Shown here: piece by piece, positions 1-64,000 of the stretch
Numbering within the stretch: the first letter of the stretch is position 1
Layout: the number at the start of each line of letters is the position of its first letter
Assembly: GCA_035461245.1 (NCBI GenBank)
Contig: DATHVP010000062.1
Location: 3,956-67,955 of the forward strand
Direction of reading: 5' to 3'
DNA length: 64,000 nucleotides
DNA from: Longimicrobiales bacterium
Lineage (GTDB): Bacteria; Gemmatimonadota; Gemmatimonadetes; Longimicrobiales; RSA9
Notes under the pieces: model-generated
The model's database searches: none
The model's input: the letters and a program-made list of their open reading frames with translations, nothing else
What the model was told of the DNA's origin: nothing
Program-made: the position numbers and the translations under genes

Positions 1-548
1 CGGAAGATGGGGATGAGCGTGCCGAGCATGCCGCCGTCGGGGGAGAGCACGTTGCCGAACCGCATGTGGACCACGCGGATGCCCGCCTCCTCCGCAGCGC
101 GGGTGGACGCTTCCCACTCCCGGCCGACGTCGGCCAGGAACCCGGTGCCGGGGGGCACGGACTCGTCAATCTCCCGGTCCGGCGGGTGGGCGCCGTAAAT
201 ATTCATTCCGGAGGCCGAGAAGAGTGCCCGCGGCTTCTCCTTCAGCCCCGCCAGTGTCCGCGCCAGCAGCGTGGTGCCCTTGACGCGGCTCTCCCGGATG
301 CGCCGCTTCTTCGCCGGCGTCCACACGCCCGCAATGCTTTCACCAGCCAGGTGGATGACGACGTCGTGACCTTCCAGGCCATCGGCTTCGATGATCCCTC
401 GTTCCGGATGCCACACCACCGCCCGCTCACCGTGTCCCACGGACCCCAGGGACCGGGTAACCGGCGTGACCTGGTGGCCGCCGGCCCGGAATTTCTCTGC
501 AATAGCACTGCCCACGAGGCCGGTGGCCCCGGTGATCGCTACGCGCAT
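1..548 (-). CDS. NAD-dependent epimerase/dehydratase, TIGR01777 (YfcH-like) family; N-terminal part only, gene runs off the left edge
   Basis: Own translation of the minus strand from ATG at 546-548: MRVAITGATGLVGSAIAEKFRAGGHQVTPVTRSLGSVGHGERA... (Rossmann GxxGxxG). The frame stays open to position 1, so it is missing from the ORF track. Plus-strand ORFs 66..719 and 391..744 are shadows. Confidence 0.7.
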   Translation of the reverse strand, partial: MRVAITGATGLVGSAIAEKFRAGGHQVTPVTRSLGSVGHGERAVVWHPERGIIEADGLEGHDVVIHLAGESIAGVWTPAKKRRIRESRVKGTTLLARTLAGLKEKPRALFSASGMNIYGAHPPDREIDESVPPGTGFLADVGREWEASTRAAEEAGIRVVHMRFGNVLSPDGGMLGTLIPIF

Positions 549-679
549 GATGCCTCACCTGGGTTCAGGTCAGAAACGTCTCGATGCCGCAAGCGCGACG
601 GGTGCCGCAGCGGACCCATGGCCGCCGCGACACCCGTGCACAACCTGCGCCGCCCGGGACTCCTGCCCCGGGCCGGAAG

Positions 680-2395
680 CTACTGGCGCCAGATGCTCTC
701 CGGGCCCCAGGTCTGGTAGTAGCGGTTCCGGTCATTGGTGTTGAACGGCACCACCTCCATGAGGGGCATCGGCTGCTGCCGCACCACGCGCATCATGGGG
801 ATACGCTGCCCCTGCTGCTGCGCGCCCTGCCCGCCGCCACCGCCGCCGCCCGGGCCGCCGGGCCCGTCGCGCACCACCAGCATGTGGTCCGTCCAGCCCC
901 AGGTGATGAGGTTGTCGTCCGTCTCGGGCTCCATGATGTAGGAGATGAGGTTGCCCCGGGACTGCGCCGTGGAGATGTAGTAGGATCCCGCCGGCACCTC
1001 GATGGTCTCCGTCGTCTTCGTCACGTCGGACACGGACTTGAGATAGTGGCCCTGGAAGTACTCGTCCCGGTTCACGCGGCCCGCCCGGTAGACCTCCACC
1101 TCCACCGACGCCGGCTGGTAGAAGCGGTGCACGATCATGCCGTGGTCCAGCAGGATGGGCAGCACCTTCGCCATGGCCGGCGGCAGGATGTAGCCCAGCG
1201 CCCTGGGCGTGGTGCGCGTGATGTTGTAGCTCAGGTAGATGGGACGCGTCTCCAGACGGTAACCGCCGTCGCCGTCGGACACCCAGACAGGCTCGTTGCC
1301 CCGGGACACCAGCTCGTAGTCGAGGACGATCTGGTCGTCATTGCTGAACGTGGCGCCGTTGCGGATGGCCCGCTGCCGGGAGGCGGTGGTCAGCGCCCGG
1401 ATCTCGTTGCGGCGCTCCGCCGCGACCTGGAGCACAGCCCGCTTGGAGAGGACGCTGCCACGCACCTGGTGGTAGTAGCGCTCCTCCTGCGGGATGGCCT
1501 CCACCCGGCTGCCATTGTCACGCACGCGGAACGCGTTGTTCGGCGTCTCGAAGAGCAGGCCGATGCTGTTCACCATGCCCGTGTAGACGTGGTGCTTCCG
1601 CGGCTCCACCGACGTGGAGCCCCACGCCGGCTGGCCATTGACGTTCTGCGGCCCCGAATAGTCAAAACCGTCGTAGTCCTCCGCCCGCAGCGCCGCGCGC
1701 ATGGCGGGGAAGATGTGCTCGTACGGGAACGCCCGCAGCGCCGCGTCCGCCGCAGGGTTCAGCGTGCCCTGCCACGTCATGGTGTAGGGGGCCGCGCCAC
1801 CGTGATGCGTGTCAATGTGGATGTCCGGCGTCCACTCGTTCATCACCTGCGTCACCAGCGCCCGAATCTCCTGCGACTCGAGCTTGACGTAGTCCCGGTT
1901 CATGTCGAAGCCCTCCTCATTCGTACGACGGCGGACCTCGCCGCCATCCGGATTGATGAGGGGGATGATGAGGACGATGACGTCGTCCAGGATGTGACGG
2001 AGATCGCCAGCCACCAGGTCACGAGCCACGATCTGGCTGGACTCCTTGCCGCTGGTCTCGCCGCCGTGCACCGCGTTGGCGATGAGCACGATCGTCTTGC
2101 CGCTGCGGATGGCGTCCTGCGGCGTCAGGATCGGCTCGTTCGAGATGGTGACCAGGGTGAACTCGCGGTCCAGGAGCGTCTGGGTCAGTGGCCGGATGCT
2201 GACCTCCGGACTGATGCGCGCGAGCTCGTACCAGAACTCCATGAGCGGCACGAACGGCGTCGGACCGGCGCGGAAGTTGTTCTGCTCCTGCCACGTCTGC
2301 GGCATCTGCTGCGCCTCGGCCTGGGGCGCAACGGCCAGCCCGGCGGCGAGGGTCAGCGCCAGCGCCGTAAGGACAGGCCTGCGGAAACGGTGCAT
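680..2395 (-). CDS. Secreted M14-family zinc carboxypeptidase
   Basis: ORF 680..2593. Start moved to the internal ATG (2393-2395), which gives signal peptide MHRFRRPVLTALALTLAAGLAVAPQAEA. M14 hallmarks: HGGETSG, INPDG, DMNRD, DTHHGG. Confidence 0.85.
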   Translation of the reverse strand: MHRFRRPVLTALALTLAAGLAVAPQAEAQQMPQTWQEQNNFRAGPTPFVPLMEFWYELARISPEVSIRPLTQTLLDREFTLVTISNEPILTPQDAIRSGKTIVLIANAVHGGETSGKESSQIVARDLVAGDLRHILDDVIVLIIPLINPDGGEVRRRTNEEGFDMNRDYVKLESQEIRALVTQVMNEWTPDIHIDTHHGGAAPYTMTWQGTLNPAADAALRAFPYEHIFPAMRAALRAEDYDGFDYSGPQNVNGQPAWGSTSVEPRKHHVYTGMVNSIGLLFETPNNAFRVRDNGSRVEAIPQEERYYHQVRGSVLSKRAVLQVAAERRNEIRALTTASRQRAIRNGATFSNDDQIVLDYELVSRGNEPVWVSDGDGGYRLETRPIYLSYNITRTTPRALGYILPPAMAKVLPILLDHGMIVHRFYQPASVEVEVYRAGRVNRDEYFQGHYLKSVSDVTKTTETIEVPAGSYYISTAQSRGNLISYIMEPETDDNLITWGWTDHMLVVRDGPGGPGGGGGGGQGAQQQGQRIPMMRVVRQQPMPLMEVVPFNTNDRNRYYQTWGPESIWRQ

Positions 2396-2551
2396 CACGG
2401 CGGCATCCTCCTGAAAGCGGTGTGTGGCCTGATGGTTCGACCGGCGGTTGGACTGCGGCCGCGGGGCGCGGCAGCCGACGCCATCAGGCGGTGGAATCCG
2501 GGGCTGAAACTCGGACGGACAGGGCCCGCTGTCAATGTATACAGACGAACC

Positions 2552-2595
2552 GGGATCGGGATCGGGATCGTAAACGTACGACGTAAACGTCAACG
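2552..2595 (-). repeat. Copy A of the ACGTTTACGATCCCSATCCC element (points toward the M14 carboxypeptidase gene)
   Basis: Plus strand GGGATCGGGATCGGGATCGTAAACGTACGACGTAAACGTCAACG. The core at 2558-2577 matches the other two copies at 19 of 20 positions. CGTAAACG is repeated with a 13-nt offset, as in copy B. Confidence 0.8.
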
Positions 2596-2610
2596 AAAAG
2601 GGACCGGAGG

Positions 2611-2997
2611 TCAGCTCCGGGTCGTGACGGCGATGACGCCGCCGACGTGGCCGGTGCCCCAGCGGGTCGTGGCGTCGGCGGGGGAGATGAACTCGATGCG
2701 CTCAACCAGGCTGGAGGGGATGCCCCTGAGCTCGGCTATGCCGCCGCGGCGCATGCCGTCCACGTAGACGAGGGGGTACGACGCGCTGGGGTCGGACAGG
2801 GACGTGGCGCCGCGGGCCTGCAGCATGTGCGGCCGAAGGCGCTGCACGGCCTCGTACGCGGACACGTTCTCAAGGGTCGTCATCTCCTCGGCGGTGATGA
2901 CGTTGCGATCAGCGGCGGGGCTGCGCCGGGTCGTTCCCGTACACCCTGCAATGATCAGGGCGACAAATGCGACGGATACGACGACACAGCGGCCCAT
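2611..2997 (-). CDS. Small lipoprotein with TonB-receptor plug-like C-terminal region
   Basis: ORF 2611..2997. Lipobox LIIAGC. The segment VYVDGMRRG...VERIEFISPADATTRWG...GGVIAVTTR resembles TBDR plug-domain motifs. Confidence 0.6.
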   Translation of the reverse strand: MGRCVVVSVAFVALIIAGCTGTTRRSPAADRNVITAEEMTTLENVSAYEAVQRLRPHMLQARGATSLSDPSASYPLVYVDGMRRGGIAELRGIPSSLVERIEFISPADATTRWGTGHVGGVIAVTTRS

Positions 2998-3009
2998 GGC
3001 CCCTCCTCG

Positions 3010-4164
3010 TCAGCGCACCCGTTCCAGGGTGGCGTCGTTGTGTGTCTCCCGGGCGTGCTGCTGCGCCGCCTCGTTGCGGGCGGACGCGGCGTACTCGTCC
3101 TTCAGCCGCTGGAGCATCTCCTCGCGCCGGCGGTAGAGCCGCTTTGGCTCCCGCGGCTCGTGCCGTGACAGCGCGTACGCGGTCAGCAGCGGCAGCGCGA
3201 TGGTTGAATCCGTGTAGCAGACGACGGCGTCCGGCAACCGGTCCGGGTCCACCTTCCCCCAGCTCACGGCCTCCGCCGGCGTGGCGCCGGACAGGCCGCC
3301 GGTATCCGGGCGGGCATCGGTGAACTGGAGGAAGTAGTCGTGCCCCTTCTCCTCGATACCCAGCACTTCCTGGATCTGCGGCTCCGTCTGGAGGGCGAAG
3401 TTCTTGGGCGAGCCGCCGCCGAAGATGACGATGGAGCTCTTGCCGCCGCCGCGCTTGCAGTCCAGTACGATGGACGCCGTCTCGTTCACGTCGGCGTTCA
3501 CGTCGTACTGGAGCTTCAGCCCCTGGAGCTGGCCGGCGGCCACGTTCATGCCGATGGACGAGTCGCCCGGCGACGACGTGTAGACGGGGACGTCATACTC
3601 GTAACACGTCGCCAGCAACGACTGCCCTTTCTGGCCCAGCGCCTTCTGCCGCTCGGCAATGTACTTGCCGCACAGCCAGTGGAACTCCGCCGTGGACATG
3701 CTCCGCTGGAACTCGTCCTCCCGGATGATGCGCCGGAAGAACGCGTCCGTGTCCAGCAGCACCGAGTAGTCGAAGAAGATGTCGTAGATGCGGACGACCT
3801 CCTCTTCCCGGAGCTGCACGTCGGACACATGGGGATTGCCCTGGTGCATCTCGAGACCGAGGCCGAAGTGCGTGTCGTGGTACAGGTTCGCGCCGGTGGA
3901 GATGATCCAGTCAATGAAGCCCGCCTCGATGAGGGGGATCAGGCTGCTCATGCCCAGCCCCGCAGGCGTCAGTGCGCCGGTGAGGGTGACGCCGATGGTG
4001 ACGTCGTCGTCCAGCATCCGTTCCGTGAACAGCCGGCAACCATCCCGGAGGCGGCCGCCGTTGTACGACAGGAACGCGGTGTCCACCAGGTCGGCTGCGC
4101 TGATGCCGCCAGTTACCGGGTCGGGCGCGATCTTCGCCCCCTTCAGGTATCGGCTCTTGCCCAT
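3010..4164 (-). CDS. Deoxyhypusine synthase family protein (bacterial DHS-like, possible homospermidine synthase)
   Basis: ORF 3010..4164. DHS-family blocks: [44 protein letters not shown]. Confidence 0.8.
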
Positions 4165-4168
4165 GTCC

Positions 4169-5008
4169 TCAGAATCTCCTGTCTGCCTTCATGCCGCCTG
4201 CCCGCATGGCCTCGGACTCCTGCTGTGCCTTCGCGCAATTCGCTTCGTAGCAGCTGATAATGACGTCCACCGCCTCCTGGGGCGAGTCCGTGAGGACCAG
4301 CAGGTCCATGTCTGCCGGGTGGATCTTGCCATCGGTGAGCATGGTGTCATGCAGCCAGTCCAGCAGGCCCTGCCAGTACTCGGTGCCGAACAGGACCACC
4401 GGGAAGTTCCTGACCTTGCCCGTCTGGATGAGCGTCAGCGACTCGAACAGTTCGTCCATGGTCCCGAAGCCGCCGGGGAAGATGATGAAGCCTTCGGCGT
4501 ACTTCACGAACATGGTCTTGCGCACGAAGAAATAGCGGAAGTTTACCGCCGTCCGCACGTACGCATTCATGCCCTGCTCGAAGGGCAACTCGATGTTGCA
4601 GCCCACGGACCGGCCTCCGGCCTCCACCGCGCCCTTGTTCGCCGCTTCCATGATGCCCGGTCCGCCGCCCGTGATGACGGCAAAGCCGGCGTCGCTGAGC
4701 CGTCGTGCCGTATCCATGGCCGCCTGGTAGTACCGGTCATCCGGCTTCGTCCGTGCACTGCCGAATATGCTGACGCCGGGCCCGATCCGGGCCAGCGTGT
4801 CAAATCCCTCCACGAACTCGCCCATGATGCGGAAGACCCGCCACGAGTCGGTCGTGTCCGTCGGTCGGTGCAGCCACGTCTGCTCCCGGGACAGCAGCCG
4901 CTCGTCCTCCGTTTCCTGACCCGGCTCATGCTGGAACTCCGCCACCGGCACCGGCGGCTGCTCCGGTGGCGGCGACGGCGTGACTTCGTCGTTGTCGCGT
5001 TCGCTCAT
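4169..5008 (-). CDS. LOG family / TIGR00730 Rossmann-fold nucleotide-binding protein
   Basis: ORF 4169..5143. Probable start is the internal ATG at 5006-5008 (MSERDNDE...). Motifs [14 protein letters not shown] and [12 protein letters not shown]. The N-terminal extension of about 60 aa is acidic and Pro-rich. Confidence 0.8.
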
Positions 5009-5181
5009 GTATATCCTCCCTGCCGCAACATACCCGTTCCGCGCCAGCCGCCGCAAAGCGCGGACCGGCCGCGGACCCCGGTGGACCGGGTGCCGGACAG
5101 GGCTGACGGTGACTACCCGAGCACTCCAGCGCGCACCGGGCACCGTTGCGGCACATCGCCGCCCCTGACACTATTCCCCTC

Positions 5182-5976
5182 ATGAAATGCGCGAACTGCG
5201 GTACCGAGTCCAAGGGCAATTTCTGCCCCTCCTGCGGCGCCAGCATGCGCGCCGCCAACTGCGCCGGGTGCGGCTCGAAGCTGGTCCCCGGGGCCCGCTT
5301 CTGCACCTCCTGCGGAACCGAGGCCGGCACCAGCGGTGGCGGCTCCTCGAGGCGCGGCGGCAGCGGGAGCCAGACCGCCGACAGCGGATCCAGCAACCTG
5401 CCGTGGTATATCGCCGGCGCAGTGCTGCTGGTGCTGCTGTTCGTGCTCATCACGCCCATGATCATGGGCGAGGACAATCGCGTGCCGGACCGTGGCACCG
5501 CCACGTTCAATGGCCAGGCCGGACCGGGCGGGCTCGCGCCCCTGACGGGAACGCCGAGGGAACAGGCGGACCGCCTTTTCAACCGCGTCATGGCCGCCCG
5601 CGAGCAGGGCAACATGCCGGAAGCCCTCCAGTTCGCGCCCATGGGCGTGCAGGCGTACCAGATGGCGGAGCCCCTGGACGACGATGGTCTCTACCACCTG
5701 GCCACGCTCCAGAACACCGCGTCCGACTTCAACGGCGCGCTCCAGACCGCGGAACGCATCCTGAGCCGCAACCCGGACCACCTGCTGGGCCTGGCCTCCG
5801 CCGCCGAGGCCGCCGAAGGCGCTGGTGACACCGCCGCCGCCCGCCAGTACCACCAGCGGCTGCTGGACGCCTACGAGACGGAAATCGGCCGCAACCTGCC
5901 TGAGTACATGGACCACGCCCGCATCCTGCCCGAGTACCGGCAGGCGGCGCAGCGGGCCGTGGCGCAGGGCGGCTGA
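5182..5976 (+). CDS. Double zinc-ribbon membrane protein with TPR-like C-terminal domain
   Basis: ORF 5146..5976, start at ATG 5182 (MKCANCG). Two CxxC..CxxC ribbons, one TM segment (WYIAGAVLLVLLFVLITPMIMG) and a helical-repeat C-terminus. Confidence 0.6.
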   Translation: MKCANCGTESKGNFCPSCGASMRAANCAGCGSKLVPGARFCTSCGTEAGTSGGGSSRRGGSGSQTADSGSSNLPWYIAGAVLLVLLFVLITPMIMGEDNRVPDRGTATFNGQAGPGGLAPLTGTPREQADRLFNRVMAAREQGNMPEALQFAPMGVQAYQMAEPLDDDGLYHLATLQNTASDFNGALQTAERILSRNPDHLLGLASAAEAAEGAGDTAAARQYHQRLLDAYETEIGRNLPEYMDHARILPEYRQAAQRAVAQGG

Positions 5977-5982
5977 TCCCGC

Positions 5983-6014
5983 GTTGCCGGGCGGCCCAGC
6001 GGCCGCCCGGCAAC
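5983..6014. terminator. Hairpin between the convergent zinc-ribbon and beta-propeller genes
   Basis: GTTGCCGGGCGGCC-CAGC-GGCCGCCCGGCAAC, perfect 14-bp stem. Confidence 0.5.
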
Positions 6015-6077
6015 CGCTGCCTCGCATGAGCCCGGCACCGTCGCCGAAGTACTTCGCCGGGGCTCCGTGCGCGTGCC

Positions 6078-7283
6078 TCAGCCCACCGGCACCTCCACCC
6101 GGAACGCCATGACGCGCTGCACGCCGAAGTCATCCGTGGCCACGAGGTAGAGCCGGTCATTCCGCACCCGCGGCCTGACCCACTGCATCCGCTCCACGCC
6201 GGTGGCCACACGACCCAGGCGCCGGCCGTCGGCGTCGAACACGTCGAACTCCGTCAGGCCCTCCGCGTCCAGCAGTTCCACCCAGAGGTTGCCGTAGCTG
6301 TCCGTGGTCATGGCGCGGAACACCGGCTTGGTCCGGGGCAGCGCACTCCGATCTATCCGCCCGCCCATCTCCCGGAACCGCTGCACGCCGGCGGTGGCCT
6401 CCCACTCGTCGAGTTCCGCCGACTGCACCGGCAGCGGTTCGGCGGGCGCGATGATCTCCCGGAGCGTGTCCCCCTCGAGGGTGAGGTGCAGCAGCCGGTA
6501 GTCGTCGGAGAAGCCGTACCAGATGGAGCCGTCGTCGTTCAGGTGCCAGACCGGGCCCGGCGCGAACGGCGCGGCCATGGACATGCCGCCCCGGTCCGTC
6601 TGCACCGACAGCGACGGGTACGGGGACTGGCCCGGCCCCGGGAACGGCGAGGCCACCGTATCGGAGTGGGTGATGGCGTCGCCCACGTGCATGACAAAGA
6701 ACGACGGCGAGTAGTCGTCGGCGCCACGATAGACGGAGCCGGCCTCGATGAAGCGCCGGTCGTGCACGCCGCCGTTGGTGATCCAGCCGAAGAAGTTCAG
6801 CGGGCGCTGCATGGTGCGCACGAAGTCGCCGTCCCGGGTGAGCACGGTGAAGCGGTTGCCCTGCGCGTCGGCGACGATGAGCGTGTCCGGCGCCAGCCAT
6901 TCCAGGCCGTTCGCCGCCGAGTACTCGCCCGGGCCCTGCCCGGAGCGGCCCACGGTGCGCACGTGCGCGCCCGAGGCGTCGAAGATGCGCAGCTCATTGG
7001 CCTGCCGGTCCAGCACGTAGATGCGGCCGTCGTCGCTCACGACCATGCCTGAGATGCTGTTGAACGCGTCGGGCCCGTCGCCGTCCAGCCGCCCGATGTT
7101 CAGTTCCGGCGTCAGCCGCCACTCCTCGCCGGCGCGCCACAGGCCCTGCTCGCTGTTGGTGATGCGGATGACGCCGTTGGGCAGCGTCTCCACCGAGCCG
7201 TCCCAGCTCTGCTGCCCGTCGCCGAATGCGCAGCCGCCAGCCGCGGCCGAAGCCAGCAGGAGCAGGATCATGGTACGTCCCAT
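6078..7283 (-). CDS. Lipoprotein, 6-bladed beta-propeller (NHL/YVTN-like) family
   Basis: ORF 6078..7283. Signal plus lipobox LLLASAAAGGCA. Repeated blade-like segments (DGRIYVLD, DTLIVAD, DRLYLVA). Confidence 0.6.
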   Translation of the reverse strand: MGRTMILLLLASAAAGGCAFGDGQQSWDGSVETLPNGVIRITNSEQGLWRAGEEWRLTPELNIGRLDGDGPDAFNSISGMVVSDDGRIYVLDRQANELRIFDASGAHVRTVGRSGQGPGEYSAANGLEWLAPDTLIVADAQGNRFTVLTRDGDFVRTMQRPLNFFGWITNGGVHDRRFIEAGSVYRGADDYSPSFFVMHVGDAITHSDTVASPFPGPGQSPYPSLSVQTDRGGMSMAAPFAPGPVWHLNDDGSIWYGFSDDYRLLHLTLEGDTLREIIAPAEPLPVQSAELDEWEATAGVQRFREMGGRIDRSALPRTKPVFRAMTTDSYGNLWVELLDAEGLTEFDVFDADGRRLGRVATGVERMQWVRPRVRNDRLYLVATDDFGVQRVMAFRVEVPVG

Positions 7284-7304
7284 GGCGTGCCTCCTCGTGT
7301 GATT

Positions 7305-7340
7305 TCCCGTACCCGTGTGGCCTCCCGTACCCGTGTGGCC
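7305..7340. repeat. Perfect 18-bp tandem duplication
   Basis: TCCCGTACCCGTGTGGCC occurs at 7305-7322 and again at 7323-7340. It lies between the ggt-fusion stop (7344) and the beta-propeller start (7283). Confidence 0.9.
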
Positions 7341-7343
7341 GGC

Positions 7344-10265
7344 CTATTGCCTGCCGGCTGCATCCGGCACGACAGCGCCGTGCCCGCTGCGCCGGGGGTC
7401 GGCGGCGGCCTCCACCCAGCCGTCACCGATGAGCACCGCCGCGCCGTAGCCCATGCGCAGCTCCCCCAGCAGCGAGATGGGCTGGAACGCGTGGCCCATG
7501 GCCTCGAGTTCGCGAATGACTGACGGCGCGAAGCCCTGCTCCATCTGCATGACCCGGCCGCCCGCCAGGATGCGCGGCAGTTCCAGCGCCTGCTGCGCCG
7601 TGAGGCCATGGTCCACGATGCCCGCCACTGCCTGATAGACCGCCGCGGAGATCCAGGCGTTGCCTGCCGCACCCACGCCGAACCACGCCCGCCGCGCCGG
7701 GCCCGAGCCCCGGAACACGATGGTGGGCGTGATGATGGTCGTGGTGCGCGCCCCCGGCCGCCGTGAGTTCACCGCGTCCGGGTTGCCGCCGTAGGAGCGC
7801 AGCTTGTCGTTGTACAGGAACCCGAGCCCGGGCGTGACGTGGAAGTTGCCGCCCCACGTGCCCAGCGTCTGCGTCACGCTCACCACGTTGCCGTCCGCGT
7901 CCGCCACCACGAACGCCGTGGTGCCCGTGCCCTGACAGTCCCGGTCATACATGAGACACTCCTCGGGCGACGTCGTGGCCGCCTGCCACGGAGCGCCATC
8001 CGGGGACGACGCCATTCCGTCCACACCTGGTGCGGACGCCGCCGGCGCACCCCGCTCCGGCGACGTCCGCCCGTCCGGCCGACCGCAGTCCTCCCGGCTG
8101 CCGGCGCCCGGCGGGCTCGCCTGGCGCGGGTCGAAGCAGCGCCACCGGGCGGCTGCGGTGTCCTTGCTCTCGAATGGCGTGAGGTCCACCGGCCAGATAT
8201 CCGGGTCGCCCACGCGGCCGCCCGTCCCCGGCTGGAGCTTCCACGCCTCGATGAGGGCATGCAGCGTGGCCGCGTCCTGCGTGATGGAGGTGCCCGGCTC
8301 CGCCAGCTCCAGCAGGTTCAGCCGCCCGGCGAGCTGGACGCCGCCGGTGATGGGCGGCGGGCCGGAGAACACGTCATTGCCCCGGTACGTGGTGTGGACG
8401 GGACGTCGCTCCACCGCCGTGTAGTTCGCCAGGTCCTCCAGCGTCATCAGGTTCCCGCCGGCGCCCAGGTCCGCCGCCATCCGCCGGGCCACCTCGCCGC
8501 GATAGAACGCATCGGCGCCGTGCTCGGCGATCTGCCGCAGCGTCCACCCCTGGTCCGGGTTGCGCAGCGTGTCGCCCGTGGCCAGCGGCTCGCCGTCGGG
8601 GAAGAAGAGCGCCATGGCGCCGGGTGAGCCCTCGAACCGCAGCCGCTCCCTGCGCAGCGTGGTGGCGAAGCCGTCGCTGATGGGGTAGCCGTCTTCCGCC
8701 AGCCGGATGGCCGGCTCCACCAGCCGCGCCCACGGCACGTCCCCGCTGCCGTACTGCCGCCACGCCAGCTCCATCCCCGCCACCGTGCCCGGCACGATGG
8801 CCACTGCGGCGCCGGAACGGGGCAGCGCATCAATGACCGGATTGTCGAGTGTGGCCCCCGCCGGCAGGCGGGTGGAGAACTCGATGGCCGTGGGCTGCGC
8901 CATGCCCTCCCTGTGGATGAGCATCTCGCCGTAGCCGCCGATGCCGCTGGCGTCCGGCTCGACGACGCTCAGCGCAAACGAGACGGCCACCGCCGCGTCC
9001 ACCACGTTGCCGCCCAGCGCCAGGATCTCCGCACCGGCTTCACTGGCCAGCGGGTGGGCGCTGGACACGCCCGCCCGGCCCACGGCGCCCTGCCCCACCG
9101 GCCGCTCTGCCAGCATGGCGCCGATGGCGTCCTCCACCCCGGCGTCATCAGCGGCCCGGACTGCCCCGTCACGGTGTTTCAGACCCACTCGGCGCCATGC
9201 CGCCAACCCCTCGCCTTCGGCTGCGCCCGGTTCGGCGTCCAGCCCCGGGCCGTCCGCCAGGCCGTAGTACAGTCGCGCCACGCGTGTCCAGACGCGGTCA
9301 TACGCCGCGACGTTGCGCCCTGCCCGTGCTTCGGCGTCGTCAACGACAGGCAGCGTCACGGTCACAGCGGCCGGAGGTGGCACCGGCGCCGGCACACGGT
9401 GCAGTCCGCCGGACGCGCCGATGATGTCGCCCGCCAGGCGCTCGCCCAGACGGTCGGGGTCGCCGTTGTAGCCACCGTCGCCGCCGTCGAGACTCGCCAG
9501 CAGGAGCCACTGCCCGTCCGGCGACCAGGCCGGCGCGCCCGCCATGGCCGCCGCCGTCTGTGAACTGCCGCCGTCGGCGTCCACCACCCACGTCGCGCCA
9601 TCCTGACCCGTGACGGCGTAGGCGAGGCGGGCGCCGTCGGGCGACCAGACGGGACGGCGCGCCTGGCGCCCGGTGACAATGGCCGCGGTCCCGGCGCCAT
9701 CCACGTGCATGACCCGCAACTCGCTGGCACTGCCGCGCATGGCCACGTACGCGATGCGCCCCCCGTCCGGCGACCATGCCGGCTCCCGCTCCGCGCCGGA
9801 CTCCTCCGTCAGGCGCCGTTCCGTGCCGTCCACGCCCAGTACCCACAGGTCCGCGTCACCGCCCAGCCCACGGGCAAAGACGATTGCGCCATCGGGGCCC
9901 ACGTGGGGATCGAGATCGTGTTCACGCGACGTCGTCAGGCGAACGACGGGTGCGTCTTCCCCCGACGTCGCAAGTTCCACCCGCCAGAGATCGATGCCGC
10001 CCGCCCGGTCCGAGCTGAAGACCAGCGCCGTGCCGTCCGGTGTCCACGCCGGGTCACGGTCCCAGGCCGGTCCGAACGTGACCTGCCGTGCGCTGGCCCA
10101 GCCGCCGTCATCATCGGGCTCCAGCACCCACAGGCTCCCAGCGATGGAGACGGCCAGGCGGCCGTCCTCGGAGTACGCCGGCGAGCGCACGCCCCCCACG
10201 TCTTGTGCGGGGGACCATGCGGCGAGAAGCGCGCACGAGACGGCGAGCATCAGGGCTCGTCGCAT
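7344..10265 (-). CDS. ggt: Fusion protein: N-terminal TolB-like PD40 beta-propeller plus C-terminal gamma-glutamyltransferase
   Basis: ORF 7344..10949. Start moved to ATG 10263-10265, preceded by GGAGG, giving signal peptide MRRALMLAVSCALLAAWSPAQD. Several P(A/V)WSPDG PD40 repeats are followed by GGT blocks (VSSAHPLASEAGAEILALGGNVVDAAVA, GTGTTAFVVADADGNVVSVTQTLG). Confidence 0.8.
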   Translation of the reverse strand: MRRALMLAVSCALLAAWSPAQDVGGVRSPAYSEDGRLAVSIAGSLWVLEPDDDGGWASARQVTFGPAWDRDPAWTPDGTALVFSSDRAGGIDLWRVELATSGEDAPVVRLTTSREHDLDPHVGPDGAIVFARGLGGDADLWVLGVDGTERRLTEESGAEREPAWSPDGGRIAYVAMRGSASELRVMHVDGAGTAAIVTGRQARRPVWSPDGARLAYAVTGQDGATWVVDADGGSSQTAAAMAGAPAWSPDGQWLLLASLDGGDGGYNGDPDRLGERLAGDIIGASGGLHRVPAPVPPPAAVTVTLPVVDDAEARAGRNVAAYDRVWTRVARLYYGLADGPGLDAEPGAAEGEGLAAWRRVGLKHRDGAVRAADDAGVEDAIGAMLAERPVGQGAVGRAGVSSAHPLASEAGAEILALGGNVVDAAVAVSFALSVVEPDASGIGGYGEMLIHREGMAQPTAIEFSTRLPAGATLDNPVIDALPRSGAAVAIVPGTVAGMELAWRQYGSGDVPWARLVEPAIRLAEDGYPISDGFATTLRRERLRFEGSPGAMALFFPDGEPLATGDTLRNPDQGWTLRQIAEHGADAFYRGEVARRMAADLGAGGNLMTLEDLANYTAVERRPVHTTYRGNDVFSGPPPITGGVQLAGRLNLLELAEPGTSITQDAATLHALIEAWKLQPGTGGRVGDPDIWPVDLTPFESKDTAAARWRCFDPRQASPPGAGSREDCGRPDGRTSPERGAPAASAPGVDGMASSPDGAPWQAATTSPEECLMYDRDCQGTGTTAFVVADADGNVVSVTQTLGTWGGNFHVTPGLGFLYNDKLRSYGGNPDAVNSRRPGARTTTIITPTIVFRGSGPARRAWFGVGAAGNAWISAAVYQAVAGIVDHGLTAQQALELPRILAGGRVMQMEQGFAPSVIRELEAMGHAFQPISLLGELRMGYGAAVLIGDGWVEAAADPRRSGHGAVVPDAAGRQ

Positions 10266-10316
10266 GCGACCTCCAGAGGTTGCAGTGATTCCGGTTCTGC
10301 ATTCAATTTGGGGACA

Positions 10317-11954
10317 ATGCGTGCTCCCCGCATCTTCCCGGTCCTGCTCGGCCTCGCGCTGCTGCTGTCCGCTGCCGCACCCGCGGCGGCGCCTGCCTCC
10401 GTGCGCGAGGCCATGGAGAGCATTCGCGAACCGGCCATTCGCGCACACCTGGCCTTCCTCGCCGATGATCTGCTGGAGGGCCGCGCCACCGGCTCCAGGG
10501 GCGGCGCCATCGCCGCTCGCTACATCGCCGCGCAGCTCGCCGCGTCCGGTGTCGAGCCCATCGGGGACAGCTACTACCAGACGGTGCCCCTCAACGGGTG
10601 GCGGGCCCGGCCCCAGCGCACGCACCTCGACTTCACCGCCGGCCAGCGCACCCTGGCGCTGCAGTATGGCGATGATGCAGTGATCTGGACCGCCGGTGGC
10701 GCCGACTCGGCCAGTGTGACGGGCGAGGTCGTGTTCATCGGCTACGGCGTAACGGCGCCGGAGTATGACTGGGATGACTTCAAGGGTCGGGACCTGACCG
10801 GCCGCATCGCCGTCGTGCTGGTGCCGGACCCGCCGGCACCGCCGCAGCATGACATATTCGACGGCCGCGCCATGAGCTTCTACGGACGCTGGACGTACAA
10901 GGTGGAGGAGGCCGCCCGCCGGGGCGCCGCCGCCGTGCTCGTCGTCCACACCCCCGACGGGGCGGGCTACTCCTGGGGCGTCGTCCGGTCATCATTCACG
11001 GGCGAGCAGCTGTCACTGCGCGGCGGGACCCAGCCACCGCGGCCGGTGCTGCAGGGCTGGGTATCCCTCGACGCTGCCCGACGCATGTTCGCACTTGGCA
11101 ATCACAACCTGAGCGAACTGTACGTACGCGCCGCCCGTCGGGACTTCCAGCCGTTGTTCACGGGCATCACCGCCTCCATCCGCACCACCGGTACGGTGCG
11201 CCGGCTCCAGTCCGCGAACGTGGTGGGGATGGTGACAGGAAGGCACCCGACGCGCCGGAACGATGCCGTCATCTACACGGCGCATTATGATGGCCTCGGC
11301 ATCGGCGCGCCCGCCAACGGTGACTCCATCTACAACGGCGCGTACGACAACGCCAGCGGTGTGGCGGCGCTCCTCGAGATCGCGCGGGCCTTCGCGTCGC
11401 TGGACACCCCACCGGACCGCAGCGTCGTGTTCCTCTTCCCCACCGCTGAAGAGGCCGGACTCCTCGGCTCCACCTGGTATACGCAGCAGCCACTCGTACC
11501 GATGCAGCGCACTGTGGCGGCTCTCAACCTGGACGGCGTGAATATCTGGGGTGAGACCGAGGACGTCGGTGGCGTCGGCCTCGAGCGCTCAACTCTCGGC
11601 GTCGCCTTCGAGCGCCAGGCGGCAGTCCTCGGTCTGCGGGTCACCGGCGAACGCGCGCCGGAAAAAGGGTTCTTCTTCCGGTCTGACCACTTCCCGTTCG
11701 CACGGGCGGGTGTCCCTGCGCTCTTCATCGATCACGGCGTGACGTTCCGGAACCGGCCGCCCGACTGGGGCATCAACATCCTCAGCCGCTTCGAAGCCGA
11801 CCGCTACCACCTGCCCGGGGACCGTTATGAGCCGGGCATCGACCTGGCCGGCGCCGTGCAGCAGGCCCGCCTGGCGTTCCTCGTCGGGCACGACGTGGCC
11901 AGTGCGGCGGAACGGCCCCGCTGGTACCCCGGGGCGACGATCCCCAGGCCCTAG
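10317..11954 (+). CDS. Secreted M28-family aminopeptidase with PA domain
   Basis: ORF 9705..11954. Start at the in-frame ATG 10317 with signal peptide MRAPRIFPVLLGLALLLSAAAPAAA. M28 blocks: YTAHYDGLG, YNGAYDNASGVAALLE, FLFPTAEEAGLLGS, RSDHFPFARAGVPAL. Confidence 0.8.
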   Translation: MRAPRIFPVLLGLALLLSAAAPAAAPASVREAMESIREPAIRAHLAFLADDLLEGRATGSRGGAIAARYIAAQLAASGVEPIGDSYYQTVPLNGWRARPQRTHLDFTAGQRTLALQYGDDAVIWTAGGADSASVTGEVVFIGYGVTAPEYDWDDFKGRDLTGRIAVVLVPDPPAPPQHDIFDGRAMSFYGRWTYKVEEAARRGAAAVLVVHTPDGAGYSWGVVRSSFTGEQLSLRGGTQPPRPVLQGWVSLDAARRMFALGNHNLSELYVRAARRDFQPLFTGITASIRTTGTVRRLQSANVVGMVTGRHPTRRNDAVIYTAHYDGLGIGAPANGDSIYNGAYDNASGVAALLEIARAFASLDTPPDRSVVFLFPTAEEAGLLGSTWYTQQPLVPMQRTVAALNLDGVNIWGETEDVGGVGLERSTLGVAFERQAAVLGLRVTGERAPEKGFFFRSDHFPFARAGVPALFIDHGVTFRNRPPDWGINILSRFEADRYHLPGDRYEPGIDLAGAVQQARLAFLVGHDVASAAERPRWYPGATIPRP

Positions 11955-11958
11955 AGGC

Positions 11959-12720
11959 TTAGAGGCCGGTCGGGTGATCGATGAACTCCCACGGGAGGCC
12001 GAGTGTCTGCTCCATGTACTCCGCCAGCGCCCGCACCCCCCACGTTTCCGTGGCGTAGTGACCGCCATAGAACACGTTGATGCCGCCTTCCTCCGCATCG
12101 AAATGCGTGTGATGAGCGCCCTCGCCCGTTATGAATGCGTCCAGGCCGGCCTCGATGGCGGCCTCGATCATGCTGCCGGCCCCGCCGGTGATGACGCCCA
12201 CGTCACGGATGTCATCCGGACCGAACGGCATGACATGGACGGTGCCTCCCAGCACCTCCTTCAGCCGCGTTTCCAGGCCGCTGCGCGTCATGCTGGTCCT
12301 GCCGCGAAAACCCAGTGGTTCGCCCTGGTAGTCGCCAAAACGCCCGTCCGGCTCCACCCCCAGCGCCCGCAGCAGCACCACGTTGTTGCCGACCGTGGGG
12401 TGGACGTCCAGCGGGAGGTGTGACGAATACACGGCCACGTCAGCGTCCAGTAGCGCCTTCAGGCGCTGGTACCGCCGGCCCGTGACAGCCCGGGGCCCCT
12501 CCCAGAACAGCCCGTGATGCACCACCAGAAGATCGCAGCCGCGCCTCACGCATTCCGCTACCGTCCGAACCGACGCGTCCACCGCCACTGCCACCCGGCT
12601 CACCTTCCCGCTGTTCTCCACCTGGAGGCCATTCAGCGCACCGGCATAGTCCTTCACCTCATCATGCCGGAGGTACTCGTCAAGGTGAGCAACCAACTCA
12701 CTAAGGTGTACACCTGCCAT
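11959..12720 (-). CDS. Nif3-like dinuclear metal centre protein (YbgI/GTP cyclohydrolase 1 type 2 family)
   Basis: ORF 11959..12720. Nif3 blocks: DYAGALNGLQVENSGKV, LLVVHHGLFW, YSSHLPLDVHP, ITGEGAHHT, YGGHYATE. Confidence 0.85.
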   Translation of the reverse strand: MAGVHLSELVAHLDEYLRHDEVKDYAGALNGLQVENSGKVSRVAVAVDASVRTVAECVRRGCDLLVVHHGLFWEGPRAVTGRRYQRLKALLDADVAVYSSHLPLDVHPTVGNNVVLLRALGVEPDGRFGDYQGEPLGFRGRTSMTRSGLETRLKEVLGGTVHVMPFGPDDIRDVGVITGGAGSMIEAAIEAGLDAFITGEGAHHTHFDAEEGGINVFYGGHYATETWGVRALAEYMEQTLGLPWEFIDHPTGL

Positions 12721-12752
12721 TATGGCATGCTCCTGGGAGGCGTGTGCGAGAA

Positions 12753-12862
12753 TGTGGACAACAGGGGGTCAGTTATCAACACGCGATTGTCCAAGATTCC
12801 GACATGTGGGTTAAGTCGTTGCTATGAAACGCGTTTACGAGTTGCCTACAAAATGTGGACAA
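12753..12862. promoter_or_regulatory. Cluster of DnaA-box-like 9-mers in a locally AT-richer intergenic region
   Basis: TGTGGACAA at 12753-12761 and 12854-12862, both inside the identical 11-mer AATGTGGACAA. TTATCAACA at 12773-12781. Weaker TTGTCCAAG at 12787-12795 and TGTGGGTTA at 12805-12813. Confidence 0.45.
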
Positions 12863-12880
12863 TTTGCCGTCGAGGGCCGG

Positions 12881-12910
12881 AAAAAGGGCTGCGACGGTGG
12901 GTCGCAGCCC
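12881..12910 (-). terminator. Intrinsic terminator of the parA-parB-M23-bactofilin operon
   Basis: The minus strand reads GGGCTGCGAC-CCACC-GTCGCAGCCC followed by TTTTT, 53 nt after the bactofilin stop. Confidence 0.75.
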
Positions 12911-12963
12911 TCGGAGAGCCGGTGATCCGGGCTTGCCCGGCCCCGTGGGACGGTTTGCCGGGA

Positions 12964-13416
12964 TCAGCTCGCCACCGCCGGCTGCGGCTGCCCTGGCGTT
13001 TCGGCCCCGGCGGTGCGAGCCTCGCCGGTTTGCACGGTGCCATTGACACGACCGCCCTCGTCGAGCTTGATCCGACGGGACCGGATCTCGCCTTCCACTA
13101 CGCAGGTTGCCTGTAGCTCCAGCCTGCTCTCCGCGACGATGGCGCCGGTTACCCGCCCGCCGACGATGGCGTCCTGCGTGAGGACGTCGCCCTGGACGGA
13201 CCCGTCCTTGCCTATGACCACCGCCTTGCCTGCCCGGACCGTGCCTTCCACGTGGCCCTCGATCCGCAGAGTGCCGTCCGTTTCGCAGTCACCCTTGACC
13301 CGCATGCCGGGCCCTATGATGGAGATGACATTATCACGGGCCTGCTGCTCTTTGGGAGATTCCTTCGCCATTTTGCCGTCGCTGCCGTTTGAGGTTTTCC
13401 TGCCGAAGATTGCCAT
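12964..13416 (-). CDS. Bactofilin (polymer-forming cytoskeletal protein)
   Basis: ORF 12964..13416. Beta-helical bactofilin repeats (IIGPGMRVKGDCETDGTLRIEGHVEGTV..., VQGDVLTQDAIVGGRVTGAI...) with disordered N and C tails. Confidence 0.85.
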   Translation of the reverse strand: MAIFGRKTSNGSDGKMAKESPKEQQARDNVISIIGPGMRVKGDCETDGTLRIEGHVEGTVRAGKAVVIGKDGSVQGDVLTQDAIVGGRVTGAIVAESRLELQATCVVEGEIRSRRIKLDEGGRVNGTVQTGEARTAGAETPGQPQPAVAS

Positions 13417-13421
13417 GGTGC

Positions 13422-14231
13422 TCAGGGTTGCCGCACGAATCGGAGGGGATCCATCGCCCGCCCGCCGACCCGGACTTCGAAGTGAAGGTGAGGAGCGGTG
13501 GACCGCCCCGTGGACCCGGTCAGGGCAATGACCTGTCCCTCTTCCACGGTGTCACCGGCCGTGACCAGGAGTCTGGAAGCGTGTCCGTAGACCGATTCCA
13601 CGGTGGAGCCGTGATCAATGACCACGTACTGGCCGTAAACGTCATCCACGCCCGCGACTCGCACCCGGCCGGAACCCGCCGCCCTGATCTGCGCGTTCTG
13701 CGCCGTGGCGATGTCCAGCCCCGGATGCTGGGAACCGCCGGTGTTGAGGGTGCGGGTAATGAACCCGGGTGTTGTGAGAGGCCACTGGCGGATAAGAGAC
13801 GTGGCGGCGCTGATGGCCGCCGCGTCCGGCTCGCTGTTTTCGGTTCGATTGGTATCACCCCGAAGCGGAGGAAGGATGGGATCCGTGTCCCCCGTCGCCG
13901 GCGCATCCGCACCCAGCAGCTGACGCACCCGTTCGTACTGGGCTTCCACTTCCTCGAGGGTGCGGGCGAGTTCCGCGACCCGGGCGCGCTCGCTGTCCAG
14001 CAGACGGAGTTCTGCCTCCAGCCCGGGCACCCGCGCGGCCTGGGCCATCACCGGGAACAGGATTGCCAGCGTCACCGCCCACGCCATGACGAGGGCCACG
14101 GCCGCCACGACCAGCACCTTCAGGCGGGCGTACGATATGACGAAGCTCCTCGTCTCCAGATCACCGTGCGGTACGAAGATGATCGTGAGACGGCGCTCCT
14201 CGCCGTTCTGCGTTTCTTCAGGAGACGACAT
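13422..14231 (-). CDS. Membrane-anchored M23 (LytM-domain) peptidase with coiled coil
   Basis: ORF 13422..14231. Layout: N-terminal tail, TM (LKVLVVAAVALVMAWAVTLAILFPV), coiled coil, then an M23 domain with HPGLD and HLHFEV metal-ligand motifs. Confidence 0.85.
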   Translation of the reverse strand: MSSPEETQNGEERRLTIIFVPHGDLETRSFVISYARLKVLVVAAVALVMAWAVTLAILFPVMAQAARVPGLEAELRLLDSERARVAELARTLEEVEAQYERVRQLLGADAPATGDTDPILPPLRGDTNRTENSEPDAAAISAATSLIRQWPLTTPGFITRTLNTGGSQHPGLDIATAQNAQIRAAGSGRVRVAGVDDVYGQYVVIDHGSTVESVYGHASRLLVTAGDTVEEGQVIALTGSTGRSTAPHLHFEVRVGGRAMDPLRFVRQP

Positions 14232-15129
14232 CGCTCGCCGATTGCCCTGACAGAGTCTCGAAAATCCGCTCGAAGTCTTCGTGACTGTAGAACGGAATCT
14301 CCACCCGCCCCTTGCCCCCGCGCCCGGCGCGAATCTTTACGTCCGTCCCGAACAGGCGTTGCAGGGTCTCCTCGAGCTCGCGCTCGCCGGCATCCCGCGC
14401 CGCTGCCGCCCCCTGAGCCTTCCGGCCGGGCTTGCGGGACCGCTTCACGCGGGCTTCCACGTCGCGAACGCTCCATCCCTCCTCCGTCGCCTGGCGGGCC
14501 AGCTCTGCCATGCGATGGTCGTTCTCGAGACCCAGGAGCGCCCGGGCATGGCCGGCGCTGAGAGCACCTTCCCGAAGGAGTTGACGCACGCTGGACGGCA
14601 GTTGCAGCAGACGGAGGGAGTTGGCCACCGTGGACCGCTCCTTCCCCACCACCTCCGCTACCTGTTGCTGAGTGAGGCTGAATTCCTCCGCCAGGCGCTG
14701 GTAGCCTTCCGCCTCCTCCAGGGGGGACAGCTGCGCCCGCTGGAGATTCTCCACCAGTGCCAGCACCAGTAGCGTGCGGTCGTCTACGTCCTTTATGACG
14801 GCGGGGATTTCCTTCCAGCCGAGTCGCAGACTTGCCCGCCAGCGCCGCTCCCCTGCCACCAGCTCCCACTTCCCGTCCCCATCAGGCGCCGGACGTACCA
14901 CGATGGGCTGGAGCAGGCCGTTTTCTCTCAGCGATGCCGTCAGATCCGCCAGATCCTGCTCGGAGAATTCCCGGCGGGGCTGATAGGGGTTGGGCACGAT
15001 GCTGGCTATGGGTAGGGACTTTGCCTGCACGCGAGGCCCTGTCTCGCCCCCTTGCTGCGGGACGCCCTCCTCACCCAGGTACTCTCCCAGCAGGGCACCG
15101 AGCCCGCGCCCCAGACGGTCCCGCTTCAA
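14218..15129 (-). CDS. parB: Chromosome partitioning protein ParB/Spo0J
   Basis: ORF 14218..15129. GRGLGALL N-terminus, ParB box (NPYQPRREF, LLQPIVVR) and an HTH region. Confidence 0.9.
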   Translation of the reverse strand: MKRDRLGRGLGALLGEYLGEEGVPQQGGETGPRVQAKSLPIASIVPNPYQPRREFSEQDLADLTASLRENGLLQPIVVRPAPDGDGKWELVAGERRWRASLRLGWKEIPAVIKDVDDRTLLVLALVENLQRAQLSPLEEAEGYQRLAEEFSLTQQQVAEVVGKERSTVANSLRLLQLPSSVRQLLREGALSAGHARALLGLENDHRMAELARQATEEGWSVRDVEARVKRSRKPGRKAQGAAAARDAGERELEETLQRLFGTDVKIRAGRGGKGRVEIPFYSHEDFERIFETLSGQSASDVVS

Positions 15130-15932
15130 GAACCCTCCTCCGCCGTGGCAGCCAGGGGTTCACCGGCCTGGGGCTGCCCGATGATTTCCCTGGCCAGGGT
15201 CAGGTAGCTCTGCGCGCCAGCGGACAGTACGTCATATAGCACGATGGGCTTGCCGAAGCTCGGTGCCTCGGCCAGACGCACATTCCGGGGAATGACGCTC
15301 TCGAAGACCCGGCTGCCGAAATACTCCTTGGCCTCGTCCGCCACCTGCCGGGAGAGGTTCAACCTCTGGTCATACATGGTGAGGAGCACGCCCTCGATCT
15401 GCAGCCGCGGGTTCAGATTCTGCTGAACCAGGCGCACCGTGTTCAGGAGTTGGGAAAGGCCTTCCAGCGCGTAGAACTCGCACTGAATCGGGATGAGCAC
15501 CGTGTCAGCAGCGGCCAGGGTGTTCAGGGTGAGCAGTCCCAGGGATGGCGGACAGTCCAGCAGAATGAACTCATACTCGTCCCGTACGGCCGTCAGGGCG
15601 TTCCGGAGGATGGTCTCCCGGCCTGGCCGGTCCACCAGCTCCACCTCCGCTCCCACCAGGTCCTGGCTGGAAGGCAGGATGTCCAGAAAGGGGAAATGGA
15701 CTTTCTCCACCCGCAGGTCTGCAACGGTGGCTTCCTCCACGAGCACGTCGTACACGGATCCCCTGAGGCCGGCCCGGTCCAGGCCCATGCCGCTGGTGGC
15801 GTTTCCCTGAGGGTCCATGTCCACGATGAGAGTCCTGCGCTCTGCTACAGCCAGGCCCGCACCGAGGTTGATGGCGGTGGTGGTCTTGCCCACACCGCCC
15901 TTCTGATTCGCTATGGCAATGACGCGGGACAT
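15126..15932 (-). CDS. parA: Chromosome partitioning ATPase ParA/Soj
   Basis: ORF 15126..15956. Start at ATG 15930-15932 after GGAGG (MSRVIAIANQKGGVGKTTT, deviant Walker A). There is a 4-nt overlap with parB. Confidence 0.9.
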   Translation of the reverse strand: MSRVIAIANQKGGVGKTTTAINLGAGLAVAERRTLIVDMDPQGNATSGMGLDRAGLRGSVYDVLVEEATVADLRVEKVHFPFLDILPSSQDLVGAEVELVDRPGRETILRNALTAVRDEYEFILLDCPPSLGLLTLNTLAAADTVLIPIQCEFYALEGLSQLLNTVRLVQQNLNPRLQIEGVLLTMYDQRLNLSRQVADEAKEYFGSRVFESVIPRNVRLAEAPSFGKPIVLYDVLSAGAQSYLTLAREIIGQPQAGEPLAATAEEGS

Positions 15933-16132
15933 TCGCCTCCACGGCCCGGAATGCATCGATTGGGGGCGGGAATATAACGCGAGACCTCCCCGTTGGGGAT
16001 ACCAGCTCCGGAATTTCTTGACGGAAGACCCTTTCTGGCGGGAAATTGGCCCTCCCGGGGATCCTCCCGGCGGTGCATCATGGGCAGGGGAGAGCAGACA
16101 TGGCAGAATCCGTGACGACGGGACGGGCCGGC

Positions 16133-16597
16133 ATGCGGCTGGGCCTGGTGGCGGTATCGACGGCGATGGTAATGGCGTGTGGCGGTGACGGCACCGCCCC
16201 GGTGGATGTGATACCCGCGCAACTGGCTGGCACGTGGACCGCGGAACCGGCGTGCCTGCCCCATTGTGGCCTGACCCTGGCCTCCCTGGCGGACCCTGCG
16301 GACAGCGTCAACATCACTGCGTTCACCGGGATTGCGACGGACGTGGTGCTGACGAGGGATGGTACCTTCCGGCTGCGGAGCCGGCCGGGCCCGGACACGG
16401 CGTCCGTTGCCGCAGTGCGGGCGGAGTCCGGTATGCTCATTGTTACGGACGCCGACGGCCAGATAGATACCCTGGACTACGCGCTGAGCGGGCAGTACCT
16501 GCAGCTGGCGTTCCGGCGCACCTTCCTGGTGTTCGACTTCACCGGAGACGGCGTGATGGACCCCGCCCGTGCCCGAGGATCGTTCCAGCGGCGCTAG
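16133..16597 (+). CDS. Hypothetical lipoprotein
   Basis: ORF 16046..16597. Start at the in-frame ATG 16133 gives MRLGLVAVSTAMVMACGG (lipobox). No family recognised. Confidence 0.5.
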   Translation: MRLGLVAVSTAMVMACGGDGTAPVDVIPAQLAGTWTAEPACLPHCGLTLASLADPADSVNITAFTGIATDVVLTRDGTFRLRSRPGPDTASVAAVRAESGMLIVTDADGQIDTLDYALSGQYLQLAFRRTFLVFDFTGDGVMDPARARGSFQRR

Positions 16598-16599
16598 CG

Positions 16600-16615
16600 T
16601 GTTTCACGTGAAACA
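16600..16615. other. parS centromere-like site (perfect consensus)
   Basis: TGTTTCACGTGAAACA, a perfect 16-bp palindrome identical to the widely conserved parS consensus. It lies 3 nt after the stop of the upstream lipoprotein gene. Confidence 0.9.
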
Positions 16616-16655
16616 CCTCCCCTCAGGCATCGCGCCACCCCGTCCGGCGACACGG

Positions 16656-16671
16656 TGTTCCACGTGAAACA
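16656..16671. other. parS centromere-like site (one mismatch)
   Basis: TGTTCCACGTGAAACA matches parS at 15 of 16 positions, 56 bp from the first site. Confidence 0.8.
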
Positions 16672-16682
16672 TACGGTGGCGT

Positions 16683-16964
16683 ATGAATGATAACACACGG
16701 GTGCGTATGGTCGTCAGTGGCCAGGTTCAGGGGGTCGGGTTCCGGGCGTTTATCCGCAGGCAGACCCGCGGGCTCCGCCTCGATGGCTACGTGCGCAACC
16801 TGGAGGACGGGACCGTGGAGATCGAGGCGGCGGGGCCGGCGGCGGATGTGGCCCGGCTGCGCGCGGTGGCGGCGAAGGGGCCACCGTGGGCCACCGTCTC
16901 CGGCGTAAGGGAGGTGGAGCCCGGCGACGGCAACCTGCCCAGCCCCTTTACCATTACTCGCTGA
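16683..16964 (+). CDS. acyP: Acylphosphatase
   Basis: ORF 16683..16964. Signature VSGQVQGVGFRAF...GYVRNLEDGTVE. Confidence 0.85.
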   Translation: MNDNTRVRMVVSGQVQGVGFRAFIRRQTRGLRLDGYVRNLEDGTVEIEAAGPAADVARLRAVAAKGPPWATVSGVREVEPGDGNLPSPFTITR

Positions 16965-16993
16965 CGTCCAGCAACGCGCGGCCGCGTCGAACG

Positions 16994-17036
16994 CCAGCAG
17001 GGGCGCCGGGATGGAGAATCCCGGCGCCCCTGCTGG
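16994..17036. terminator. Hairpin between convergent acyP and yidC (bidirectional terminator candidate)
   Basis: CCAGCAGGGGCGCCGGGA, 7-nt loop, TCCCGGCGCCCCTGCTGG. Perfect 18-bp stem with no long U tract. Confidence 0.55.
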
Positions 17037-17056
17037 TTCATGCGGCGCCAGCTCGA

Positions 17057-18802
17057 CTACGCTTCGGCCTTCGGGGCACCCTGTCTGGCCTGCTGGAAGC
17101 GCTTCCGTTCCCGTGAGATCTGGAGCTGCTGCGGGATGGACGCGAAGTTCATCGCGGCGTAGTACAGGTTCAGCCCTGATGCAAAGTTCAGGAAGATGAT
17201 GGTCATGACCGGTGGCATGGCATACATCATGAACTTCATCTGCGGATTCTGATCCGTCATGCTGCGCATGCTGAGCCACTGCATGAGGAACATGCTCACC
17301 CCGAGCAGCACCGGCAGGATATAGAACGGATCGGCCCTCGACAGGTCCGGCAGCCACAGGAACGGCACGCCGCGGAAGGCGATCGTGCTCTGCAGCACGA
17401 AGAACAGGGTGATGAGGATGGGCAGGGGAATGAGCATGGGCAGGCATCCGCCCATGGGGTTGAAGCCCTCCTCCTTGTACAGGCGCAGCAGTTCCTTCTG
17501 CAGCTTCTCCGGTTCGTTCTTGTACTTCGCCTGGATTTCCTTCATCCGCGGCTGGATCTCCATGTTCTTCATCTGCGAGCGCATGGCCTTGGCGTTCAGG
17601 GGCCAGAGGGCGATGCGGATGAGAACGCCGAACAGGACCAGCACCCAGCCATAGCCGATGCCCAGGTTGTCGTGCATCCAGTAGAGAGCGGCGGTGATGC
17701 CGTGCCCGAGGGGCTGGAGGAAGATGCGGAACGCGCGCCAGCCGAAGGGATTGACGTCGGAGAACTTCTGCCCCACCTCCGCCAGCCGGCGGGGCTCCTG
17801 GGGCCCGATATAGAAGCGGAACCCGAAGGTGCCATCGGGATCGGGCTGCAGCGTGACATACATGTCCGCGGCATTGGGCTCGCTCACCGGGTTGGCCACC
17901 AGCCCGCCAAAGGCCGTGGGCGATTCGGGGTGGGTCACGGCTGCGGCGACGAAGTACTTGTTCTTCACTGCGGCCCAGTGGAGGGGCCCGTTCTCCACGC
18001 GCTGGGCGCGGACGGAGTTCAGCCGGACCTTCGATACCCCGTCCCGGTCGGCATTCACGACGTACTCCAGCATCCGCTCGTCTTCCTGCGGGTTCGCCTC
18101 GTTCATGGCCAGGCGCCGGGGCAGGTTGATGAGCAGCGTGGGGGCCTGTCCTCCCAGACCCGTGACCACCATGCGGCCAGTGATGACGTAGCGATCGGGG
18201 TCGAAGGCGTAGGCTACGACAATGCCCAGGTCCTCCCCCTCGTGCCTGAGCTCCAGCGTCCCCGGCTGCCCCCCGGCAACGTCCACGACGCCCGATGCAC
18301 TCGGCAGGAAGTTCAGGTCATCCAGCGGGATCTCCCGCGTGCCCACACGGAGGCGGTAGGAGAACAGGCCCGGCACCGTGTCCCAGGACAGTTCCACGGG
18401 CTGTCCGTGACGAGCCGGGTCCAGCACGATATGCTGGTGCAGTTCAGCTCCAACGATGCCCGCCCCTGCCGTGCTGACACGATAGTCGTACAACGCCGTG
18501 CGGGCGACGATCGTATCCGCCGACACCCCTGCAGTGGCAGCGGGAGTCGTCAGCCCGGGCGTCGCGCCGGTGTCAACCGGCACCGCCGGTGCAGGGGCGG
18601 CCTGCCCTGCGTCCCCCGCAGCCATCGTATCCAGCACAGCCCCGGGGGGCTCGCCCGCGGGTACCGTCGCGGGACCTACCGCCGTCGTGTCCGGAGCCAT
18701 GGGATCCACCGGCGGCGGCTCGGGCGGCAGGAGCAGGTTTGTAACGACCATGACGGCGATCATCAGGACCACCGCCAGCAGAAAGCGTCCGCTGTCCATC
18801 AA
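17057..18802 (-). CDS. yidC: Membrane protein insertase YidC
   Basis: ORF 17057..18802. Large periplasmic domain, then the conserved C-terminal core (NPMGGCLPMLIPLPILITLF, GLNLYYAAMNFASIPQQ). Located in the conserved rnpA-yidD-yidC context. Confidence 0.9.
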   Translation of the reverse strand: MMDSGRFLLAVVLMIAVMVVTNLLLPPEPPPVDPMAPDTTAVGPATVPAGEPPGAVLDTMAAGDAGQAAPAPAVPVDTGATPGLTTPAATAGVSADTIVARTALYDYRVSTAGAGIVGAELHQHIVLDPARHGQPVELSWDTVPGLFSYRLRVGTREIPLDDLNFLPSASGVVDVAGGQPGTLELRHEGEDLGIVVAYAFDPDRYVITGRMVVTGLGGQAPTLLINLPRRLAMNEANPQEDERMLEYVVNADRDGVSKVRLNSVRAQRVENGPLHWAAVKNKYFVAAAVTHPESPTAFGGLVANPVSEPNAADMYVTLQPDPDGTFGFRFYIGPQEPRRLAEVGQKFSDVNPFGWRAFRIFLQPLGHGITAALYWMHDNLGIGYGWVLVLFGVLIRIALWPLNAKAMRSQMKNMEIQPRMKEIQAKYKNEPEKLQKELLRLYKEEGFNPMGGCLPMLIPLPILITLFFVLQSTIAFRGVPFLWLPDLSRADPFYILPVLLGVSMFLMQWLSMRSMTDQNPQMKFMMYAMPPVMTIIFLNFASGLNLYYAAMNFASIPQQLQISRERKRFQQARQGAPKAEA

Positions 18803-18821
18803 TCCATTCGCTTGTGTATGG

Positions 18822-19034
18822 TCACGGCACCGGGTCGAACCCGCTACCGCCCCAGGGATGGCAGCGCAGGAGCCGGCGCACCGTCAGCCAGCTCCCCCGT
18901 ACGCTGCCGTATTTCTGCAAGGCCTCCACGGCATAGGCCGAGCATGTGGGCTGGTAGCGGCACGACGCCGGCAGGAAGGGCGATATGCCCACCTGGTACG
19001 CCCGCACCATCAAGACGAGGAGACGGGCCAGCAT
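18822..19034 (-). CDS. yidD: Membrane protein insertion efficiency factor YidD
   Basis: ORF 18822..19034. Signature [19 protein letters not shown]...RLLRCHPW. Confidence 0.9.
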
Positions 19035-19402
19035 CGCCTCTCCAGCCAGGTTCTGAGTTCAGCCCTGAGATCGTCCCAGGACGCGTCATACGCCTCCCGT
19101 CGGGCCCGCACCAGCACATCCATGGCCTGGCCATGCTCCGCCAGGGCGGGCAGGATCTCGGTCCGCAGCAGTTCCCTGATGCGGCGTTTGACGAGGTTCC
19201 GCCGGACGACCGCGTGCCGGTATCGGGGTACCACCACGCCCACCCGGGGATAAGCAAAAGGGGAAGGGGAGTCGAAGACGTCCAGATGGGCCGTCCCGCT
19301 CCTCTTCCCCCGCTTCATGAGCGCGCGGATATCCGCATCACAGGTGATGCGTCGCGCGCGGGGCAGCCGTCGTCCCTCCACCGGCCGGGACGCCGCCGCC
19401 AC
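19010..19402 (-). CDS. rnpA: Ribonuclease P protein component
   Basis: ORF 19010..19402 (GTG start). Basic protein with the RNase P protein RNR-like region ([13 protein letters not shown]). Sits directly downstream of rpmH. Confidence 0.8.
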
Positions 19403-19412
19403 GGGTGACCTC

Positions 19413-19562
19413 CTACTGCTTGCGGCCGACGGAGACGACCAGGCGCTTGCGGCCGTGCTTCCGGCGACGATTCAGTACCCGGCGACCGGCCTTGGTCGCC
19501 ATGCGCGCACGGAATCCGTGCTTGTTCTTCCGCTTGCGGTTGTGCGGGCGGTACGTCGGCAT
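19413..19562 (-). CDS. rpmH: 50S ribosomal protein L34
   Basis: Not in the ORF track (49 aa). Own translation of the minus strand from ATG 19560-19562: [49 protein letters not shown], stop TAG at 19413-19415. Confidence 0.9.
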
Positions 19563-19599
19563 TCCCATATCGAGCACTCCATCGTTGGCAAAGATGTCA

Positions 19600-19629
19600 A
19601 TAATAGGGGGGGCAAGGGCATTTGGTCAA
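19600..19629 (-). promoter_or_regulatory. Candidate sigma70-type rpmH promoter
   Basis: The minus strand reads TTGACC (19629-19624), 18-nt spacer, TATTAT (19605-19600), about 37 nt upstream of the rpmH ATG. Confidence 0.55.
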
Positions 19630-19640
19630 CGGGGAGTTTC

Positions 19641-19683
19641 GGGATGGGGATCGTAAACGTTCAACGTAAACGGGATCGGGGAT
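19641..19683 (-). repeat. Copy B of the ACGTTTACGATCCCSATCCC element (points toward rpmH)
   Basis: Plus strand GGGATGGGGATCGTAAACGTTCAACGTAAACGGGATCGGGGAT. The 20-bp core at 19641-19660 is the exact reverse complement of 19735-19754. Confidence 0.8.
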
Positions 19684-19725
19684 ACCGCCGGTGGCACGAG
19701 GCGCCCGGGTTCTCGGCTATCCCGC

Positions 19726-19760
19726 GGAACGTTTACGTTTACGATCCCCATCCCGGATCC
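19726..19760 (+). repeat. Copy C of the ACGTTTACGATCCCSATCCC element (points toward dnaA)
   Basis: GGAACGTTTACGTTTACGATCCCCATCCCGGATCC, with the 20-bp core at 19735-19754. Confidence 0.8.
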
Positions 19761-19764
19761 GTCG

Positions 19765-19793
19765 TTGACTTATCCACAATCCTCGCCTAACGT
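19765..19793 (+). promoter_or_regulatory. Candidate sigma70-type dnaA promoter
   Basis: TTGACT (19765-19770), 17-nt spacer, TAACGT (19788-19793). An alternative is TTGACG (19802-19807), 17 nt, ATGCAT (19825-19830), which would give a near-leaderless mRNA. Confidence 0.45.
19770..19778 (+). promoter_or_regulatory. Perfect consensus DnaA box in the dnaA promoter
   Basis: TTATCCACA, exact match. It overlaps the -35/spacer of the candidate dnaA promoter, which is the classic autoregulation layout. Confidence 0.75.
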
Positions 19794-19832
19794 ACCTGCC
19801 CTTGACGCTGCAACCCTCCGGCGAATGCATAC

Positions 19833-21359
19833 ATGGAGCTGACAGCAGCGGAGGCCTGGTCGCGCATTCTCGAGCGAGCCAGGCCTTTGCTTCCTGAACA
19901 CACCTTCCGGATCTGGCTCGAGCACACGGAGCCGGTGGCCCTGTCACAGGACGAGCTCACCGTTGCGGCGGGTAGCGACTTCGCCGCGGAGTGGATCGAG
20001 GACAAGTACGGCGGTCTGCTGACGGAGGTGGCGGAGCGTGTGTTCGGCCGCGCCATAGCCCTGGGCTTCGAGAACCGGGACCAGGGCGGGCCCGGACCTG
20101 GAGCCGCTGGGGGAGCGGGTGGTCCGCACGATGGCCGCTCGGACGCCGACGCCTCGGGGGCCACAGCCTCAGCGCTGGGATCATCCACCGCCACGGCGGG
20201 CCCGGCGCGCGGCCAGGGATCGAGCGCCCCTTCGGTGGCGGGTTCTTCGATGTCGTCCCTCGCGGGCCACGGTGCCGGCAGCGGTACGCCGGCTCCACCG
20301 GCGTCTGCGCACCAGGGCCGGGGCGGCGTGGTGCTGGGCTCACCGCTGAATGAGCGGTACACGTTTGAACGGTTCGTCGTAGGCGCGAACAACCAGTTGT
20401 CGAACGCGGCGTGCCGGGCCGTGGCGGAAGCGCCTGCACGCATGTACAACCCGCTGTTCATCTATGGGGGTGTCGGTCTCGGCAAGACGCACCTGATGCA
20501 CGCAATCGGCCACGTGCTGCTGGGCCGGGATGCCCACAAGCGGGTGGCGTACGTATCCAGCGAGCGCTTCACGAACGACCTCATCGCGTCCATCCAGGAA
20601 GGCCGGATGGCCGAGTTCCGCCGTCGCTACCGTGACATTGACCTGCTGCTCATTGACGACGTGCACTTCCTGGGCGAGAAGGAGCGTACGCAGGAGGAGT
20701 TCTTCCATACATTCAACGCCCTGCACGACGCGCAGCGTCAGATCGTCATGACGAGCGATCGTCCCCCGAAGGAGATCCCGGGCCTGGAGGAGCGGCTTGT
20801 CTCGCGTTTCGAGTGGGGACTGGTCACCGACATCAAGCCGCCGGACCTGGAGACGCGAGTGGCAATCCTCAGGAAGAAAGCGGAGGACGACCGCATCTCG
20901 CTGGGGGACGAAGTGCTGGACTATATTGCCCGGAACTGCCGGTCGAACGTCCGGGAGCTCGAGGGCGCGGTCATCAAGCTGCTGGCGTACTCGTCCCTCA
21001 CGCGCCGTGAGGTTGACCTCGACCTGGCCCGCGAGGCGCTGGGCGGTGTGCTGGGCGCCGGAGCGGCGGTTGAAGTCACGGCGGACCTGATCCGGTCCCG
21101 TGTGGCGGAAGAGTGGGGTGTGTCGGTGGACGGGTTGACGTCGAAGCGCCGCACCAAGGAGTTGTCGGTGCCGCGCCAGGTCGCCATGTATCTCATGCGC
21201 GAGCTGCTGGACCTCTCGCTGGTGGAGATCGGCAGGCATTTCGGCGGGCGGGATCACTCCACCGTGATTCACGCAGTGAACAAGGTCGAGGAGGATCTGC
21301 GCACCGAGGACGCATTCCGCACGCGCGTGGAACTGTTGCGCGATGGCATGCGCGGGTGA
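19833..21359 (+). CDS. dnaA: Chromosomal replication initiator protein DnaA
   Basis: ORF 19833..21359. AAA+ Walker A (GGVGLGKTHL), box VII, and a C-terminal DNA-binding domain (RQVAMYLMRELLDLSLVEIGRHFGGRDHSTVIHA). Domain II linker is long and Gly/Ala/Ser-rich. Confidence 0.95.
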   Translation: MELTAAEAWSRILERARPLLPEHTFRIWLEHTEPVALSQDELTVAAGSDFAAEWIEDKYGGLLTEVAERVFGRAIALGFENRDQGGPGPGAAGGAGGPHDGRSDADASGATASALGSSTATAGPARGQGSSAPSVAGSSMSSLAGHGAGSGTPAPPASAHQGRGGVVLGSPLNERYTFERFVVGANNQLSNAACRAVAEAPARMYNPLFIYGGVGLGKTHLMHAIGHVLLGRDAHKRVAYVSSERFTNDLIASIQEGRMAEFRRRYRDIDLLLIDDVHFLGEKERTQEEFFHTFNALHDAQRQIVMTSDRPPKEIPGLEERLVSRFEWGLVTDIKPPDLETRVAILRKKAEDDRISLGDEVLDYIARNCRSNVRELEGAVIKLLAYSSLTRREVDLDLAREALGGVLGAGAAVEVTADLIRSRVAEEWGVSVDGLTSKRRTKELSVPRQVAMYLMRELLDLSLVEIGRHFGGRDHSTVIHAVNKVEEDLRTEDAFRTRVELLRDGMRG

Positions 21360-21695
21360 ATCATCAGCGCGCCCGGCTCGTTCTGTCCGGCCTGAGAAGG
21401 CCGGTTCCGGGCGCGGCGGGGGGTGCGGATAACATGTGGACAGGGTGTGCGTCGTTGCCGGTTGATCCACAGAACGGCCGGGGCTGTGGAGAACAGCGGA
21501 GTTCTCCACGGGCCGTCCACAACGTGTCAACAGCGGGCATGCAGCGAGGATGTGTTGCGGCAGCGGGGATTCAGGTGCGAACGGACGCGTCGTCCACAAA
21601 CCCACAGTCCCTACTGTTACTGCTGGATATAGATATTAATAAAGAGAAGTCTCCTTTGCTGTGGAATACAGACAGCGCACTCAGGTGAGGGCTTC
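21360..21695. other. Chromosomal replication origin (oriC) in the dnaA-dnaN spacer
   Basis: Eight 9-mers match TTATCCACA or TTGTCCACA at 7-8 of 9 positions. Forward orientation: 21463-21471, 21502-21510, 21513-21521, 21590-21598. Reverse orientation: 21424-21432, 21435-21443, 21485-21493, 21660-21668. An AT-rich element follows at 21626-21650. Confidence 0.75.
21626..21650. other. AT-rich DNA unwinding element candidate of oriC
   Basis: GATATAGATATTAATAAAGAGAAGT has 20 of 25 positions A/T in an otherwise strongly GC-rich window. It is flanked by DnaA-box-like sites at 21590-21598 and 21660-21668. Confidence 0.65.
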
Positions 21696-22808
21696 ATGAA
21701 ACTGAAGATCACGCGGGACAACCTGCAGCAGGGCCTGGCCGCCGTCGCTGCAAGCATCCCGACGCGGACAACGCTGCCGGTCCTTTCCAACATCCTCATC
21801 GATGTGGGCGAGGACAGCATTGCCATGTCCGGTACGGACCTGGACATCGCCGTCAGCGTAACGGTTCCGGCGGAGGTGGAGGAGGGTGGTTCGCTGACGG
21901 TGCCGGCGAAGAAGCTGCAGGAGCTGGCCCGTGAGCTGCCCGAGCATCCGGTGCGCATCAGCACCAGGGGTGATCGGCTGGAGCTGGCATGCGGTCGTGC
22001 CAACTTCCGGTTGAACGGGATGCCCCGGGACGAGTTCCCCACCTTCCCTGCGGTGGACTTCGAGCAGTCGTGGAAGGTCCAGGGCCGGCTGCTCCAGGAT
22101 CTCATCCGGCAGACGTCGTTCGCCGTGTCCACGGAGGAGAGCCGTCCCATCCTAAACGGCGTGCTCTGGCAGCTCGGCGAGGACGAGATGCGCATGGTGG
22201 CCACGAACGGTCACCGCCTGGCGCGTATCCGGGTGTCGAGCGTGGCGGCGGGCGCGCCACGGGCCGACCTCATCGTGCCGCCGAAGGCGCTGGCGCAGGT
22301 AGAGCGGTTGTTCAGCGGCGATGACGAGATCGAGGTCGCCCGCAGCGAGAACCACATCGGTTTTCGCAAGGACGGCACCCAGGTCTTCACCCGTCTCATC
22401 GAGGGCCCGTACCCGAACTACGAGCAGGTCATCCCGAAGGACAACGACAAGCACGCCATCGCCGATCGCAACCAGCTCATCCACGTGCTCCGTCGCATGG
22501 CCGTCGTTGCCAGTGACCAGACGCACCGGGTTCGTCTCGGGTTCACGTCCAACACGGTGCGCTTCTCGGTGGAGACGCCGGACCTGGGCGAGGCCCACGA
22601 GGACCTGGAGGTCGAATACAGCGGCGAGGCGCTGGACATCGGCTTCAACGCCAGCTACCTGCTTGAGGTCCTGCGCTACATGCCCAGCGACGAGGTGAAG
22701 CTGACGTTCAAGGCACCGGAGCGGGCGGCTACCATCGAGCCGGCGAATGCGGCCGAGGACGCACCCGACTACCTCTGCCTGGTCATGCCGCTGCGCCTGC
22801 TGGATTGA
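21696..22808 (+). CDS. dnaN: DNA polymerase III beta sliding clamp
   Basis: ORF 21696..22808. Typical DnaN N-terminus (MKLKITRDNLQQGL...LPVLSNILI) and C-terminal MPLRL. Confidence 0.95.
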   Translation: MKLKITRDNLQQGLAAVAASIPTRTTLPVLSNILIDVGEDSIAMSGTDLDIAVSVTVPAEVEEGGSLTVPAKKLQELARELPEHPVRISTRGDRLELACGRANFRLNGMPRDEFPTFPAVDFEQSWKVQGRLLQDLIRQTSFAVSTEESRPILNGVLWQLGEDEMRMVATNGHRLARIRVSSVAAGAPRADLIVPPKALAQVERLFSGDDEIEVARSENHIGFRKDGTQVFTRLIEGPYPNYEQVIPKDNDKHAIADRNQLIHVLRRMAVVASDQTHRVRLGFTSNTVRFSVETPDLGEAHEDLEVEYSGEALDIGFNASYLLEVLRYMPSDEVKLTFKAPERAATIEPANAAEDAPDYLCLVMPLRLLD

Positions 22809-23410
22809 TGCCCCTGAACATCGAGGGCACGCCGTACCCGCTGCTGCGCCACCTGACGCTGCCCGTCTGCGCCATCACCACATCGGCGAACGGGCGACGC
22901 AACGGCTTCATCGTAAACAGCGCGCAGCGGGCGTCACTCGTGCCGTCCGTACCTCGCATCTCGCTGTACATCTCGAAGCCGAATTTCTCCCACGACCTGG
23001 CCATGGCCAGCGGTGTGCTGGGCGTGCACCTGCTCCGTGCGGACCAGTGGGACGTGATCCGGGCGCTGGGCCTGCGCAGTGCCCGGGATGTGCCGGATAA
23101 GCTGGCGGACCTGGCTGTGCGCACCGGCGCCACAGGCTGTCCCATGCTGGCGGATGTACGGGCGGCGTTCGAGTGCCGGATCATCAACGCCATGGATGCG
23201 GGCGGCGCCACGTTCGTTCTGGCCGATGTCGTGGAAATGACGGAGGGCACCGGCGACGATGTGCTGACCAGCGAGCACTTCCGGCGACACATGCCCGACG
23301 ATGTCCGTCGGGACTACGAGGCGGGGCTGGCCCGTGCGCAGCAGATCCTGGAGCCGCTCTCCCGTGACATCAGCCGGGAGCCGTGGCGGGGCCCTGTCGC
23401 CGACCCCTGA
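22805..23410 (+). CDS. Flavin reductase-like FMN-binding domain protein
   Basis: ORF 22805..23410. The ATGA overlap with the dnaN stop suggests translational coupling. The segment PVCAITTSANGRRNGFIVNS is typical of the flavin reductase family. Confidence 0.7.
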   Translation: MMPLNIEGTPYPLLRHLTLPVCAITTSANGRRNGFIVNSAQRASLVPSVPRISLYISKPNFSHDLAMASGVLGVHLLRADQWDVIRALGLRSARDVPDKLADLAVRTGATGCPMLADVRAAFECRIINAMDAGGATFVLADVVEMTEGTGDDVLTSEHFRRHMPDDVRRDYEAGLARAQQILEPLSRDISREPWRGPVADP

Positions 23411-23419
23411 CGCGTGCCC

Positions 23420-23977
23420 TCAGCCGGCGAGTAGTTCGCCGGCTGTGGCGAGGGCGATGACGTCGCAGCCGGCGTCCCGTATCTTTTCCGTGCCGCCCTG
23501 TTCCCGATCAACTATGGCCAGCACGCCGAGGACCGTGGCGCCGGCCTCCTCCACTGCCTGCTTGGCGTTCAGCGCGCTGCCACCGCTGGTGATGACGTCT
23601 TCGACGACGACGACGGCGTCGCCTTCCCGGAGATTGCCCTCGATACGCCGGCCGGTGCCGTGTTCCTTGGCCTGCTTGCGCACGGTGAAGGCATCCAGCG
23701 ACCGCTGCGCCGTGGCAGCGGCGTGGGCGATGGCGTAGGCCACGGGATCGGCACCGAGCGTCAGCCCGCCGACACTGACGGGAGCCCAGCCGCGCTCGTC
23801 CATGGCGGCCAGGCCCAGGCGGCCGATGAGAAGCTGCCCGGCTCCGGCCATGGTGGTGAGGCGCGCATCGATGTAGTAGGACGAACGGGCCCCGCTGGCG
23901 AGCACGAAATCGCCCCGGCGCAGGGACCGGTCACGCAGGAGTTGCAGCAGCGCTGCACGATCGACTTCAGGCTTCAC
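23420..23977 (-). CDS. pyrE: Orotate phosphoribosyltransferase
   Basis: ORF 23420..23977. FVLASGARSSYYID and the PRPP-binding loop VVVVEDVITSGGS. Confidence 0.9.
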   Translation of the reverse strand: MKPEVDRAALLQLLRDRSLRRGDFVLASGARSSYYIDARLTTMAGAGQLLIGRLGLAAMDERGWAPVSVGGLTLGADPVAYAIAHAAATAQRSLDAFTVRKQAKEHGTGRRIEGNLREGDAVVVVEDVITSGGSALNAKQAVEEAGATVLGVLAIVDREQGGTEKIRDAGCDVIALATAGELLAG

Positions 23978-24248
23978 TTGCTTCCTCCCACTCCCCTGCG
24001 GCCAGGGGCGAGGCGAATGTGTCCAGGTTCTCGACAGCGGCGGTCACCGCTTCATCTTCCAGCGGTGTGGTCTGCGCGTCGTCCCACTCAATGAACTCCA
24101 GGAACCGGTCCTCATGGTCCGCGCCGCGGAACAGCCATGCCCGGCCGCCGGCCCTCTCCACGGCCAGGCGCACGCTATCCCACGCCGGCAGGTAGTCATC
24201 GGACCGGTCCAGCGCCACCTGTCGGGTGGTGCAGAGCAGGCGTCGCAT
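23967..24248 (-). CDS. Hypothetical small acidic protein
   Basis: ORF 23967..24338. Start uncertain, either the internal ATG at 24246-24248 or 24338. Overlaps the pyrE start by 11 nt. No family recognised. Confidence 0.4.
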   Translation of the reverse strand: MRRLLCTTRQVALDRSDDYLPAWDSVRLAVERAGGRAWLFRGADHEDRFLEFIEWDDAQTTPLEDEAVTAAVENLDTFASPLAAGEWEEASEA

Positions 24249-24385
24249 CAGGAACCGGCCTTCCGCAACGGGACTGTGTCCATTGGTTCGCGAGTGTTCG
24301 GGTCCAACGGCAATGTCGGTGCTGACGTGCCGGGACACCAGAGGAGCGATGTCCTGGCACAGCCACCCGTCATGCGGTAGCGACT

Positions 24386-26482
24386 TCAGGAGCCGTAGAG
24401 TTCCCGATAGATGAGGGCGTTCTGCTGCACGATGCGCACATAGCTGCGCGTCTCCTCGAAGGGGATCCGCTCGATGAATAGCTCAGTGTCAGCATACTCC
24501 GGGAACTGCCGCCACGCCCTGAGCCGGGTGGGGCCGGCGTTATAGGATGCGATGGCGTCCACGAGACGACCGTTGTGAGCGCGGATCTGGTCCGCCAGGT
24601 ACTTCGTCCCGATCTGCAGGTTCAGCGACGGCTCCGTCAGGCGCGCGGTGGTGAACCCGCTGATGCCCAGCCCCCGGGCCACCGCCGTACCGGTGTTCGG
24701 CATGACCTGCATGAGCCCCACAGCGCCCACGGGGCTCCGGGCCCGGGGGTTGAACATGGACTCCTGGCGGATGAGGCCGGCTACCAGGTACGGGTCCAGG
24801 CCGTTGGCCTGGGCGTACCTGATGACGTCGTCACGGTAGGGGAATGGATAGACGAGTTCCAGGATCTGGCGGTTCCACGCGCCATCGGCGCGACGCAGCA
24901 GTTCGCGGCCGATGCTGATGCCATTGAAGATCTGGCCCCGGGCATGGTAGGCCTGCCCCAGGGCGTAGAGTGCCCCTTCCAGGCCGTCGTACTGCGCGAT
25001 GATGCGCGCCGATTCCAGCGTCGCCGCCTCGGTCAGTTCCAGGGCGCGGAGCACGTCGAGCGCATCCAGCCGGGCTGCCACCGCATACCGGACCTGTGCC
25101 GAAGCCGTGGACGGCTGGCTCTGGCCGAAGTCCCAGCGCCCGGCGGCCAGGCGGTCGCCGGCCCGCAGGCCGTAGTAGCTGAAGGGATCCATGCGCCGCA
25201 CCTCGGCCAGGACGGTCCTCGCACTGTCCGGTGCGCCCGCCGCCTCCAGCGCGTGGGCGAGCCAGTAGCCGGGCTGCTGGCGGGCCCTGCCGTCCAGCCG
25301 CTGCCACGCGTCGGCGTAGACCGCAGCGGCCTCCCGCGGCCTGCCGGCCATGAGAGAGAAAGCCCCCAGCCGGGCCGCGGACAGCCCGGTCTCGGGACCG
25401 CCGGCCTGGATGACGGCCCGGTAGTGCGTGCTCGCGCTCTGGACGCGGCCGGCATCGTGGTCCAGATCGCCGAGGATGAAGTGAGCGCGGGCCGCGGATT
25501 CCGACCCCGGGAACTCGCGGGTCACGGCCAGGAACCGGGTGCGGGCGTCGTCGTGCCGGCCCTGGCGATAGAGGGCGCGGCCCAGCAGCAATGCGGCTTC
25601 GGCCGAGTGCTCCCTGCTGCCGCCTGCGGCCACAGCCGCGCGCAGCCGCCTCTCGGCGGCAGGGTAGTCCCGGGTCTCGAACAGCGCCCGGCCCAGCTCG
25701 AGCTGAATCATGGCGCGCTCGGTGGCCGGGAGCGAGGCGGCGGCCAGGTAAGCGTCGTACGCCGCCGTCGCCCGGGGCATGTTCCGGTGCCTGAGGTAGA
25801 CGCGGCCGATGCGACGCCGGTCCTCGGCGGTAAGCCCGGCCAGCCCGTCCAGGGTCCGGGCTGCCTCCACTGCCGCCGCGGGGGCTACACTCTCGTCAAT
25901 CGCCCGGCGCAACAGCGCCCGCGCCTCGTCGTGGCGACGCGCGCTGGCATGGATGGCGCCGGCCCGCGCCAGGGGAGCGACCCGGCGGGCGGGCTCTGTC
26001 ATGGCATCGGCGGCGGCGATGGCGGCGCGTGCGGCGCCTGCCCCATCGCCGGCGGCCTGGGCCGCGTCCACCCGGGCGCGCCATCCCCAGTCCCGCACGA
26101 TCTCCGGATCCGATGCGGCGAGGTGCCGGCGGACGGCGGCCGTGTCGCCGGTGCGGGCGACGGCGGTGGCGGAGAGTGCGTGAGCCCAGGGCTCCAGTGC
26201 CGGCACCAGTTCCGCCGCCTTCCGGTACGCGGCCACGGCGGCAGCGGCGTTGCCGGCATTGGCTGCGGTCAGTCCGGCGCGCATCTCCGTTTCCGCGGCG
26301 CGGACGGCGACGGTATCGCCCACCAGCGGCAGGGGCGCCGTCTCCGGGTGCGGCGCCGCCAGCGCGGCCCGGGCCTCATCCGGCGAAAATGGCGCGCCGG
26401 TCTGCGGGGCGGCAGTGTCCGCGCCGGCAGTGGCGCGGGCGAGGGCGCCCAGGATCAGGGTCAGGATCAGCAGATGGTGCAT
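24386..26482 (-). CDS. Soluble lytic murein transglycosylase (Slt70-like, TPR/superhelical N-domain plus SLT domain)
   Basis: ORF 24386..26482. Signal peptide, long Ala-rich helical repeat region, and the SLT catalytic block GLIRQESMFNPRARSPVGAVGLMQVMP. Confidence 0.85.
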   Translation of the reverse strand: MHHLLILTLILGALARATAGADTAAPQTGAPFSPDEARAALAAPHPETAPLPLVGDTVAVRAAETEMRAGLTAANAGNAAAAVAAYRKAAELVPALEPWAHALSATAVARTGDTAAVRRHLAASDPEIVRDWGWRARVDAAQAAGDGAGAARAAIAAADAMTEPARRVAPLARAGAIHASARRHDEARALLRRAIDESVAPAAAVEAARTLDGLAGLTAEDRRRIGRVYLRHRNMPRATAAYDAYLAAASLPATERAMIQLELGRALFETRDYPAAERRLRAAVAAGGSREHSAEAALLLGRALYRQGRHDDARTRFLAVTREFPGSESAARAHFILGDLDHDAGRVQSASTHYRAVIQAGGPETGLSAARLGAFSLMAGRPREAAAVYADAWQRLDGRARQQPGYWLAHALEAAGAPDSARTVLAEVRRMDPFSYYGLRAGDRLAAGRWDFGQSQPSTASAQVRYAVAARLDALDVLRALELTEAATLESARIIAQYDGLEGALYALGQAYHARGQIFNGISIGRELLRRADGAWNRQILELVYPFPYRDDVIRYAQANGLDPYLVAGLIRQESMFNPRARSPVGAVGLMQVMPNTGTAVARGLGISGFTTARLTEPSLNLQIGTKYLADQIRAHNGRLVDAIASYNAGPTRLRAWRQFPEYADTELFIERIPFEETRSYVRIVQQNALIYRELYGS

Positions 26483-26486
26483 GCTC

Positions 26487-27065
26487 TCAATCAGTGCTGC
26501 TCAGGGGTGCCGTCAGCCATGGCGGCTGCAGCGCTGCGATGCGTTCGGCCACCGGACAGTCGGCGCGATGGGCGCCGGGCAGGTACCCGGTGCTCATGAG
26601 GAACTCGCCGGTGATTTCCCCGCCTGTAAACCGGAACGTGGACCGGAACAGCTTCACCCAGGCCGCCTTCGCCAGCGGATGGTGCGCGTCCAGCCAGCCC
26701 GCGAAGCTGCCGTGTGTCTCACGGAGTTGCTGCACCCGTCGTGCATTCTCGATTACCGCATCCACCTTCAGCCGGTTCCGTACAATGGTCGGGTCGGCCA
26801 GTAGTCTGGCCCGTTCCGCGTCCCCATAGCCGGCGACGGCGTCCACGTCGAAACCGTCGAAGGCCCGGTGGAATGCGTCCTTCTTCTTCAGGATTGTAAG
26901 CCAGGAAAGGCCGGCCTGGTTGATCTCCAGGGCCAGACGTTCCAGCAGCTGTGCGTCCGTGTCCAGCGGAAACCCGTACTCCGTGTCGTGATACGGCCCG
27001 TGCCATGGATGTCCCGGCGCAACATCACAGTAACTGGTCACGAATGCCTCCGGCGGCAGGTTCAA
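26487..27065 (-). CDS. tag: DNA-3-methyladenine glycosylase I
   Basis: ORF 26487..27065. Tag blocks: YHDTEYGFP, ALEINQAGLSWLTILKK, IVRNRLKVDAVIENAR. Confidence 0.9.
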   Translation of the reverse strand: MNLPPEAFVTSYCDVAPGHPWHGPYHDTEYGFPLDTDAQLLERLALEINQAGLSWLTILKKKDAFHRAFDGFDVDAVAGYGDAERARLLADPTIVRNRLKVDAVIENARRVQQLRETHGSFAGWLDAHHPLAKAAWVKLFRSTFRFTGGEITGEFLMSTGYLPGAHRADCPVAERIAALQPPWLTAPLSSTD

Positions 27066-27089
27066 CGAGTGAAAGGTAGCGCCGTGCGC

Positions 27090-27503
27090 CTATTTCCGCC
27101 GCTGGTTGCGCCGTTCGAAGACGACCTCGTCGTTTACGATCATGTAGCGGATCACCGCTTCACGCGCTTCCGGGAACGCGTCCAGCCGATCCTTGAAGCG
27201 GTCATTCGACACGACACTGGCGTCCAGCTCCCGGGCGAAGGACAGGATGAAGTAGTCGGCGTCGGTGCCCGCCGGCGCCTGCCGGATGCGGCCGTCGTCC
27301 ACCATTGTCTCGTATTCGTCCCGCCGGTCGATCTGGTGCCGCAGCGCGGCGTCCACCACGACAATGGGCTCGTAGCCCTGCTCCTTGAGCTTGCCGCAGA
27401 CCAGCCGGATGTTTTCCAGGCGGGCCTCGCCGCCCTCACTGGAATGGGCGACATTGGACCCGTCCACGATGGCGGTGCGGCCGCCCCCGTTCTCTATCGT
27501 CAT
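27090..27503 (-). CDS. NYN-domain ribonuclease, Zc3h12a/Regnase-like
   Basis: ORF 27090..27578, start at the internal ATG 27501-27503. The motifs IVDGSNVAHS, GTDADYFIL and VVSNDRFKD parallel the Regnase-1 catalytic Asp positions. Confidence 0.7.
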   Translation of the reverse strand: MTIENGGGRTAIVDGSNVAHSSEGGEARLENIRLVCGKLKEQGYEPIVVVDAALRHQIDRRDEYETMVDDGRIRQAPAGTDADYFILSFARELDASVVSNDRFKDRLDAFPEAREAVIRYMIVNDEVVFERRNQRRK

Positions 27504-27673
27504 GCCAGTGACGCTGGCAAGGGGAGTGCCACGTTGCACAACCTGTTTTGCCCGCCCTGGGTGACAGCGGCGCTGCATGGCAGCGGCACGGGAGTCGCAT
27601 CAGATTGCTGAACGCTGTTCCGACGCCGCGCGCCCGCCGGGTCGGCCAACATCACCTCAGAGGAACCCGAGTC

Positions 27674-28054
27674 ATGTCGCCTGTACAGCGCCCGCTCTCC
27701 GAGCCCATGATGTCGTTCGACCTCCAGCCCACGCTGAGAACCCTCAGGGACGACGAGTCCTATCGTCGCTCCGGTCGGCTCGGCCGTACGCTGGCCCGCT
27801 CAGGTCGGCTGAGGATGGTGCTCGTCGCATTGAACGCCGGTGTCGAGGTAGGCACGCACCAGGCGGACAGCCCCATGACCATCCAGGTCCTGGAAGGCAG
27901 GATCGGCTTCCGCGTAGCCGGGGAGAACCACGAACTGAGCGCCGGCCAGGTTCTCTTCTTCGGCCCCGGCGAGGCCCATGACATCCGGGCGCTGGACGAA
28001 TGTGCCCTCCTCCTGACCCTGTCAGCCATCGGAGACGACGCAACGAACGCCTGA
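27674..28054 (+). CDS. Cupin domain protein
   Basis: ORF 27548..28054, start at the in-frame ATG 27674. The cupin-like region GVEVGTHQADSPMTIQVLEGRIGF...LSAGQVLFFGPGEAHDIRA supports the call. Confidence 0.6.
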   Translation: MSPVQRPLSEPMMSFDLQPTLRTLRDDESYRRSGRLGRTLARSGRLRMVLVALNAGVEVGTHQADSPMTIQVLEGRIGFRVAGENHELSAGQVLFFGPGEAHDIRALDECALLLTLSAIGDDATNA

Positions 28055-28083
28055 GTGGCCGGGGGCCGCCGGAGGCTGGCCCC

Positions 28084-29289
28084 TCAGTCCAGCAGATCGC
28101 CGGGTATGATGGTGTCCGCGCCGAACCGGGCCCTGAGCCGGTCGGCCACATCGGCGAGGGCGCGGTCGCGTTCCGTTTCCCTCACCTCGCCTGTGGCCGT
28201 GGCCGGGTCGGTGGTGTCGAAGATGCCGATCTGGCCGGCGCCCCTGGGGATGAGGTTGGACGCCGACACGCCGATGAGCCGGGCGCCCACGCGGCGGTCC
28301 GCCCGCAGGCGGGCCAGCAGCGGCCGGGCGGCGGCGTAGACGCCGGGATCGGTCTCCACCGCGTCGTCCAGCGTCCTGGAGGCCTGTCGCGTGCGGAAAT
28401 CATGGTCCCGCAGCCGGACGGTGATGGTCCGTGCCCGCAGCCCGTCGGCGCGCAGGTCTGCGGCCAGCCGGCGGACCAGCACGCGCAGTTCCCGGAGCAG
28501 CTCCGCGTCCTCGTGCAGGTCACGGGCGAAAGTCTCGTCCCGGGACATGGACTTCGCCGGTGACTGCGGGTCCAGCGGCGTGTCATCGCGTCCCCGGAGC
28601 CGCTGATGAAGCCAGTGGCCCCTTCGTTCGCCCAGCAGGTTCTCCAGCTGGACGGCGCTGAGGGCCACACCGTCGCCCACCGTCTTCAACCCGAACTTCA
28701 GCAGCTCCGCCGTCAGCACCGGGCCCACACCAGGGATGTCGCCGATGTCATGCTCCAGCATGAATCTCGCTTCCTGGCCAGGCGGCACCATGAAGACGCC
28801 CGCCGGCTTGGCCCGGGACACGGCCAGCTTGGCGATGAGCCGGTTCGTGCCGCCGCCAATGCTGACGTGGATCTCCGTGTCCTCCAGCACCGCCGCCTGT
28901 ATGCGACGCGCCGTGTCCTCCAGCGCCTCGCCGTGGTACAGCCGCTCGGTGCCCGACAGGTCCAGGTACGCCTCGTCCACGGACGCCGGCTCCACCACCG
29001 GCGTGAAACGCTCCAGCACGCCGCGGATGGCCCGGCTCTTCTCGCCGCACAGGCCACGCGGAACGGGCACCACCACGGCCTGCGGGCAGAGACGCTGCGC
29101 CTGGGAAGTGGGCATGCCCGAGCGCACGCCGAAGGCCCGCGTCTCGTACGACGCCGACGTCACCACGCCCCGGCCGCTGGCGGAACCGCCCACCAGCAGC
29201 AGCGGCTCCCGGCCGGCCCCGTCGGGATCGGCCAGGCGGGCGCACTGGACGAAGAACTGGTCGCAGTCCACGAGGAGGATCCGTCGCAT
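28084..29289 (-). CDS. dinB: DNA polymerase IV (Y-family)
   Basis: ORF 28084..29289. ILLVDCDQFFVQCA, SYETRAFGVRSGMP, SVDEAYLD. Confidence 0.9.
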   Translation of the reverse strand: MRRILLVDCDQFFVQCARLADPDGAGREPLLLVGGSASGRGVVTSASYETRAFGVRSGMPTSQAQRLCPQAVVVPVPRGLCGEKSRAIRGVLERFTPVVEPASVDEAYLDLSGTERLYHGEALEDTARRIQAAVLEDTEIHVSIGGGTNRLIAKLAVSRAKPAGVFMVPPGQEARFMLEHDIGDIPGVGPVLTAELLKFGLKTVGDGVALSAVQLENLLGERRGHWLHQRLRGRDDTPLDPQSPAKSMSRDETFARDLHEDAELLRELRVLVRRLAADLRADGLRARTITVRLRDHDFRTRQASRTLDDAVETDPGVYAAARPLLARLRADRRVGARLIGVSASNLIPRGAGQIGIFDTTDPATATGEVRETERDRALADVADRLRARFGADTIIPGDLLD

Positions 29290-29320
29290 GGAGGGAATCT
29301 AGGGCAATGGACCGCCAGGT

Positions 29321-30199
29321 CTACCGCGCCCCGGCCCGGCCGGGACGGGGCGCAGCGGTGAGCTCCAGCACGGCGATCTCCGGGGGCGCCAGGAAACGGA
29401 CCGGAAGGTGGGTGGTGCCGATGCCCCGGGACGTGTAGACCTGCGTCCACGGGCGACGTCGTACCCCCGCTTCGTACAGCTCCGGGTGCTCCGCAGAGTT
29501 GATCACGGCACCGAGGAAGGGCAGCCGGACCTGGCCGGCGTGGGTGTGGCCGCTGACGATGAGGTCCACGCTGTCCAGCGCCCGGCGAGCCCGCTCCGCC
29601 TGGTCCGGATGGTGGGCCAGCAGCAGCGTGAAATCCCGTTGCTCCAGCGGCGGCAGGAAATCCAGTCGCGGCCGCCCATGCGCCAGGTCGTCAACTCCGG
29701 CAATGCACAGCCGCGCGGTTGCCTCCGGCCCGGGCGCCCGGCTGACGGACACGGTCCTGCACCGATTGGTCAGGTCCACCAGCGTCGGGCGACGGGCGAC
29801 GGCGTCATGCCACCGTTCGATGCCCACGTCCCGGTAGTCGTGGTTGCCGGGCACTACGAACACGCCGAGCGGCGCGCGCAGGCTGGCCAGTTCGTCCAGG
29901 ACCACTTCCAGTGCGGCTTCCGTCTCCGCCAGGTCCCCTGCCACGGCGATGATGTCCGGCTGCACTGCCAGCGTCTTGCGGACCACCCGCCGCAGCAGTC
30001 CCCGGGGCGTAGTCGGTGAGGCGTGCAGGTCCGTCAGCAGCGCGATACGCAGCCCCTCCAGGGCCGGACGCAGGTCCCGGAAGTGCAGGCGGGTGTGCGT
30101 TCGGTAGACCAGGCGGGGCTCCACCAGCCGGGCGTACAGCGCCGTGCCGGCGGCAACGCCGCCCAGCGCCAGGGCCATGGCCTTCAGCTTTCCGTTCAT
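29321..30199 (-). CDS. Metallophosphoesterase (calcineurin-like) with N-terminal membrane anchor
   Basis: ORF 29321..30199. Motifs LTDLHASP, GDLAE, GNHDY, SGHTHAGQ. Confidence 0.8.
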   Translation of the reverse strand: MNGKLKAMALALGGVAAGTALYARLVEPRLVYRTHTRLHFRDLRPALEGLRIALLTDLHASPTTPRGLLRRVVRKTLAVQPDIIAVAGDLAETEAALEVVLDELASLRAPLGVFVVPGNHDYRDVGIERWHDAVARRPTLVDLTNRCRTVSVSRAPGPEATARLCIAGVDDLAHGRPRLDFLPPLEQRDFTLLLAHHPDQAERARRALDSVDLIVSGHTHAGQVRLPFLGAVINSAEHPELYEAGVRRRPWTQVYTSRGIGTTHLPVRFLAPPEIAVLELTAAPRPGRAGAR

Positions 30200-30319
30200 G
30201 CCTCAGTCAGGGGCAAGGGGTGGGCCAGACACGATCATGCGAACCCATGGCCCGACCCGTGCAGCCCCACCCCGGTCAGCGTCCGGAGTTACGAACAACC
30301 TGTCTACGGAGGGAATAAC

Positions 30320-30838
30320 ATGAGTCGTGCAAGCCTGCTGCTGCTGGCGGCCCTCGTCACCGCGGGATGCGGCGGCGATGGCGGCGATGCCCCCGTCTCC
30401 GGCGAGCCGCGACCCCTCCGCGACGGACCGACCCGGCCGCCGCAGGCCCACGTCGAGGGCAATTACGCCCTCGACTACGCCGAGGGCACCGGCCTGCCTG
30501 CCGTCATCCGGCGCAGCAACGGCTGCCACACCGAGATCGTCGAGGCCGCCCTCCGCCTCGAGGCCGGCCGCTTTGCTTTCCAGAGTACCACCCGCGAAGT
30601 CTGCGGCGGGGAGCCCGGAGAGGAAGAGACCCAGGCCGCCGGCGGGACATACAGCCTGGACGGGAACCAGGTCACGTTCCGGGCGGAGACCGGTGGCGCC
30701 TTCACCCAGGCCGTCGGTGTCGCCGACGACGAGTCCATCCTCATCCAGCAGCTCACTACCCAGGCCGGGGTGGAACACATTGCCTGGCGCTTTGACCGGC
30801 CCGGGCCGGAGCTCGTACCCGAAGAAGGCGTGCGTTAG
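30320..30838 (+). CDS. Hypothetical lipoprotein
   Basis: ORF 30023..30838. Start at the in-frame ATG 30320 gives MSRASLLLLAALVTAGCGG (lipobox). No family recognised. Confidence 0.5.
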   Translation: MSRASLLLLAALVTAGCGGDGGDAPVSGEPRPLRDGPTRPPQAHVEGNYALDYAEGTGLPAVIRRSNGCHTEIVEAALRLEAGRFAFQSTTREVCGGEPGEEETQAAGGTYSLDGNQVTFRAETGGAFTQAVGVADDESILIQQLTTQAGVEHIAWRFDRPGPELVPEEGVR

Positions 30839-30914
30839 AACACCGGCAACCGGCAACGGCCCCGTGCAGGCGGTCTCGATGCCGCCTGCCACCGCCGTGC
30901 CCATCCCCCGCAAC

Positions 30915-30938
30915 CTGCCTGACACGCCTGTCAGGCAG
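30915..30938 (+). terminator. Hairpin downstream of the lipoprotein gene 30320..30838
   Basis: CTGCCTGACA-CGCC-TGTCAGGCAG, 10-bp stem with no U tract. Confidence 0.35.
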
Positions 30939-31007
30939 TTCCCCCGCCAGAATCCTCCAACCCCCGTATTGCGCCGCCGGTGAGGGCCCAGTAACTTCCC
31001 GCGGTCG

Positions 31008-31024
31008 TTGAGAATCGTTCTCAA
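31008..31024. promoter_or_regulatory. Fur-family (Fur/Zur-like) operator candidate upstream of the TonB-dependent receptor
   Basis: TTGAGAATCGTTCTCAA is a 7-3-7 perfect inverted repeat. The inner 15-mer TGAGAATCGTTCTCA matches the Fur 7-1-7 core TGATAATNATTATCA at 11 of the 14 defined positions. It ends 20 nt before ATG 31045. Confidence 0.55.
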
Positions 31025-31044
31025 TCTCATTGCAGCGGGGAGCT

Positions 31045-33561
31045 ATGAGTCGGACACAGCAGGACAGGAGCGGCGCGAGTTTCGTGACACGCGCCCTGAT
31101 GGCAGCCGCCGTGGCGGCACTGGCGTTCACGGGGTCGGCGGCGGCGCAGGGGCAGGTGGCGCTGGGTGGCGCCAATCCCCTGCCGGGCGTAATCGCCGGG
31201 CAGGTGGTGGCGGAGTCCACAGGCGAGGGCCTGCCGGGCGCACAGGTGCTGGTGCGCGAGACAGGGGTCCGGGTAGTGGCGGACGAGGCGGGACGGTTCC
31301 GCGTTGATGGTGTGCGCGCGGGCCGGTACACGCTGGATGTTTCGCTGCTGGGCCGGACGCACGGCTCGGAGCGTGTGGACGTGCAGGAGGGCCGCACGCT
31401 GAACGTCTCCATCGAGCTGGGGATGGCCCCCGTGACGCTGGAGGCGCTGACGGCGCGGCTGGAGCGGACGGAGATGGTGGGAGGGCAACTCACGCGGATC
31501 CCTGGCTCGGCGCATGTACTGACGGCGGATCGGCTGGCGGCGCAGAAGCTGGCCTTCGACGACGTGCACATGATCCTGCGGCAGGTGCCGGGCGTGAACG
31601 TGTCGGACGAAGAGGGTTTCGGCCGTCGCCCGAACATCGGCATGCGGGGCACGGGCGTAGGCCGCAATGCGAAGATCACGGTGATGGAGGACGGCGTCCT
31701 CATCGCGCCGGCGCCCTACACGGCTCCCGCGGCGTACCTGTTCCCGGTGGCCGGCCGCATGGAATCCATCGAGGTGCGCAAGGGCTCGAGCCAGGTGCGC
31801 TATGGTCCGTGGAGCACGGGCGGTGCGCTGAACCTGGTGACGAGCAGCATCCCGGCCCGGACGGAAGGGCTGCTGGACATGAGCGGCGGCGAGCATACCA
31901 CGGGCAAACTGCGGGCGCGGGTGGGCAGCACCCACGGCCAGTTCGGCTGGCTGGCGGAGACGTACCAGCTGCGCACGGACGGCTTCAAGCAGCTCGACAC
32001 CGGTGATGAGACCGGCTTCGACCTGCAGGACTACATGCTGAAGCTGCGCCTGTCGAGTGCCCCGGCGTCCCGGTTCTTCCAGGATGTGGAGCTGAAGCTC
32101 TCCCGCACGGCGGAAGCCTCCCGCGAGACCTATCTCGGCCTCGCCGACACCGACTTCGCGGCCGCACCGCTGCGCCGGTATGCGGGGACGGCCATGGACC
32201 GGCTGGACACGGAGGCCACACAGTACCAGCTCCGTCACTTCATCCGTCCTGCCGCAGGATTCGACGTGACCACCACGATCTACCAGCATGAGTTTGCCCG
32301 GACCTGGTACAAGCTGGACCGGATGAACACGGGCTCGCTGGCGGCGATCCTGACGCAGCCGGAGCATGCAACGTCGCTGGACGTGCTGCGCGGCGCGAAC
32401 AGTGCCGACAACGCGCTCCTCGTACGCAACAACAATCGGGATTACATGTCCCGTGGCATCCAGTCGGTGGTGGGCCTGCAGTTCAGCGCGATGGGTGAGC
32501 ATGCGCTGGAGATCGGGGCGCGCTACCACTACGACTCGGAGGACCGGTTCCAGCATGACGATGCGTACCGCATGCGGGACGGCCGGATGGAACTGACCAC
32601 CGCCGGCGCGCCGGGCAGCCAGGACAACCGCATGGGCGAGGCCCGGGCCCTGGCGCTGTTCGCCCAGGACCGCATCACCGTGGGCGACTGGACACTGACG
32701 CCGGGTGTGCGCTACGAGAACATCGACTTCACAACCACCCGCTGGGCGCTGGGCGACGTGTCCCGTGCCGACGTCACTGCCGAGGGGACGAATTCGGTTT
32801 CGGTATGGGTGCCGGGCGTGGGCTTGAGCCGGGTCATCGGCCGCCACGGCCAGCTCTACGCCGGCGTGCACCGCGGCTTCGGCCCGCCGGGAGCCGGGGC
32901 GGACAATGATGCCCGTCCCGAGTCCAGCGTCAACTACGAGCTGGGCGGCCGGTTCGAGATGCTCGGGACCAGCCTGCAGGCGTCGGCGTTCTACAACGAC
33001 TACACCAACATCCTGGGCCGGGCTACCCTGGCCTCGGGCAGCGACGGCAGCAACGAGCTGTACAACGGCGGTGCCGCCACAGTACGGGGACTCGAGGTTT
33101 CCGCGGACTACGATGTCGCCCGGGACCGGGGCTGGGGCGTGCGCGTTCCGGTACGGGCGGCCTACACGTATACGGACGCCACCTTCCAGTCGGCGTTCCA
33201 GTCCAGCTTCGGCGAGTGGGGCACGGTGGAGGTAGGCGACGAGCTGCCATATCTGCCGCGGCACCAGGGTTCAGCGTCCGTTGGCGTGGAAGCGCCGCGG
33301 TGGCGGCTGGACCTGTCAGCGGTGAACGCCGGCGCCGCGCGTACCGTCGCGGGCAGCGGGGCGCTCCAGCCGGGCCTGTCCACGGACGCCTACACGGTGT
33401 TCAGCCTGTCCGGTGAGGTGGGCGTGACGTCATGGACGCGGCTGTACGCCGGTGTCCAGAACCTGACGGATGCCACGTACGTCGCGGCGCGGCGCCCCTT
33501 CGGCGCCCGGCCGGGCCTGCCCCGGACGGTGACCCTCGGGCTGCGGGCGCTGGTGCAGTAA
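31045..33561 (+). CDS. TonB-dependent outer-membrane receptor with N-terminal carboxypeptidase-regulatory-like domain
   Basis: ORF 31030..33561 (TTG). ATG 31045 is preferred because GGGGAG lies upstream. Signal peptide ...AFTGSAAAQ, CarboxypepD_reg-like domain (GQVVAESTGEGLPGAQVLV...GRYTLDV), plug (GVNVSDEEGFGRRPNIGMRG), and a C-terminal barrel ending in an aromatic-rich strand. Confidence 0.85.
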   Translation: MSRTQQDRSGASFVTRALMAAAVAALAFTGSAAAQGQVALGGANPLPGVIAGQVVAESTGEGLPGAQVLVRETGVRVVADEAGRFRVDGVRAGRYTLDVSLLGRTHGSERVDVQEGRTLNVSIELGMAPVTLEALTARLERTEMVGGQLTRIPGSAHVLTADRLAAQKLAFDDVHMILRQVPGVNVSDEEGFGRRPNIGMRGTGVGRNAKITVMEDGVLIAPAPYTAPAAYLFPVAGRMESIEVRKGSSQVRYGPWSTGGALNLVTSSIPARTEGLLDMSGGEHTTGKLRARVGSTHGQFGWLAETYQLRTDGFKQLDTGDETGFDLQDYMLKLRLSSAPASRFFQDVELKLSRTAEASRETYLGLADTDFAAAPLRRYAGTAMDRLDTEATQYQLRHFIRPAAGFDVTTTIYQHEFARTWYKLDRMNTGSLAAILTQPEHATSLDVLRGANSADNALLVRNNNRDYMSRGIQSVVGLQFSAMGEHALEIGARYHYDSEDRFQHDDAYRMRDGRMELTTAGAPGSQDNRMGEARALALFAQDRITVGDWTLTPGVRYENIDFTTTRWALGDVSRADVTAEGTNSVSVWVPGVGLSRVIGRHGQLYAGVHRGFGPPGAGADNDARPESSVNYELGGRFEMLGTSLQASAFYNDYTNILGRATLASGSDGSNELYNGGAATVRGLEVSADYDVARDRGWGVRVPVRAAYTYTDATFQSAFQSSFGEWGTVEVGDELPYLPRHQGSASVGVEAPRWRLDLSAVNAGAARTVAGSGALQPGLSTDAYTVFSLSGEVGVTSWTRLYAGVQNLTDATYVAARRPFGARPGLPRTVTLGLRALVQ

Positions 33562-33592
33562 CCGACACAACGTGACGACGGCCCGTAATGCA

Positions 33593-33627
33593 GAACGGCC
33601 GGTGCCCTTCGAGGGCACCGGCCGTTC
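33593..33627. terminator. Hairpin between the convergent TBDR and OMP genes
   Basis: GAACGGCCGGTGCCCT-TCG-AGGGCACCGGCCGTTC, perfectly complementary 16-nt arms. Confidence 0.55.
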
Positions 33628-33647
33628 GCGTAGCGCGGGAGCCGCGA

Positions 33648-34154
33648 CTAGAACCGGATGCCGAAGCTCACCGGGACAAAGCGAAGCGCATGATCGCCGA
33701 AGGGCGCGTGGTAGCGCGCCTCGACGAACACGCCCAGGCCCGGCAGCGGAAGCCGGGCGCCGGCGCCGATGTTGACGCCCAGGTTCGTCTCACGCTCCTC
33801 GTCATGGGCGTGGTCCTCCGCGGAGTAGACGCCCACGCCGCCGATGATGTACGGCGTCAGCCCCACCATCGGGATGTTGAAGATGGCATTGGCGGTGCCG
33901 GACAGGACGTCGTAATTGCCGTGGTCCTCGCTGAAGCGGTTGAACATGCCGTCCACGCGGAAGCCGAAGGGCAGCATCGGCACACCCAACTCGCCGGCGA
34001 GCTGTACGTGGAAGCCCATATCGAGGTGATTCTCGCCTGTCGGGAAGCTGGGGCCGCCTGCCGCCGAGATCCGGACCTGCGCCTGTGCGTCCGCCGCGGA
34101 GAACGCCACCGCCGCCGCCATCACCGCCACTGCCATCGTCCACTGTCTCTTCAT
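33648..34154 (-). CDS. Small outer-membrane beta-barrel protein (OmpA-like beta-barrel / OmpW-size)
   Basis: ORF 33648..34166. Start at ATG 34152-34154, with GGAG 7 nt upstream. Signal peptide ...AFSAADAQAQ. Alternating beta-strand pattern ending in ...VSFGIRF (C-terminal Phe). Confidence 0.7.
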   Translation of the reverse strand: MKRQWTMAVAVMAAAVAFSAADAQAQVRISAAGGPSFPTGENHLDMGFHVQLAGELGVPMLPFGFRVDGMFNRFSEDHGNYDVLSGTANAIFNIPMVGLTPYIIGGVGVYSAEDHAHDEERETNLGVNIGAGARLPLPGLGVFVEARYHAPFGDHALRFVPVSFGIRF

Positions 34155-34206
34155 GTTTGTCTCCATGGGTCTGGGTTGTCTGCTGTCTGGTCAGTTGTTG
34201 ATCTGG

Positions 34207-34662
34207 TCACGTTCCGGCGTGTACCGTCACGGTGACCGTCTGGCAGCCGTCGGCGTGACCGCCGCCGATGGCCCCGTGCATCTTGCAGAACTCGAACTGG
34301 GTCTGCCCGGCGCCCACGCCCACGAGCGTGCCGCCGTATTCACCGGCCACGGCCTGGTCCCACCGGGCGACGCTGGCGTTCGCCTCGTTCACCGCCAGGT
34401 AGTAGCCCTGCGCCGGCCCCATCTCGTCGCCGTCCCGGTCGAGCATCCGGACGACCAGGGGTCCACGACTGGCGCCCGCCGTCACCTCCAGCGAGCCGTC
34501 CACGTCGGTGCCCATGGCGCGGACCAATGGCTCACCATCTTCCAGCACCAGCACGCCATACGCCCGCAGGTGCTGCCCGGGCGACGCAGGATTAGTGCAG
34601 GCGCCCAGCAGCACTGTCGCCGCGAGGACGACGGGTACACGCCAGGTATCAAGAGTCTTCAT
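34207..34662 (-). CDS. Hypothetical lipoprotein (His/Cys-containing C-terminus)
   Basis: ORF 34207..34662. Lipobox LLGACT. C-terminal CKMHGAIGGGHADGC suggests a possible metal site (inference only). Confidence 0.5.
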   Translation of the reverse strand: MKTLDTWRVPVVLAATVLLGACTNPASPGQHLRAYGVLVLEDGEPLVRAMGTDVDGSLEVTAGASRGPLVVRMLDRDGDEMGPAQGYYLAVNEANASVARWDQAVAGEYGGTLVGVGAGQTQFEFCKMHGAIGGGHADGCQTVTVTVHAGT

Positions 34663-34839
34663 GGCCTTCTCCTCCAGTTAGTCAGGTCCGTACGCAGTTC
34701 CTCCCTGGCGCCCGACGGAGGCCGGGAACCGGTAATCCGACCGCGAGCGTCGTCGTCCGTGACGAAGCTGCCAATCGGGCCGAGGGTCCAGCCCGGGCAC
34801 GGGCCGTCCCCTATGTGGGGGAGAAGCTGCTGTCCAGAA

Positions 34840-35178
34840 TCAGGACGTCGGCGGGCCGCGGATCCAGATCCAGGCTACCCGCTCGCCGGTGGGCAGCAGG
34901 TCGCGGTACGGCGCGCCCGCATGCTCAACTGCCTCGGCAGGGGATGCGATGAGTGCGGACGCCGGGCCGGCCAGGAATCGGTTGTCGGCCGCCCGGCAGA
35001 CCAGGCATGCCGCAGGGTCGTGACCCTGCTGGTGGCTGCCGGGGGCCTCGGCGTGCTCGGGCGCCGCTCGCTCCTCGGCGCCGTGGGCCAGCGGCAGCAG
35101 CACGCCGGCCAGCAGGTGCGCTGCTACCAGCAGCGCACCTGCCCACCCCCGTCTGCCTGACCGATTGCCACCGAGCAT
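34840..35178 (-). CDS. Hypothetical single-pass membrane protein with His-rich/CxxC segment
   Basis: ORF 34840..35259, start at the internal ATG 35176-35178. [23 protein letters not shown] followed by HQQGHDPAACLVC. Loosely reminiscent of small DUF2946-type proteins next to metal TBDRs (low confidence). Confidence 0.4.
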   Translation of the reverse strand: MLGGNRSGRRGWAGALLVAAHLLAGVLLPLAHGAEERAAPEHAEAPGSHQQGHDPAACLVCRAADNRFLAGPASALIASPAEAVEHAGAPYRDLLPTGERVAWIWIRGPPTS

Positions 35179-35262
35179 TGACCCGTTCGCCCTTAGAGGT
35201 GATCCTGCTGAGAAGAGAAGTCGTAACGCATGAGGTCCCGTTTGGCAACAATAGCGCATGCA

Positions 35263-35793
35263 ATGAACAGAACCTGGCCCATCGCCCGACCACGCCTGAT
35301 ACTGGCCATCGCCGCATTACTCGCGGGCTGCGGCGCCGACGCCGACACGTTCCGGCCCTTCACCGTGGGGGATCCGGCGCCGGACTTCGCCCTGTCGGCC
35401 ATGGCCGGTGACACGGTCCGGCTCAGCGACCTGCGCGGCGGGCCCGTGTTGCTGAACATATGGGCGACCTGGTGCCCGCCATGCCGGGAGGAGATGCCCG
35501 GCCTCCAGGCGCTCCACGAAACGTACGGCCAGCAGGGGCTGCACGTGGTGGGCGTCTCCATCGACGCCCGCGGCGCTGAGGACGCCGTCCGTGCATTCGC
35601 CGGGGATTTCGGCATCGGCTTTACCCTCCTGCACGATCCCGGTGAGGTCGTGCCACGACAGTACCGTACCAGCGGCGTGCCGGAGACGTTCCTCATCGAC
35701 GCCGACGGCGTGCTGGCCTACCGCTGGATCGGCGCGTTCGACCCGCTGGCCCCTGACGTCCACCAACGCATACAGGCGGTGCTGCCACAGTAG
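35263..35793 (+). CDS. TlpA-family thiol:disulfide oxidoreductase lipoprotein
   Basis: ORF 35230..35793. ATG 35263 gives the lipobox signal (ILAIAALLAGC). Thioredoxin motif WATWCPPCREEMP. Confidence 0.8.
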   Translation: MNRTWPIARPRLILAIAALLAGCGADADTFRPFTVGDPAPDFALSAMAGDTVRLSDLRGGPVLLNIWATWCPPCREEMPGLQALHETYGQQGLHVVGVSIDARGAEDAVRAFAGDFGIGFTLLHDPGEVVPRQYRTSGVPETFLIDADGVLAYRWIGAFDPLAPDVHQRIQAVLPQ

Positions 35794-36013
35794 CGGCGGC
35801 GCCCCGCCCGGGTTTCTGGCCCGCTGTTCCCCGAAGGCAGGGGCAGGCCCGCCGCGCGCGGTTCCGCAGGGAGGAGGCACCGCGCAGCGGCCCGACGACC
35901 GAGGACTGTCCGAGCACGGCGGCCCTGCCCCTGCCAATTCTTGACGGGCATGATAAAATCAGGGCTGACCCGAATCACGGAACTCAGCCGCAGGCCGCAG
36001 GAACAGACCCCCG

Positions 36014-38884
36014 ATGCATACGAGCCCCGAGTACGACTACACGTTCGAGCGCCGCCACAACGGGCCAGGCGCCGCAGAGATCCAGCGGATGCTGGAGGTG
36101 GTGGGCTACGGCTCGCTGGACGAACTCATGGACGTGGCCATCCCGTCGTCCATCCGGCATCGTCGCCCCCTTGCCATCACGCAGGGCGCCAGTGAGCAGG
36201 AAGCGCTGGCGGAGTTGCGGGAGCTGGCCCGTCGGAACCGGGTTCTCAGGTCGTACATCGGCATGGGCTACCACGACACGTTCACGCCGCCGGTGATCCA
36301 GCGGAAGGTGCTGGAGAACCCGTCGTGGTACACGGCCTACACGCCGTACCAGGCTGAGATTGCCCAGGGTCGGCTGGAAGCGCTGCTGAACTTCCAGACG
36401 GTGGTCATCGACCTGACGGGCCTGCCCATCGCCAATGCGTCGCTGCTGGACGAGGGCACTGCCGTCGCCGAGGCCATGGCCATGAGCCACGCCGCCGCGT
36501 CCCGGGGCCGGACCCGCTTCTTCGTCTCCGAACTGTGCCATCCCCAGACCATCGACGTGGTCCGCACCCGCGCCGCTGCCCGGGGCTGGGACGTGGTGGT
36601 GGGTGATCACGCCACCTTCGAGTTCGGCGATGATGTTTTCGGCGCCGTCGTCCAGTATCCAGCCACGGACGGCGCCATCCACGATTACCGCGACTTTGCC
36701 AGCCGTGCCCATGACGCCGGCGCGCTCGTCACGGTGGCGGCGGACCTCCTGGCGCTGACGCTGCTGACGCCGCCGGGTGAGTGGGGCGCCGACATGGTGG
36801 TGGGCAGCTCGCAACGTTTCGGTGTGCCGCTGGGCTACGGCGGTCCCCACGCCGCGTTCTTCGCGACGAAGGACGAGTACAAGCGCCAGATCCCCGGCCG
36901 CATCATCGGCGTCTCGAAGGACTCCCGTGGCAAGCCGGCGCTGCGCATGGCGCTGCAGACGCGGGAACAGCACATCCGCCGGGAGAAGGCGACGTCCAAC
37001 ATCTGCACGGCGCAGGTGCTGCTGGCCGTCATCGCGTCCTTCTACGCCGTCTACCACGGCCCCGAGGGGCTGACGCGCATTGCGCAGCGGGTCCGCACCC
37101 GAGCGTTGCAGCTCGCCGCCGGCCTGCGCGAACTCGGTTATGACGTGCCCGACGCGCATTTCTTCGACACCGTGCGCGTCCGGGCTGGCGCACGCCGCGA
37201 CGCCATCATGAAGGCCGCTCTCGACGCGGGCATCAACCTCCGGCCGCTGGACGAGTCGGACCTGTGCGTCGCGTTCGATGAGACCGTCAGCATGCAGGAC
37301 GTGCAGGACGTGCTCAACGTCTTCGCCGCCGTCACCGGCGGCACGCTGGTCACCGTGAAGGGTGAGGACGACGTCGCCACCGAACTCGACGACGCGTTCC
37401 GCCGGACCTCGGACTTCATGACACATCCCGTATTCCACCGTTACCGGTCGGAGACGGAGATGCTGCGCTACATCCACCGGCTGGAGTCCCGGGACCTTTC
37501 GCTGGTTCACTCCATGATCCCGCTGGGCTCGTGCACCATGAAGCTGAACGCCGCCGCGGAGATGCTGCCCATCTCCTGGCCGGAGTTCGCGAAGCTGCAC
37601 CCCTTCGCGCCGGCGGACCAGGCCGAGGGCTACGCCGAGATGTTCCGCCAGCTCGAGGGCTGGCTCGCCGAGATCACCGGCTTCAGCCGCGTCTCCCTGC
37701 AGCCCAACGCAGGCTCCCAGGGCGAGTACGCAGGGCTGCTGGTGATCCGCGCGTACCACGAGGCCAACGGCAACAACCAGCGCAACGTGTGCCTCATCCC
37801 CCAGTCGGCTCACGGGACGAACCCCGCCAGCGCCGTCATGGCCGGGTTCGATGTCGTCGTGGTCAAGTCCGACGAGAACGGCAACATCGACATCCCTGAC
37901 CTGCGCGCCCGGGCCGAGCAGTACGCGGACCGCGTCGGCGCCCTCATGGTGACGTATCCCTCCACCCACGGCATCTTCGAGGAGGGCATCCGCACCATCT
38001 GCGAGATCGTCCACGAGCACGGCGGGCTGGTCTACATGGACGGCGCCAACATGAACGCCATGGTCGGCCTCTGCCGCCCCGGCGACATCGGTGCCGACGT
38101 CTGCCACCTCAACCTGCACAAGACGTTCACCATCCCCCACGGCGGCGGCGGTCCCGGCATGGGTCCCATCGGCGTCACCGCCGCGCTGGCACCGTTCCTG
38201 CCCGGACACCCCGTCGTCCGGACCGGCGGCGACCAGGCCATTGGCGCCATCTCCGCCGCGCCGTGGGGCAGCCCGGGGATCCTGCCCATCCCGTGGATGT
38301 ATATTCGCATGATGGGCGGGGCCGGCCTGACGACGGCTACGAAGATTGCAATACTTAACGCCAACTATGTGGCGCGGCGTCTGAGTGATTATTACCCTGT
38401 ATTGTATACGGGACGCGACGGGACCGTCGCCCACGAGTGCATCATCGACCCGCGCCCCCTCCGGGGCGGTAGCGGCGTCGAAGCCGGCGACATCGCCAAA
38501 CGGCTCATGGATTACGGCTTCCATGCGCCCACCGTCTCGTTCCCGGTGGCGGGCACGCTCATGATCGAGCCCACTGAAAGCGAATCACTGGAAGAGCTGG
38601 ACCGGTTCTGCGACGCCCTCATCGGCATCCGTGAGGAGATCCGTGAGATCGAGACGGGCGAAGCAGACAGGAGCGATAACCTGCTCAGCAACGCGCCGCA
38701 TACCGCCGACATGGTGATGGCAGACGACTGGTCGCATCCCTATGGACGCGAACGGGCCGCGTTCCCCGCAAGCTGGACGCGGGAGTACAAGTTCTGGCCC
38801 TCGGTGGGCCTGGTGGAAAGCGCCGCAGGTGATCGCAACCTGATCTGTGCCTGCATTCCCATCGAGGAGTACGCTGAGGTCTGA
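36014..38884 (+). CDS. gcvP: Glycine dehydrogenase (decarboxylating), single-chain P protein
   Basis: ORF 36014..38884, 956 aa. Full-length GcvP blocks ([43 protein letters not shown]). Confidence 0.95.
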
Positions 38885-39064
38885 CCCCGTAACAGCCCGG
38901 ATCCAGTCCCGTCACTGGGGCGGGTCCGGACGCGTGCCCGCCGCAGGGCGCGCGGTCCGCAGTAATCACCGTATGGCTGCCTCGGCACGCAGCCCGCAGG
39001 TGAGCGCAGCCCGGGCCTGCCCGTCCAGGTTGCATGCAAATATGCCGGAGAGAATGGATTTATC

Positions 39065-40207
39065 GTGAGTACGACTGAAACGGTGGGCGTGCTGGACGTC
39101 ACGTCCGGTGGCGCCGGCTTCGTCCGTCGCAAACAGAACAGCTACCTCGCCTCGGACGGCGATACCTATGTCCCACAGAAGCTGATTCAGCGATACAAGC
39201 TGCGCACCGGCGATGAGCTGGTGGGTGAGGCGGGCCCCTCACCGGGCCGGGGCAAGAACCCGCCACTGGTGAACCTGGTCACCGTCAACGGGCTGCCGCC
39301 GGAAGAGATGGCAAACCGTCCGGAGTTCCACCGCCTGAGCGCGCTGCACCCGAAGGATCAGCTCGTGCTTGAGTGCGAACTCGATCGCGGCACCCACGAC
39401 CACACGAATCGCATCATCGACCTGTTCTGTCCCTTCGGCAAGGGCCAGCGGGCGATGATCGTGGCCCCGGCCAAGGCCGGCAAGACGATGGTGCTCCAGG
39501 CCGTGGCCGAGGGTCTGGTCAAGAACTATCCGAACTCCTCCGTCTTCATCCTGCTGGTGGACGAGCGCCCGGAAGAGGTGACGGAGATGGAAATGTGCGG
39601 GTACGGCGAGGTGGTGGCGTCGAGCTTTGACCATCCCGCCGACCGTCACGTGGGCGTGGCCGAGATCACGCTGGAGCGGGCGCGGCGGCGGGTGGAGATG
39701 GGCCAGGACGTCATCATCATCCTGGACTCCATCACGCGGCTGGCCCGGGCCTACAACACGAATGAGCGCAGCAGCGGCAAGACGCTCACGGGCGGGCTCG
39801 ACTCCAATGCACTGGAGAAGCCGAAGCGGTTCCTGGGCAGCGCGCGCAACATTGACCCGAAGCAGGGCGGCGGTTCGCTGACCATCATTGCCACGGCGCT
39901 GGTGGAGACCGGCTCGCGGATGGACGACGTCATCTTCGAGGAGTTCAAGGGCACCGGCAACAGCGAGCTGGTGCTGTCCCGGGAGCTGGCCGACAAGCGC
40001 ATCTGGCCGGCCATCGACCTGACGGCCAGCGCCACTCGCCGGGAGGAGCTGCTCCTGTCACCGGAAGCGCTCCAGACCTCCCACAAGCTGCGCCGGGACT
40101 TCAGCGACATGTCGCCGCCGGAGGCCATGGACCAGCTGCTGGCGCGCATGAAGCGCACGAAGACCAACGACGAACTGGTTCAGCAGATCACGTCCGGCCG
40201 GGTCTGA
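39065..40207 (+). CDS. rho: Transcription termination factor Rho (short form lacking the N-terminal helix bundle)
   Basis: ORF 39065..40207 (GTG). Cold-shock-like RNA-binding domain (GVLDVTSGGAGFVRR), Walker A (APAKAGKT), LVDERPEEVTEM, and the Q and R loops. In-frame TAA at 38963-38965, with no start codon between it and 39065. Confidence 0.9.
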   Translation: MSTTETVGVLDVTSGGAGFVRRKQNSYLASDGDTYVPQKLIQRYKLRTGDELVGEAGPSPGRGKNPPLVNLVTVNGLPPEEMANRPEFHRLSALHPKDQLVLECELDRGTHDHTNRIIDLFCPFGKGQRAMIVAPAKAGKTMVLQAVAEGLVKNYPNSSVFILLVDERPEEVTEMEMCGYGEVVASSFDHPADRHVGVAEITLERARRRVEMGQDVIIILDSITRLARAYNTNERSSGKTLTGGLDSNALEKPKRFLGSARNIDPKQGGGSLTIIATALVETGSRMDDVIFEEFKGTGNSELVLSRELADKRIWPAIDLTASATRREELLLSPEALQTSHKLRRDFSDMSPPEAMDQLLARMKRTKTNDELVQQITSGRV

Positions 40208-40303
40208 GAACAGCTCGGGAACAGGAACGGGAAACGTCGGCGATCCCCGTCGCTCATGTGGTCCCTGGACGGCTGTGCACGGCACTGGTGGCCTGATACA
40301 GTT

Positions 40304-40335
40304 CGGCTGCCGGACGCGCGCGCATCCGGCAGCCG
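40304..40335. terminator. Hairpin between convergent rho and the S9 peptidase gene
   Basis: CGGCTGCCGGA, 10-nt loop, TCCGGCAGCCG. 11-bp stem. Confidence 0.45.
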
Positions 40336-40369
40336 ATACCCGTCGTTCGCGGGGCGTGCGGGGCTGCCG

Positions 40370-42727
40370 TCAGCGACCGCCCTGGTTCGCGGCGCTGGCC
40401 GCTGCCGGGCGCGGGTCCTGCAGCGTTTCCAGCACCTGCCGCCACTGGAACTTCTCGCCGATGCCCCGGACGTAGTAGTCCATCCATGCCATCTCGCTCA
40501 TGGACTTGACCAGCCGGTTGCGCGGGTCGGGGATGCCGTGGCTGTTGCCCGGATACATGAACAGTTCCGTCTCCACGCCGAGCTGCCGCAGCGCCATGTG
40601 CAGCTCCACTGACTGGGGGCTCGGCACGCGCGGGTCGCCCTCGACGACGTGGATCATGGTGGGCGTCTTCGCGTTGGCTATGTACTTCAGTGGCGACTGG
40701 TCCCAGTACGCATCGAAGTTGTGGTACGGCAGGTCGTCGCCCAGGTAGAACTGGCGGTTCCGCTGCACGTCGCTCTGGGCATACATGCTGATCCAGTTGG
40801 ACGTGCCGGCGCCTGAGCTGATGGCCTTGAACCGGTCCGTGTTCACCAGGATCCAGTTGGACCAGTGCCCGCCTGCGCTCCAGCCCAGTGCGCCCATGCG
40901 GTTGCCATCGACCAGGCCCTCGGCGATGAGGTGGTCCACGCCGGTCATGATGTCGTCATAGCCCTGCGGGAAGTAGTTGCCGACGATGTCCGTGCGGAAC
41001 GCCTCGCCGTAGTTGGTGGAGCCGCGGTAGTTCGGCTTCAGCACCGCGTAGCCGGCGCCTGCGTAGACCTGCGAGCCGTAGCCGCCGTTGAAGCCGAGGA
41101 CGTCGGCGGAGGCGGGTCCGCCGTGGATGGCGACAATGAGCGGATAGCGCTGACCGGGCTGGTAGCCCACGGGGTACGTCAGCACGCCACCGACTTCCTT
41201 CCCGTCGGTGGACGTCCAGGTGATCTCCTCCTGGGCGCCCAGCGCGAAGTTGCGGACCTGCGGGTTCACGTCGGTGAGCTGCCGCCAGGTGGAGCGGTTG
41301 CCGATGCGGTTCAGGTCCCGGGTGACGAAGAGCGTGGACGGCGTCGTCGGGTCCTGGTAGCTGATGAGGTAGAGGCCGCTGGCGTCGTCACGGCTGACGG
41401 ACAGCGACGCCTGCGCGTCCGTCACCTGGCGCACCGTGTTGCGCTGGACGTCCCGCGCCATGAGCTGCCGCGTGGCGCGGATGCCCTCGTTGAAGTAGAT
41501 GGTGCGGCCGTCGTCGGACCAGAAACCGACGGACAGGTTGCCATCGAATGAGCCGCCCAGCATGCGGAACTCGCCGCCACGCTGGTCCACGGGACGCAGC
41601 CAGATGCGACGGTTGCCCATGGTGTAGCGCGTCAGGTCCTCGGGCGCGACGAAGGCCACGGTCCGGCTGTCCGGTGAGAAGAACGGCCCGCTCTCGCCGA
41701 CCTCGTCGTTCTCGGTGAGCCGCTCGAGGCTACCGGTGGCGACTTCCAGCAGGTAGAGGTCGGCGTTGATGTTCTGCTCGGTGATGTTGCGGTGGTAACG
41801 GTGCGAGCTGACGCCGTTGAAGCCGATCCAGCGGCCGTCAGGGGAAACGTTGAAGCTTGTGACGTCGTACGCGGTGTCATCCGTAAGTCGCGTGGTCCGG
41901 GACGGGTCCAGGTCCAGCGCCCACAGGCTGCTCAACGGCGTGACCTCATTGTAGACGTTGACGGTGAAGCGGTTCTCGCGGCGGAGCCGCTCGTCCTCAA
42001 ACAGCGTGTCACGCGTCAGGAAGTAGATGCGACGGCTGTCCGGCGCCCATTCCCAGCTGCCAACTCCCGTGCCATGGCGGCTGACCTGTTCGGCCTCCGG
42101 TGCCGTGGTGCCGGTCCCGATGGCAGTACCGTTCAGCAGCGCCGTGAGGGCGTGCACAGGCACGCGGTAGAGTTGCTCCTGGTTGCTGCGCCCGCTGCGG
42201 TAGACGAGCCAGCGGCCGTCGGGGCTGAACGCGAAGTTGGAGACGCCCGCCGTCGCATCCGTCACACGCCGGGCCTCACCGCCGTCCGTTCGCATCAGGT
42301 AGAGCTGGTTCTGGTTCGCGCTGCTCGATGGCGCGTCACGGTTCGACAGGAAGACGAAGGCGCTGCCGTCGGGCAGCCACGCGGGCTGCGACTCGTTCTT
42401 CTCCGCCGTGAACGTGAGCTGGCGCGACGACGGCACCCCCTGCTCCGTCGACACGATAAAGAGGTCCGTCTGGCTGCGGGCTTCCTTCCAGTCAGGAAAG
42501 CTCACCGTGTGGAGCACGTGCCGGCCGTCGGGCGAGACGTTGAAGCTGCCCGCCGAGCGCATGTGCTGCACGTCCAGGAACGTCATGGGCCGGACGGCCT
42601 CTTCGGCTATCGCCTGGCCGGCGGGTGCCTGGGCAAGGACGGGCTGGGACGCTGGTGCGGCGGCACCGGTGGCGATGGCGGCAAGCATCAGCGTGCGCCG
42701 CCGCAGGCGCGGGAGAACTCTCTGCAT
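40370..42727 (-). CDS. Secreted S9-family serine peptidase (PD40 propeller plus prolyl oligopeptidase/DPP-type catalytic domain)
   Basis: ORF 40370..42955. Start at ATG 42725-42727 gives the signal MQRVLPRLRRRTLMLAAIATGAAAPA... The catalytic block GWSAGGHW is the Ser nucleophile motif GxSxGG. Confidence 0.85.
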   Translation of the reverse strand: MQRVLPRLRRRTLMLAAIATGAAAPASQPVLAQAPAGQAIAEEAVRPMTFLDVQHMRSAGSFNVSPDGRHVLHTVSFPDWKEARSQTDLFIVSTEQGVPSSRQLTFTAEKNESQPAWLPDGSAFVFLSNRDAPSSSANQNQLYLMRTDGGEARRVTDATAGVSNFAFSPDGRWLVYRSGRSNQEQLYRVPVHALTALLNGTAIGTGTTAPEAEQVSRHGTGVGSWEWAPDSRRIYFLTRDTLFEDERLRRENRFTVNVYNEVTPLSSLWALDLDPSRTTRLTDDTAYDVTSFNVSPDGRWIGFNGVSSHRYHRNITEQNINADLYLLEVATGSLERLTENDEVGESGPFFSPDSRTVAFVAPEDLTRYTMGNRRIWLRPVDQRGGEFRMLGGSFDGNLSVGFWSDDGRTIYFNEGIRATRQLMARDVQRNTVRQVTDAQASLSVSRDDASGLYLISYQDPTTPSTLFVTRDLNRIGNRSTWRQLTDVNPQVRNFALGAQEEITWTSTDGKEVGGVLTYPVGYQPGQRYPLIVAIHGGPASADVLGFNGGYGSQVYAGAGYAVLKPNYRGSTNYGEAFRTDIVGNYFPQGYDDIMTGVDHLIAEGLVDGNRMGALGWSAGGHWSNWILVNTDRFKAISSGAGTSNWISMYAQSDVQRNRQFYLGDDLPYHNFDAYWDQSPLKYIANAKTPTMIHVVEGDPRVPSPQSVELHMALRQLGVETELFMYPGNSHGIPDPRNRLVKSMSEMAWMDYYVRGIGEKFQWRQVLETLQDPRPAAASAANQGGR

Positions 42728-42873
42728 GGAGGCCTCGAGGTGGCGGTGACGTGTTGGGCTACAAGGTACGACATGGGCCGGGCGACGAACAACGGGCGCC
42801 GGCCGATGGGTTCGACAAATCACTGCCTGCGAGACGATGGCCGGCGTCTGCTGCACCGATGGCAGCGGAACCG

Positions 42874-42891
42874 ACTGCCGCAGAGTCGACA
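42874..42891 (+). repeat. Third copy of the 18-mer arm
   Basis: ACTGCCGCAGAGTCGACA matches 42957-42974 at 17 of 18 positions. Confidence 0.85.
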
Positions 42892-42956
42892 ATCCAGGCG
42901 GCCGGTCACGTAGTCTGTCGACACAGCAGCAGGAGCGGGTGGAGTTATGCTGCAAT

Positions 42957-43016
42957 ACTGCCGCAGAATCGACAAACCAGCTGGAATCGCCTGCAGAATG
43001 TCGATTCTGCGGCAGT
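42957..43016. repeat. Perfect 18-bp inverted repeat with 24-nt spacer
   Basis: ACTGCCGCAGAATCGACA (42957-42974) and TGTCGATTCTGCGGCAGT (42999-43016) are exact reverse complements. Confidence 0.9.
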
Positions 43017-43131
43017 GGTGGCTGGCGCGGGGGAGCCTCCCGGCCAGGAGCGTGCGCACAGCCGATGTACTCGCGGGCCGGGCGTCAGCCACATGCCACC
43101 AGCTCCGGGGCGGTGCTGCGCTGACGAGGGG

Positions 43132-43145
43132 GGATCCGCGGATCC
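43132..43145. repeat. 14-bp perfect palindrome
   Basis: GGATCCGCGGATCC. Confidence 0.8.
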
Positions 43146-43210
43146 GCGCCCGGCGCTCTTTCGAAAACCGCCGCCACCTGCTATTTCTCCCCTGTTCCCC
43201 GACAAACGGG

Positions 43211-43299
43211 CCGAGCCCGCATCGTCCGAGTCCGGATCATCCGAGCCGTGTCGTTCGAGCCCGCGTCCTGCGAGTCCGCACCAGCCGAGTCTGCACATG
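43211..43299 (+). repeat. Six-unit degenerate tandem array with 15-bp period, abutting the DUF305 start codon
   Basis: CGAGYC starts at 43212, 43227, 43242, 43256, 43271 and 43286, giving spacings of 15, 15, 14, 15 and 15 nt. ATG is at 43297. Confidence 0.8.
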
Positions 43300-43947
43300 A
43301 GAACACGCATCCTTGTCGCGCTGCTGGCAGCGCCGCTCCTGACATTGTCCGCGTGTGCCACCGCCGGCAGCGGTGGCGCAGGTTCCGCCGACCCGCCGCT
43401 GCTGGGCGCCGGGGCCATCCCCGCTCCGCGGCCGTACTCGCAGGCGGATGTGCACTTCATGGCCGGCATGATCCCGCATCACGCGCAGGCAGTGAAGATG
43501 GCGGCACTGGTCCCGGACCGGAGCAGTCGTGAAGACGTGAAGATCCTGGCGGAACGCATGGCCGTGGCGCAGGGCGACGAGATCGCCCTCATCCGCCAGT
43601 GGCTTGCCGACAACAACGAGGATGTGCCGCCAGCGGACGCGACGCACCATGTCATGGATCACGGCGGCATGCAGCACGCCATGCTCATGCCCGGCATGCT
43701 GACCGATGAGGAGATGGCGCAGCTCGAGGCGGCCCGCGGCGCGGCGTTCGACCGCATGTTCCTGACGCTCATGATCCGGCACCATGAGGGCGCCATCATC
43801 ATGGTCAATGACCTGTTCGGCGCCGCCGGCGCCGCGCAGGACGATTTCATCTACAAGTTCGCATCCGACGTCTTCGCCGATCAGACCACGGAGATTCATC
43901 ACATGCAGCAGATCCTCGCCCAACTTCCGGAACGGAGCCAGCCATGA
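43297..43947 (+). CDS. DUF305 family lipoprotein (four-helix-bundle, His-rich)
   Basis: ORF 42625..43947. Start at the in-frame ATG 43297 gives the lipobox signal MRTRILVALLAAPLLTLSAC. DUF305 signatures: FMAGMIPHHAQAV, MIRHHEGAI, EIHHMQ. Confidence 0.8.
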   Translation: MRTRILVALLAAPLLTLSACATAGSGGAGSADPPLLGAGAIPAPRPYSQADVHFMAGMIPHHAQAVKMAALVPDRSSREDVKILAERMAVAQGDEIALIRQWLADNNEDVPPADATHHVMDHGGMQHAMLMPGMLTDEEMAQLEAARGAAFDRMFLTLMIRHHEGAIIMVNDLFGAAGAAQDDFIYKFASDVFADQTTEIHHMQQILAQLPERSQP

Positions 43948-45761
43948 GTGACAGCCAGTCGCAGCAGCAGCGTCGAACTTCCCGGCGCAGGAACATCGCG
44001 GTCCTCGCCGTCCTCCCCCTGCTGGCGTCGGCGTGCGCCACGGCTGGCGGCACCGGCGCCACGGCCGGCGGAGCGGTGCCTGCCGGGCCGGCCGTGGACA
44101 TGTCCACGACGGCGCCGAGCCCCGATCCCCGCGTGGGCCTGCGGGCCGGTGTCACTGACGCCGGCACAGCTGCATGGAACATGCGCCTCGTAGCGAACCG
44201 ACCGTCGCCGGAGGGTTTCGCCGGCGCCACGAACTCGGACCTGGCCTTCAGCGGCGACCTGGTCTACCAGGGCAACTATAACGGCTTCATGGTCTGGGAC
44301 GCGGCGAACCCGCGTGACCCACGGCTGAAGGTCCGCTACATCTGCCCCGCCTCGCAGAGCGACGTCTCCGTCTACCGCAACCTGCTCTTCGTCTCGGGCG
44401 AGGGTCAGTCCGGCCGCCTGGACTGCGGCGCGCAGGGCGTGCAGGACTCGGTCAGCCATGACCGGCTGCGGGGCATTCGCATCTTCGATGTGACGGACAT
44501 CGAGAACCCGCGCTACATCCACAACGTGCAGACGTGCCGCGGCTCGCACACGCACACGGTTGTGGAGGACCCGCGGGACCCGAACAATGTCTACATCTAC
44601 GTGTCCGGCTCCGCTGGTGTCCGTTCGCCCAGTGAGCTGCCGGGCTGCTCGCGGCTGGCGCCGGACGAGGACCCCAACTCCGCGCTGTTCCGCATCGAGG
44701 TCATCCGCGTGCCGCTGGCGAACCCGGCCCAGGCGGCCATCGTGACGCAGCCCAGGATCTTCGAGGGACTGGCGTCGCCGCCCCGGCGTGACGCCGACGG
44801 CAACCCCGTCGTCAACCCGGACCGCCCCGGCCCCAGCCAGTGCCACGACATCACGGTCTATCCCGCGGTTGGCCTGGCGGGCGGCGCATGCGGCGGCTAC
44901 GGCCTGCTGCTGGACATCAGTGACGTGGTGAACCCGCGCCGCCTGGACGCTGCGGCGGACCACAACATGTCCTTCTGGCACTCGGCCACGTTCAGCAACG
45001 ATGGCAGTGCGGTCCTGTTCACCGACGAGTGGGGCGGCGGCAGCGCGCCCCGCTGCCGGGAGACGGACCGCTACGAGTGGGGCGCCAACGCGCTGTTCAC
45101 CATCGAGAACGGCAGGCTCGTGTTCCAGTCGTACTACAAGATGCCGGCGGCGCAGACGGAGCAGGAGAACTGCGTGGCGCACAACGGCTCGCCCATTCCC
45201 ATCCCGGGCCGCGAGATCAAGGTCCAGGCCTGGTACCAGGGCGGGCTGTCCATCTTTGACTGGACGGACCCCGCCAACCCGGTGGAGATCGCGTACTGGG
45301 ACCGCGGCCCCATGAGCGACGAGCGTCTCATCAGCGCCGGCTCGTGGTCGTCGTACTGGTACAATGGCTACATCTACAGCTCCGAGATCGCCCGCGGCCT
45401 GGACGTCTACGAGATCCAGCCCAGCGGCTTCATCTCGCAGAACGAGATCGACGCGGTGAAGACCGTGATCTGGCCGGAGTACAACCCGCAGATGCAGATC
45501 CGGATGGAGTGGCCGCCGTCGTTCCCGCTGGCCCGGGCGTACATTGACCAGCTCGAGCGCAGTAGCGGCCTGTCGGCGCAGCGCATCGCGTCGGCCCGGA
45601 CGGAGCTGCAGCGCATCGAGCGGATGAGCGCATCACAGCGGGTTGCGCCGTTGCAGGCGCTGGCGACGTCACTGCAGCAGGACGTGGCCGGTTCCCGCGA
45701 CGCCGGCAAGGTCCGGCTGCTGGTGGGCGCGGTGAACGACCTGGCGGCTGCGCAACGGTAA
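43944..45761 (+). CDS. LVIVD-repeat-like beta-propeller lipoprotein
   Basis: ORF 43944..45761. ATGA overlap with the DUF305 stop. Lipobox LLASAC. Repeated propeller-blade segments (NLLFVSGEG, VYIYVSGS, GYIYSSE). Family call made from memory. Confidence 0.65.
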   Translation: MSDSQSQQQRRTSRRRNIAVLAVLPLLASACATAGGTGATAGGAVPAGPAVDMSTTAPSPDPRVGLRAGVTDAGTAAWNMRLVANRPSPEGFAGATNSDLAFSGDLVYQGNYNGFMVWDAANPRDPRLKVRYICPASQSDVSVYRNLLFVSGEGQSGRLDCGAQGVQDSVSHDRLRGIRIFDVTDIENPRYIHNVQTCRGSHTHTVVEDPRDPNNVYIYVSGSAGVRSPSELPGCSRLAPDEDPNSALFRIEVIRVPLANPAQAAIVTQPRIFEGLASPPRRDADGNPVVNPDRPGPSQCHDITVYPAVGLAGGACGGYGLLLDISDVVNPRRLDAAADHNMSFWHSATFSNDGSAVLFTDEWGGGSAPRCRETDRYEWGANALFTIENGRLVFQSYYKMPAAQTEQENCVAHNGSPIPIPGREIKVQAWYQGGLSIFDWTDPANPVEIAYWDRGPMSDERLISAGSWSSYWYNGYIYSSEIARGLDVYEIQPSGFISQNEIDAVKTVIWPEYNPQMQIRMEWPPSFPLARAYIDQLERSSGLSAQRIASARTELQRIERMSASQRVAPLQALATSLQQDVAGSRDAGKVRLLVGAVNDLAAAQR

Positions 45762-45829
45762 GCCGCCGCGCAATGGCGGGCGCCGGCCGGCAACGGGTGG
45801 CGTCCGCTCTTGAACAGACCGGGATGACG

Positions 45830-45864
45830 AACCGGCGCGGGTCCAGTGGCCCCGCGCCGGTTTT
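45830..45864 (+). terminator. Intrinsic terminator after the DUF305-LVIVD operon
   Basis: AACCGGCGCGGG, 9-nt loop, CCCGCGCCGGTT (12-bp stem). The stem's two 3' T residues plus the next two bases form a TTTT run (45861-45864). Confidence 0.7.
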
Positions 45865-45891
45865 CACATGGCGAGCCGGGCTTGATCCCGC

Positions 45892-46197
45892 CTACTTGTC
45901 CGGCCGCACCGGCGTAGCGGCGTCGTCACCCACGACGGTGGTCCACGGCCGCACGCGCCACTCCCGCACCAGCCCGTTCAGCACGTAGGGATCAGCCCGG
46001 GCGAAGTCCTCGGCCACGGCCGGCGAGTCGCCACGGAACAGCAGGACCGTGCCGTCCACGGGCTCGGCCAGCGCCCCGCCCAGGATGAGTTCGCCTCGCT
46101 CCTGGGCAGCCCACGCCAGACCCAGGTGCTCGGCGCGGAACGCAGCCCGTCGCTCGACGTAGTCGGGCGTGACATCGTAGAAGAGCAGGTAATGCAT
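45892..46197 (-). CDS. YciI family protein
   Basis: ORF 45892..46692. Start at the internal ATG 46195-46197: MHYLLFYDVTPDYVERRAAFRAEHL...GGAL...DPYV, a typical YciI pattern. Confidence 0.8.
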   Translation of the reverse strand: MHYLLFYDVTPDYVERRAAFRAEHLGLAWAAQERGELILGGALAEPVDGTVLLFRGDSPAVAEDFARADPYVLNGLVREWRVRPWTTVVGDDAATPVRPDK

Positions 46198-46217
46198 GGA
46201 CACCTCGTCGTATGCGG

Positions 46218-47486
46218 TCAACCGATGATGATGGCGGAGAACACCAGCCCCAGCAGCCCGAACGTCAGCAGGAACATGTAGCTGAAGCCCAGGACCCACC
46301 ACTTGAGCGTCGTGCGGAACCAGCCCTGCCGGTATACGCGCTTCATGGCCAGCCACACGTACGCCATCATCCAGAACACGATGAACGGCGTGGCCGCGCC
46401 CAGAGACAGCAGCAGTATGAGGAAGAACATGAGGAAGAAGAACGCGTGCACGTGCAGCGCGAACACGAAGTGCTCGGCATAATACCGGCCCCGCCGGATG
46501 TAGAGCAGCTTCAGGAACAGCGCGAACACCGGCAGCAGCACGAACATCATGTGCGGCGCGTACTCCAGCAGGTTGGCCAGGAACTGACGCACCGCCTCCC
46601 GCTGGGGCAGGTGCCCGAGCTGCGCCAGCTTCCGTTCCACCGATCGCTCCAGCGGGGAACCCGCCACGTTCCTGCGGACGGTCATGGCCCACGGCTGCAG
46701 CTGGCCACGGGGCAGCGGCGCATCGGCCGCGGGTATCACCGGCGCCGGCGCAGGACCGGGTGCCATGCCCGCCGTGTCCGGACGGACCGCACCGGTATCG
46801 CCCGGTGAGCCGGCGGAACCCGTATCAGGTGGCGTGATGTCCGCGGCTGCGGTATCAGCCGTTGCAACGTCCGGCGTCGCGGTGTCCGGCTGTATCCGGG
46901 CCCGGGCCAGGGACGCCTCCGCCTGCGCAATAGCCTGCCGGATGGCAGGCCGGGCGAGGGCGGGCATGGCCGCCGTATCAACCTGCATCAGTTCGTCCAG
47001 GCGCGCCTCGAGGGCCTGTACGCTGTCGGCCGTCATGGGCGCTGAAGCAGTCTCGGCAGACTGTATGGCCAGCCGGTCCAGTGCGGCGAGCCCGTGGAAG
47101 GACAGCGTCAGGAAGAACAGTACGCTGGACAGCAGGTACAGCCGGAGCGGCGGGATGTAGCGCACCACTCGACCCCGCAGGAACTCGTTGGTGAGGTACC
47201 CCGGCCGGAACAGGATGCCCACCACCGTGCGCGGCAACGCGCTGTTGAGGGCCATCTCGTCGGCTACGACATCGGCGAAGATCACCGGCAGTGACGCCTG
47301 CACGATGGTCTTCCGCTGCCCGCAGGACGGACAGAAGCGGCCGGGCGTGGGGTCGCCGCAGTTGCTGCACGGCGTCTCCGGCGGACTCCAGCGCGAACTC
47401 TTCGAGCGACGTCCCTGCGGACCGTGCCGGGGGGGGGTGTCCTCGTCCCCGGGCGTCGCTCCGCCCGTCGTGGGTGTGTCGGTCAT
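46218..47486 (-). CDS. DUF3667-like zinc-ribbon multi-pass membrane protein
   Basis: ORF 46218..47486. N-terminal CSNCG...GRFCPSCGQ ribbon, then several TM helices. Contains a Pro/Thr/Asp-rich insert. Confidence 0.65.
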   Translation of the reverse strand: MTDTPTTGGATPGDEDTPPRHGPQGRRSKSSRWSPPETPCSNCGDPTPGRFCPSCGQRKTIVQASLPVIFADVVADEMALNSALPRTVVGILFRPGYLTNEFLRGRVVRYIPPLRLYLLSSVLFFLTLSFHGLAALDRLAIQSAETASAPMTADSVQALEARLDELMQVDTAAMPALARPAIRQAIAQAEASLARARIQPDTATPDVATADTAAADITPPDTGSAGSPGDTGAVRPDTAGMAPGPAPAPVIPAADAPLPRGQLQPWAMTVRRNVAGSPLERSVERKLAQLGHLPQREAVRQFLANLLEYAPHMMFVLLPVFALFLKLLYIRRGRYYAEHFVFALHVHAFFFLMFFLILLLSLGAATPFIVFWMMAYVWLAMKRVYRQGWFRTTLKWWVLGFSYMFLLTFGLLGLVFSAIIIG

Positions 47487-47780
47487 CCGGCAACGCTACG
47501 CGTCCCGGCGGACGGCGACAAGCGCCTTCATCTCCGCCGCGGTAGACGAAAGGTGGGTCGGCAGCGGGAAGAAATGAACTGAATCGCGCAAATACTTCCC
47601 GACCCGACAGCCGCTGTGAGCCCGGCGCGCCACCCCCGCAGTCATGCACAACATGTTGTCAGTATTCCGTTTACCACGGGCGCCGTCGGCACTGGCATGA
47701 TGCTCGCCCATCGCTCGCGCGTTCGTACCCGCCTCAAATCGATGCGCCGACAACCGAACCTCGACCCGCGACAGGTCATC

Positions 47781-49583
47781 ATGCTCAAGTGGCTGAAGGA
47801 TCTGAGTGTCTCCCAGACCCTCCTGGCAGTATTCCTGGTGGTTGCGTTCCTGTGCGGCCTGGCCGGTTGGGTCGGCACCCGCGGCATGGCGGAGCTGTAC
47901 GCCCTGGCCGGCGCGGCAGACGGCGTCGATTCCGTGCTGGCGGAGCGTGCCTACACGGGCGCCCGCAACGCGACGTGGCTGATTGTCGCCCTGGCCGTGG
48001 TCAGTGCACTGGTACTGGGCTACATCGTCAGCAACGCCATCACCAATGCGCTGGGTCAGATGCGGGCGGCCGCGGACCAGCTTGCCCGGGGCGACCTGGA
48101 CATCCAGGTGGCGTGGGAATCAAAGGGCGAGGTGGGCATGCTGGCCGAGTCGTTCCGGAACATGGCGGCAGCGCACCGTGAGATTGCGTATGCGGCGGTG
48201 CAGATCGCCAATGGCAACCTGGCGGTGGACGTGCAGCCCCGGTCCGACCGGGACGTGCTGGCCCGCTCGTTCGTCACGCTGCGCGACGCGGTGCGTGACA
48301 TGACGTCCGAGGCGACGTCCCTGGCGGATGCCGCCGCCGCCGGCGACCTGGCTCGCCGGGGCGACCCGGACCGGTTCCGTGGCGCCTACCGTGACCTCGT
48401 TCGTGGCATCAACCGGATCATTGAGGGCATGACCGCGCCGTTGAACGAGGCCGCTACGGTGCTGGACCGCCTGGCGGCCAAGGACCTGACGGTGCGCATG
48501 ACCGGTCAGTATCAGGGCGATCATGCGCGCATCATGTCCTCGCTGAACACGGCCATGGACCACATGGAGGCGGCGCTCTCGCAGATCGCCGCGTCTGCGG
48601 ACCAGGTGGCGTCCGCCGCCGGCCAGGTCGGCGCCGGCAGCCAGACGCTGGCGCAGGGGACGAGCGAGCAGGCCAGTTCGCTCGAGGAGATCTCGGCGAA
48701 CCTGCAGCAGATGACGGCGATGACGAAGCAGAACGCTGCCCATGCCCGGGACAGCGATGGCCTGGCCGGCGCGGCCAGCACCATGGCCCACCAGGGCGTG
48801 GACAGCATGGAGCGGCTGGCGGAAGCGCTGGACAGGGTGCAGGCGTCGTCGGACCAGACGGCAAAGATCGTCAAGACGATTGACGAGATCGCGTTCCAGA
48901 CGAACCTGCTGGCGCTGAACGCGGCGGTGGAAGCGGCCCGTGCAGGGGAGGCGGGGCGTGGCTTCGCGGTGGTGGCGGAGGAGGTCCGGGCGCTTGCCAT
49001 GCGCAGCAGCGACGCCGCGCGGACCACCGCCCAGCTCATCGAGGACTCGGTGACGAGCGTGCGGGGCAGCACGGCCCACAGCGGCGAGGCCGTTCAGCAC
49101 CTTCGCAACATTGTGGAGCACGTGGACCGGGTGCGAGCCGCCGTCGCGGGCATCGCCACCTCGAGCGACCAGCAGAGCCAGGGCATCGCGCAGATTACGC
49201 TGGCCGTGGAGCAGGTGAACGGCGTGACGCAGACGGCGGCGGCAAACTCGGAAGAGAGCGCCAGCGCGTCAGAGGAACTGGCCAGCCAGGCCTACATGAT
49301 GAAGAGCCTGGTGGGCGAGTTCGCGCTGACAGGCGCGCCGCGGCAACGCACCGTACGACCAGTGCTGCGCCCGGCGCCCAGGGGCTTCGCTGCTGCGCGG
49401 GTACCGGGGAGTGCCGGCTTTGGCGGTCCTGCCGGTCACGGCGTGGGTAATGGCGGCCACAGCGGCAATGGCGGCAGTGGCCGGGGCAACGGCTGGCACG
49501 GCGCGGGGCATCGGCTGCTGGATCCGGAGACGGTGATCCCCTTCAGCGACGAGGACGACATGCACACGCTGGAGGAGTTCTAG
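47781..49583 (+). CDS. Methyl-accepting chemotaxis protein (very short periplasmic loop, tandem HAMP region)
   Basis: ORF 47616..49583, start at the in-frame ATG 47781. Two TM helices about 35 aa apart and the highly conserved signalling hairpin ([37 protein letters not shown]). Gly-rich C-tail ending in [15 protein letters not shown]. Confidence 0.9.
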
Positions 49584-50084
49584 ATGGCTGGCGCCGCAGG
49601 TATTACGGCATCAGCGGACGTGCGCTGCCTCGTCTTCATGCTGGGCGACGAGGAGTACGCCGTGGACGTCATGCGCGTCCGCGAGATCGTCGGCCCGCTG
49701 CCGATCACACGCGTGCCTGGCATGCCGGCGCATGTGCGCGGCGTCATCAACCTGCGCGGCAAGGTCATCCCCGTCATGGACCTGCGCACGCGCTTCGGCC
49801 TGGCCGCCACGGACCACGGCCCCCGCACGTGCATGATCGTGCTGCAGGCCGGCGGCACCGAGGTGACGGCCCTCGTGGATCGGGTCTGCGAAGTGGTTTC
49901 CATTGCCGGGGGCGACGTGGAGGAAACGCCGTCGTTCGGCCCGTCCGTGGACACGTCCTGCCTGCTGGGAATTGCGAAGTCGGGCGAGCGCGTGCGCATG
50001 CTGCTGGACATTGATCGCGTCATGGCCGGTGATGACAGGGGGGGCGCCGCTGACCTGTTCGATGCGGACGCGAGCCGGTCCTGA
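49584..50084 (+). CDS. cheW: Chemotaxis coupling protein CheW
   Basis: ORF 49584..50084. CheW domain (LVFMLGDEEYAVDVMRVREIV...INLRGKVIPVMDLR). Confidence 0.9.
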   Translation: MAGAAGITASADVRCLVFMLGDEEYAVDVMRVREIVGPLPITRVPGMPAHVRGVINLRGKVIPVMDLRTRFGLAATDHGPRTCMIVLQAGGTEVTALVDRVCEVVSIAGGDVEETPSFGPSVDTSCLLGIAKSGERVRMLLDIDRVMAGDDRGGAADLFDADASRS

Positions 50085-50908
50085 TGGATCCCGCCGCCGT
50101 GGAATTCAGCCAGGACCAGTTCCACGCCGTGAGCCAGCTTGCTCACGGTGCGTGCGGCCTGAACCTGCACCCGGGGAAGAAGGAACTGGTCCGGGCGCGG
50201 CTGGCCGCGCGCCTGCGCGAGCTGCGGCTGGCAGACGTGGACAGCTACCTGGCCCTTCTCGCCGCTGACGGCACCGGCCGGGAGGCGGCCCGCCTCATGG
50301 ATGTGCTGACCACCAACAAGACGAGCTTCTTCAGGGAGCCGGAGCACTTCCGGTTCCTGTTGCAGCGCGTGGTACCGGAGCTCCTCGTGCCGCGCCGTCG
50401 GCTGCGCGTCTGGAGCGCGGGCTGTTCAACAGGCGAGGAGGCGTACTCCCTGGCCATGGTACTGCGCGCCGAGGTGGGTGACACCGCGGACGTGCGTATC
50501 CTGGCGACGGACGTCTCCAGCCGGGTCATCGAGACGGCGCGCACGGGCGTGTACTCCGCCGAAGCGGTGCGGAGTGTCCCTGTCCTGCTGCGCCAGCAGT
50601 CGTTCCGGCGCGCGGGACGCGATCCCGCCAGCGCCTGGAGTGTGCGCGCAGAGGTGCGCGGCCTGGTCCGCTTCGCTCGCCTGAACCTGATGGATACGTG
50701 GCCCATGCGCGGCCCGTTCGACCTCATCTGCTGCCGCAACGTCATGATCTACTTCGACCGGCCCACCCAGCAGCGCCTGGTCCGGCGGTTCTGGGAGCTG
50801 CTTGCGCCGGGCGGGTACTTCTTCGCCGGCCACTCCGAGAGCTTCGCCGCCCTGGACCACGAGTTCGAGTACGTGCAGCCCGCCGTCTACCACAGGGCGG
50901 CCACATGA
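50084..50908 (+). CDS. cheR: Chemotaxis protein methyltransferase CheR
   Basis: ORF 50084..50908. SAM-binding block RVWSAGCSTGEEAYSLAM and FDLICCRNVMIYFD. Confidence 0.9.
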   Translation: MDPAAVEFSQDQFHAVSQLAHGACGLNLHPGKKELVRARLAARLRELRLADVDSYLALLAADGTGREAARLMDVLTTNKTSFFREPEHFRFLLQRVVPELLVPRRRLRVWSAGCSTGEEAYSLAMVLRAEVGDTADVRILATDVSSRVIETARTGVYSAEAVRSVPVLLRQQSFRRAGRDPASAWSVRAEVRGLVRFARLNLMDTWPMRGPFDLICCRNVMIYFDRPTQQRLVRRFWELLAPGGYFFAGHSESFAALDHEFEYVQPAVYHRAAT

Positions 50909-51447
50909 GCGGTATGGCAGCGAAGGCGGCGGTGCAACCCGGCCGCGCGGACCGTGCGCTGACCGTGGTGGGCATAGGCGAACTGAAGGTCACGGGTGAT
51001 GCGAATGCGCTGCTGGTTACGTACGCGCTGGGGAGCTGCCTGTGCGTCATCGTGCACGACCCGGTGGCGAAGGTGGGAGGACTCCTGCACGCCATGCTGC
51101 CGCGCCGCGAGGGCGACGCCGGCACGGCGCCGGACCGGCCGGGGCTGTACGTGGACAGCGGCATACCCGCCTTGTTCAGGTCATGCTACGAGCTGGGAGC
51201 GCGGAAGGACCGGCTCCGCGTGTGCCTGGCGGGCGCTGCCAGTGTGCATGGCGGCGGCGCCGGGGAAGCGGACGACCATTTCCAGGTGGGCAGGCGCAAC
51301 CTGCTCACGGCGCGTCAGCTCTTCTGGAAGAACAACGTGATGATTCACGGTCAGGATGTGGGTGGCAGTGGATGGCGCACGGTGCAGCTCGACGTGGGTG
51401 GCGGCAACGTCGTCGTGCGCAGCGCGAACGCCGACGTTCAACTCTGA
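50905..51447 (+). CDS. cheD: Chemoreceptor glutamine deamidase CheD
   Basis: ORF 50698..51447. In-frame ATG 50905 (ATGA overlap with cheR). ALGSCLCVIVHDP...GGLLHAMLP. Confidence 0.85.
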   Translation: MSGMAAKAAVQPGRADRALTVVGIGELKVTGDANALLVTYALGSCLCVIVHDPVAKVGGLLHAMLPRREGDAGTAPDRPGLYVDSGIPALFRSCYELGARKDRLRVCLAGAASVHGGGAGEADDHFQVGRRNLLTARQLFWKNNVMIHGQDVGGSGWRTVQLDVGGGNVVVRSANADVQL

Positions 51448-51454
51448 GGTGGGC

Positions 51455-51850
51455 ATGGGGCTCAACGTACTGATCGTGGATGACAGCGCCGTCATGCGCG
51501 CCGTCATCATGAAGACGCTGGGGATGAGTGGTGTCCCCCTCGGCACCCTGTACCAGGCCGGCAATGGTGAGCAGGCCCTGGCGCTGCTGAAGGAGAATCC
51601 GGTGGACCTGATCATGCTCGACATCAGCATGCCTGTCATGCGCGGCGACGAGGTGCTCGAACGCGTGCGCGTCACGCCGGGCCTCGAGGGGCTGCCGGTA
51701 GTAGTCGTGTCCAGCGAACGGTCCGGCGAGCGCATGGACAGGATGAGGGACCTGGGCGCCGAATTCGTGTCCAAACCGTTCGCACCGGAACAGCTTCGTT
51801 CCATCCTGATGACCATGGGTGAACTTCGTGAGGCGATCTGTGCTGAATGA
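51455..51850 (+). CDS. cheY: CheY-like single-domain response regulator
   Basis: ORF 51356..51850, in-frame ATG 51455. VLIVDDSAVMR, DLIMLDISMP, SKPF. Confidence 0.85.
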   Translation: MGLNVLIVDDSAVMRAVIMKTLGMSGVPLGTLYQAGNGEQALALLKENPVDLIMLDISMPVMRGDEVLERVRVTPGLEGLPVVVVSSERSGERMDRMRDLGAEFVSKPFAPEQLRSILMTMGELREAICAE

Positions 51851-52286
51851 TGCGCTGCGGCAGGCCGCCGTCGTGACCTTCGAGCAGCTGGTGTTCGTGC
51901 TGCCGGATACGCCGCCGGACGAGGCGCAGCGGGCCAGGCCCGTCACGGCCGTTGCGCGGATCGCGTTCGCCGGCCCCGCCGCCGGCGAGCTGCAGGTTCG
52001 CGCCTGCCAGGGACTGCTGCCGCGACTGGCGGCGAACATGCTCGGTAACGACCTCGACGATGAGGGCGTTCAACTCGACGCCCTGGGCGAGATCGCCAAC
52101 ATCATCTGCGGCCAGCTCTTCCCGCACCTCGATCCTTACCGCGCGTTCGAGCAGCGGCCGCCACAGGTCACCATCGGTGACGGCGACAGCGCCCTCGCCG
52201 GCAGTGAGCTGGCGGCCTGGGTTGAGCTGGGCCTCGAGTCCAGCCGCGCGGAGGTCGTGCTCTGGCTGACCGCCGGGTCCGAGTAG
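51819..52286 (+). CDS. cheX: CheX/CheC-like chemotaxis phosphatase
   Basis: ORF 51819..52286. The start may instead be GTG 51840. The segment ALGEIANIICGQ resembles the CheX/CheC signature. Position between cheY and cheB supports the call. Confidence 0.6.
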   Translation: MNFVRRSVLNDALRQAAVVTFEQLVFVLPDTPPDEAQRARPVTAVARIAFAGPAAGELQVRACQGLLPRLAANMLGNDLDDEGVQLDALGEIANIICGQLFPHLDPYRAFEQRPPQVTIGDGDSALAGSELAAWVELGLESSRAEVVLWLTAGSE

Positions 52287-52294
52287 AGCCGGCC

Positions 52295-53386
52295 ATGGTG
52301 CGGGTGCTGGTCGTGGACGACTCCGCTGTCGTGCGGCGGCTGCTGGCGGCAACGCTGCAGCGGGAGCCGGACATCGAGGTCATCACGGCCGTGGACCCGT
52401 TCGACGCCCGCGAGAAGGTGCTCCGCTTTGCGCCGGACGTCATCACCCTCGACATCGAGATGCCCAGGATGGACGGCCTGTCCTTCCTCCAGCGGCTCAT
52501 GAAACATCACCCCGTCCCCGTGATCATCGTCAGCTCCCTGACGCCCCGGCGCAGTGATATCGCGGTGCACGCGCTCCAGCTCGGCGCGCTGGAGGTGGTG
52601 GCCAAGCCGGCGGGGCCCGCGGCGGTCACTGACATGGCCGCGCAGTTGCTGCGGGCGGTCAGGGCGGCCGCGGCCGCCGATGTCCGCCACCTCGCCCGGG
52701 GCCACGCCCAGCCGGCAGGCCATCCGTCCCGCGCTCGTCGTGGCGGCGTTGTTTCCGCTCAGGCACGGGATGACGCCGCCGCCGCCGTCGTCGCCATCGG
52801 CGCGTCCACGGGCGGGCCCGTGGCCATTGAACAGGTACTGGCCTCATTCCCCGACGACGGACCGGGCGTGCTCGTGGTTCAGCACATGCCGGCGGGTTTC
52901 ACGGCCGCGTTCGCTCGCCGCCTGGATAGCTGGTGCCGCCTGGAAGTGCGCGAGGCACGCGACGGCGATCTGGTTCGGCCGGGGATCGCCCTCGTGGCGC
53001 CGGGCGGTCGCCACATGGTGCTGCAACGGGATGCCGGCGGTATGGTCGTGGCGGTGCGGGACGGGCCACAGGTGCATTACCAGAAACCGTCGGTGGACGT
53101 GCTCTTCCACTCCGTTGCCGCCAGTGCCGGCGCGGACGCCGTCGGGGTGCTTCTCACCGGCATGGGCAGCGACGGCGCCAGCGGTCTACGCGCCATGAGG
53201 GACGCCGGCGCGCACACCATCGCCCAGGACGAAGCGACCAGCGTCGTCTTCAGCATGCCCGGGGAAGCCATCCGCTTCGGCGGGGCGTGTGAGGTGCTGC
53301 CCCTGCCACGCATCGGCGCTGCCGCAGCCACCGCAGCTACCCCCCGGCCGCGCCGCGCCGGAACTCCCGCGTGCAGGGACTCATGA
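52295..53386 (+). CDS. cheB: Chemotaxis response regulator protein-glutamate methylesterase CheB
   Basis: ORF 52295..53386. REC domain (VLVVDDSAVVRR, DVITLDIEMPRMDG) plus methylesterase domain (IGASTGGP, HMPAGFT, GMGSDGA). Confidence 0.9.
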   Translation: MVRVLVVDDSAVVRRLLAATLQREPDIEVITAVDPFDAREKVLRFAPDVITLDIEMPRMDGLSFLQRLMKHHPVPVIIVSSLTPRRSDIAVHALQLGALEVVAKPAGPAAVTDMAAQLLRAVRAAAAADVRHLARGHAQPAGHPSRARRGGVVSAQARDDAAAAVVAIGASTGGPVAIEQVLASFPDDGPGVLVVQHMPAGFTAAFARRLDSWCRLEVREARDGDLVRPGIALVAPGGRHMVLQRDAGGMVVAVRDGPQVHYQKPSVDVLFHSVAASAGADAVGVLLTGMGSDGASGLRAMRDAGAHTIAQDEATSVVFSMPGEAIRFGGACEVLPLPRIGAAAATAATPRPRRAGTPACRDS

Positions 53387-55308
53387 ATCCGCCCACAGCC
53401 ACAGCCAAGGCCCGGTCCAACCCCGCCGCGCCTCCGGACCGGATGGGCGCCATTGATGAGGCCGCACTGGCGCTGGCTGGTATGGCGGGCCCCCGGCCTG
53501 ATGCGGGCGAGCTGGAGCACGTGCGTGCGTTGCTGGAGCCCCGCGCCCGGGACGACGACCAGCCGGCATGGGTCAGGCAGGCGCTGGCTGCCGCTGTCGA
53601 ACTGCTCGACGGAGCCCTCGACGGTGCCGGTGACCCGGCCTGCTCCATCTCCCGGGTCAATGCCCTCCTCGACCTGACGCGCTCAGCCGCCCCGCATGCT
53701 GCGGGAGACGTTCCCGCCGGGATGGCCCTGCCCGACGACACCATCCGCGAACTGGTCCCGGAGTTCCTGGCCGAGTCGGCCGAGCACCTGGACCATGTGG
53801 AGGCCATACTCCTACGTACGGGGGCTGCACGCGTCGAGCCTGCCGACCTGGAAGACATCTTTCGCGCGTTTCACACCATCAAGGGGTCGGCCTCCTTCCT
53901 GGGCGCCGCCGGTGTTGCCGAACTGGCTCACGCCGGAGAGTCCCTCCTGGACCGGCTGCGGGGCGCGACTGACATTGTCGGTCCGGCCTCCACGGCGCCG
54001 GTCATGGAGTGTGTGGACGTCCTGCGCCGGTTGCTGGACGACTTCGCCTATTCATCCGCCGGCGCGTCGTCCCCGGCATCCGCCAGCGCGTCGTCCCCGG
54101 CATCCGCCAGCGCCGCGCACCCGCCGCCTTCCCGGGCAGCCACCGCCGCGCCACCAGCGACAGTACGAGTGCGTACGGACCGGCTGGATGAGCTGGTTGA
54201 GCTGGTGGGGGAACTGGTGGTGGCCCACGCCATGGTGGGCGGGGACGCCCTGGTCCACCGCCATCGTCATGATGAATTGGGTCGCAACGTCGCGCGCACC
54301 GGGAAGATCGTGCGACAGCTTCAGGATCTGGCGTCCGCGCTGCGCATGGTACCGCTTCGCCCCCTGTTCCAGCGTATGGAAAGACTGGCCCGTGATCTGG
54401 GCTCAGAAACGGGCAAGCCGGTGGAGTTCGTGTCGACGGGTGCGGACACGGAAATTGATCGCACCATGGTGGACCTGTTGGCCGATCCGCTGGTGCACAT
54501 GATCCGCAATGCCATGGACCATGGGGTGGAGCAGGCGGAGGCACGGGCCGCAGCGGGCAAACCCGTGAAGGCCCGGATCTGCCTGTCCGCGTGGCATTCC
54601 GGCGGAGACGTCATGGTGGAGCTGGCGGACGACGGGCGCGGCCTGGACCTGCGGGGCATCCGCGCCCGTGCGGAGGCGTATGGGCGGGTGTTGCCCGACC
54701 AGCCGATGACGGCCGAAGAGGTAGCGGGCCTGATCTTCGAGAGTGGGCTGAGCACCTCGGACACCGTCACCACGCTGTCGGGCCGAGGGGTGGGGATGGA
54801 CGTTGTGCGGCGGAACATCGAGGCGCTGCGGGGGCGCATCGACGTCCGGTCCGAGGACGGTGCCGGCACCACCTTCCGGATCCGGCTTCCCCTCACGCTG
54901 GCGGTGACCGACGGCATGCTGGTGCGGGTGGGGGCAGAGCGATACGTCATCCCGTCGTCGGACATCCGGACGTGCTGCCGACCGGAGACGGATGCCTATA
55001 CCCGTGTGGCTGGAAGCGGCGAACTGGTGACGTGGCATGGATCGACCTTCCCGGTGATTCGCCTGCACGCGCTGTTCGATGTTTCCGGAGCGGTTTCCGA
55101 TCCTGCAGGCGGCGTCCTGGTGGTGGTGAGCGACGGTGTGCGGGCGTGTGCCCTGCTGGTAGATGAGGTGCTGGGGCAGCACCAGTTCGTGGCCCGTCCC
55201 GTGGCGCCGGGCCTGGGTGCCGTACCCGGCGTGAGCGGCACCGCCATACTGGGCGATGGCGCGGTGGGCCTCATCCTGGACGCTGCCGGCCTGCTGGCCG
55301 CTCGCTGA
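53383..55308 (+). CDS. cheA: Chemotaxis histidine kinase CheA
   Basis: ORF 53371..55308 (GTG). ATG 53383 overlaps the cheB stop as ATGA. Hpt motif FRAFHTIKGSASFLG, dimerisation and HATPase domains (DHGVE..., DDGRGLD, GRGVGMDVV) and a C-terminal CheW-like domain. There is an N-terminal extension of about 120 aa before Hpt. Confidence 0.9.
   Translation: MNPPTATAKARSNPAAPPDRMGAIDEAALALAGMAGPRPDAGELEHVRALLEPRARDDDQPAWVRQALAAAVELLDGALDGAGDPACSISRVNALLDLTRSAAPHAAGDVPAGMALPDDTIRELVPEFLAESAEHLDHVEAILLRTGAARVEPADLEDIFRAFHTIKGSASFLGAAGVAELAHAGESLLDRLRGATDIVGPASTAPVMECVDVLRRLLDDFAYSSAGASSPASASASSPASASAAHPPPSRAATAAPPATVRVRTDRLDELVELVGELVVAHAMVGGDALVHRHRHDELGRNVARTGKIVRQLQDLASALRMVPLRPLFQRMERLARDLGSETGKPVEFVSTGADTEIDRTMVDLLADPLVHMIRNAMDHGVEQAEARAAAGKPVKARICLSAWHSGGDVMVELADDGRGLDLRGIRARAEAYGRVLPDQPMTAEEVAGLIFESGLSTSDTVTTLSGRGVGMDVVRRNIEALRGRIDVRSEDGAGTTFRIRLPLTLAVTDGMLVRVGAERYVIPSSDIRTCCRPETDAYTRVAGSGELVTWHGSTFPVIRLHALFDVSGAVSDPAGGVLVVVSDGVRACALLVDEVLGQHQFVARPVAPGLGAVPGVSGTAILGDGAVGLILDAAGLLAAR
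54064..54111 (+). repeat. Perfect in-frame 24-bp tandem duplication inside cheA
   Basis: GCGTCGTCCCCGGCATCCGCCAGC x2, encoding ASSPASAS twice in the linker after the Hpt domain. Confidence 0.9.
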
Positions 55309-55375
55309 CCTCCGCCGGCCTGGCCGCCGGCTGACCTCCGCCGGCCGGATGGCCGCTGGCTGACCTCCGCGGGCT
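55295..55375 (+). repeat. Three tandem degenerate copies of the cheA 3' end, including its stop codon
   Basis: TGGCCGCTCGCTGACCTCCGCCGGCC starts at 55295, TGGCCGCCGGCTGACCTCCGCCGGCC at 55321, and TGGCCGCTGGCTGACCTCCGCGGGC at 55350. TGA occurs at 55306, 55332 and 55361. Confidence 0.85.
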
Positions 55376-55603
55376 GGTGGCGCCGACGCGGGGGAGGCCG
55401 GGCGGCGACGGCCCTCCGCTGGTGAGGCTCCGCTATTGTTGCCGTCCCGCCCGACCTTCGCCTGCAGAGTACCGTCCGAGTGTCAATCGACTGTCAAAGC
55501 CAGCGCGTCGGGCCCCATCCGGAAACTCTCGCACGACTTCTGCACCTGTTCTATATTCGCCCGCCGCCTGCCATGGTGGCGACCACCGAATCGGGAGATA
55601 GCC

Positions 55604-56149
55604 ATGCCTGCAGAGGCGCAGCGTACGGGAGTTCAGGAAGCGGACGTGCCGCTGGAGCGGGACGTATTTCTGCGGACCCTGATCCGCGAGTTGTCGGGCA
55701 CGCTCCAGGACGTGGTGGGACTGGAAGAGGCCGCCGGCTTCGTCAGCGTCGTAGGGCAGACGATGGGCCGGGACATTGACCGATCGTACCGGGAGGCGCT
55801 GTCGGTGGAGCGGCTGGACGAGGCGCAGGTCGCGGATGTGCTGGTGGACCTGAAGCGCCGGATCCGGGGGGACTTCTACGTCATCGAACACACTCCGGAG
55901 CGCATCGTCCTGGGCAACCGGGCGTGTCCTTTTGCGGAGAAGGTGATAGGACGCCCGGCCATGTGCATGATGACGTCGAACGTGTTCGGCGCCATCACGG
56001 CGGACAATCTGGGCTACGCGAAGGTGGTGATCGAGGAAGCCATTGCCCTGGGCGATCCGGGCTGCCGGGTAGTGGTGCACCTGCAACCGACGCCGGAGGC
56101 GGATGCCGCTGACGGGCGCGAATACTTCGGGAGCGAGTCGCGGGTGTGA
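55604..56149 (+). CDS. Small Cys-containing sensory-domain protein (V4R / methanogen-output-domain-1-like)
   Basis: ORF 55436..56149, in-frame ATG 55604. The pattern GNRACPF...[14 protein letters not shown]...GDPGCRVVV is recalled as typical of V4R/MOD1-type domains. The family call is tentative. Confidence 0.45.
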
Positions 56150-58047
56150 CGACGGAAGCATTTCTCAGCCTGACCCGTGCGCTGCCGGAGCCCCACGTGC
56201 TGGTGGCGCGGAACGGCGTGCTGTGCGGCGCGAATCCGGCGGCCCTCCGGCTGCTGGGCCTGGGTTCAGCCGTGCCGGACGGCGTGCGCCTCCACGACAT
56301 CTCGGACGACCCGGCGCCGTCCATTGACGCGCTGCTCGCCAGGTTCGCCGGGGGCAGCGCCCTGACGCCCGGCGCGCTCACCCTGAGGGATGGCCTGCGC
56401 CTGCGGGCACAGGGATGCGCACTTACCATCGGACCGGGCGAGCCGACGGAGCACCTGCTCATCCGGCTGCAGGCACCGGAGTCTGCGGCCAGCCGGTTTC
56501 TGGCCCTGAACCGCAGTATTGACGAACTGACGCGGGAGGCACGCGTACGGCGGCGGGCGGAGGAGGAAGTCCGGGAAAGCGAACTCCGGGCCCGGTTCCT
56601 GGCCGAGGCGAGCCGGATCCTGTCCTCGTCGCTGGAATACGAGCAGACGCTGCGAAACATGGCGAGCATGGCCGTGCCGGATTTCGCGGACTGGTGCGCT
56701 GTGGACGTGCTGCAGCCCGACGGCTCCCTGGCGCGGGTGGCCGTGGAGCATACCGATCCCGCCAAGGTCCGCCTCGCCTGGGAGTTGACCGAGCGCTACC
56801 CACCTGATCCGGACGCCGAGTATGGCGTACACCATGCCCTGAAGACCGGGCGGCTGGAAAGGGTGGAGGAAATCCCGGAAGGGCTCATCGAGAGCGCCGC
56901 TCAGGACGAGGAGCACCTGCGCATGCTGCAGGAGCTTGCCCTGCATTCGTGGATCGTGGCGCCGCTGGTTGCGGGTCGGCGGGTCCTGGGTGCCCTGACC
57001 CTGGTGTATGCGGAGTCCCGCCGCCGCTTTGGTGAACGGGATGCGGCCATGGTGGAAGACCTGGCCCGGCGCGCTGCGGTGGCCATCGAGAACGCCCGAC
57101 TCGTCGATGCCATCCAGGAGGCCCGGGACCGGATCGCCGAACAGGCGGGCGAACTGGAGATGCAGACGGAGGAATTGCAGACCCAGAGCGCGGTACTGGA
57201 GGAGCAGGCGGCGGAGATGGAGGAGCAGGCGAGCGAACTGGAGCTCCAGCTCGAGGAGGTCCAGAAGCTGAACAATGAGCTTGCCCACTCCAACCGTGAC
57301 CTGGAAGTGGCCCGGGCTGACGCGGAGCGGGCGAGGGAGGCAGCGGAACAGGCGAGTGAGGCGAAGAGCACGTTCCTGGCGGTGATGAGCCACGAACTGC
57401 GCACGCCTATCAACGCCATCATGGGCTACACTGACCTGCTGGACGCGGAGGTGGCGGGCCCCCTCAATGATGAGCAGCGAGCCCATCTGGAGCGGGTGCG
57501 GAACAGCTCCATGCATCTGGTGGGCCTCATTGACCAGATCCTGAGCCTGGCGCGGATCGAGGCCGGCCACGACGACCTGCATGTGGAGCCCGCCGACGTG
57601 GCCCGCCTCGCCCGTGACGCCGCAGCGATGATCGAGCCGCTGGCCAGCCGACGGGGCCTGGAGCTGAAGACCGAGATCCCTGACGGTTCCATGAATGTTG
57701 TCACGGACGTGGGGAAGCTGACCCAGATCCTGCTCAACCTGCTGAACAACGCCGTGAAATTTACGGAGGCCGGCACCATCCAGCTCAGCCTGAAGGATGG
57801 CGACGGCAGAGCGACGTTCAGGGTCCGTGACACGGGGATCGGCATCCCCTCCGAACACCATTCGTCCATCTTCGAGCCATTCGTGCAGGTGGACCAGAAG
57901 ATGAGCCGCCGTGCGGGCGGTGCCGGGCTGGGACTCTCGGTGAGCCGCCAGCTCGCCCGTCTGCTGGGTGGTGATATCACCGTGGAAAGCACGCCGGGTG
58001 AGGGCAGCACTTTCACCATCAGCATACCTGCCGCGGCCGGTAACTGA
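56146..58047 (+). CDS. Cytoplasmic sensor histidine kinase (PAS-like, GAF, coiled coil, HisKA, HATPase_c)
   Basis: ORF 56146..58047 (GTG, GTGA overlap with the upstream stop). GAF-like region, long Glu/Gln-rich coiled coil, H-box [18 protein letters not shown]1 and G2 boxes ([23 protein letters not shown]). Confidence 0.85.
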
Positions 58048-58123
58048 ATTCTGGCGTCGCGTGGCCCACCCGCCGGATGCGCCACGTCCCAACGTTCCTC
58101 GCGAACCACCTGGAGGTAATACG

Positions 58124-59284
58124 ATGTCGCACTCACTGGATCGCCGCGAGTTCGTTGCCACCGGTGCCGCCGTGACGGCGGGCCTCATCATGTCCGAAAC
58201 GGTGTCGGCCGAGCCGGCAGCGACCGGGACCGGATCCGCCCCCCTGGAGACACCCGTGGTGCTGCGCCGGACTGCCGCCCGCCCTGTCGTCGTCGCATCG
58301 GGCAACGGCCATGGGCCCCGGGGTCCGGACGGACGGAGCTGTGTGGAGACCGCATTTGCCAGGATGACGGAGGGCGGCGACGTGCTGGACGCCCTCATCG
58401 CCGGCGTCACCATAGTGGAACTGGATCCCGAGGACACCAGTGTCGGCTACGGCGGCCTGCCCAACGGCGACGGCGTGGTCCAGCTTGATGCGTCGGTGAT
58501 GCACGGCCCGAAGCGCCAGGCGGGGGCGGTGGCGGCGCTGGAGGGCGTGCGCACGCCGGCGGCGGTGGCGCGGGCGGTCATGCAGAACACGGATCATCAC
58601 CTGCTCGTGGCTGAAGGCGCCCAGCGCTTCGCCCGCCAGATGGGCTTCGCCATCGAGGACGATCTGAATACGGAACGTTCCAGGCGCCAGTGGCTGGAGT
58701 TCCGACGTCGCGTCGACCCGTCCCGGTGGCTCAACCCGGAGCAGCGGGGCGAGGAGTCGCTGCGGGTGGGGCTGGAGATGGTGCAGGAAGGCCTCATTGA
58801 CGCGGAGCACTTCTGGGGCACCATCAACTGCAATGGCGTGAGCGCCAATGGCGACGTCTGCGGTGTCACCACCACCAGCGGGCTGGCCTGGAAGATCCCC
58901 GGCCGGGTGGGTGACTCGCCCATCCTCGGCGCCGGCCTGTACGTGGACAACGACGTCGGCGCCGCCGGCTCCACCGGTCGCGGCGAGGCGAACCTGTACG
59001 GGCTCTGTTCGTTCCTCATCGTGGAGAACATGCGCCGGGGCATGACGCCGGTGGATGCGGGCGTGGACGCATGCAGGCGCATTGCCACGAACACGGTGGA
59101 GCCGCGGCTGCTCAATGAGCGGGGCCTGCCACGATTCGGCATCAACTTCTACATCGTGAACGCGGCCGGCGATTACGCGGGCGTGTCCATGTACGCCGGC
59201 TCGCGGTTCGCTGTCTGCGACGAGCGCGGTGCCCGGCTGGAGGACTGCGCAGCGGCCTTTGACGGGCGGGCGACGGGCGGGTAA
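58124..59284 (+). CDS. Tat-exported Ntn-hydrolase, glycosylasparaginase / isoaspartyl peptidase family
   Basis: ORF 57968..59284, in-frame ATG 58124. Twin-arginine signal SLDRREFVATGAAV. Autoprocessing and nucleophile region CGVTTTSGLAWKIPGRVGDSPILGAG and GSTGRGE. Confidence 0.8.
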   Translation: MSHSLDRREFVATGAAVTAGLIMSETVSAEPAATGTGSAPLETPVVLRRTAARPVVVASGNGHGPRGPDGRSCVETAFARMTEGGDVLDALIAGVTIVELDPEDTSVGYGGLPNGDGVVQLDASVMHGPKRQAGAVAALEGVRTPAAVARAVMQNTDHHLLVAEGAQRFARQMGFAIEDDLNTERSRRQWLEFRRRVDPSRWLNPEQRGEESLRVGLEMVQEGLIDAEHFWGTINCNGVSANGDVCGVTTTSGLAWKIPGRVGDSPILGAGLYVDNDVGAAGSTGRGEANLYGLCSFLIVENMRRGMTPVDAGVDACRRIATNTVEPRLLNERGLPRFGINFYIVNAAGDYAGVSMYAGSRFAVCDERGARLEDCAAAFDGRATGG

Positions 59285-59291
59285 CGGGGTT

Positions 59292-60032
59292 ATGCTCGGC
59301 ATTGTCGGCGGCAGTGCGTTCCTGCACGGCCACGTTCTGGACGGCTGCACCCCACAACGCGTTGTCACACCGCGCGGCGATGTCATGCTGCATGTGGGGA
59401 ACGGCTTTGCGTTCCTGCGCCGACACGGTGAGACCGGGTATACGGCACCCCATCGGATCCCCCATCACGCGCACGTTCTGGCGCTCGAGTCCGTCGGCGC
59501 ACGCCACGTAGTGGGGTTCGCCTCCACGGGCTCACTGCATCGTGCGCTGCGGCCGGGCGCCGTGCTCGTCCCGGACGACTACGTATCATTGCACCCCCCG
59601 CCGACGCTGGCGGGCGACGGCTACCTGCACATCGTGCCAATGCTGGACCCGGCGCTGCGGGAGCTGCTGGCGGAAGCGGCGGAAGCGGCTGGCGCGGAGG
59701 AACTGCGCCGTGGTGGAATCTATGTGCAGACGCACGGCCCGCGCTTTGAAACGCCGGCGGAGGTGCGGATGATCGCCAACTGGGGCGATGTCGTCGGCAT
59801 GACAGCGGCATCGGAAGCGACACTGTTCCAGGAGCGGGGCATGGCGTACGCCACGCTCTGTATCGTGGACAATTACGCCAACGGTGTCGCTGGCACTGCA
59901 CTGACACTGGACTCGTTCCAGGCCCAGCTTGCCGCCGGTGCCACACTGGCCCGGCGCATCGTTGACGAGGTGCTGCGCCTCTGGCGTGAGCAGCAGCCGT
60001 TGCCGCAACCTGACGGAGGCAGTGCACCGTGA
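59292..60032 (+). CDS. MTA/MTI phosphorylase-like purine nucleoside phosphorylase (PNP/MTAP family 2)
   Basis: ORF 59229..60032, in-frame ATG 59292. LGIVGGSAF, FLRRHG, QTHGPRFETPAE, VVGMTAASEATL, VDNYANG. Confidence 0.8.
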   Translation: MLGIVGGSAFLHGHVLDGCTPQRVVTPRGDVMLHVGNGFAFLRRHGETGYTAPHRIPHHAHVLALESVGARHVVGFASTGSLHRALRPGAVLVPDDYVSLHPPPTLAGDGYLHIVPMLDPALRELLAEAAEAAGAEELRRGGIYVQTHGPRFETPAEVRMIANWGDVVGMTAASEATLFQERGMAYATLCIVDNYANGVAGTALTLDSFQAQLAAGATLARRIVDEVLRLWREQQPLPQPDGGSAP

Positions 60033-61372
60033 CACTGGAGATCCGCGGCGCCGTGCTGGACGGCGCCGCCACCGATATCGTCATACGCGATGGAACCATT
60101 GCGGTCGTCCGCCCGCACCGGAGCGGACCCGACCCCGCCGGTGATGCTGCGAGTCCCGCGGATGCCTCCGGCGGTGACGCCACCCACCGCATCATGGACG
60201 CCCCCGGGCTGCACGTGTTCCCCTCCTTCCGCAACGGCCACACGCACGTGGCCATGGTGCTGTTCCGCGGCTATGGCGATGACATGCCGCTGATGGAGTG
60301 GCTGCGCACGCGCATCTGGCCGGCGGAGGCACAGCTCACCGAGGACGACGTGTATGCCGGCGCCCGGCTGGGCATCCTGGAGATGATCCGGGGTGGTACC
60401 ACATTCTTCAACGAGATGTACTGGCATCGGCCCGCACTCGTCCGCGCGGCTGAGGAGATGGGTGTCCGTGCCCTCATCGGCCAGACCATCATTGACCTGG
60501 GCGACAGTGCCATGCTCCAGCGGCAGAAGGACGACCTGGCGCGCCTCGCGTCGGGGGCCGCTGCTGGCGGCCGGGGCCGCGTGCAGTTCTGCGCGGCGCC
60601 CCATTCCATCTACACCGTTTCGCCCGAAGACCTGCGCTGGACGGGGGAAATGGCTGCCGCCCACGACCTGCTCCTCCATATCCACCTCTCCGAGACGCAG
60701 GAGGAAGTGGATAAATGCGTGGCCGCGCACGGCGTGCGGCCCGCCGTGCTGCTGGACCGTCTCGGACTGGTCAATGAACGACTGGTCGCCGCACACGGCC
60801 AGTTCCTGAATGACGACGAGTTGAAGCTGCTGGGCGCAGCCGGCGCTGCCATCGTCACCAACCCGGCGGCGAACCTGAAGCTCGCCACCGGCGGGATCTT
60901 CCCGTGGCGTGCCGCACGCCAGGCCGGCGTGCGCACCTGCCTGGGCACCGATGGCGCCGCGTCCAACAACACCCTCAGCATGATCGAGGGGATGAAGCTG
61001 GCCGCCCTGCTCCAGAAGCACCGGGAGCAGGACGCCACGGTGCTGCCCGCCGCGGAGGCGCTGGCCATGGCCACCGCGACGCCGGCGGAAGTGTTCCGCC
61101 ACGGCAGCGGCCGCATCGCCGAGGGCGAGCCAGCCGACCTGATCCTGGTTGACTTTTCGCGCCCCGCAACGCAGCCCCTGCATGACCCGGTGTCGCAACT
61201 CGTCTATGCCGCCGACGCGTCCTGCGTGCACACCACGATCTGCGACGGCCGCGTCCTCATGCACGCCGGCGTCGTCGAGGTCTGCGACGAGCAGGAGGTC
61301 ATCGCCGCGGCCGCGGCATCCGTACGTGCGCTGCTGGAGCGCGTGCCGCGCGCCGCTTCGGCGATGGCGTAA
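60029..61372 (+). CDS. mtaD: 5-methylthioadenosine/S-adenosylhomocysteine deaminase-like amidohydrolase
   Basis: ORF 60029..61372 (GTG in a GTGA overlap with the upstream stop). NGHTHVAMVLFRGYGDDMPLMEWL, HLSET, GTDGAASNN. Confidence 0.8.
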   Translation: MTLEIRGAVLDGAATDIVIRDGTIAVVRPHRSGPDPAGDAASPADASGGDATHRIMDAPGLHVFPSFRNGHTHVAMVLFRGYGDDMPLMEWLRTRIWPAEAQLTEDDVYAGARLGILEMIRGGTTFFNEMYWHRPALVRAAEEMGVRALIGQTIIDLGDSAMLQRQKDDLARLASGAAAGGRGRVQFCAAPHSIYTVSPEDLRWTGEMAAAHDLLLHIHLSETQEEVDKCVAAHGVRPAVLLDRLGLVNERLVAAHGQFLNDDELKLLGAAGAAIVTNPAANLKLATGGIFPWRAARQAGVRTCLGTDGAASNNTLSMIEGMKLAALLQKHREQDATVLPAAEALAMATATPAEVFRHGSGRIAEGEPADLILVDFSRPATQPLHDPVSQLVYAADASCVHTTICDGRVLMHAGVVEVCDEQEVIAAAAASVRALLERVPRAASAMA

Positions 61373-61527
61373 CTGACCGACGTAGCCGGCGCGCCAGCGA
61401 GGCGTGGCGTCGCCGGCAGACGCGCCTGCAGCGCCGTTCCCACGTCCCACATCTTCATTGCCTGCAGCCGCCGTTTGTTCCTATCTTGCAGGGGTCTTTC
61501 CTGCATAACGCATCATCCGGGACGTCC

Positions 61528-63939
61528 ATGAACATGGTCACCGCCAGCCGGCGGCTGCTGGCCGAGTTCCGCCGACGCCACGTCTTCCGCGTCGCCGCCG
61601 TCTACCTGGCCGCCGCCTTCGTGGCCTTGCAGCTGGTGGACCTGCTGGTCGAACCGCTGGGTCTGCCGGACTGGACGATGGGCCTGCTCATCGTCGTCAT
61701 TGCCGTGGGCTTCGTTCTGGCCCTTATCCTGGCGTGGGCCTTCGAGCTGACGCCCGATGGCGTGCGCCGCACCGTCAGTACTGACACCGGCGCTGCGCCC
61801 GGGGCGGTGCAGGGTACGACAGCAGCGCAGAGTCCCGGGGCCGCCCCGTCGGCCACGCGGGTCCCGCTTCGCCTCATCCTGGTGGTTACGGCGCTTGTCG
61901 TCGTGAGTGCCGGCGGCTGGATGGCACGCGCCGCACGCGCGCCGGAGCCGGTGGCGGAGGCCGGCACAGCCGTCGCCGTCCTGCCGTTCCACGTCACCAG
62001 CGCAGACGATGACCTGGCCTATCTGCGGGAGGGGCTGGCAGAGTTGCTCACCGGTGCGCTGGCCGAACGGGCAGGCATACCCACCGTATCGCAGCGGCTG
62101 CTGCTCCGTGAGCTGCGGGACGTGCACGATCCTGCCGAACTGGTGACCCGCGCGCCGGACGTGGTCCGCCGCCTGGGGTCAGTCCGCTTTGTGACAGGCG
62201 AAGTGGTGGGTCGCTCGACTCACCTGACCCTCTCCGCGGCGCTGGTGAATGAAGCACGTGGCGACACGATTCGCGCGAGCGTGAGCGGTCCGGAAACCGA
62301 GATCAACGCCCTTGTCGAGCGCCTGGCAGCGCAGTTGCTAGTCGGCGAGATCTCCTGGATCCGCGGTCACGCCGGCAGTCTGGCGGACGTGCCATTGCCC
62401 GCGCTGCGGGAGTACCTGGAGGGCGCGTCACTGCAACGGCAGGGCCGGTTCGCCGAGTCGCTGGACCGGTTCCGCCGTGCGCTGGAGATCGACTCGACGT
62501 TTGCCCTGGCCGCGTTCGGTTTCGAAGTCTCCTCCGGCTGGAGTGACGTTCCCGCAGCGGAGGTCCGGCGGGTGCAGGACATCGCCTGGCGGCACCGCCA
62601 CCGGCTGGGTGCACTGGATCGGCTGCAACTCGAGGGCATGCTGGGCCCGGCGTTTCCGGAGCAGTCGGCGCCATCGGCCCAACTCGCCGTGGTCGAGGAC
62701 GCCCTGCGGGTGATGCCGGACCGGGCGGAGCTGTGGGTGCTGTACGGCGACCTGCTTTTCCATGACGGTCAGGCCATCGGCGCAGTGGACTGGCGCCGGC
62801 GCGCCATCGCCGCATTCGAGCAGGCCAGCGCGCTGGCCCCCGAACATCCGGAAGCCGAGTACCACCTGCTGGAGCTGATGCTGACGGAAGCCGACGCCGG
62901 GAAGTTCAACGGCATCGCGCAACGCCTGCTGGCCCGGGACAGCGTCAGCGACCTCAGGCGGCTGGCTCTCGGTGCCGTCGCCCTTCATGAAGATTCGCCA
63001 TCCGCCTGGGCCGCAGTGCGCGCGGCCTTCCAGTCGGAGAGCAATATCTTCCTGGTTGATATCGCGAACCGGGCACTGCACCTGGGTCGCGGCCTCGACG
63101 AGGTCCTGGCGCTGAGCAGGGACCGTGAGCGCGCAGCCGTCACCGTAGCTGCCGCCGAGGTGCCGGTCACTGTGCAGATCCAGATGCTGTCGAACATGGG
63201 TCGTCCCGGTGAGGCAATGGCAGCGTCCAGGCGCCGACAGCAGCGGGCTGGTGGCATATGGCATCCGGAACACCTCCAGCTTGCGGCGTGGATGGGCTGG
63301 GCGTGGGATGGCGACACGATCCAGGCCCGGACGGCCATGGAAGAACTGCGCGCACTGCTGGACGCTGCCACCGCCCGGCCCGGTGAGGACCCGCCGCATC
63401 CGTTCCACGTCTGCACCGTTGCGATCTTCGATGTGCTGCAGGGGAGGACCGACTGGGCCGCCGGCGTGGCGGCCCGGCTGGAGGCAGACATGGACCGGCT
63501 GGAGGGCCGCTGGCTGCAGATGCAGGCGCAGGCCTGCCCGGTCATCGTCCGGGCCGGCCTGGCCCACGTGTCCGGCACGCGCCAGGAGGCGCTGGCAGCA
63601 CTGCGGGACCTGGAATCCTACCTTGCCACGCAGGCGTTTGGCGCCACTCGCATGCGGGCCGCAGGCAACTTTGTAGCTGCCGCCCTCCACGAGTTCTACG
63701 ACGACAAGCCCGCCGCACTGGCGGCGCTGCGCCGGTTGCAGGACACCGGGTCCACCAACCTGCTGTCCACGGCGCTGCGGGAAGAGGGCCGTCTCCTCGA
63801 GCGGCTCGGTCGCACAGGCGAGGCGGCGGATATCTATCGCCGCTACCTCAGCTTGCGCCGGTCGCCGGAGCCGGCCGCCGCTGCCATGGACGATGCAATC
63901 CGCGGGCGTCTCGCCGCGCTGGAACGCGCTGACCGCTGA
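61528..63939 (+). CDS. Membrane-anchored TPR/helical-repeat protein with TolB-N-like (VAVLPF) module
   Basis: ORF 61486..63939, start at ATG 61528. N-terminal RRRHVFRVAAVYLAAAFVALQ amphipathic/TM motif, a second TM, then AVAVLPFHVTSADDDLAYLREGLAE and long helical repeats. Confidence 0.6.
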   Translation: MNMVTASRRLLAEFRRRHVFRVAAVYLAAAFVALQLVDLLVEPLGLPDWTMGLLIVVIAVGFVLALILAWAFELTPDGVRRTVSTDTGAAPGAVQGTTAAQSPGAAPSATRVPLRLILVVTALVVVSAGGWMARAARAPEPVAEAGTAVAVLPFHVTSADDDLAYLREGLAELLTGALAERAGIPTVSQRLLLRELRDVHDPAELVTRAPDVVRRLGSVRFVTGEVVGRSTHLTLSAALVNEARGDTIRASVSGPETEINALVERLAAQLLVGEISWIRGHAGSLADVPLPALREYLEGASLQRQGRFAESLDRFRRALEIDSTFALAAFGFEVSSGWSDVPAAEVRRVQDIAWRHRHRLGALDRLQLEGMLGPAFPEQSAPSAQLAVVEDALRVMPDRAELWVLYGDLLFHDGQAIGAVDWRRRAIAAFEQASALAPEHPEAEYHLLELMLTEADAGKFNGIAQRLLARDSVSDLRRLALGAVALHEDSPSAWAAVRAAFQSESNIFLVDIANRALHLGRGLDEVLALSRDRERAAVTVAAAEVPVTVQIQMLSNMGRPGEAMAASRRRQQRAGGIWHPEHLQLAAWMGWAWDGDTIQARTAMEELRALLDAATARPGEDPPHPFHVCTVAIFDVLQGRTDWAAGVAARLEADMDRLEGRWLQMQAQACPVIVRAGLAHVSGTRQEALAALRDLESYLATQAFGATRMRAAGNFVAAALHEFYDDKPAALAALRRLQDTGSTNLLSTALREEGRLLERLGRTGEAADIYRRYLSLRRSPEPAAAAMDDAIRGRLAALERADR

Positions 63940-64000
63940 CGCCGCAGCGCGGCTGCCGACGCCTCAGCACCTCAGCGCGCTCGCCAGCCCGCCCGGCCGC

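Follow-up and report, generated by a model that had tools for sequence, protein, structure and literature searches.

A tandem-hexamer repeat inverted between the divergent rpmH and dnaA promoters of Longimicrobiales is probably not a dedicated control site

In a Longimicrobiales bacterium, the divergent promoters of rpmH and dnaA are separated by a perfect inverted repeat that was originally predicted to be one shared element through which a single factor co-regulates dnaA and the rpmH operon. Comparing the window (the whole stretch of DNA analysed, 64,000 nucleotides) with related genomes, we find that the repeat unit is dispersed, is gained or lost at orthologous sites, lies outside genes and varies in orientation, and that the inverted doublet can form a hairpin. 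From its sequence and distribution, the element is probably not a dedicated dnaA/rpmH control site, because that distribution is dispersed, extragenic and unstable, and also because it shows near-identical intragenomic copies, a GGGATG variant common to both arms and a hairpin-capable doublet whose spacer is not conserved. The reading that we adopt, with about even confidence, is that of a lineage-specific dispersed intergenic repeat that sits, as a REPIN-like doublet, in the one stretch that the two promoters leave free.

A perfect inverted repeat between the rpmH and dnaA promoters

Pfam assignments identify, on the minus strand, the genes for L34 (rpmH), the RNase P protein and YidC, with that for DnaA on the plus strand. 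In related loci a YidD gene is called between those for the RNase P protein and YidC, and dnaN lies 3′ of dnaA. The features of the intergenic region are as follows.

19562–19568, minus strand: two candidate rpmH start codons, ATG at 19562 (49 aa) and ATG at 19568 (51 aa)
19600–19629, minus strand: rpmH promoter TTGACC-18-TATTAT, from the promoter scan and from conservation in relatives with and without the element
19630–19764, no strand: whole 135-bp spacer between the two −35 hexamers, an imperfect palindrome with 52-nt arms at 71%
19640–19660, minus strand: rpmH-side arm core, the reverse complement of ACGTTTACGATCCCCATCCCG; the plus strand reads CGGGATG GGGATC GTAAAC GT
19735–19755, plus strand: dnaA-side arm core, ACGTTTACGATCCCCATCCCG, of the 21-bp perfect inverted repeat
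19765–19793, plus strand: dnaA promoter TTGACT-17-TAACGT, conserved in all ten related loci

The 20-mer ACGTTTACGATCCCCATCCC lies at 19735–19754 on the plus strand and its exact reverse complement at 19641–19660, in agreement with the original prediction in both coordinates and letters, and the perfect inverted repeat is one base longer than had been given, at 21 bp (19640–19660 and 19735–19755). The two 20-mers are 74 bp apart, and the arms extend to 52 nt at 71% complementarity (19640–19691 and 19704–19755), forming an imperfect palindrome centred at 19697.5 within a spacer centred at 19697. Folded as single-stranded DNA, the 135-bp spacer gives one long hairpin with a minimum free energy of −42.8 kcal/mol (z = −5.8). 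The direct repeats CGTAAACG and the GATC sites that had been noted in the element are both present, the latter numbering four within 116 bp. Both window arms carry a GGGATG variant, with the loss of one GATC, where a further copy in the window, upstream of an M14 peptidase gene, and the copies in relatives carry GGGATC.

This inverted repeat is far beyond chance, because 0.00 matches to the 20-mer with up to three mismatches are expected in the 64-kb window, where three copies occur, and because the longest perfect inverted repeat was at most 10 bp in 300 shuffles of the intergenic region and 6–10 bp in 48 unrelated dnaA upstream regions, two exceptions aside. An assembly artefact was ruled out as well, since separate samples, each assembled independently (L092, L093 and L095), show the same doublet.

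The element had not been recognised as a known motif, and our searches of Rfam, plasmid and phage sequence bear this out. Rfam covariance models at a permissive E-value returned a spurious miRNA precursor as their sole match (26.9 bits against a gathering score of 137), and the 135-bp module, searched by distant-mode blastn in plasmid and phage sequences, had no match. Viral contigs searched with GGGATSGGGATCGTAAAC gave two identical chance matches, inside a 903-aa open reading frame of a phage with 41–42% G+C, while ACGTTTACGATCCCNATCCC, sought as an exact match in 185,579 species genomes, had six chance matches in unrelated phyla and zero in Longimicrobiales. A literature search on divergent dnaA/rpmH inverted repeats found nothing relevant.

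The promoters are conserved and account for the mirror geometry

Their conservation in ten related loci indicates that the two core promoters, like the DnaA box, are real, and by the same comparison only this promoter pair and the DnaA box are conserved at the locus. Upstream of dnaA, all ten related loci carry TTGA(C/T)T-TATCCACA and, after it, a hexamer resembling a −10 element (TAACGT, for example), so that the predicted dnaA promoter with its DnaA box is borne out by conservation; the promoter scan had missed it. The DnaA box, a perfect TTATCCACA at 19770–19778, is part of the dnaA promoter, and 15 nt separate it from the right arm. Upstream of rpmH, where the promoter scan did call the predicted promoter, TTGACx-18-TAnnnT is conserved in 9 of 9 loci that include the rpmH side. 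The element was correctly placed upstream of both −35 hexamers, which are 11 and 10 nt away.

The mirror-image geometry, in which each 20-mer was said to end exactly 78 nt before the start codon it faces, holds on one side. The distance is 78 nt for dnaA, and for rpmH it is 78 nt only with the ATG at 19562, the better-supported start giving 72 nt. The rpmH start is ambiguous (19562–19577), and NCBI-style annotation takes the ATG at 19562 (49 aa); we favour the upstream ATG at 19568 (51 aa, MGMPTY...) because GGAG-N8-ATG-GGN-ATG at the rpmH start is kept in all ten related loci. For both genes, relatives that have the element and relatives that lack it show similar distances from the −35 hexamer to the start codon, and the near-equal distances are therefore a property of the promoter pair and not of the element. 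The exact 78/78 spacing, which hangs on the rpmH start call, was accordingly rejected as meaningful.

The 20-mer is the core of a tandem-hexamer unit

The 20-mer is the best-conserved part of a longer non-coding unit of 30–50 bp, (GGGATC)2–3(GTAAAC)1–4, often with GGATTC in front and with degenerate hexamers added. Because all copies fit one hexamer register, the unit can be described as a tandem-hexamer array with a variable number of repeats. Written from the GGGATC end, the copies read:

Window, rpmH arm: GGGATG GGGATC GTAAAC GTTCAAC GTAAAC GGGATC ...
Window, dnaA arm: GGGATG GGGATC GTAAAC GTAAAC ...
Window, M14 copy: GGGATC GGGATC GGGATC GTAAAC GTACGAC GTAAAC ...
L092, rpmH arm: GGGATC GGGATC (GTAAAC)x4 ...
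L093, rpmH arm: GGGATC GGGATC (GTAAAC)x3 GTAGAC ...

At rpmH/dnaA the core (GGGATs)(GGGATC)(GTAAAC) is kept across three species and the spacer between the arms is not. The 11-mer junction GGATCGTAAAC occurred zero times in ~1 Mb of unrelated dnaA loci, which served as negative controls and came from metagenome DnaA homologues with at most 67% identity among the matches listed.

The doublet is present or absent between the same promoters in close relatives

We compared nine related Longimicrobiales rpmH–dnaA regions (L007, L008, L009, L090–L094 and L096), together with L095, which covers the dnaA-proximal part only. Measured from one −35 hexamer to the other, the gap was 5, 37, 47, 47, 99, 135, 154, 162, 264 and 308 bp in ten genomes. 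The inverted pair is present between the same promoters in the window, in L092 and L095 (the same genome or nearly identical) and in L093, with perfect arms of 32 bp in L092 and 21 bp in L093, and the inter-arm spacers of the window and of L092/L093 are non-homologous. In L094, the closest relative of the window (DnaN 94% and YidC 84% identical), the rpmH–dnaA gap shows no trace of the inverted pair, and the −35 hexamers are 37 bp apart with both promoters kept. The pair is likewise absent from the gap of L096, where the −35 hexamers are only 5 bp apart (GGTCAA-TGCCT-TTGACT) and both promoters are again kept. Co-regulation of dnaA and the rpmH operon by a single factor through one shared element, as originally proposed, is not supported by these two genomes, which keep the promoters without the element. 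On the tree obtained from DnaN and YidC identities, ((window, L094), ((L092, L093), L096)), this distribution of the doublet requires either two gains, or a single gain and two losses.

In 4 of 4 genomes with a palindrome in the gap, the palindrome is centred within 0.5–2 bp of the gap centre, as expected if a palindromic module fills nearly the whole of a gap that was originally a few bp long. We looked for a target-site duplication and found no common direct repeat at the arm boundaries in the window, L092 and L093; the flanks of the empty sites in L094 and L096 are unalignable with those of the filled sites.

By sequence comparison, the rpmH–dnaA gap is hypervariable even among very close relatives. 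The gaps of L008 (2667–2930, 264 bp) and L009 (2831–2929, 99 bp) are completely different despite 99.8% identical DnaA, and that of L008 contains direct repeats of the form CCGCAGT..CCCCGCCTTTC. In L007 (2624–2931) the gap is filled by a 308-bp near-perfect palindrome with 44-bp perfect arms, 55-nt arms at 95% and nested inner arms. This palindrome contains four GGGGCGGCTGGCGCGG blocks, which were found nowhere else among the fetched loci, and its sequence is largely unrelated to the window element, GGGATC-N6-GGGATC being all that the two types have in common. This same gap is filled by palindromes of two types, that of the window and the 308-bp one of L007, which differ largely from each other; on a further, unlikely reading, selection may favour a palindrome here that can extrude as a cruciform between the divergent promoters. 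The L095 contig starts in mid-palindrome, just upstream of the dnaA-side arm (1–121), consistent with assemblers breaking at repeated or inverted sequence.

Further copies lie in other intergenic regions

The two copies originally reported were an incomplete count, since a third copy with one mismatch lies 17 kb away at 2558–2577 on the minus strand, in the interval from the stop codon of the upstream gene (2611) to the promoter of the M14 peptidase gene.

2552–2595, minus strand: third, solitary copy of the unit; the plus strand reads GGGATC GGGATC GGGATC GTAAAC GTACGAC GTAAAC GTCAAC
2507–2535, minus strand: TTGACA-17-GAGTTT, predicted promoter of the M14 carboxypeptidase gene; the third copy lies 16 nt upstream of it

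The promoter pattern TTGACA-17-GAnnTT is conserved in orthologous loci without the repeat, and the copy is absent at the orthologous intergenic site in L097, L098, L099 and L100; L100 and L092 represent a single genome (100% identity across 6.5 kb). In L093, a copy at 1826–1860 lies 82 nt upstream of the parA start and has no counterpart at the corresponding position in L092 or the window. It equals the dnaA arm of its own genome over 28 nt, including the flank GAATCCGT where L092 has GAATCCCT, an identity that fits intragenomic copying.

Other copies lie at gene 3′ ends. Partial or degenerate ones directly follow the yidC stop in L093 (3356–3372) and L094 (5683–5725), in a convergent intergenic region, and a copy in L097 (19540–19585) directly follows the stop of the 2-oxoacid dehydrogenase E2 gene (E2-lpd) and points away from the next gene. 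Within the yidC 3′ copy of L094 (5683–5705) the GTAAAC units are inverted (CGTAAACG-TAAG-CGTTTACG) and form a small local hairpin, whereas the other copies are direct arrays. Just past the yidC stop in the same convergent region, the window has a long G+C-rich hairpin at 16990–17035 (CAGCAGGGGCGCCGGGATGGAGAATCCCGGCGCCCCTGCTGG), likely a bidirectional terminator, whose position is taken by hexamer repeat copies in L093 and L094.

All independent loci in the window and its relatives are intergenic. Across ~160 kb of clade sequence, the repeat fills the rpmH–dnaA gap in three of five genomes and occupies four other intergenic sites, a rough density of one locus per 25–40 kb of examined sequence. 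The outcome that had been named as telling against the original prediction, an element scattered in the manner of a REP or MITE, was thus approached in the window and its relatives, within the scope of these ~160 kb. Throughout the same sequence a second full doublet outside rpmH–dnaA was sought and none was found, only single arms; no transposase was linked to the element, and its status as a MITE is unproven.

The element adjoins a probable origin

The dnaA–dnaN intergenic region (21360–21695) contains seven DnaA-box-like 9-mers with at most two mismatches, followed by the A/T-rich stretch CTGGATATAGATATTAATAAAGAGAAG, and by these features is the probable oriC with its unwinding element. In the rpmH–dnaA region, the single box within one mismatch is the perfect one in the dnaA promoter. 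The element therefore adjoins the origin and does not lie inside it, and we ruled it out as part of oriC.

Two further observations concern this neighbourhood. Three DnaA boxes at 12753–12862 (TGTGGACAA, TTATCAACA, TGTGGACAA; spacing 20 and 80–81 bp) lie in the intergenic region 12721–12963 between a NIF3-family gene and a bactofilin gene, in a stretch that is locally less G+C-rich (58% vs 68%). This triad is kept with the same spacing in 7 of 7 related genomes checked, and is far better conserved than the hexamer element. It is a second putative DnaA-binding locus, 7 kb from dnaA, and could act as part of a split origin, as a titration or reactivation site, or in promoter control. Between parA and yidC there is a perfect parS site TGTTTCACGTGAAACA together with one single-mismatch site, at 16600–16615 and 16656–16671, and parS-like sites also occur upstream of parA in L092 and L093.

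Discussion

Under the dispersed-repeat reading, a 30–50-bp hexamer unit would be scattered in the intergenic DNA of one Longimicrobiales sub-lineage, and at rpmH/dnaA two such units, inverted around a non-conserved spacer, would make a hairpin-capable doublet like a REPIN or a small MITE. The doublet would fill the only dispensable DNA between the back-to-back promoters, and would for that reason be automatically centred and abut both −35 hexamers. The mirror symmetry would then follow from this gap-filling placement combined with promoter-to-ATG distances that are similar for both genes with or without the element. The repeat may spread or be homogenised by copying, whether by transposition, gene conversion or slippage, and the GGGATG in both window arms fits homogenisation from arm to arm. 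It would be dispensable for dnaA/rpmH control, and any effects on transcription, for instance through promoter spacing or adventitious protein binding, would be secondary.

A REPIN consists of two inverted REPs around a variable, hairpin-forming spacer, commonly of 71 bp in P. fluorescens SBW25, and is accompanied by decaying singlets (PMC3337134). By analogy, the architecture described here is closest to that of REPINs (Bertels & Rainey, PMC3337134, PMC3116915). Two inverted copies of a ~20-nt dispersed sequence, over-represented and extragenic in the ~160-kb sample, flank a 74-bp spacer (commonest 71 bp in SBW25) that is not conserved in sequence but gives a long hairpin with 21–32-bp perfect arms, and solitary, often more degenerate copies occur elsewhere, with presence and absence varying among relatives. 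Unlike REPs, however, which are defined by an imperfect palindromic core, the arms are variable-number tandem hexamers, and single arms folded as DNA (n = 5) gave z = −0.85 to +0.29 against shuffles. A classical REP was ruled out on this ground, and because single arms lack a palindromic core we do not file the element as a REP or REPIN. No RAYT transposase is known for the Longimicrobiales lineage, a literature search on Gemmatimonadota and RAYT found nothing relevant, and this host phylum lies outside those in which REPINs have been studied.

MITEs can be inserted near promoters, as are the Correia elements of Neisseria. The 116–135-bp non-coding module described here, which falls within the 50–500 bp of a MITE, resembles these in its 21–32-bp terminal inverted repeats and in its position immediately upstream of promoters. 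It differs in that the other family members seen here are single arms and not full-length copies at different loci, that no target-site duplication was identified and that no cognate transposase is known.

The alternative that survives best takes the hexamer array to be the operator of a putative DNA-binding protein with a small regulon comprising rpmH, dnaA, the M14 peptidase and, in some species, parA, a possibility that we consider unlikely but worth keeping in view. A ribbon-helix-helix repressor that coats contiguous short repeats would be one candidate type, and through the inverted pair a single factor could reach both divergent promoters, a generalisation of the idea in the original prediction. 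Operators of contiguous short repeats are known from the omega protein heptads of pSM19035 and the metboxes of MetJ. The arrays described here are like these in being contiguous 6–8-bp units of variable number and orientation just upstream of several promoters, variable repeat number being typical of such operators. The conservation of the core, and not of the spacer, at rpmH/dnaA in three species also agrees with an operator. So does the fact that, at gene 5′ ends, all four complete copies (rpmH, dnaA, M14 and parA) turn their GATCCC end toward the promoter, 7–16 nt upstream of the −35 hexamer or an equivalent conserved block; that these copies aim GATCCC at the promoter as an operator would counts against the dispersed-repeat reading. 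The turnover of binding sites is, moreover, not unusual at this divergence (YidC 80–86% identical), which also counts against it.

Against an operator, the array is not conserved at orthologous promoters of close relatives. It is missing from L094 and L096 although their rpmH and dnaA promoters are conserved, from the orthologous M14 promoters of L097–L100 and from the parA promoters of L092 and the window. Where a −35 hexamer is recognisable, its distance from the last GATCCC is unphased (7, 10, 11, 11 and 16 nt). Beside the four copies of uniform orientation there are three that run in reverse or sit at the 3′ ends of genes; orientation relative to neighbouring genes is mixed, and copies directly after stop codons point away from the next gene or lie in convergent regions. 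Identity of 20–32 nt between copies is far above what a binding site needs, and no binder is known. The originally proposed co-regulation of dnaA and the rpmH operon by one factor is likewise not supported, as the same unit occurs at M14, near parA and after the yidC and E2 stops in both orientations, its extra copies are missing at orthologous sites in sister genomes, and its distance to the −35 hexamer varies between 7 and 16 nt. The more specific proposal, in which an undescribed Longimicrobiales protein has (GGGATC)n(GTAAAC)n as its operator, recruited lineage-specifically to rpmH, dnaA and in some species parA, seems to us a little less likely still.

A further alternative relates the GGGATC repeats to the adjoining origin, either as low-affinity DnaA-ATP sites reached from the strong box or as sites for GATC methylation-dependent sequestration of the dnaA promoter. 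In E. coli, the dnaA promoter is autoregulated through a DnaA box and carries a GATC cluster, low-affinity DnaA-ATP sites contain GATC, and SeqA sequesters the dnaA promoter after replication; to our knowledge, SeqA does not occur outside Gammaproteobacteria. The likeness to E. coli lies in the consensus DnaA box in the dnaA promoter, kept in all ten relatives and here 15 nt from the right arm, and in the four nearby GATC sites within 116 bp. The GATC sites here, however, are part of a dispersed repeat which sister genomes lack, and a GATC is lost in both window arms. Only one 9-mer within one mismatch of TTATCCACA occurs in the rpmH–dnaA intergenic region, where an origin would have several, no GGGATC arrays occur in the probable oriC or in the DnaA-box triad, and the same arrays at M14, at E2-lpd and at the yidC 3′ end have no DnaA box in their vicinity. 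We regard this explanation as very improbable.

Least probable of all, and hardly to be expected, is that the element serves as an A/T-rich UP element contacted by the C-terminal domain of the RNA polymerase alpha subunit and boosting both promoters: in surroundings of 68% G+C, no stretch is richer in A/T than the GTAAAC hexamers, which are upstream of each −35 hexamer, but, measured from the predicted −10, they fall at about −57 to −70 and not in the UP-element position originally suggested, the UP zone (−40 to −56, with A/T-richness expected at about −40 to −60) being occupied by G+C-rich GGGATC sequence (−44 to −56), while relatives run the same promoters without such sequence, with the opposing −35 hexamer only 5–47 bp away, and some copies follow stop codons.

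Were the operator reading true, expression of the ribosomal protein, the RNase P protein and YidC, the supply of DnaA and chromosome partition would be coupled, and the array would offer a handle on a regulator of dnaA in a phylum for which nothing is known about replication control. If instead the element is a dispersed intergenic repeat, it would represent an undescribed small repeat family in a barely studied, uncultured order of Gemmatimonadota, one made of tandem hexamers and not of a palindromic REP core. The DNA between the back-to-back rpmH and dnaA promoters, which ranges from 5 to 308 bp among close relatives, would be a tolerated site of landing or expansion, and striking mirror symmetry beside dnaA need not denote a replication-control device, a caution for the annotation of such regions.

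Follow-up and report, generated by a model that had tools for sequence, protein, structure and literature searches.

What an 18-bp perfect inverted repeat, accompanied by a further copy of the same sequence, is doing between two divergent genes of a Longimicrobiales bacterium (Gemmatimonadota) is the question raised by this locus. The repeats lie in a 64-kb stretch of DNA, the whole of which was analyzed and is hereafter called the window. A previous reading of its letters, hereafter the sequence-only reading, had offered three answers: a multi-operator region, a structured RNA leader or small RNA, or a decayed miniature inverted-repeat element. We conclude that the structure is real, non-random and lineage-specific. 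The repeats are confined to a stretch of about 330 bp that is unique to this lineage and lies between two conserved, putative promoters, so that they are most likely ordinary, young palindromic repeat DNA.

The gap between the S9 peptidase and DUF305 genes

The intergenic gap spans 569 bp (42728-43296), between the S9 peptidase start at 42727 and the divergent DUF305 start at 43297. Both start codons are backed by alignment to relatives, in which that of the S9 gene is kept, and the gap length given in the sequence-only reading is thereby borne out. On the left flank and on the minus strand, the S9 family peptidase gene (40370-42727) encodes a protein of 785 aa with a signal peptide and the Pfam domains PD40 and Peptidase_S9; an identical NCBI protein is annotated as an S9 family peptidase of a Longimicrobiales bacterium. 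The right flank (43297-45761, plus strand) was assigned from Pfam and homologues to a DUF305 lipoprotein gene (43297-43947) and a gene for an LVIVD-repeat lipoprotein (43944-45761, 605 aa), which overlap by 4 nt. This pair is conserved across the whole of the Gemmatimonadota and consists of putative periplasmic copper-handling genes. A Longimicrobiales (Gemmatimonadota) MAG at NCBI encodes flanking proteins identical to those of the window.

The gap had been described as free of real protein genes and as the largest non-coding stretch of the window. The first description is confirmed: third-position GC is flat over the gap (0.83-0.91 in the neighbouring genes), and none of the five ORFs running through it has a Pfam match. 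These two results, together with an empty tblastn search in which the genes found at this junction in relatives (cupin, kinase, PP2C, nucleotidyltransferase and others) were compared with the gap, rule out a coding or pseudogene remnant. The second description is probably right, since two larger apparent gaps in a crude gene call proved to be coding (Peptidase_M28 and PNP_UDP_1). No tRNA or tmRNA was found in the region. An assembly artefact is unlikely, because an ENA contig (ERZ27272640, k141_619645) and a Logan contig (SRR9691058), from samples that are possibly not independent of each other, give an identical gap. The cupin orthologue is intact in the window at 27675-28050. The block running from the cupin gene to Rho (27.6-40.3 kb) is inverted relative to the related locus L141. 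A breakpoint of this inversion within the gap was considered and dropped, as the breakpoints lie 3' of the S9 gene and to the left of the cupin gene, and no repeat joins the two ends.

About 100 related loci were gathered through genome-context look-ups and a metagenome scan. The divergent S9/DUF305 arrangement is shared by L141 and L142, with an amino acid identity of 82% for the S9 peptidase and 73% for the LVIVD protein, and their gap of just 171 bp consists only of two promoter-like blocks. The same two blocks flank the gap of the window. Between them lies a lineage-specific non-coding segment of about 333 bp (42792-43124, with boundaries approximate to about 15 bp), which is absent from the 171-bp gap and contains every copy of the 18-mer. 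No counterpart of this segment was found among the roughly 100 related loci. For the covariation analysis proposed in the sequence-only reading these loci offered no material, none of their homologous gaps carrying the insert.

The block on the S9 side, which includes the S9 leader (42728-42791, minus strand), is shared with relatives in alignments. It contains CGAGGCCTCCATG (SD-like sequence and start), a -10-like TACCTT (the reverse complement of 42763-42768) and a weak -35 position at 42786-42791; in relatives, the corresponding block reads CTCGACC-N17-TAACTT followed by CGAGGCCTCCATG. The block on the DUF305-LVIVD side (43158-43187, plus strand) consists of CTTTCG (43158-43163), a 17-nt spacer and TATTTC (43182-43187). 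CTTTCG is invariant across four lineages and is followed after 17-18 nt by TATCNG or TATTTC, a motif that is limited to the closest relatives (L141, L142, L145 and L136). From their conservation and spacing, the two blocks look like back-to-back sigma-70-type promoters, and TCGACC-N17-TAACTT and CTTTCG-N17-TATCNG emerge from the comparison as candidate core promoters of two genes conserved in Longimicrobiales. Measured from the two -35 positions, the 18-mer copies are located upstream by at least 82 bp on the S9 side and by 142 bp on the DUF305 side, and the leaders of relatives measure only about 30-45 nt.

The region upstream of the DUF305-LVIVD pair varies between relatives. The S9 peptidase gene is found there in L141, L142 and the window, a cupin gene in L138-L140 (gap of about 200 bp), hut genes in L136 (about 100 bp), and a 3-kb kinase-PP2C-nucleotidyltransferase cassette in L145. 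Judged from these gene orders, the S9/DUF305 junction turns out to be a site of recurrent insertion and rearrangement in the clade.

Two tandem inverted doublets

The sequence ACTGCCGCAGAATCGACA is found at 42957-42974 (plus strand) and, after an interval of 24 nt, recurs as its exact reverse complement at 42999-43016; a direct copy with one mismatch (17/18) lies at 42874-42891. All three positions agree with those first reported, and exactly three matches to ACTGCCGCAGAATCGACA with up to three mismatches exist in the 64 kb. None of 100 dinucleotide shuffles contained three such matches. When the window was simulated 60 times under a Markov-1 model, perfect inverted repeats with loops of at most 200 nt attained a maximum length of 11-16 nt per simulation, never 18. 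The inverted repeat is genuine, and chance falls far short of explaining it.

A fourth, decayed arm was found at 42916-42932. It is 82% complementary (14/17) to 42875-42891, again across a 24-nt spacer, and the four arms therefore form two tandem hairpin-type units with an 83-bp period, an organization that, like the fourth arm, had no place in the sequence-only reading. Unit A (42874-42932, plus strand) is the older, decayed doublet, with the left arm ACTGCCGCAGAGTCGACA (42874-42891), the 24-nt spacer and the right arm TGTCGACACAGCAGCAG (42916-42932); its DNA fold has a z of -0.94. Unit B (42957-43016, plus strand) is intact, with ACTGCCGCAGAATCGACA as its left arm, a 24-nt spacer and the right arm TGTCGATTCTGCGGCAGT (42999-43016). 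The arms of unit B are complementary at 18/18 positions, its spacer contributes about 5 extra pairs to the stem, and its DNA fold reaches -25.1 kcal/mol (z = -7.85). The motif GGAATCG in this spacer resembles the -10 region of a kinase promoter in L144, L145 and L147, a similarity that we judged to be a post-hoc 7-mer match.

Taken together, units A and B form a tandem composite of 143 bp (42874-43016), the outer arms of which make up a 21-nt inverted repeat at 90% that encloses 101 nt (42874-42894 / 42996-43016). The arms start at 42874, 42916, 42957 and 42999, with spacings of 42, 41 and 42 nt. When the two units were compared at an offset of 83, the left arms plus 6 nt were identical at 22 of 24 positions and the right arms, with about 11 nt of flank, at about 69%, whereas the identity of the spacer centre was at the random level. 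Identity among the three well-preserved arms extends to 53 of 54 positions; at position 12 of the left arm, unit A has G where unit B has A, and the right arms carry the matching C and T. Such near-identical arms beside an unrelated spacer point to recent copying of the arms or to constraint on their sequence, and do not fit the duplication of a whole unit followed by drift. The internal quasi-palindrome of each arm is very short (CTGC-C-GCAG, plus TCGA). No direct repeat that could be a target-site duplication was found at 42874/43016 or 42957/43016, the flanks being GGAACCG and GGTGGCT for the 143-bp element and TGCAAT and GGTGGCT for the 60-bp element.

Five TCGACA cores had also been counted in the gap. 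Their enrichment holds, with six occurrences of TCGACA/TGTCGA against about 0.25 expected from the window rate, but the count and one member of the set had to be revised: a second opposite-strand core lies at 42916-42921, within the palindrome TGTCGACA, and the core at 42812 is not significant alone (6% of random windows score equally).

The remaining repeats of the gap were delimited with TRF. The 14-bp palindrome GGATCCGCGGATCC is present at 43132-43145 as claimed and results from the 8-mer GGATCCGC having been duplicated in tandem (43132-43148, 2.1 copies); it is missing from the gaps of the relatives compared. A 15-nt tandem array (43211-43295, plus strand, 5.7 copies, consensus CCGAGTCCGCATCAT) fills the DUF305 leader up to the ATG and has the highest copy number among the tandem arrays of the window. 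In L141, the sequence amplified here is present as a single copy (CCGCATCATACCGAGCATG; CCGCATCAT-A-CCGAG-C-ATG), and the array has an unremarkable fold (z = +0.6); the DUF305 leader is longer in the window than in relatives. With these two other duplication products (the 8-mer in two copies and the 15-mer in 5.7), local copying therefore does happen in this gap.

A possible REPIN/BIME-like repeat cluster

Conserved inverted arms, a self-pairing but non-conserved spacer, tandem units, graded decay, an extragenic location and the lack of a target-site duplication lead us to favour a young, lineage-specific REPIN/BIME-like palindromic repeat cluster, inserted between the two promoters. We hold this reading tentatively, as a serious possibility that falls somewhat short of being probable. 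A conserved 18-nt sequence would be present as inverted doublets able to fold into a hairpin in single-stranded DNA, and two such doublets would stand in tandem, one intact and one decaying. They may have arisen by copy-and-paste through a hairpin-recognising transposase encoded elsewhere (RAYT or IS200-IS605 type), without target-site duplication, or, alternatively, by local re-duplication of such a hairpin element. The cluster would then have no dedicated function at the locus, and its chief effect would presumably have been to push the S9 and DUF305-LVIVD promoters about 330 bp apart.

The missing target-site duplication is expected under HUH-type hairpin transposition, as IS605-type transposition leaves none. 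Published REPINs (Bertels & Rainey, PMC3337134) consist of conserved inverted REPs, with spacers that differ in sequence yet keep the hairpin. In the same work, inter-REP distances include 41-43 bp, tandem arrays are the commonest clustered arrangement of REPINs, older copies decay, and the mechanism is likened to IS605-type transposition. The present locus resembles REPINs and BIMEs in having two conserved copies in the 16-20-nt range, inverted and forming a near-perfect hairpin (here arms of 18/18 and a 24-nt spacer), in a spacer that is unconserved in sequence and partly self-pairing, and in an extragenic tandem array with a decayed older unit and no target-site duplication. The start-to-start spacing of 42 nt between arms also falls in the 41-43 class of REPINs, if the published distance was measured likewise.

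The likeness has limits. Unlike REPIN families, which comprise tens to hundreds of copies, the repeat is known here from a single locus, and no RAYT gene is present among the genes of the window. The arm palindrome is minimal (CTGC-C-GCAG and TCGA) and far weaker than the stems of typical REPs. Multiplicity, the defining property of REPs, REPINs and MITEs, is not observed in the data searched. In addition, the arms follow each other at 42, 41 and 42 nt and the units at 83 nt, distances near whole helical turns that would also suit a protein-binding array. To our knowledge, REPINs have not been described in Gemmatimonadota.

The exact 18-mer, with A or G allowed at position 12, gave 53 single matches in 185,579 species genomes that do not include the host MAG; these were in unrelated taxa and none was in Gemmatimonadota. 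By our own arithmetic, about 35 matches are expected by chance (2 strands x 2 variants x 5.96e11 bases / 4^18), and the 53 observed are roughly of that order of magnitude. The host genome lies outside this collection, since its three-copy locus did not turn up. The 18-mer had no match in viral contigs, and plasmid and phage collections held no similarity to the insert. When the gap was compared by BLASTN with related loci totalling about 640 kb, no match was significant; motif scans that tolerated mismatches, run over these loci and the window, gave no further copy; and nhmmer searches with unit B, the 143-nt composite or the whole insert recovered only the known copies in about 700 kb of window and related loci. 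The genome-wide search for the 18-mer advised in the sequence-only reading thus brought a partial answer, with no additional copy at up to three mismatches in the 64-kb window and a near-chance number of matches in the genome collection. From zero further copies in 63 kb, we estimate that the family has at most roughly 190 loci per 4 Mb, the genome size being assumed.

Genes for mobility or regulation were likewise looked for in the window. None of the genes called there was recognised as a RAYT or other transposase, a recombinase or a transcription factor; the DNA-binding proteins that turned up are ParB and DnaA, which are present because the window includes the chromosomal origin region. 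The identity of the 18-mer with parS or with DnaA boxes was rejected, as the canonical sites lie elsewhere (parS at 16600 and 16656; DnaA boxes at about 12.8, 19.8 and 21.4 kb) and bear no resemblance to it.

Of the three original proposals, the decayed miniature inverted-repeat element comes closest to the favoured reading, in that a repeat element is preferred, although not a classical MITE. Compared with Correia elements of Neisseria and ERIC sequences, the 143-bp composite is similar in its terminal inverted repeats of 18-21 nt, its intergenic and non-coding nature, its presence or absence between related lineages and its proximity to promoters. Terminal inverted repeats of MITE type are indeed present, with 21 nt at 90% around 143 bp and 18 nt at 100% around 60 bp. 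Unlike MITEs, the composite carries internal copies of the terminal repeat and has no target-site duplication, and neither further copies nor a cognate transposase were found in the data searched. The lack of a target-site duplication and of a second locus is the reason why a REPIN/BIME type is preferred over a classical MITE. If the REPIN/BIME-like reading is true, the locus adds one more palindromic intergenic repeat family and possibly the first REPIN-like element in Gemmatimonadota.

Local origin, regulation, RNA and inversion

A purely local origin, with no mobile element involved, is a rather unlikely but substantial alternative. Slippage would have produced an 83-bp tandem duplication of a quasi-palindrome, and unit B would owe its perfect pairing to a later template switch or gene conversion, in which its left arm served as template for the right; the whole would be neutral filler in an expanded gap. 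Several observations are consistent with this scenario: the 18-mer is a singleton locus in all data searched, no target-site duplication is seen, and the 569-bp gap contains two further slippage products (GGATCCGC x 2.1 and the 15-mer x 5.7). Template switching would also yield automatically the sole apparent compensatory change, at arm position 12. More generally, a perfect inverted repeat beside an imperfect sister copy, with other tandem duplications nearby, is what quasipalindrome template-switch and slippage products look like. The difficulty lies in the pattern of divergence. Plain duplication and neutral drift predict equal divergence of arms and spacer, while the arms agree at 22/24 positions and the spacer centre is random, and a local origin therefore needs at least two extra conversion events. 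Unlike known products of this kind, the locus shows arm similarity far above that of the spacer, and the scenario offers no source for the additional ~333 bp that L141, with its 171-bp gap, does not have.

The same conservation of arms but not spacer could also reflect an array of operators or upstream sites, in which an unlinked DNA-binding protein would occupy four 18-bp sites, arranged as two inverted pairs on one helix face, and would co-regulate the divergent S9 and DUF305-LVIVD promoters, for instance through looping or by blocking weak promoter-like sites in the units. We consider this doubtful. Its appeal comes from the placement between divergent promoters and from the periodicity, as arm starts 42/41/42 nt apart and units 83 nt apart correspond to roughly four and eight helical turns; repeated, helically phased sites between divergent genes recall the looping operator arrays of AraC/DeoR type. 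The TCGACA core matches 5/6 of the -35 consensus, and a relaxed scan placed a -10-like hexamer 19 nt downstream of it in both units (TCGACA-N19-(TAGTCT/CAGAAT)). Regulated expression of the neighbouring genes is also plausible, since DUF305-type proteins such as CopM are described as copper-responsive in other bacteria (PMC4335983).

The comparison with relatives weighs against such an array. The sites are missing from relatives that keep the gene pair, and no 18-mer-like motif was found upstream of DUF305 or S9 at about 100 loci. No transcription factor gene is adjacent or in the window, except for ParB and DnaA with their own sites elsewhere, and the motif is found nowhere else in the 64 kb. 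Unlike AraC/DeoR-type arrays, the locus has no linked regulator, sites that are unconserved in orthologous gaps, and sites that are near-identical instead of degenerate; an identity of 53/54 over three sites resembles recent copying and not a degenerate binding motif under long-term selection. Half-sites with a centre-to-centre distance of 42 bp, as here, are atypical of dimeric operators, and one of the four sites is decayed. The standard sigma-70 scan of the region was empty, and inspection by eye revealed no convincing sigma-54 or ECF promoter motif in the insert. The multi-operator proposal is thus weakened by relatives that have the same gene pair and lack the repeat segment (missing conservation being among the grounds for refutation named in the sequence-only reading), by the lack of a regulator nearby and by the position of the repeats upstream of the promoter blocks.

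A more specific version, in which the four phased 18-bp sites are a recently recruited regulatory module (repeat-derived operators or a looping/switching element) acting on the S9 and DUF305-LVIVD genes, strikes us as improbable. If it were true, selfish palindromic repeats would have been caught in the act of co-option as cis-regulatory DNA, in a phylum for which we know of no characterised operator.

A structured RNA is less credible still, and we rate it as very unlikely. Unit B or the 143-nt composite would be transcribed, either on its own as a small RNA or within a long leader. The 18-bp stem would serve there as a stability or switching element, together with the two alternative pairings of the unit B right arm, which can join only one of the left arms at a time. 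The predicted folds are very stable: 181-nt RNAs from the two strands reached -87 and -85 kcal/mol (z = -4.2 and -5.5). In the minimum-energy fold, the 42874 arm pairs with the 42999 arm, and an alternative uses the 42957 arm instead. Strong folding scores of this kind are, however, what any inverted DNA repeat yields. No Rfam family reached the gathering score in the window (best local matches, E ~1). Neither the standard sigma-70 promoter nor an intrinsic terminator was detected in the region, and on both strands the stem lacks a trailing U-tract. Relative to each of the two conserved promoter-like blocks, the element is situated upstream; the leaders of relatives measure only about 30-45 nt, and no homologous sequence was found for covariation. 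The RNA proposal of the sequence-only reading consequently loses ground, the segment being unconserved, unmatched in Rfam, devoid of promoter or terminator and upstream of the promoter blocks. For annotation, a long perfect stem should not be labelled an RNA gene or an operator from sequence alone.

An inverton, in which a recombinase encoded elsewhere would target the 21-nt outer inverted repeat and flip the 101-nt core between the divergent genes, appears extremely improbable: repeat length, segment size and position between divergent genes resemble known invertible promoters such as those of Bacteroides and the fimS system, but no recombinase gene is present in the 64 kb, two assemblies show one orientation at 100% identity, and the internal arms make the core nearly symmetric, so that inversion would change little.

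Junction between the S9 peptidase and DUF305 genes

In several relatives, the gene divergent from the S9 peptidase gene belongs to a Ser/Thr kinase-PP2C phosphatase pair, found in the related loci L145 (1363-4380), L144 (1031-2479) and L147 (209-1595). In L145, this pair sits at the junction that holds the repeat insert in the window, and is followed by a nucleotidyltransferase gene and a 56-aa gene. A promoter-like block of the pair, TTGAC(A/T)-N17/18-AATC(C/G)T, is kept in all three loci.

On the DUF305 side of the window, the whole leader as far as the ATG is taken up by a 15-nt tandem array (43211-43295; unit CCGAGTCCGCATCAT, 5.7 copies, 73% matches), whose copy number exceeds that of all other tandem arrays in the window. 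The array yields six Shine-Dalgarno-like CCGAG motifs spaced 14-15 nt apart, and no special fold was predicted for it (z = +0.6). The amplified sequence occurs once in the relative L141.

Gene order and the cupin upstream box

Compared with L141, the 27.6-40.3 kb block of the window, running from cupin to a Rho-like gene, is inverted. It comprises the cupin, DinB/IMS, metallophosphatase, TonB receptor, OMP, AhpC, gcvP and Rho-like genes, and no repeats marking either end of the block were found. Upstream of the cupin gene lies a box, GCGGCACGGGAGTCGCAT (27585-27602), that is conserved between the window and the related locus L140, with the variant GCGGCACGGGAGTGGCGT in a further relative, L138. 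The L138 and L140 boxes are located in cupin-DUF305 gaps. The box moved along with cupin during the gene-order change, and is a candidate promoter or operator element of this gene.

Chromosomal origin region

The chromosomal origin region is contained in the window at 12.7-21.7 kb, where the genes for bactofilin, an M23 peptidase, parB (14218-15129), parA (15126-15956), yidC, rpmH, dnaA (19833-21359) and dnaN (21696-22808) are found. Two canonical parS sites are present, one perfect (16600-16615) and one with 1 mismatch (16656-16671). Clusters of DnaA-box-like sequences at 12753-12862 and, in the dnaA-dnaN gap, at 21424-21493 are likely oriC candidates.

The rpmH-dnaA gap (19566-19832) carries the longest perfect inverted repeat of the window, the 21-nt CGGGATGGGGATCGTAAACGT (19640-19660 and 19735-19755, 74-nt spacer), with partial copies also present internally and a perfect DnaA box, TTATCCACA, after it at 19770. 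This repeat and the 18-mer of the S9/DUF305 gap represent different sequence families.

Other repeats and hairpins

Between the convergent acylphosphatase (16683-16964, + strand) and yidC (17057-18802, - strand) genes, an inverted repeat whose 19-nt arms match perfectly across a 5-nt loop (16994-17036) is probably a bidirectional terminator hairpin lacking a T-tract. Another inverted repeat (26 nt, 88%; GGCAGGGGCAGGCCCGCCGCGCGCGG and its partner, 35836-35935, 48-nt spacer) occupies part of the gap that precedes gcvP (36014); neither a glycine riboswitch nor any other Rfam family was detected across the whole window. Tandem repeats were also found within cheA (54053-54113; 24 nt x 2.5, 97% matches) and at its end and just beyond, before the MetOD1-domain gene (55285-55381; 29 nt x 3.5).
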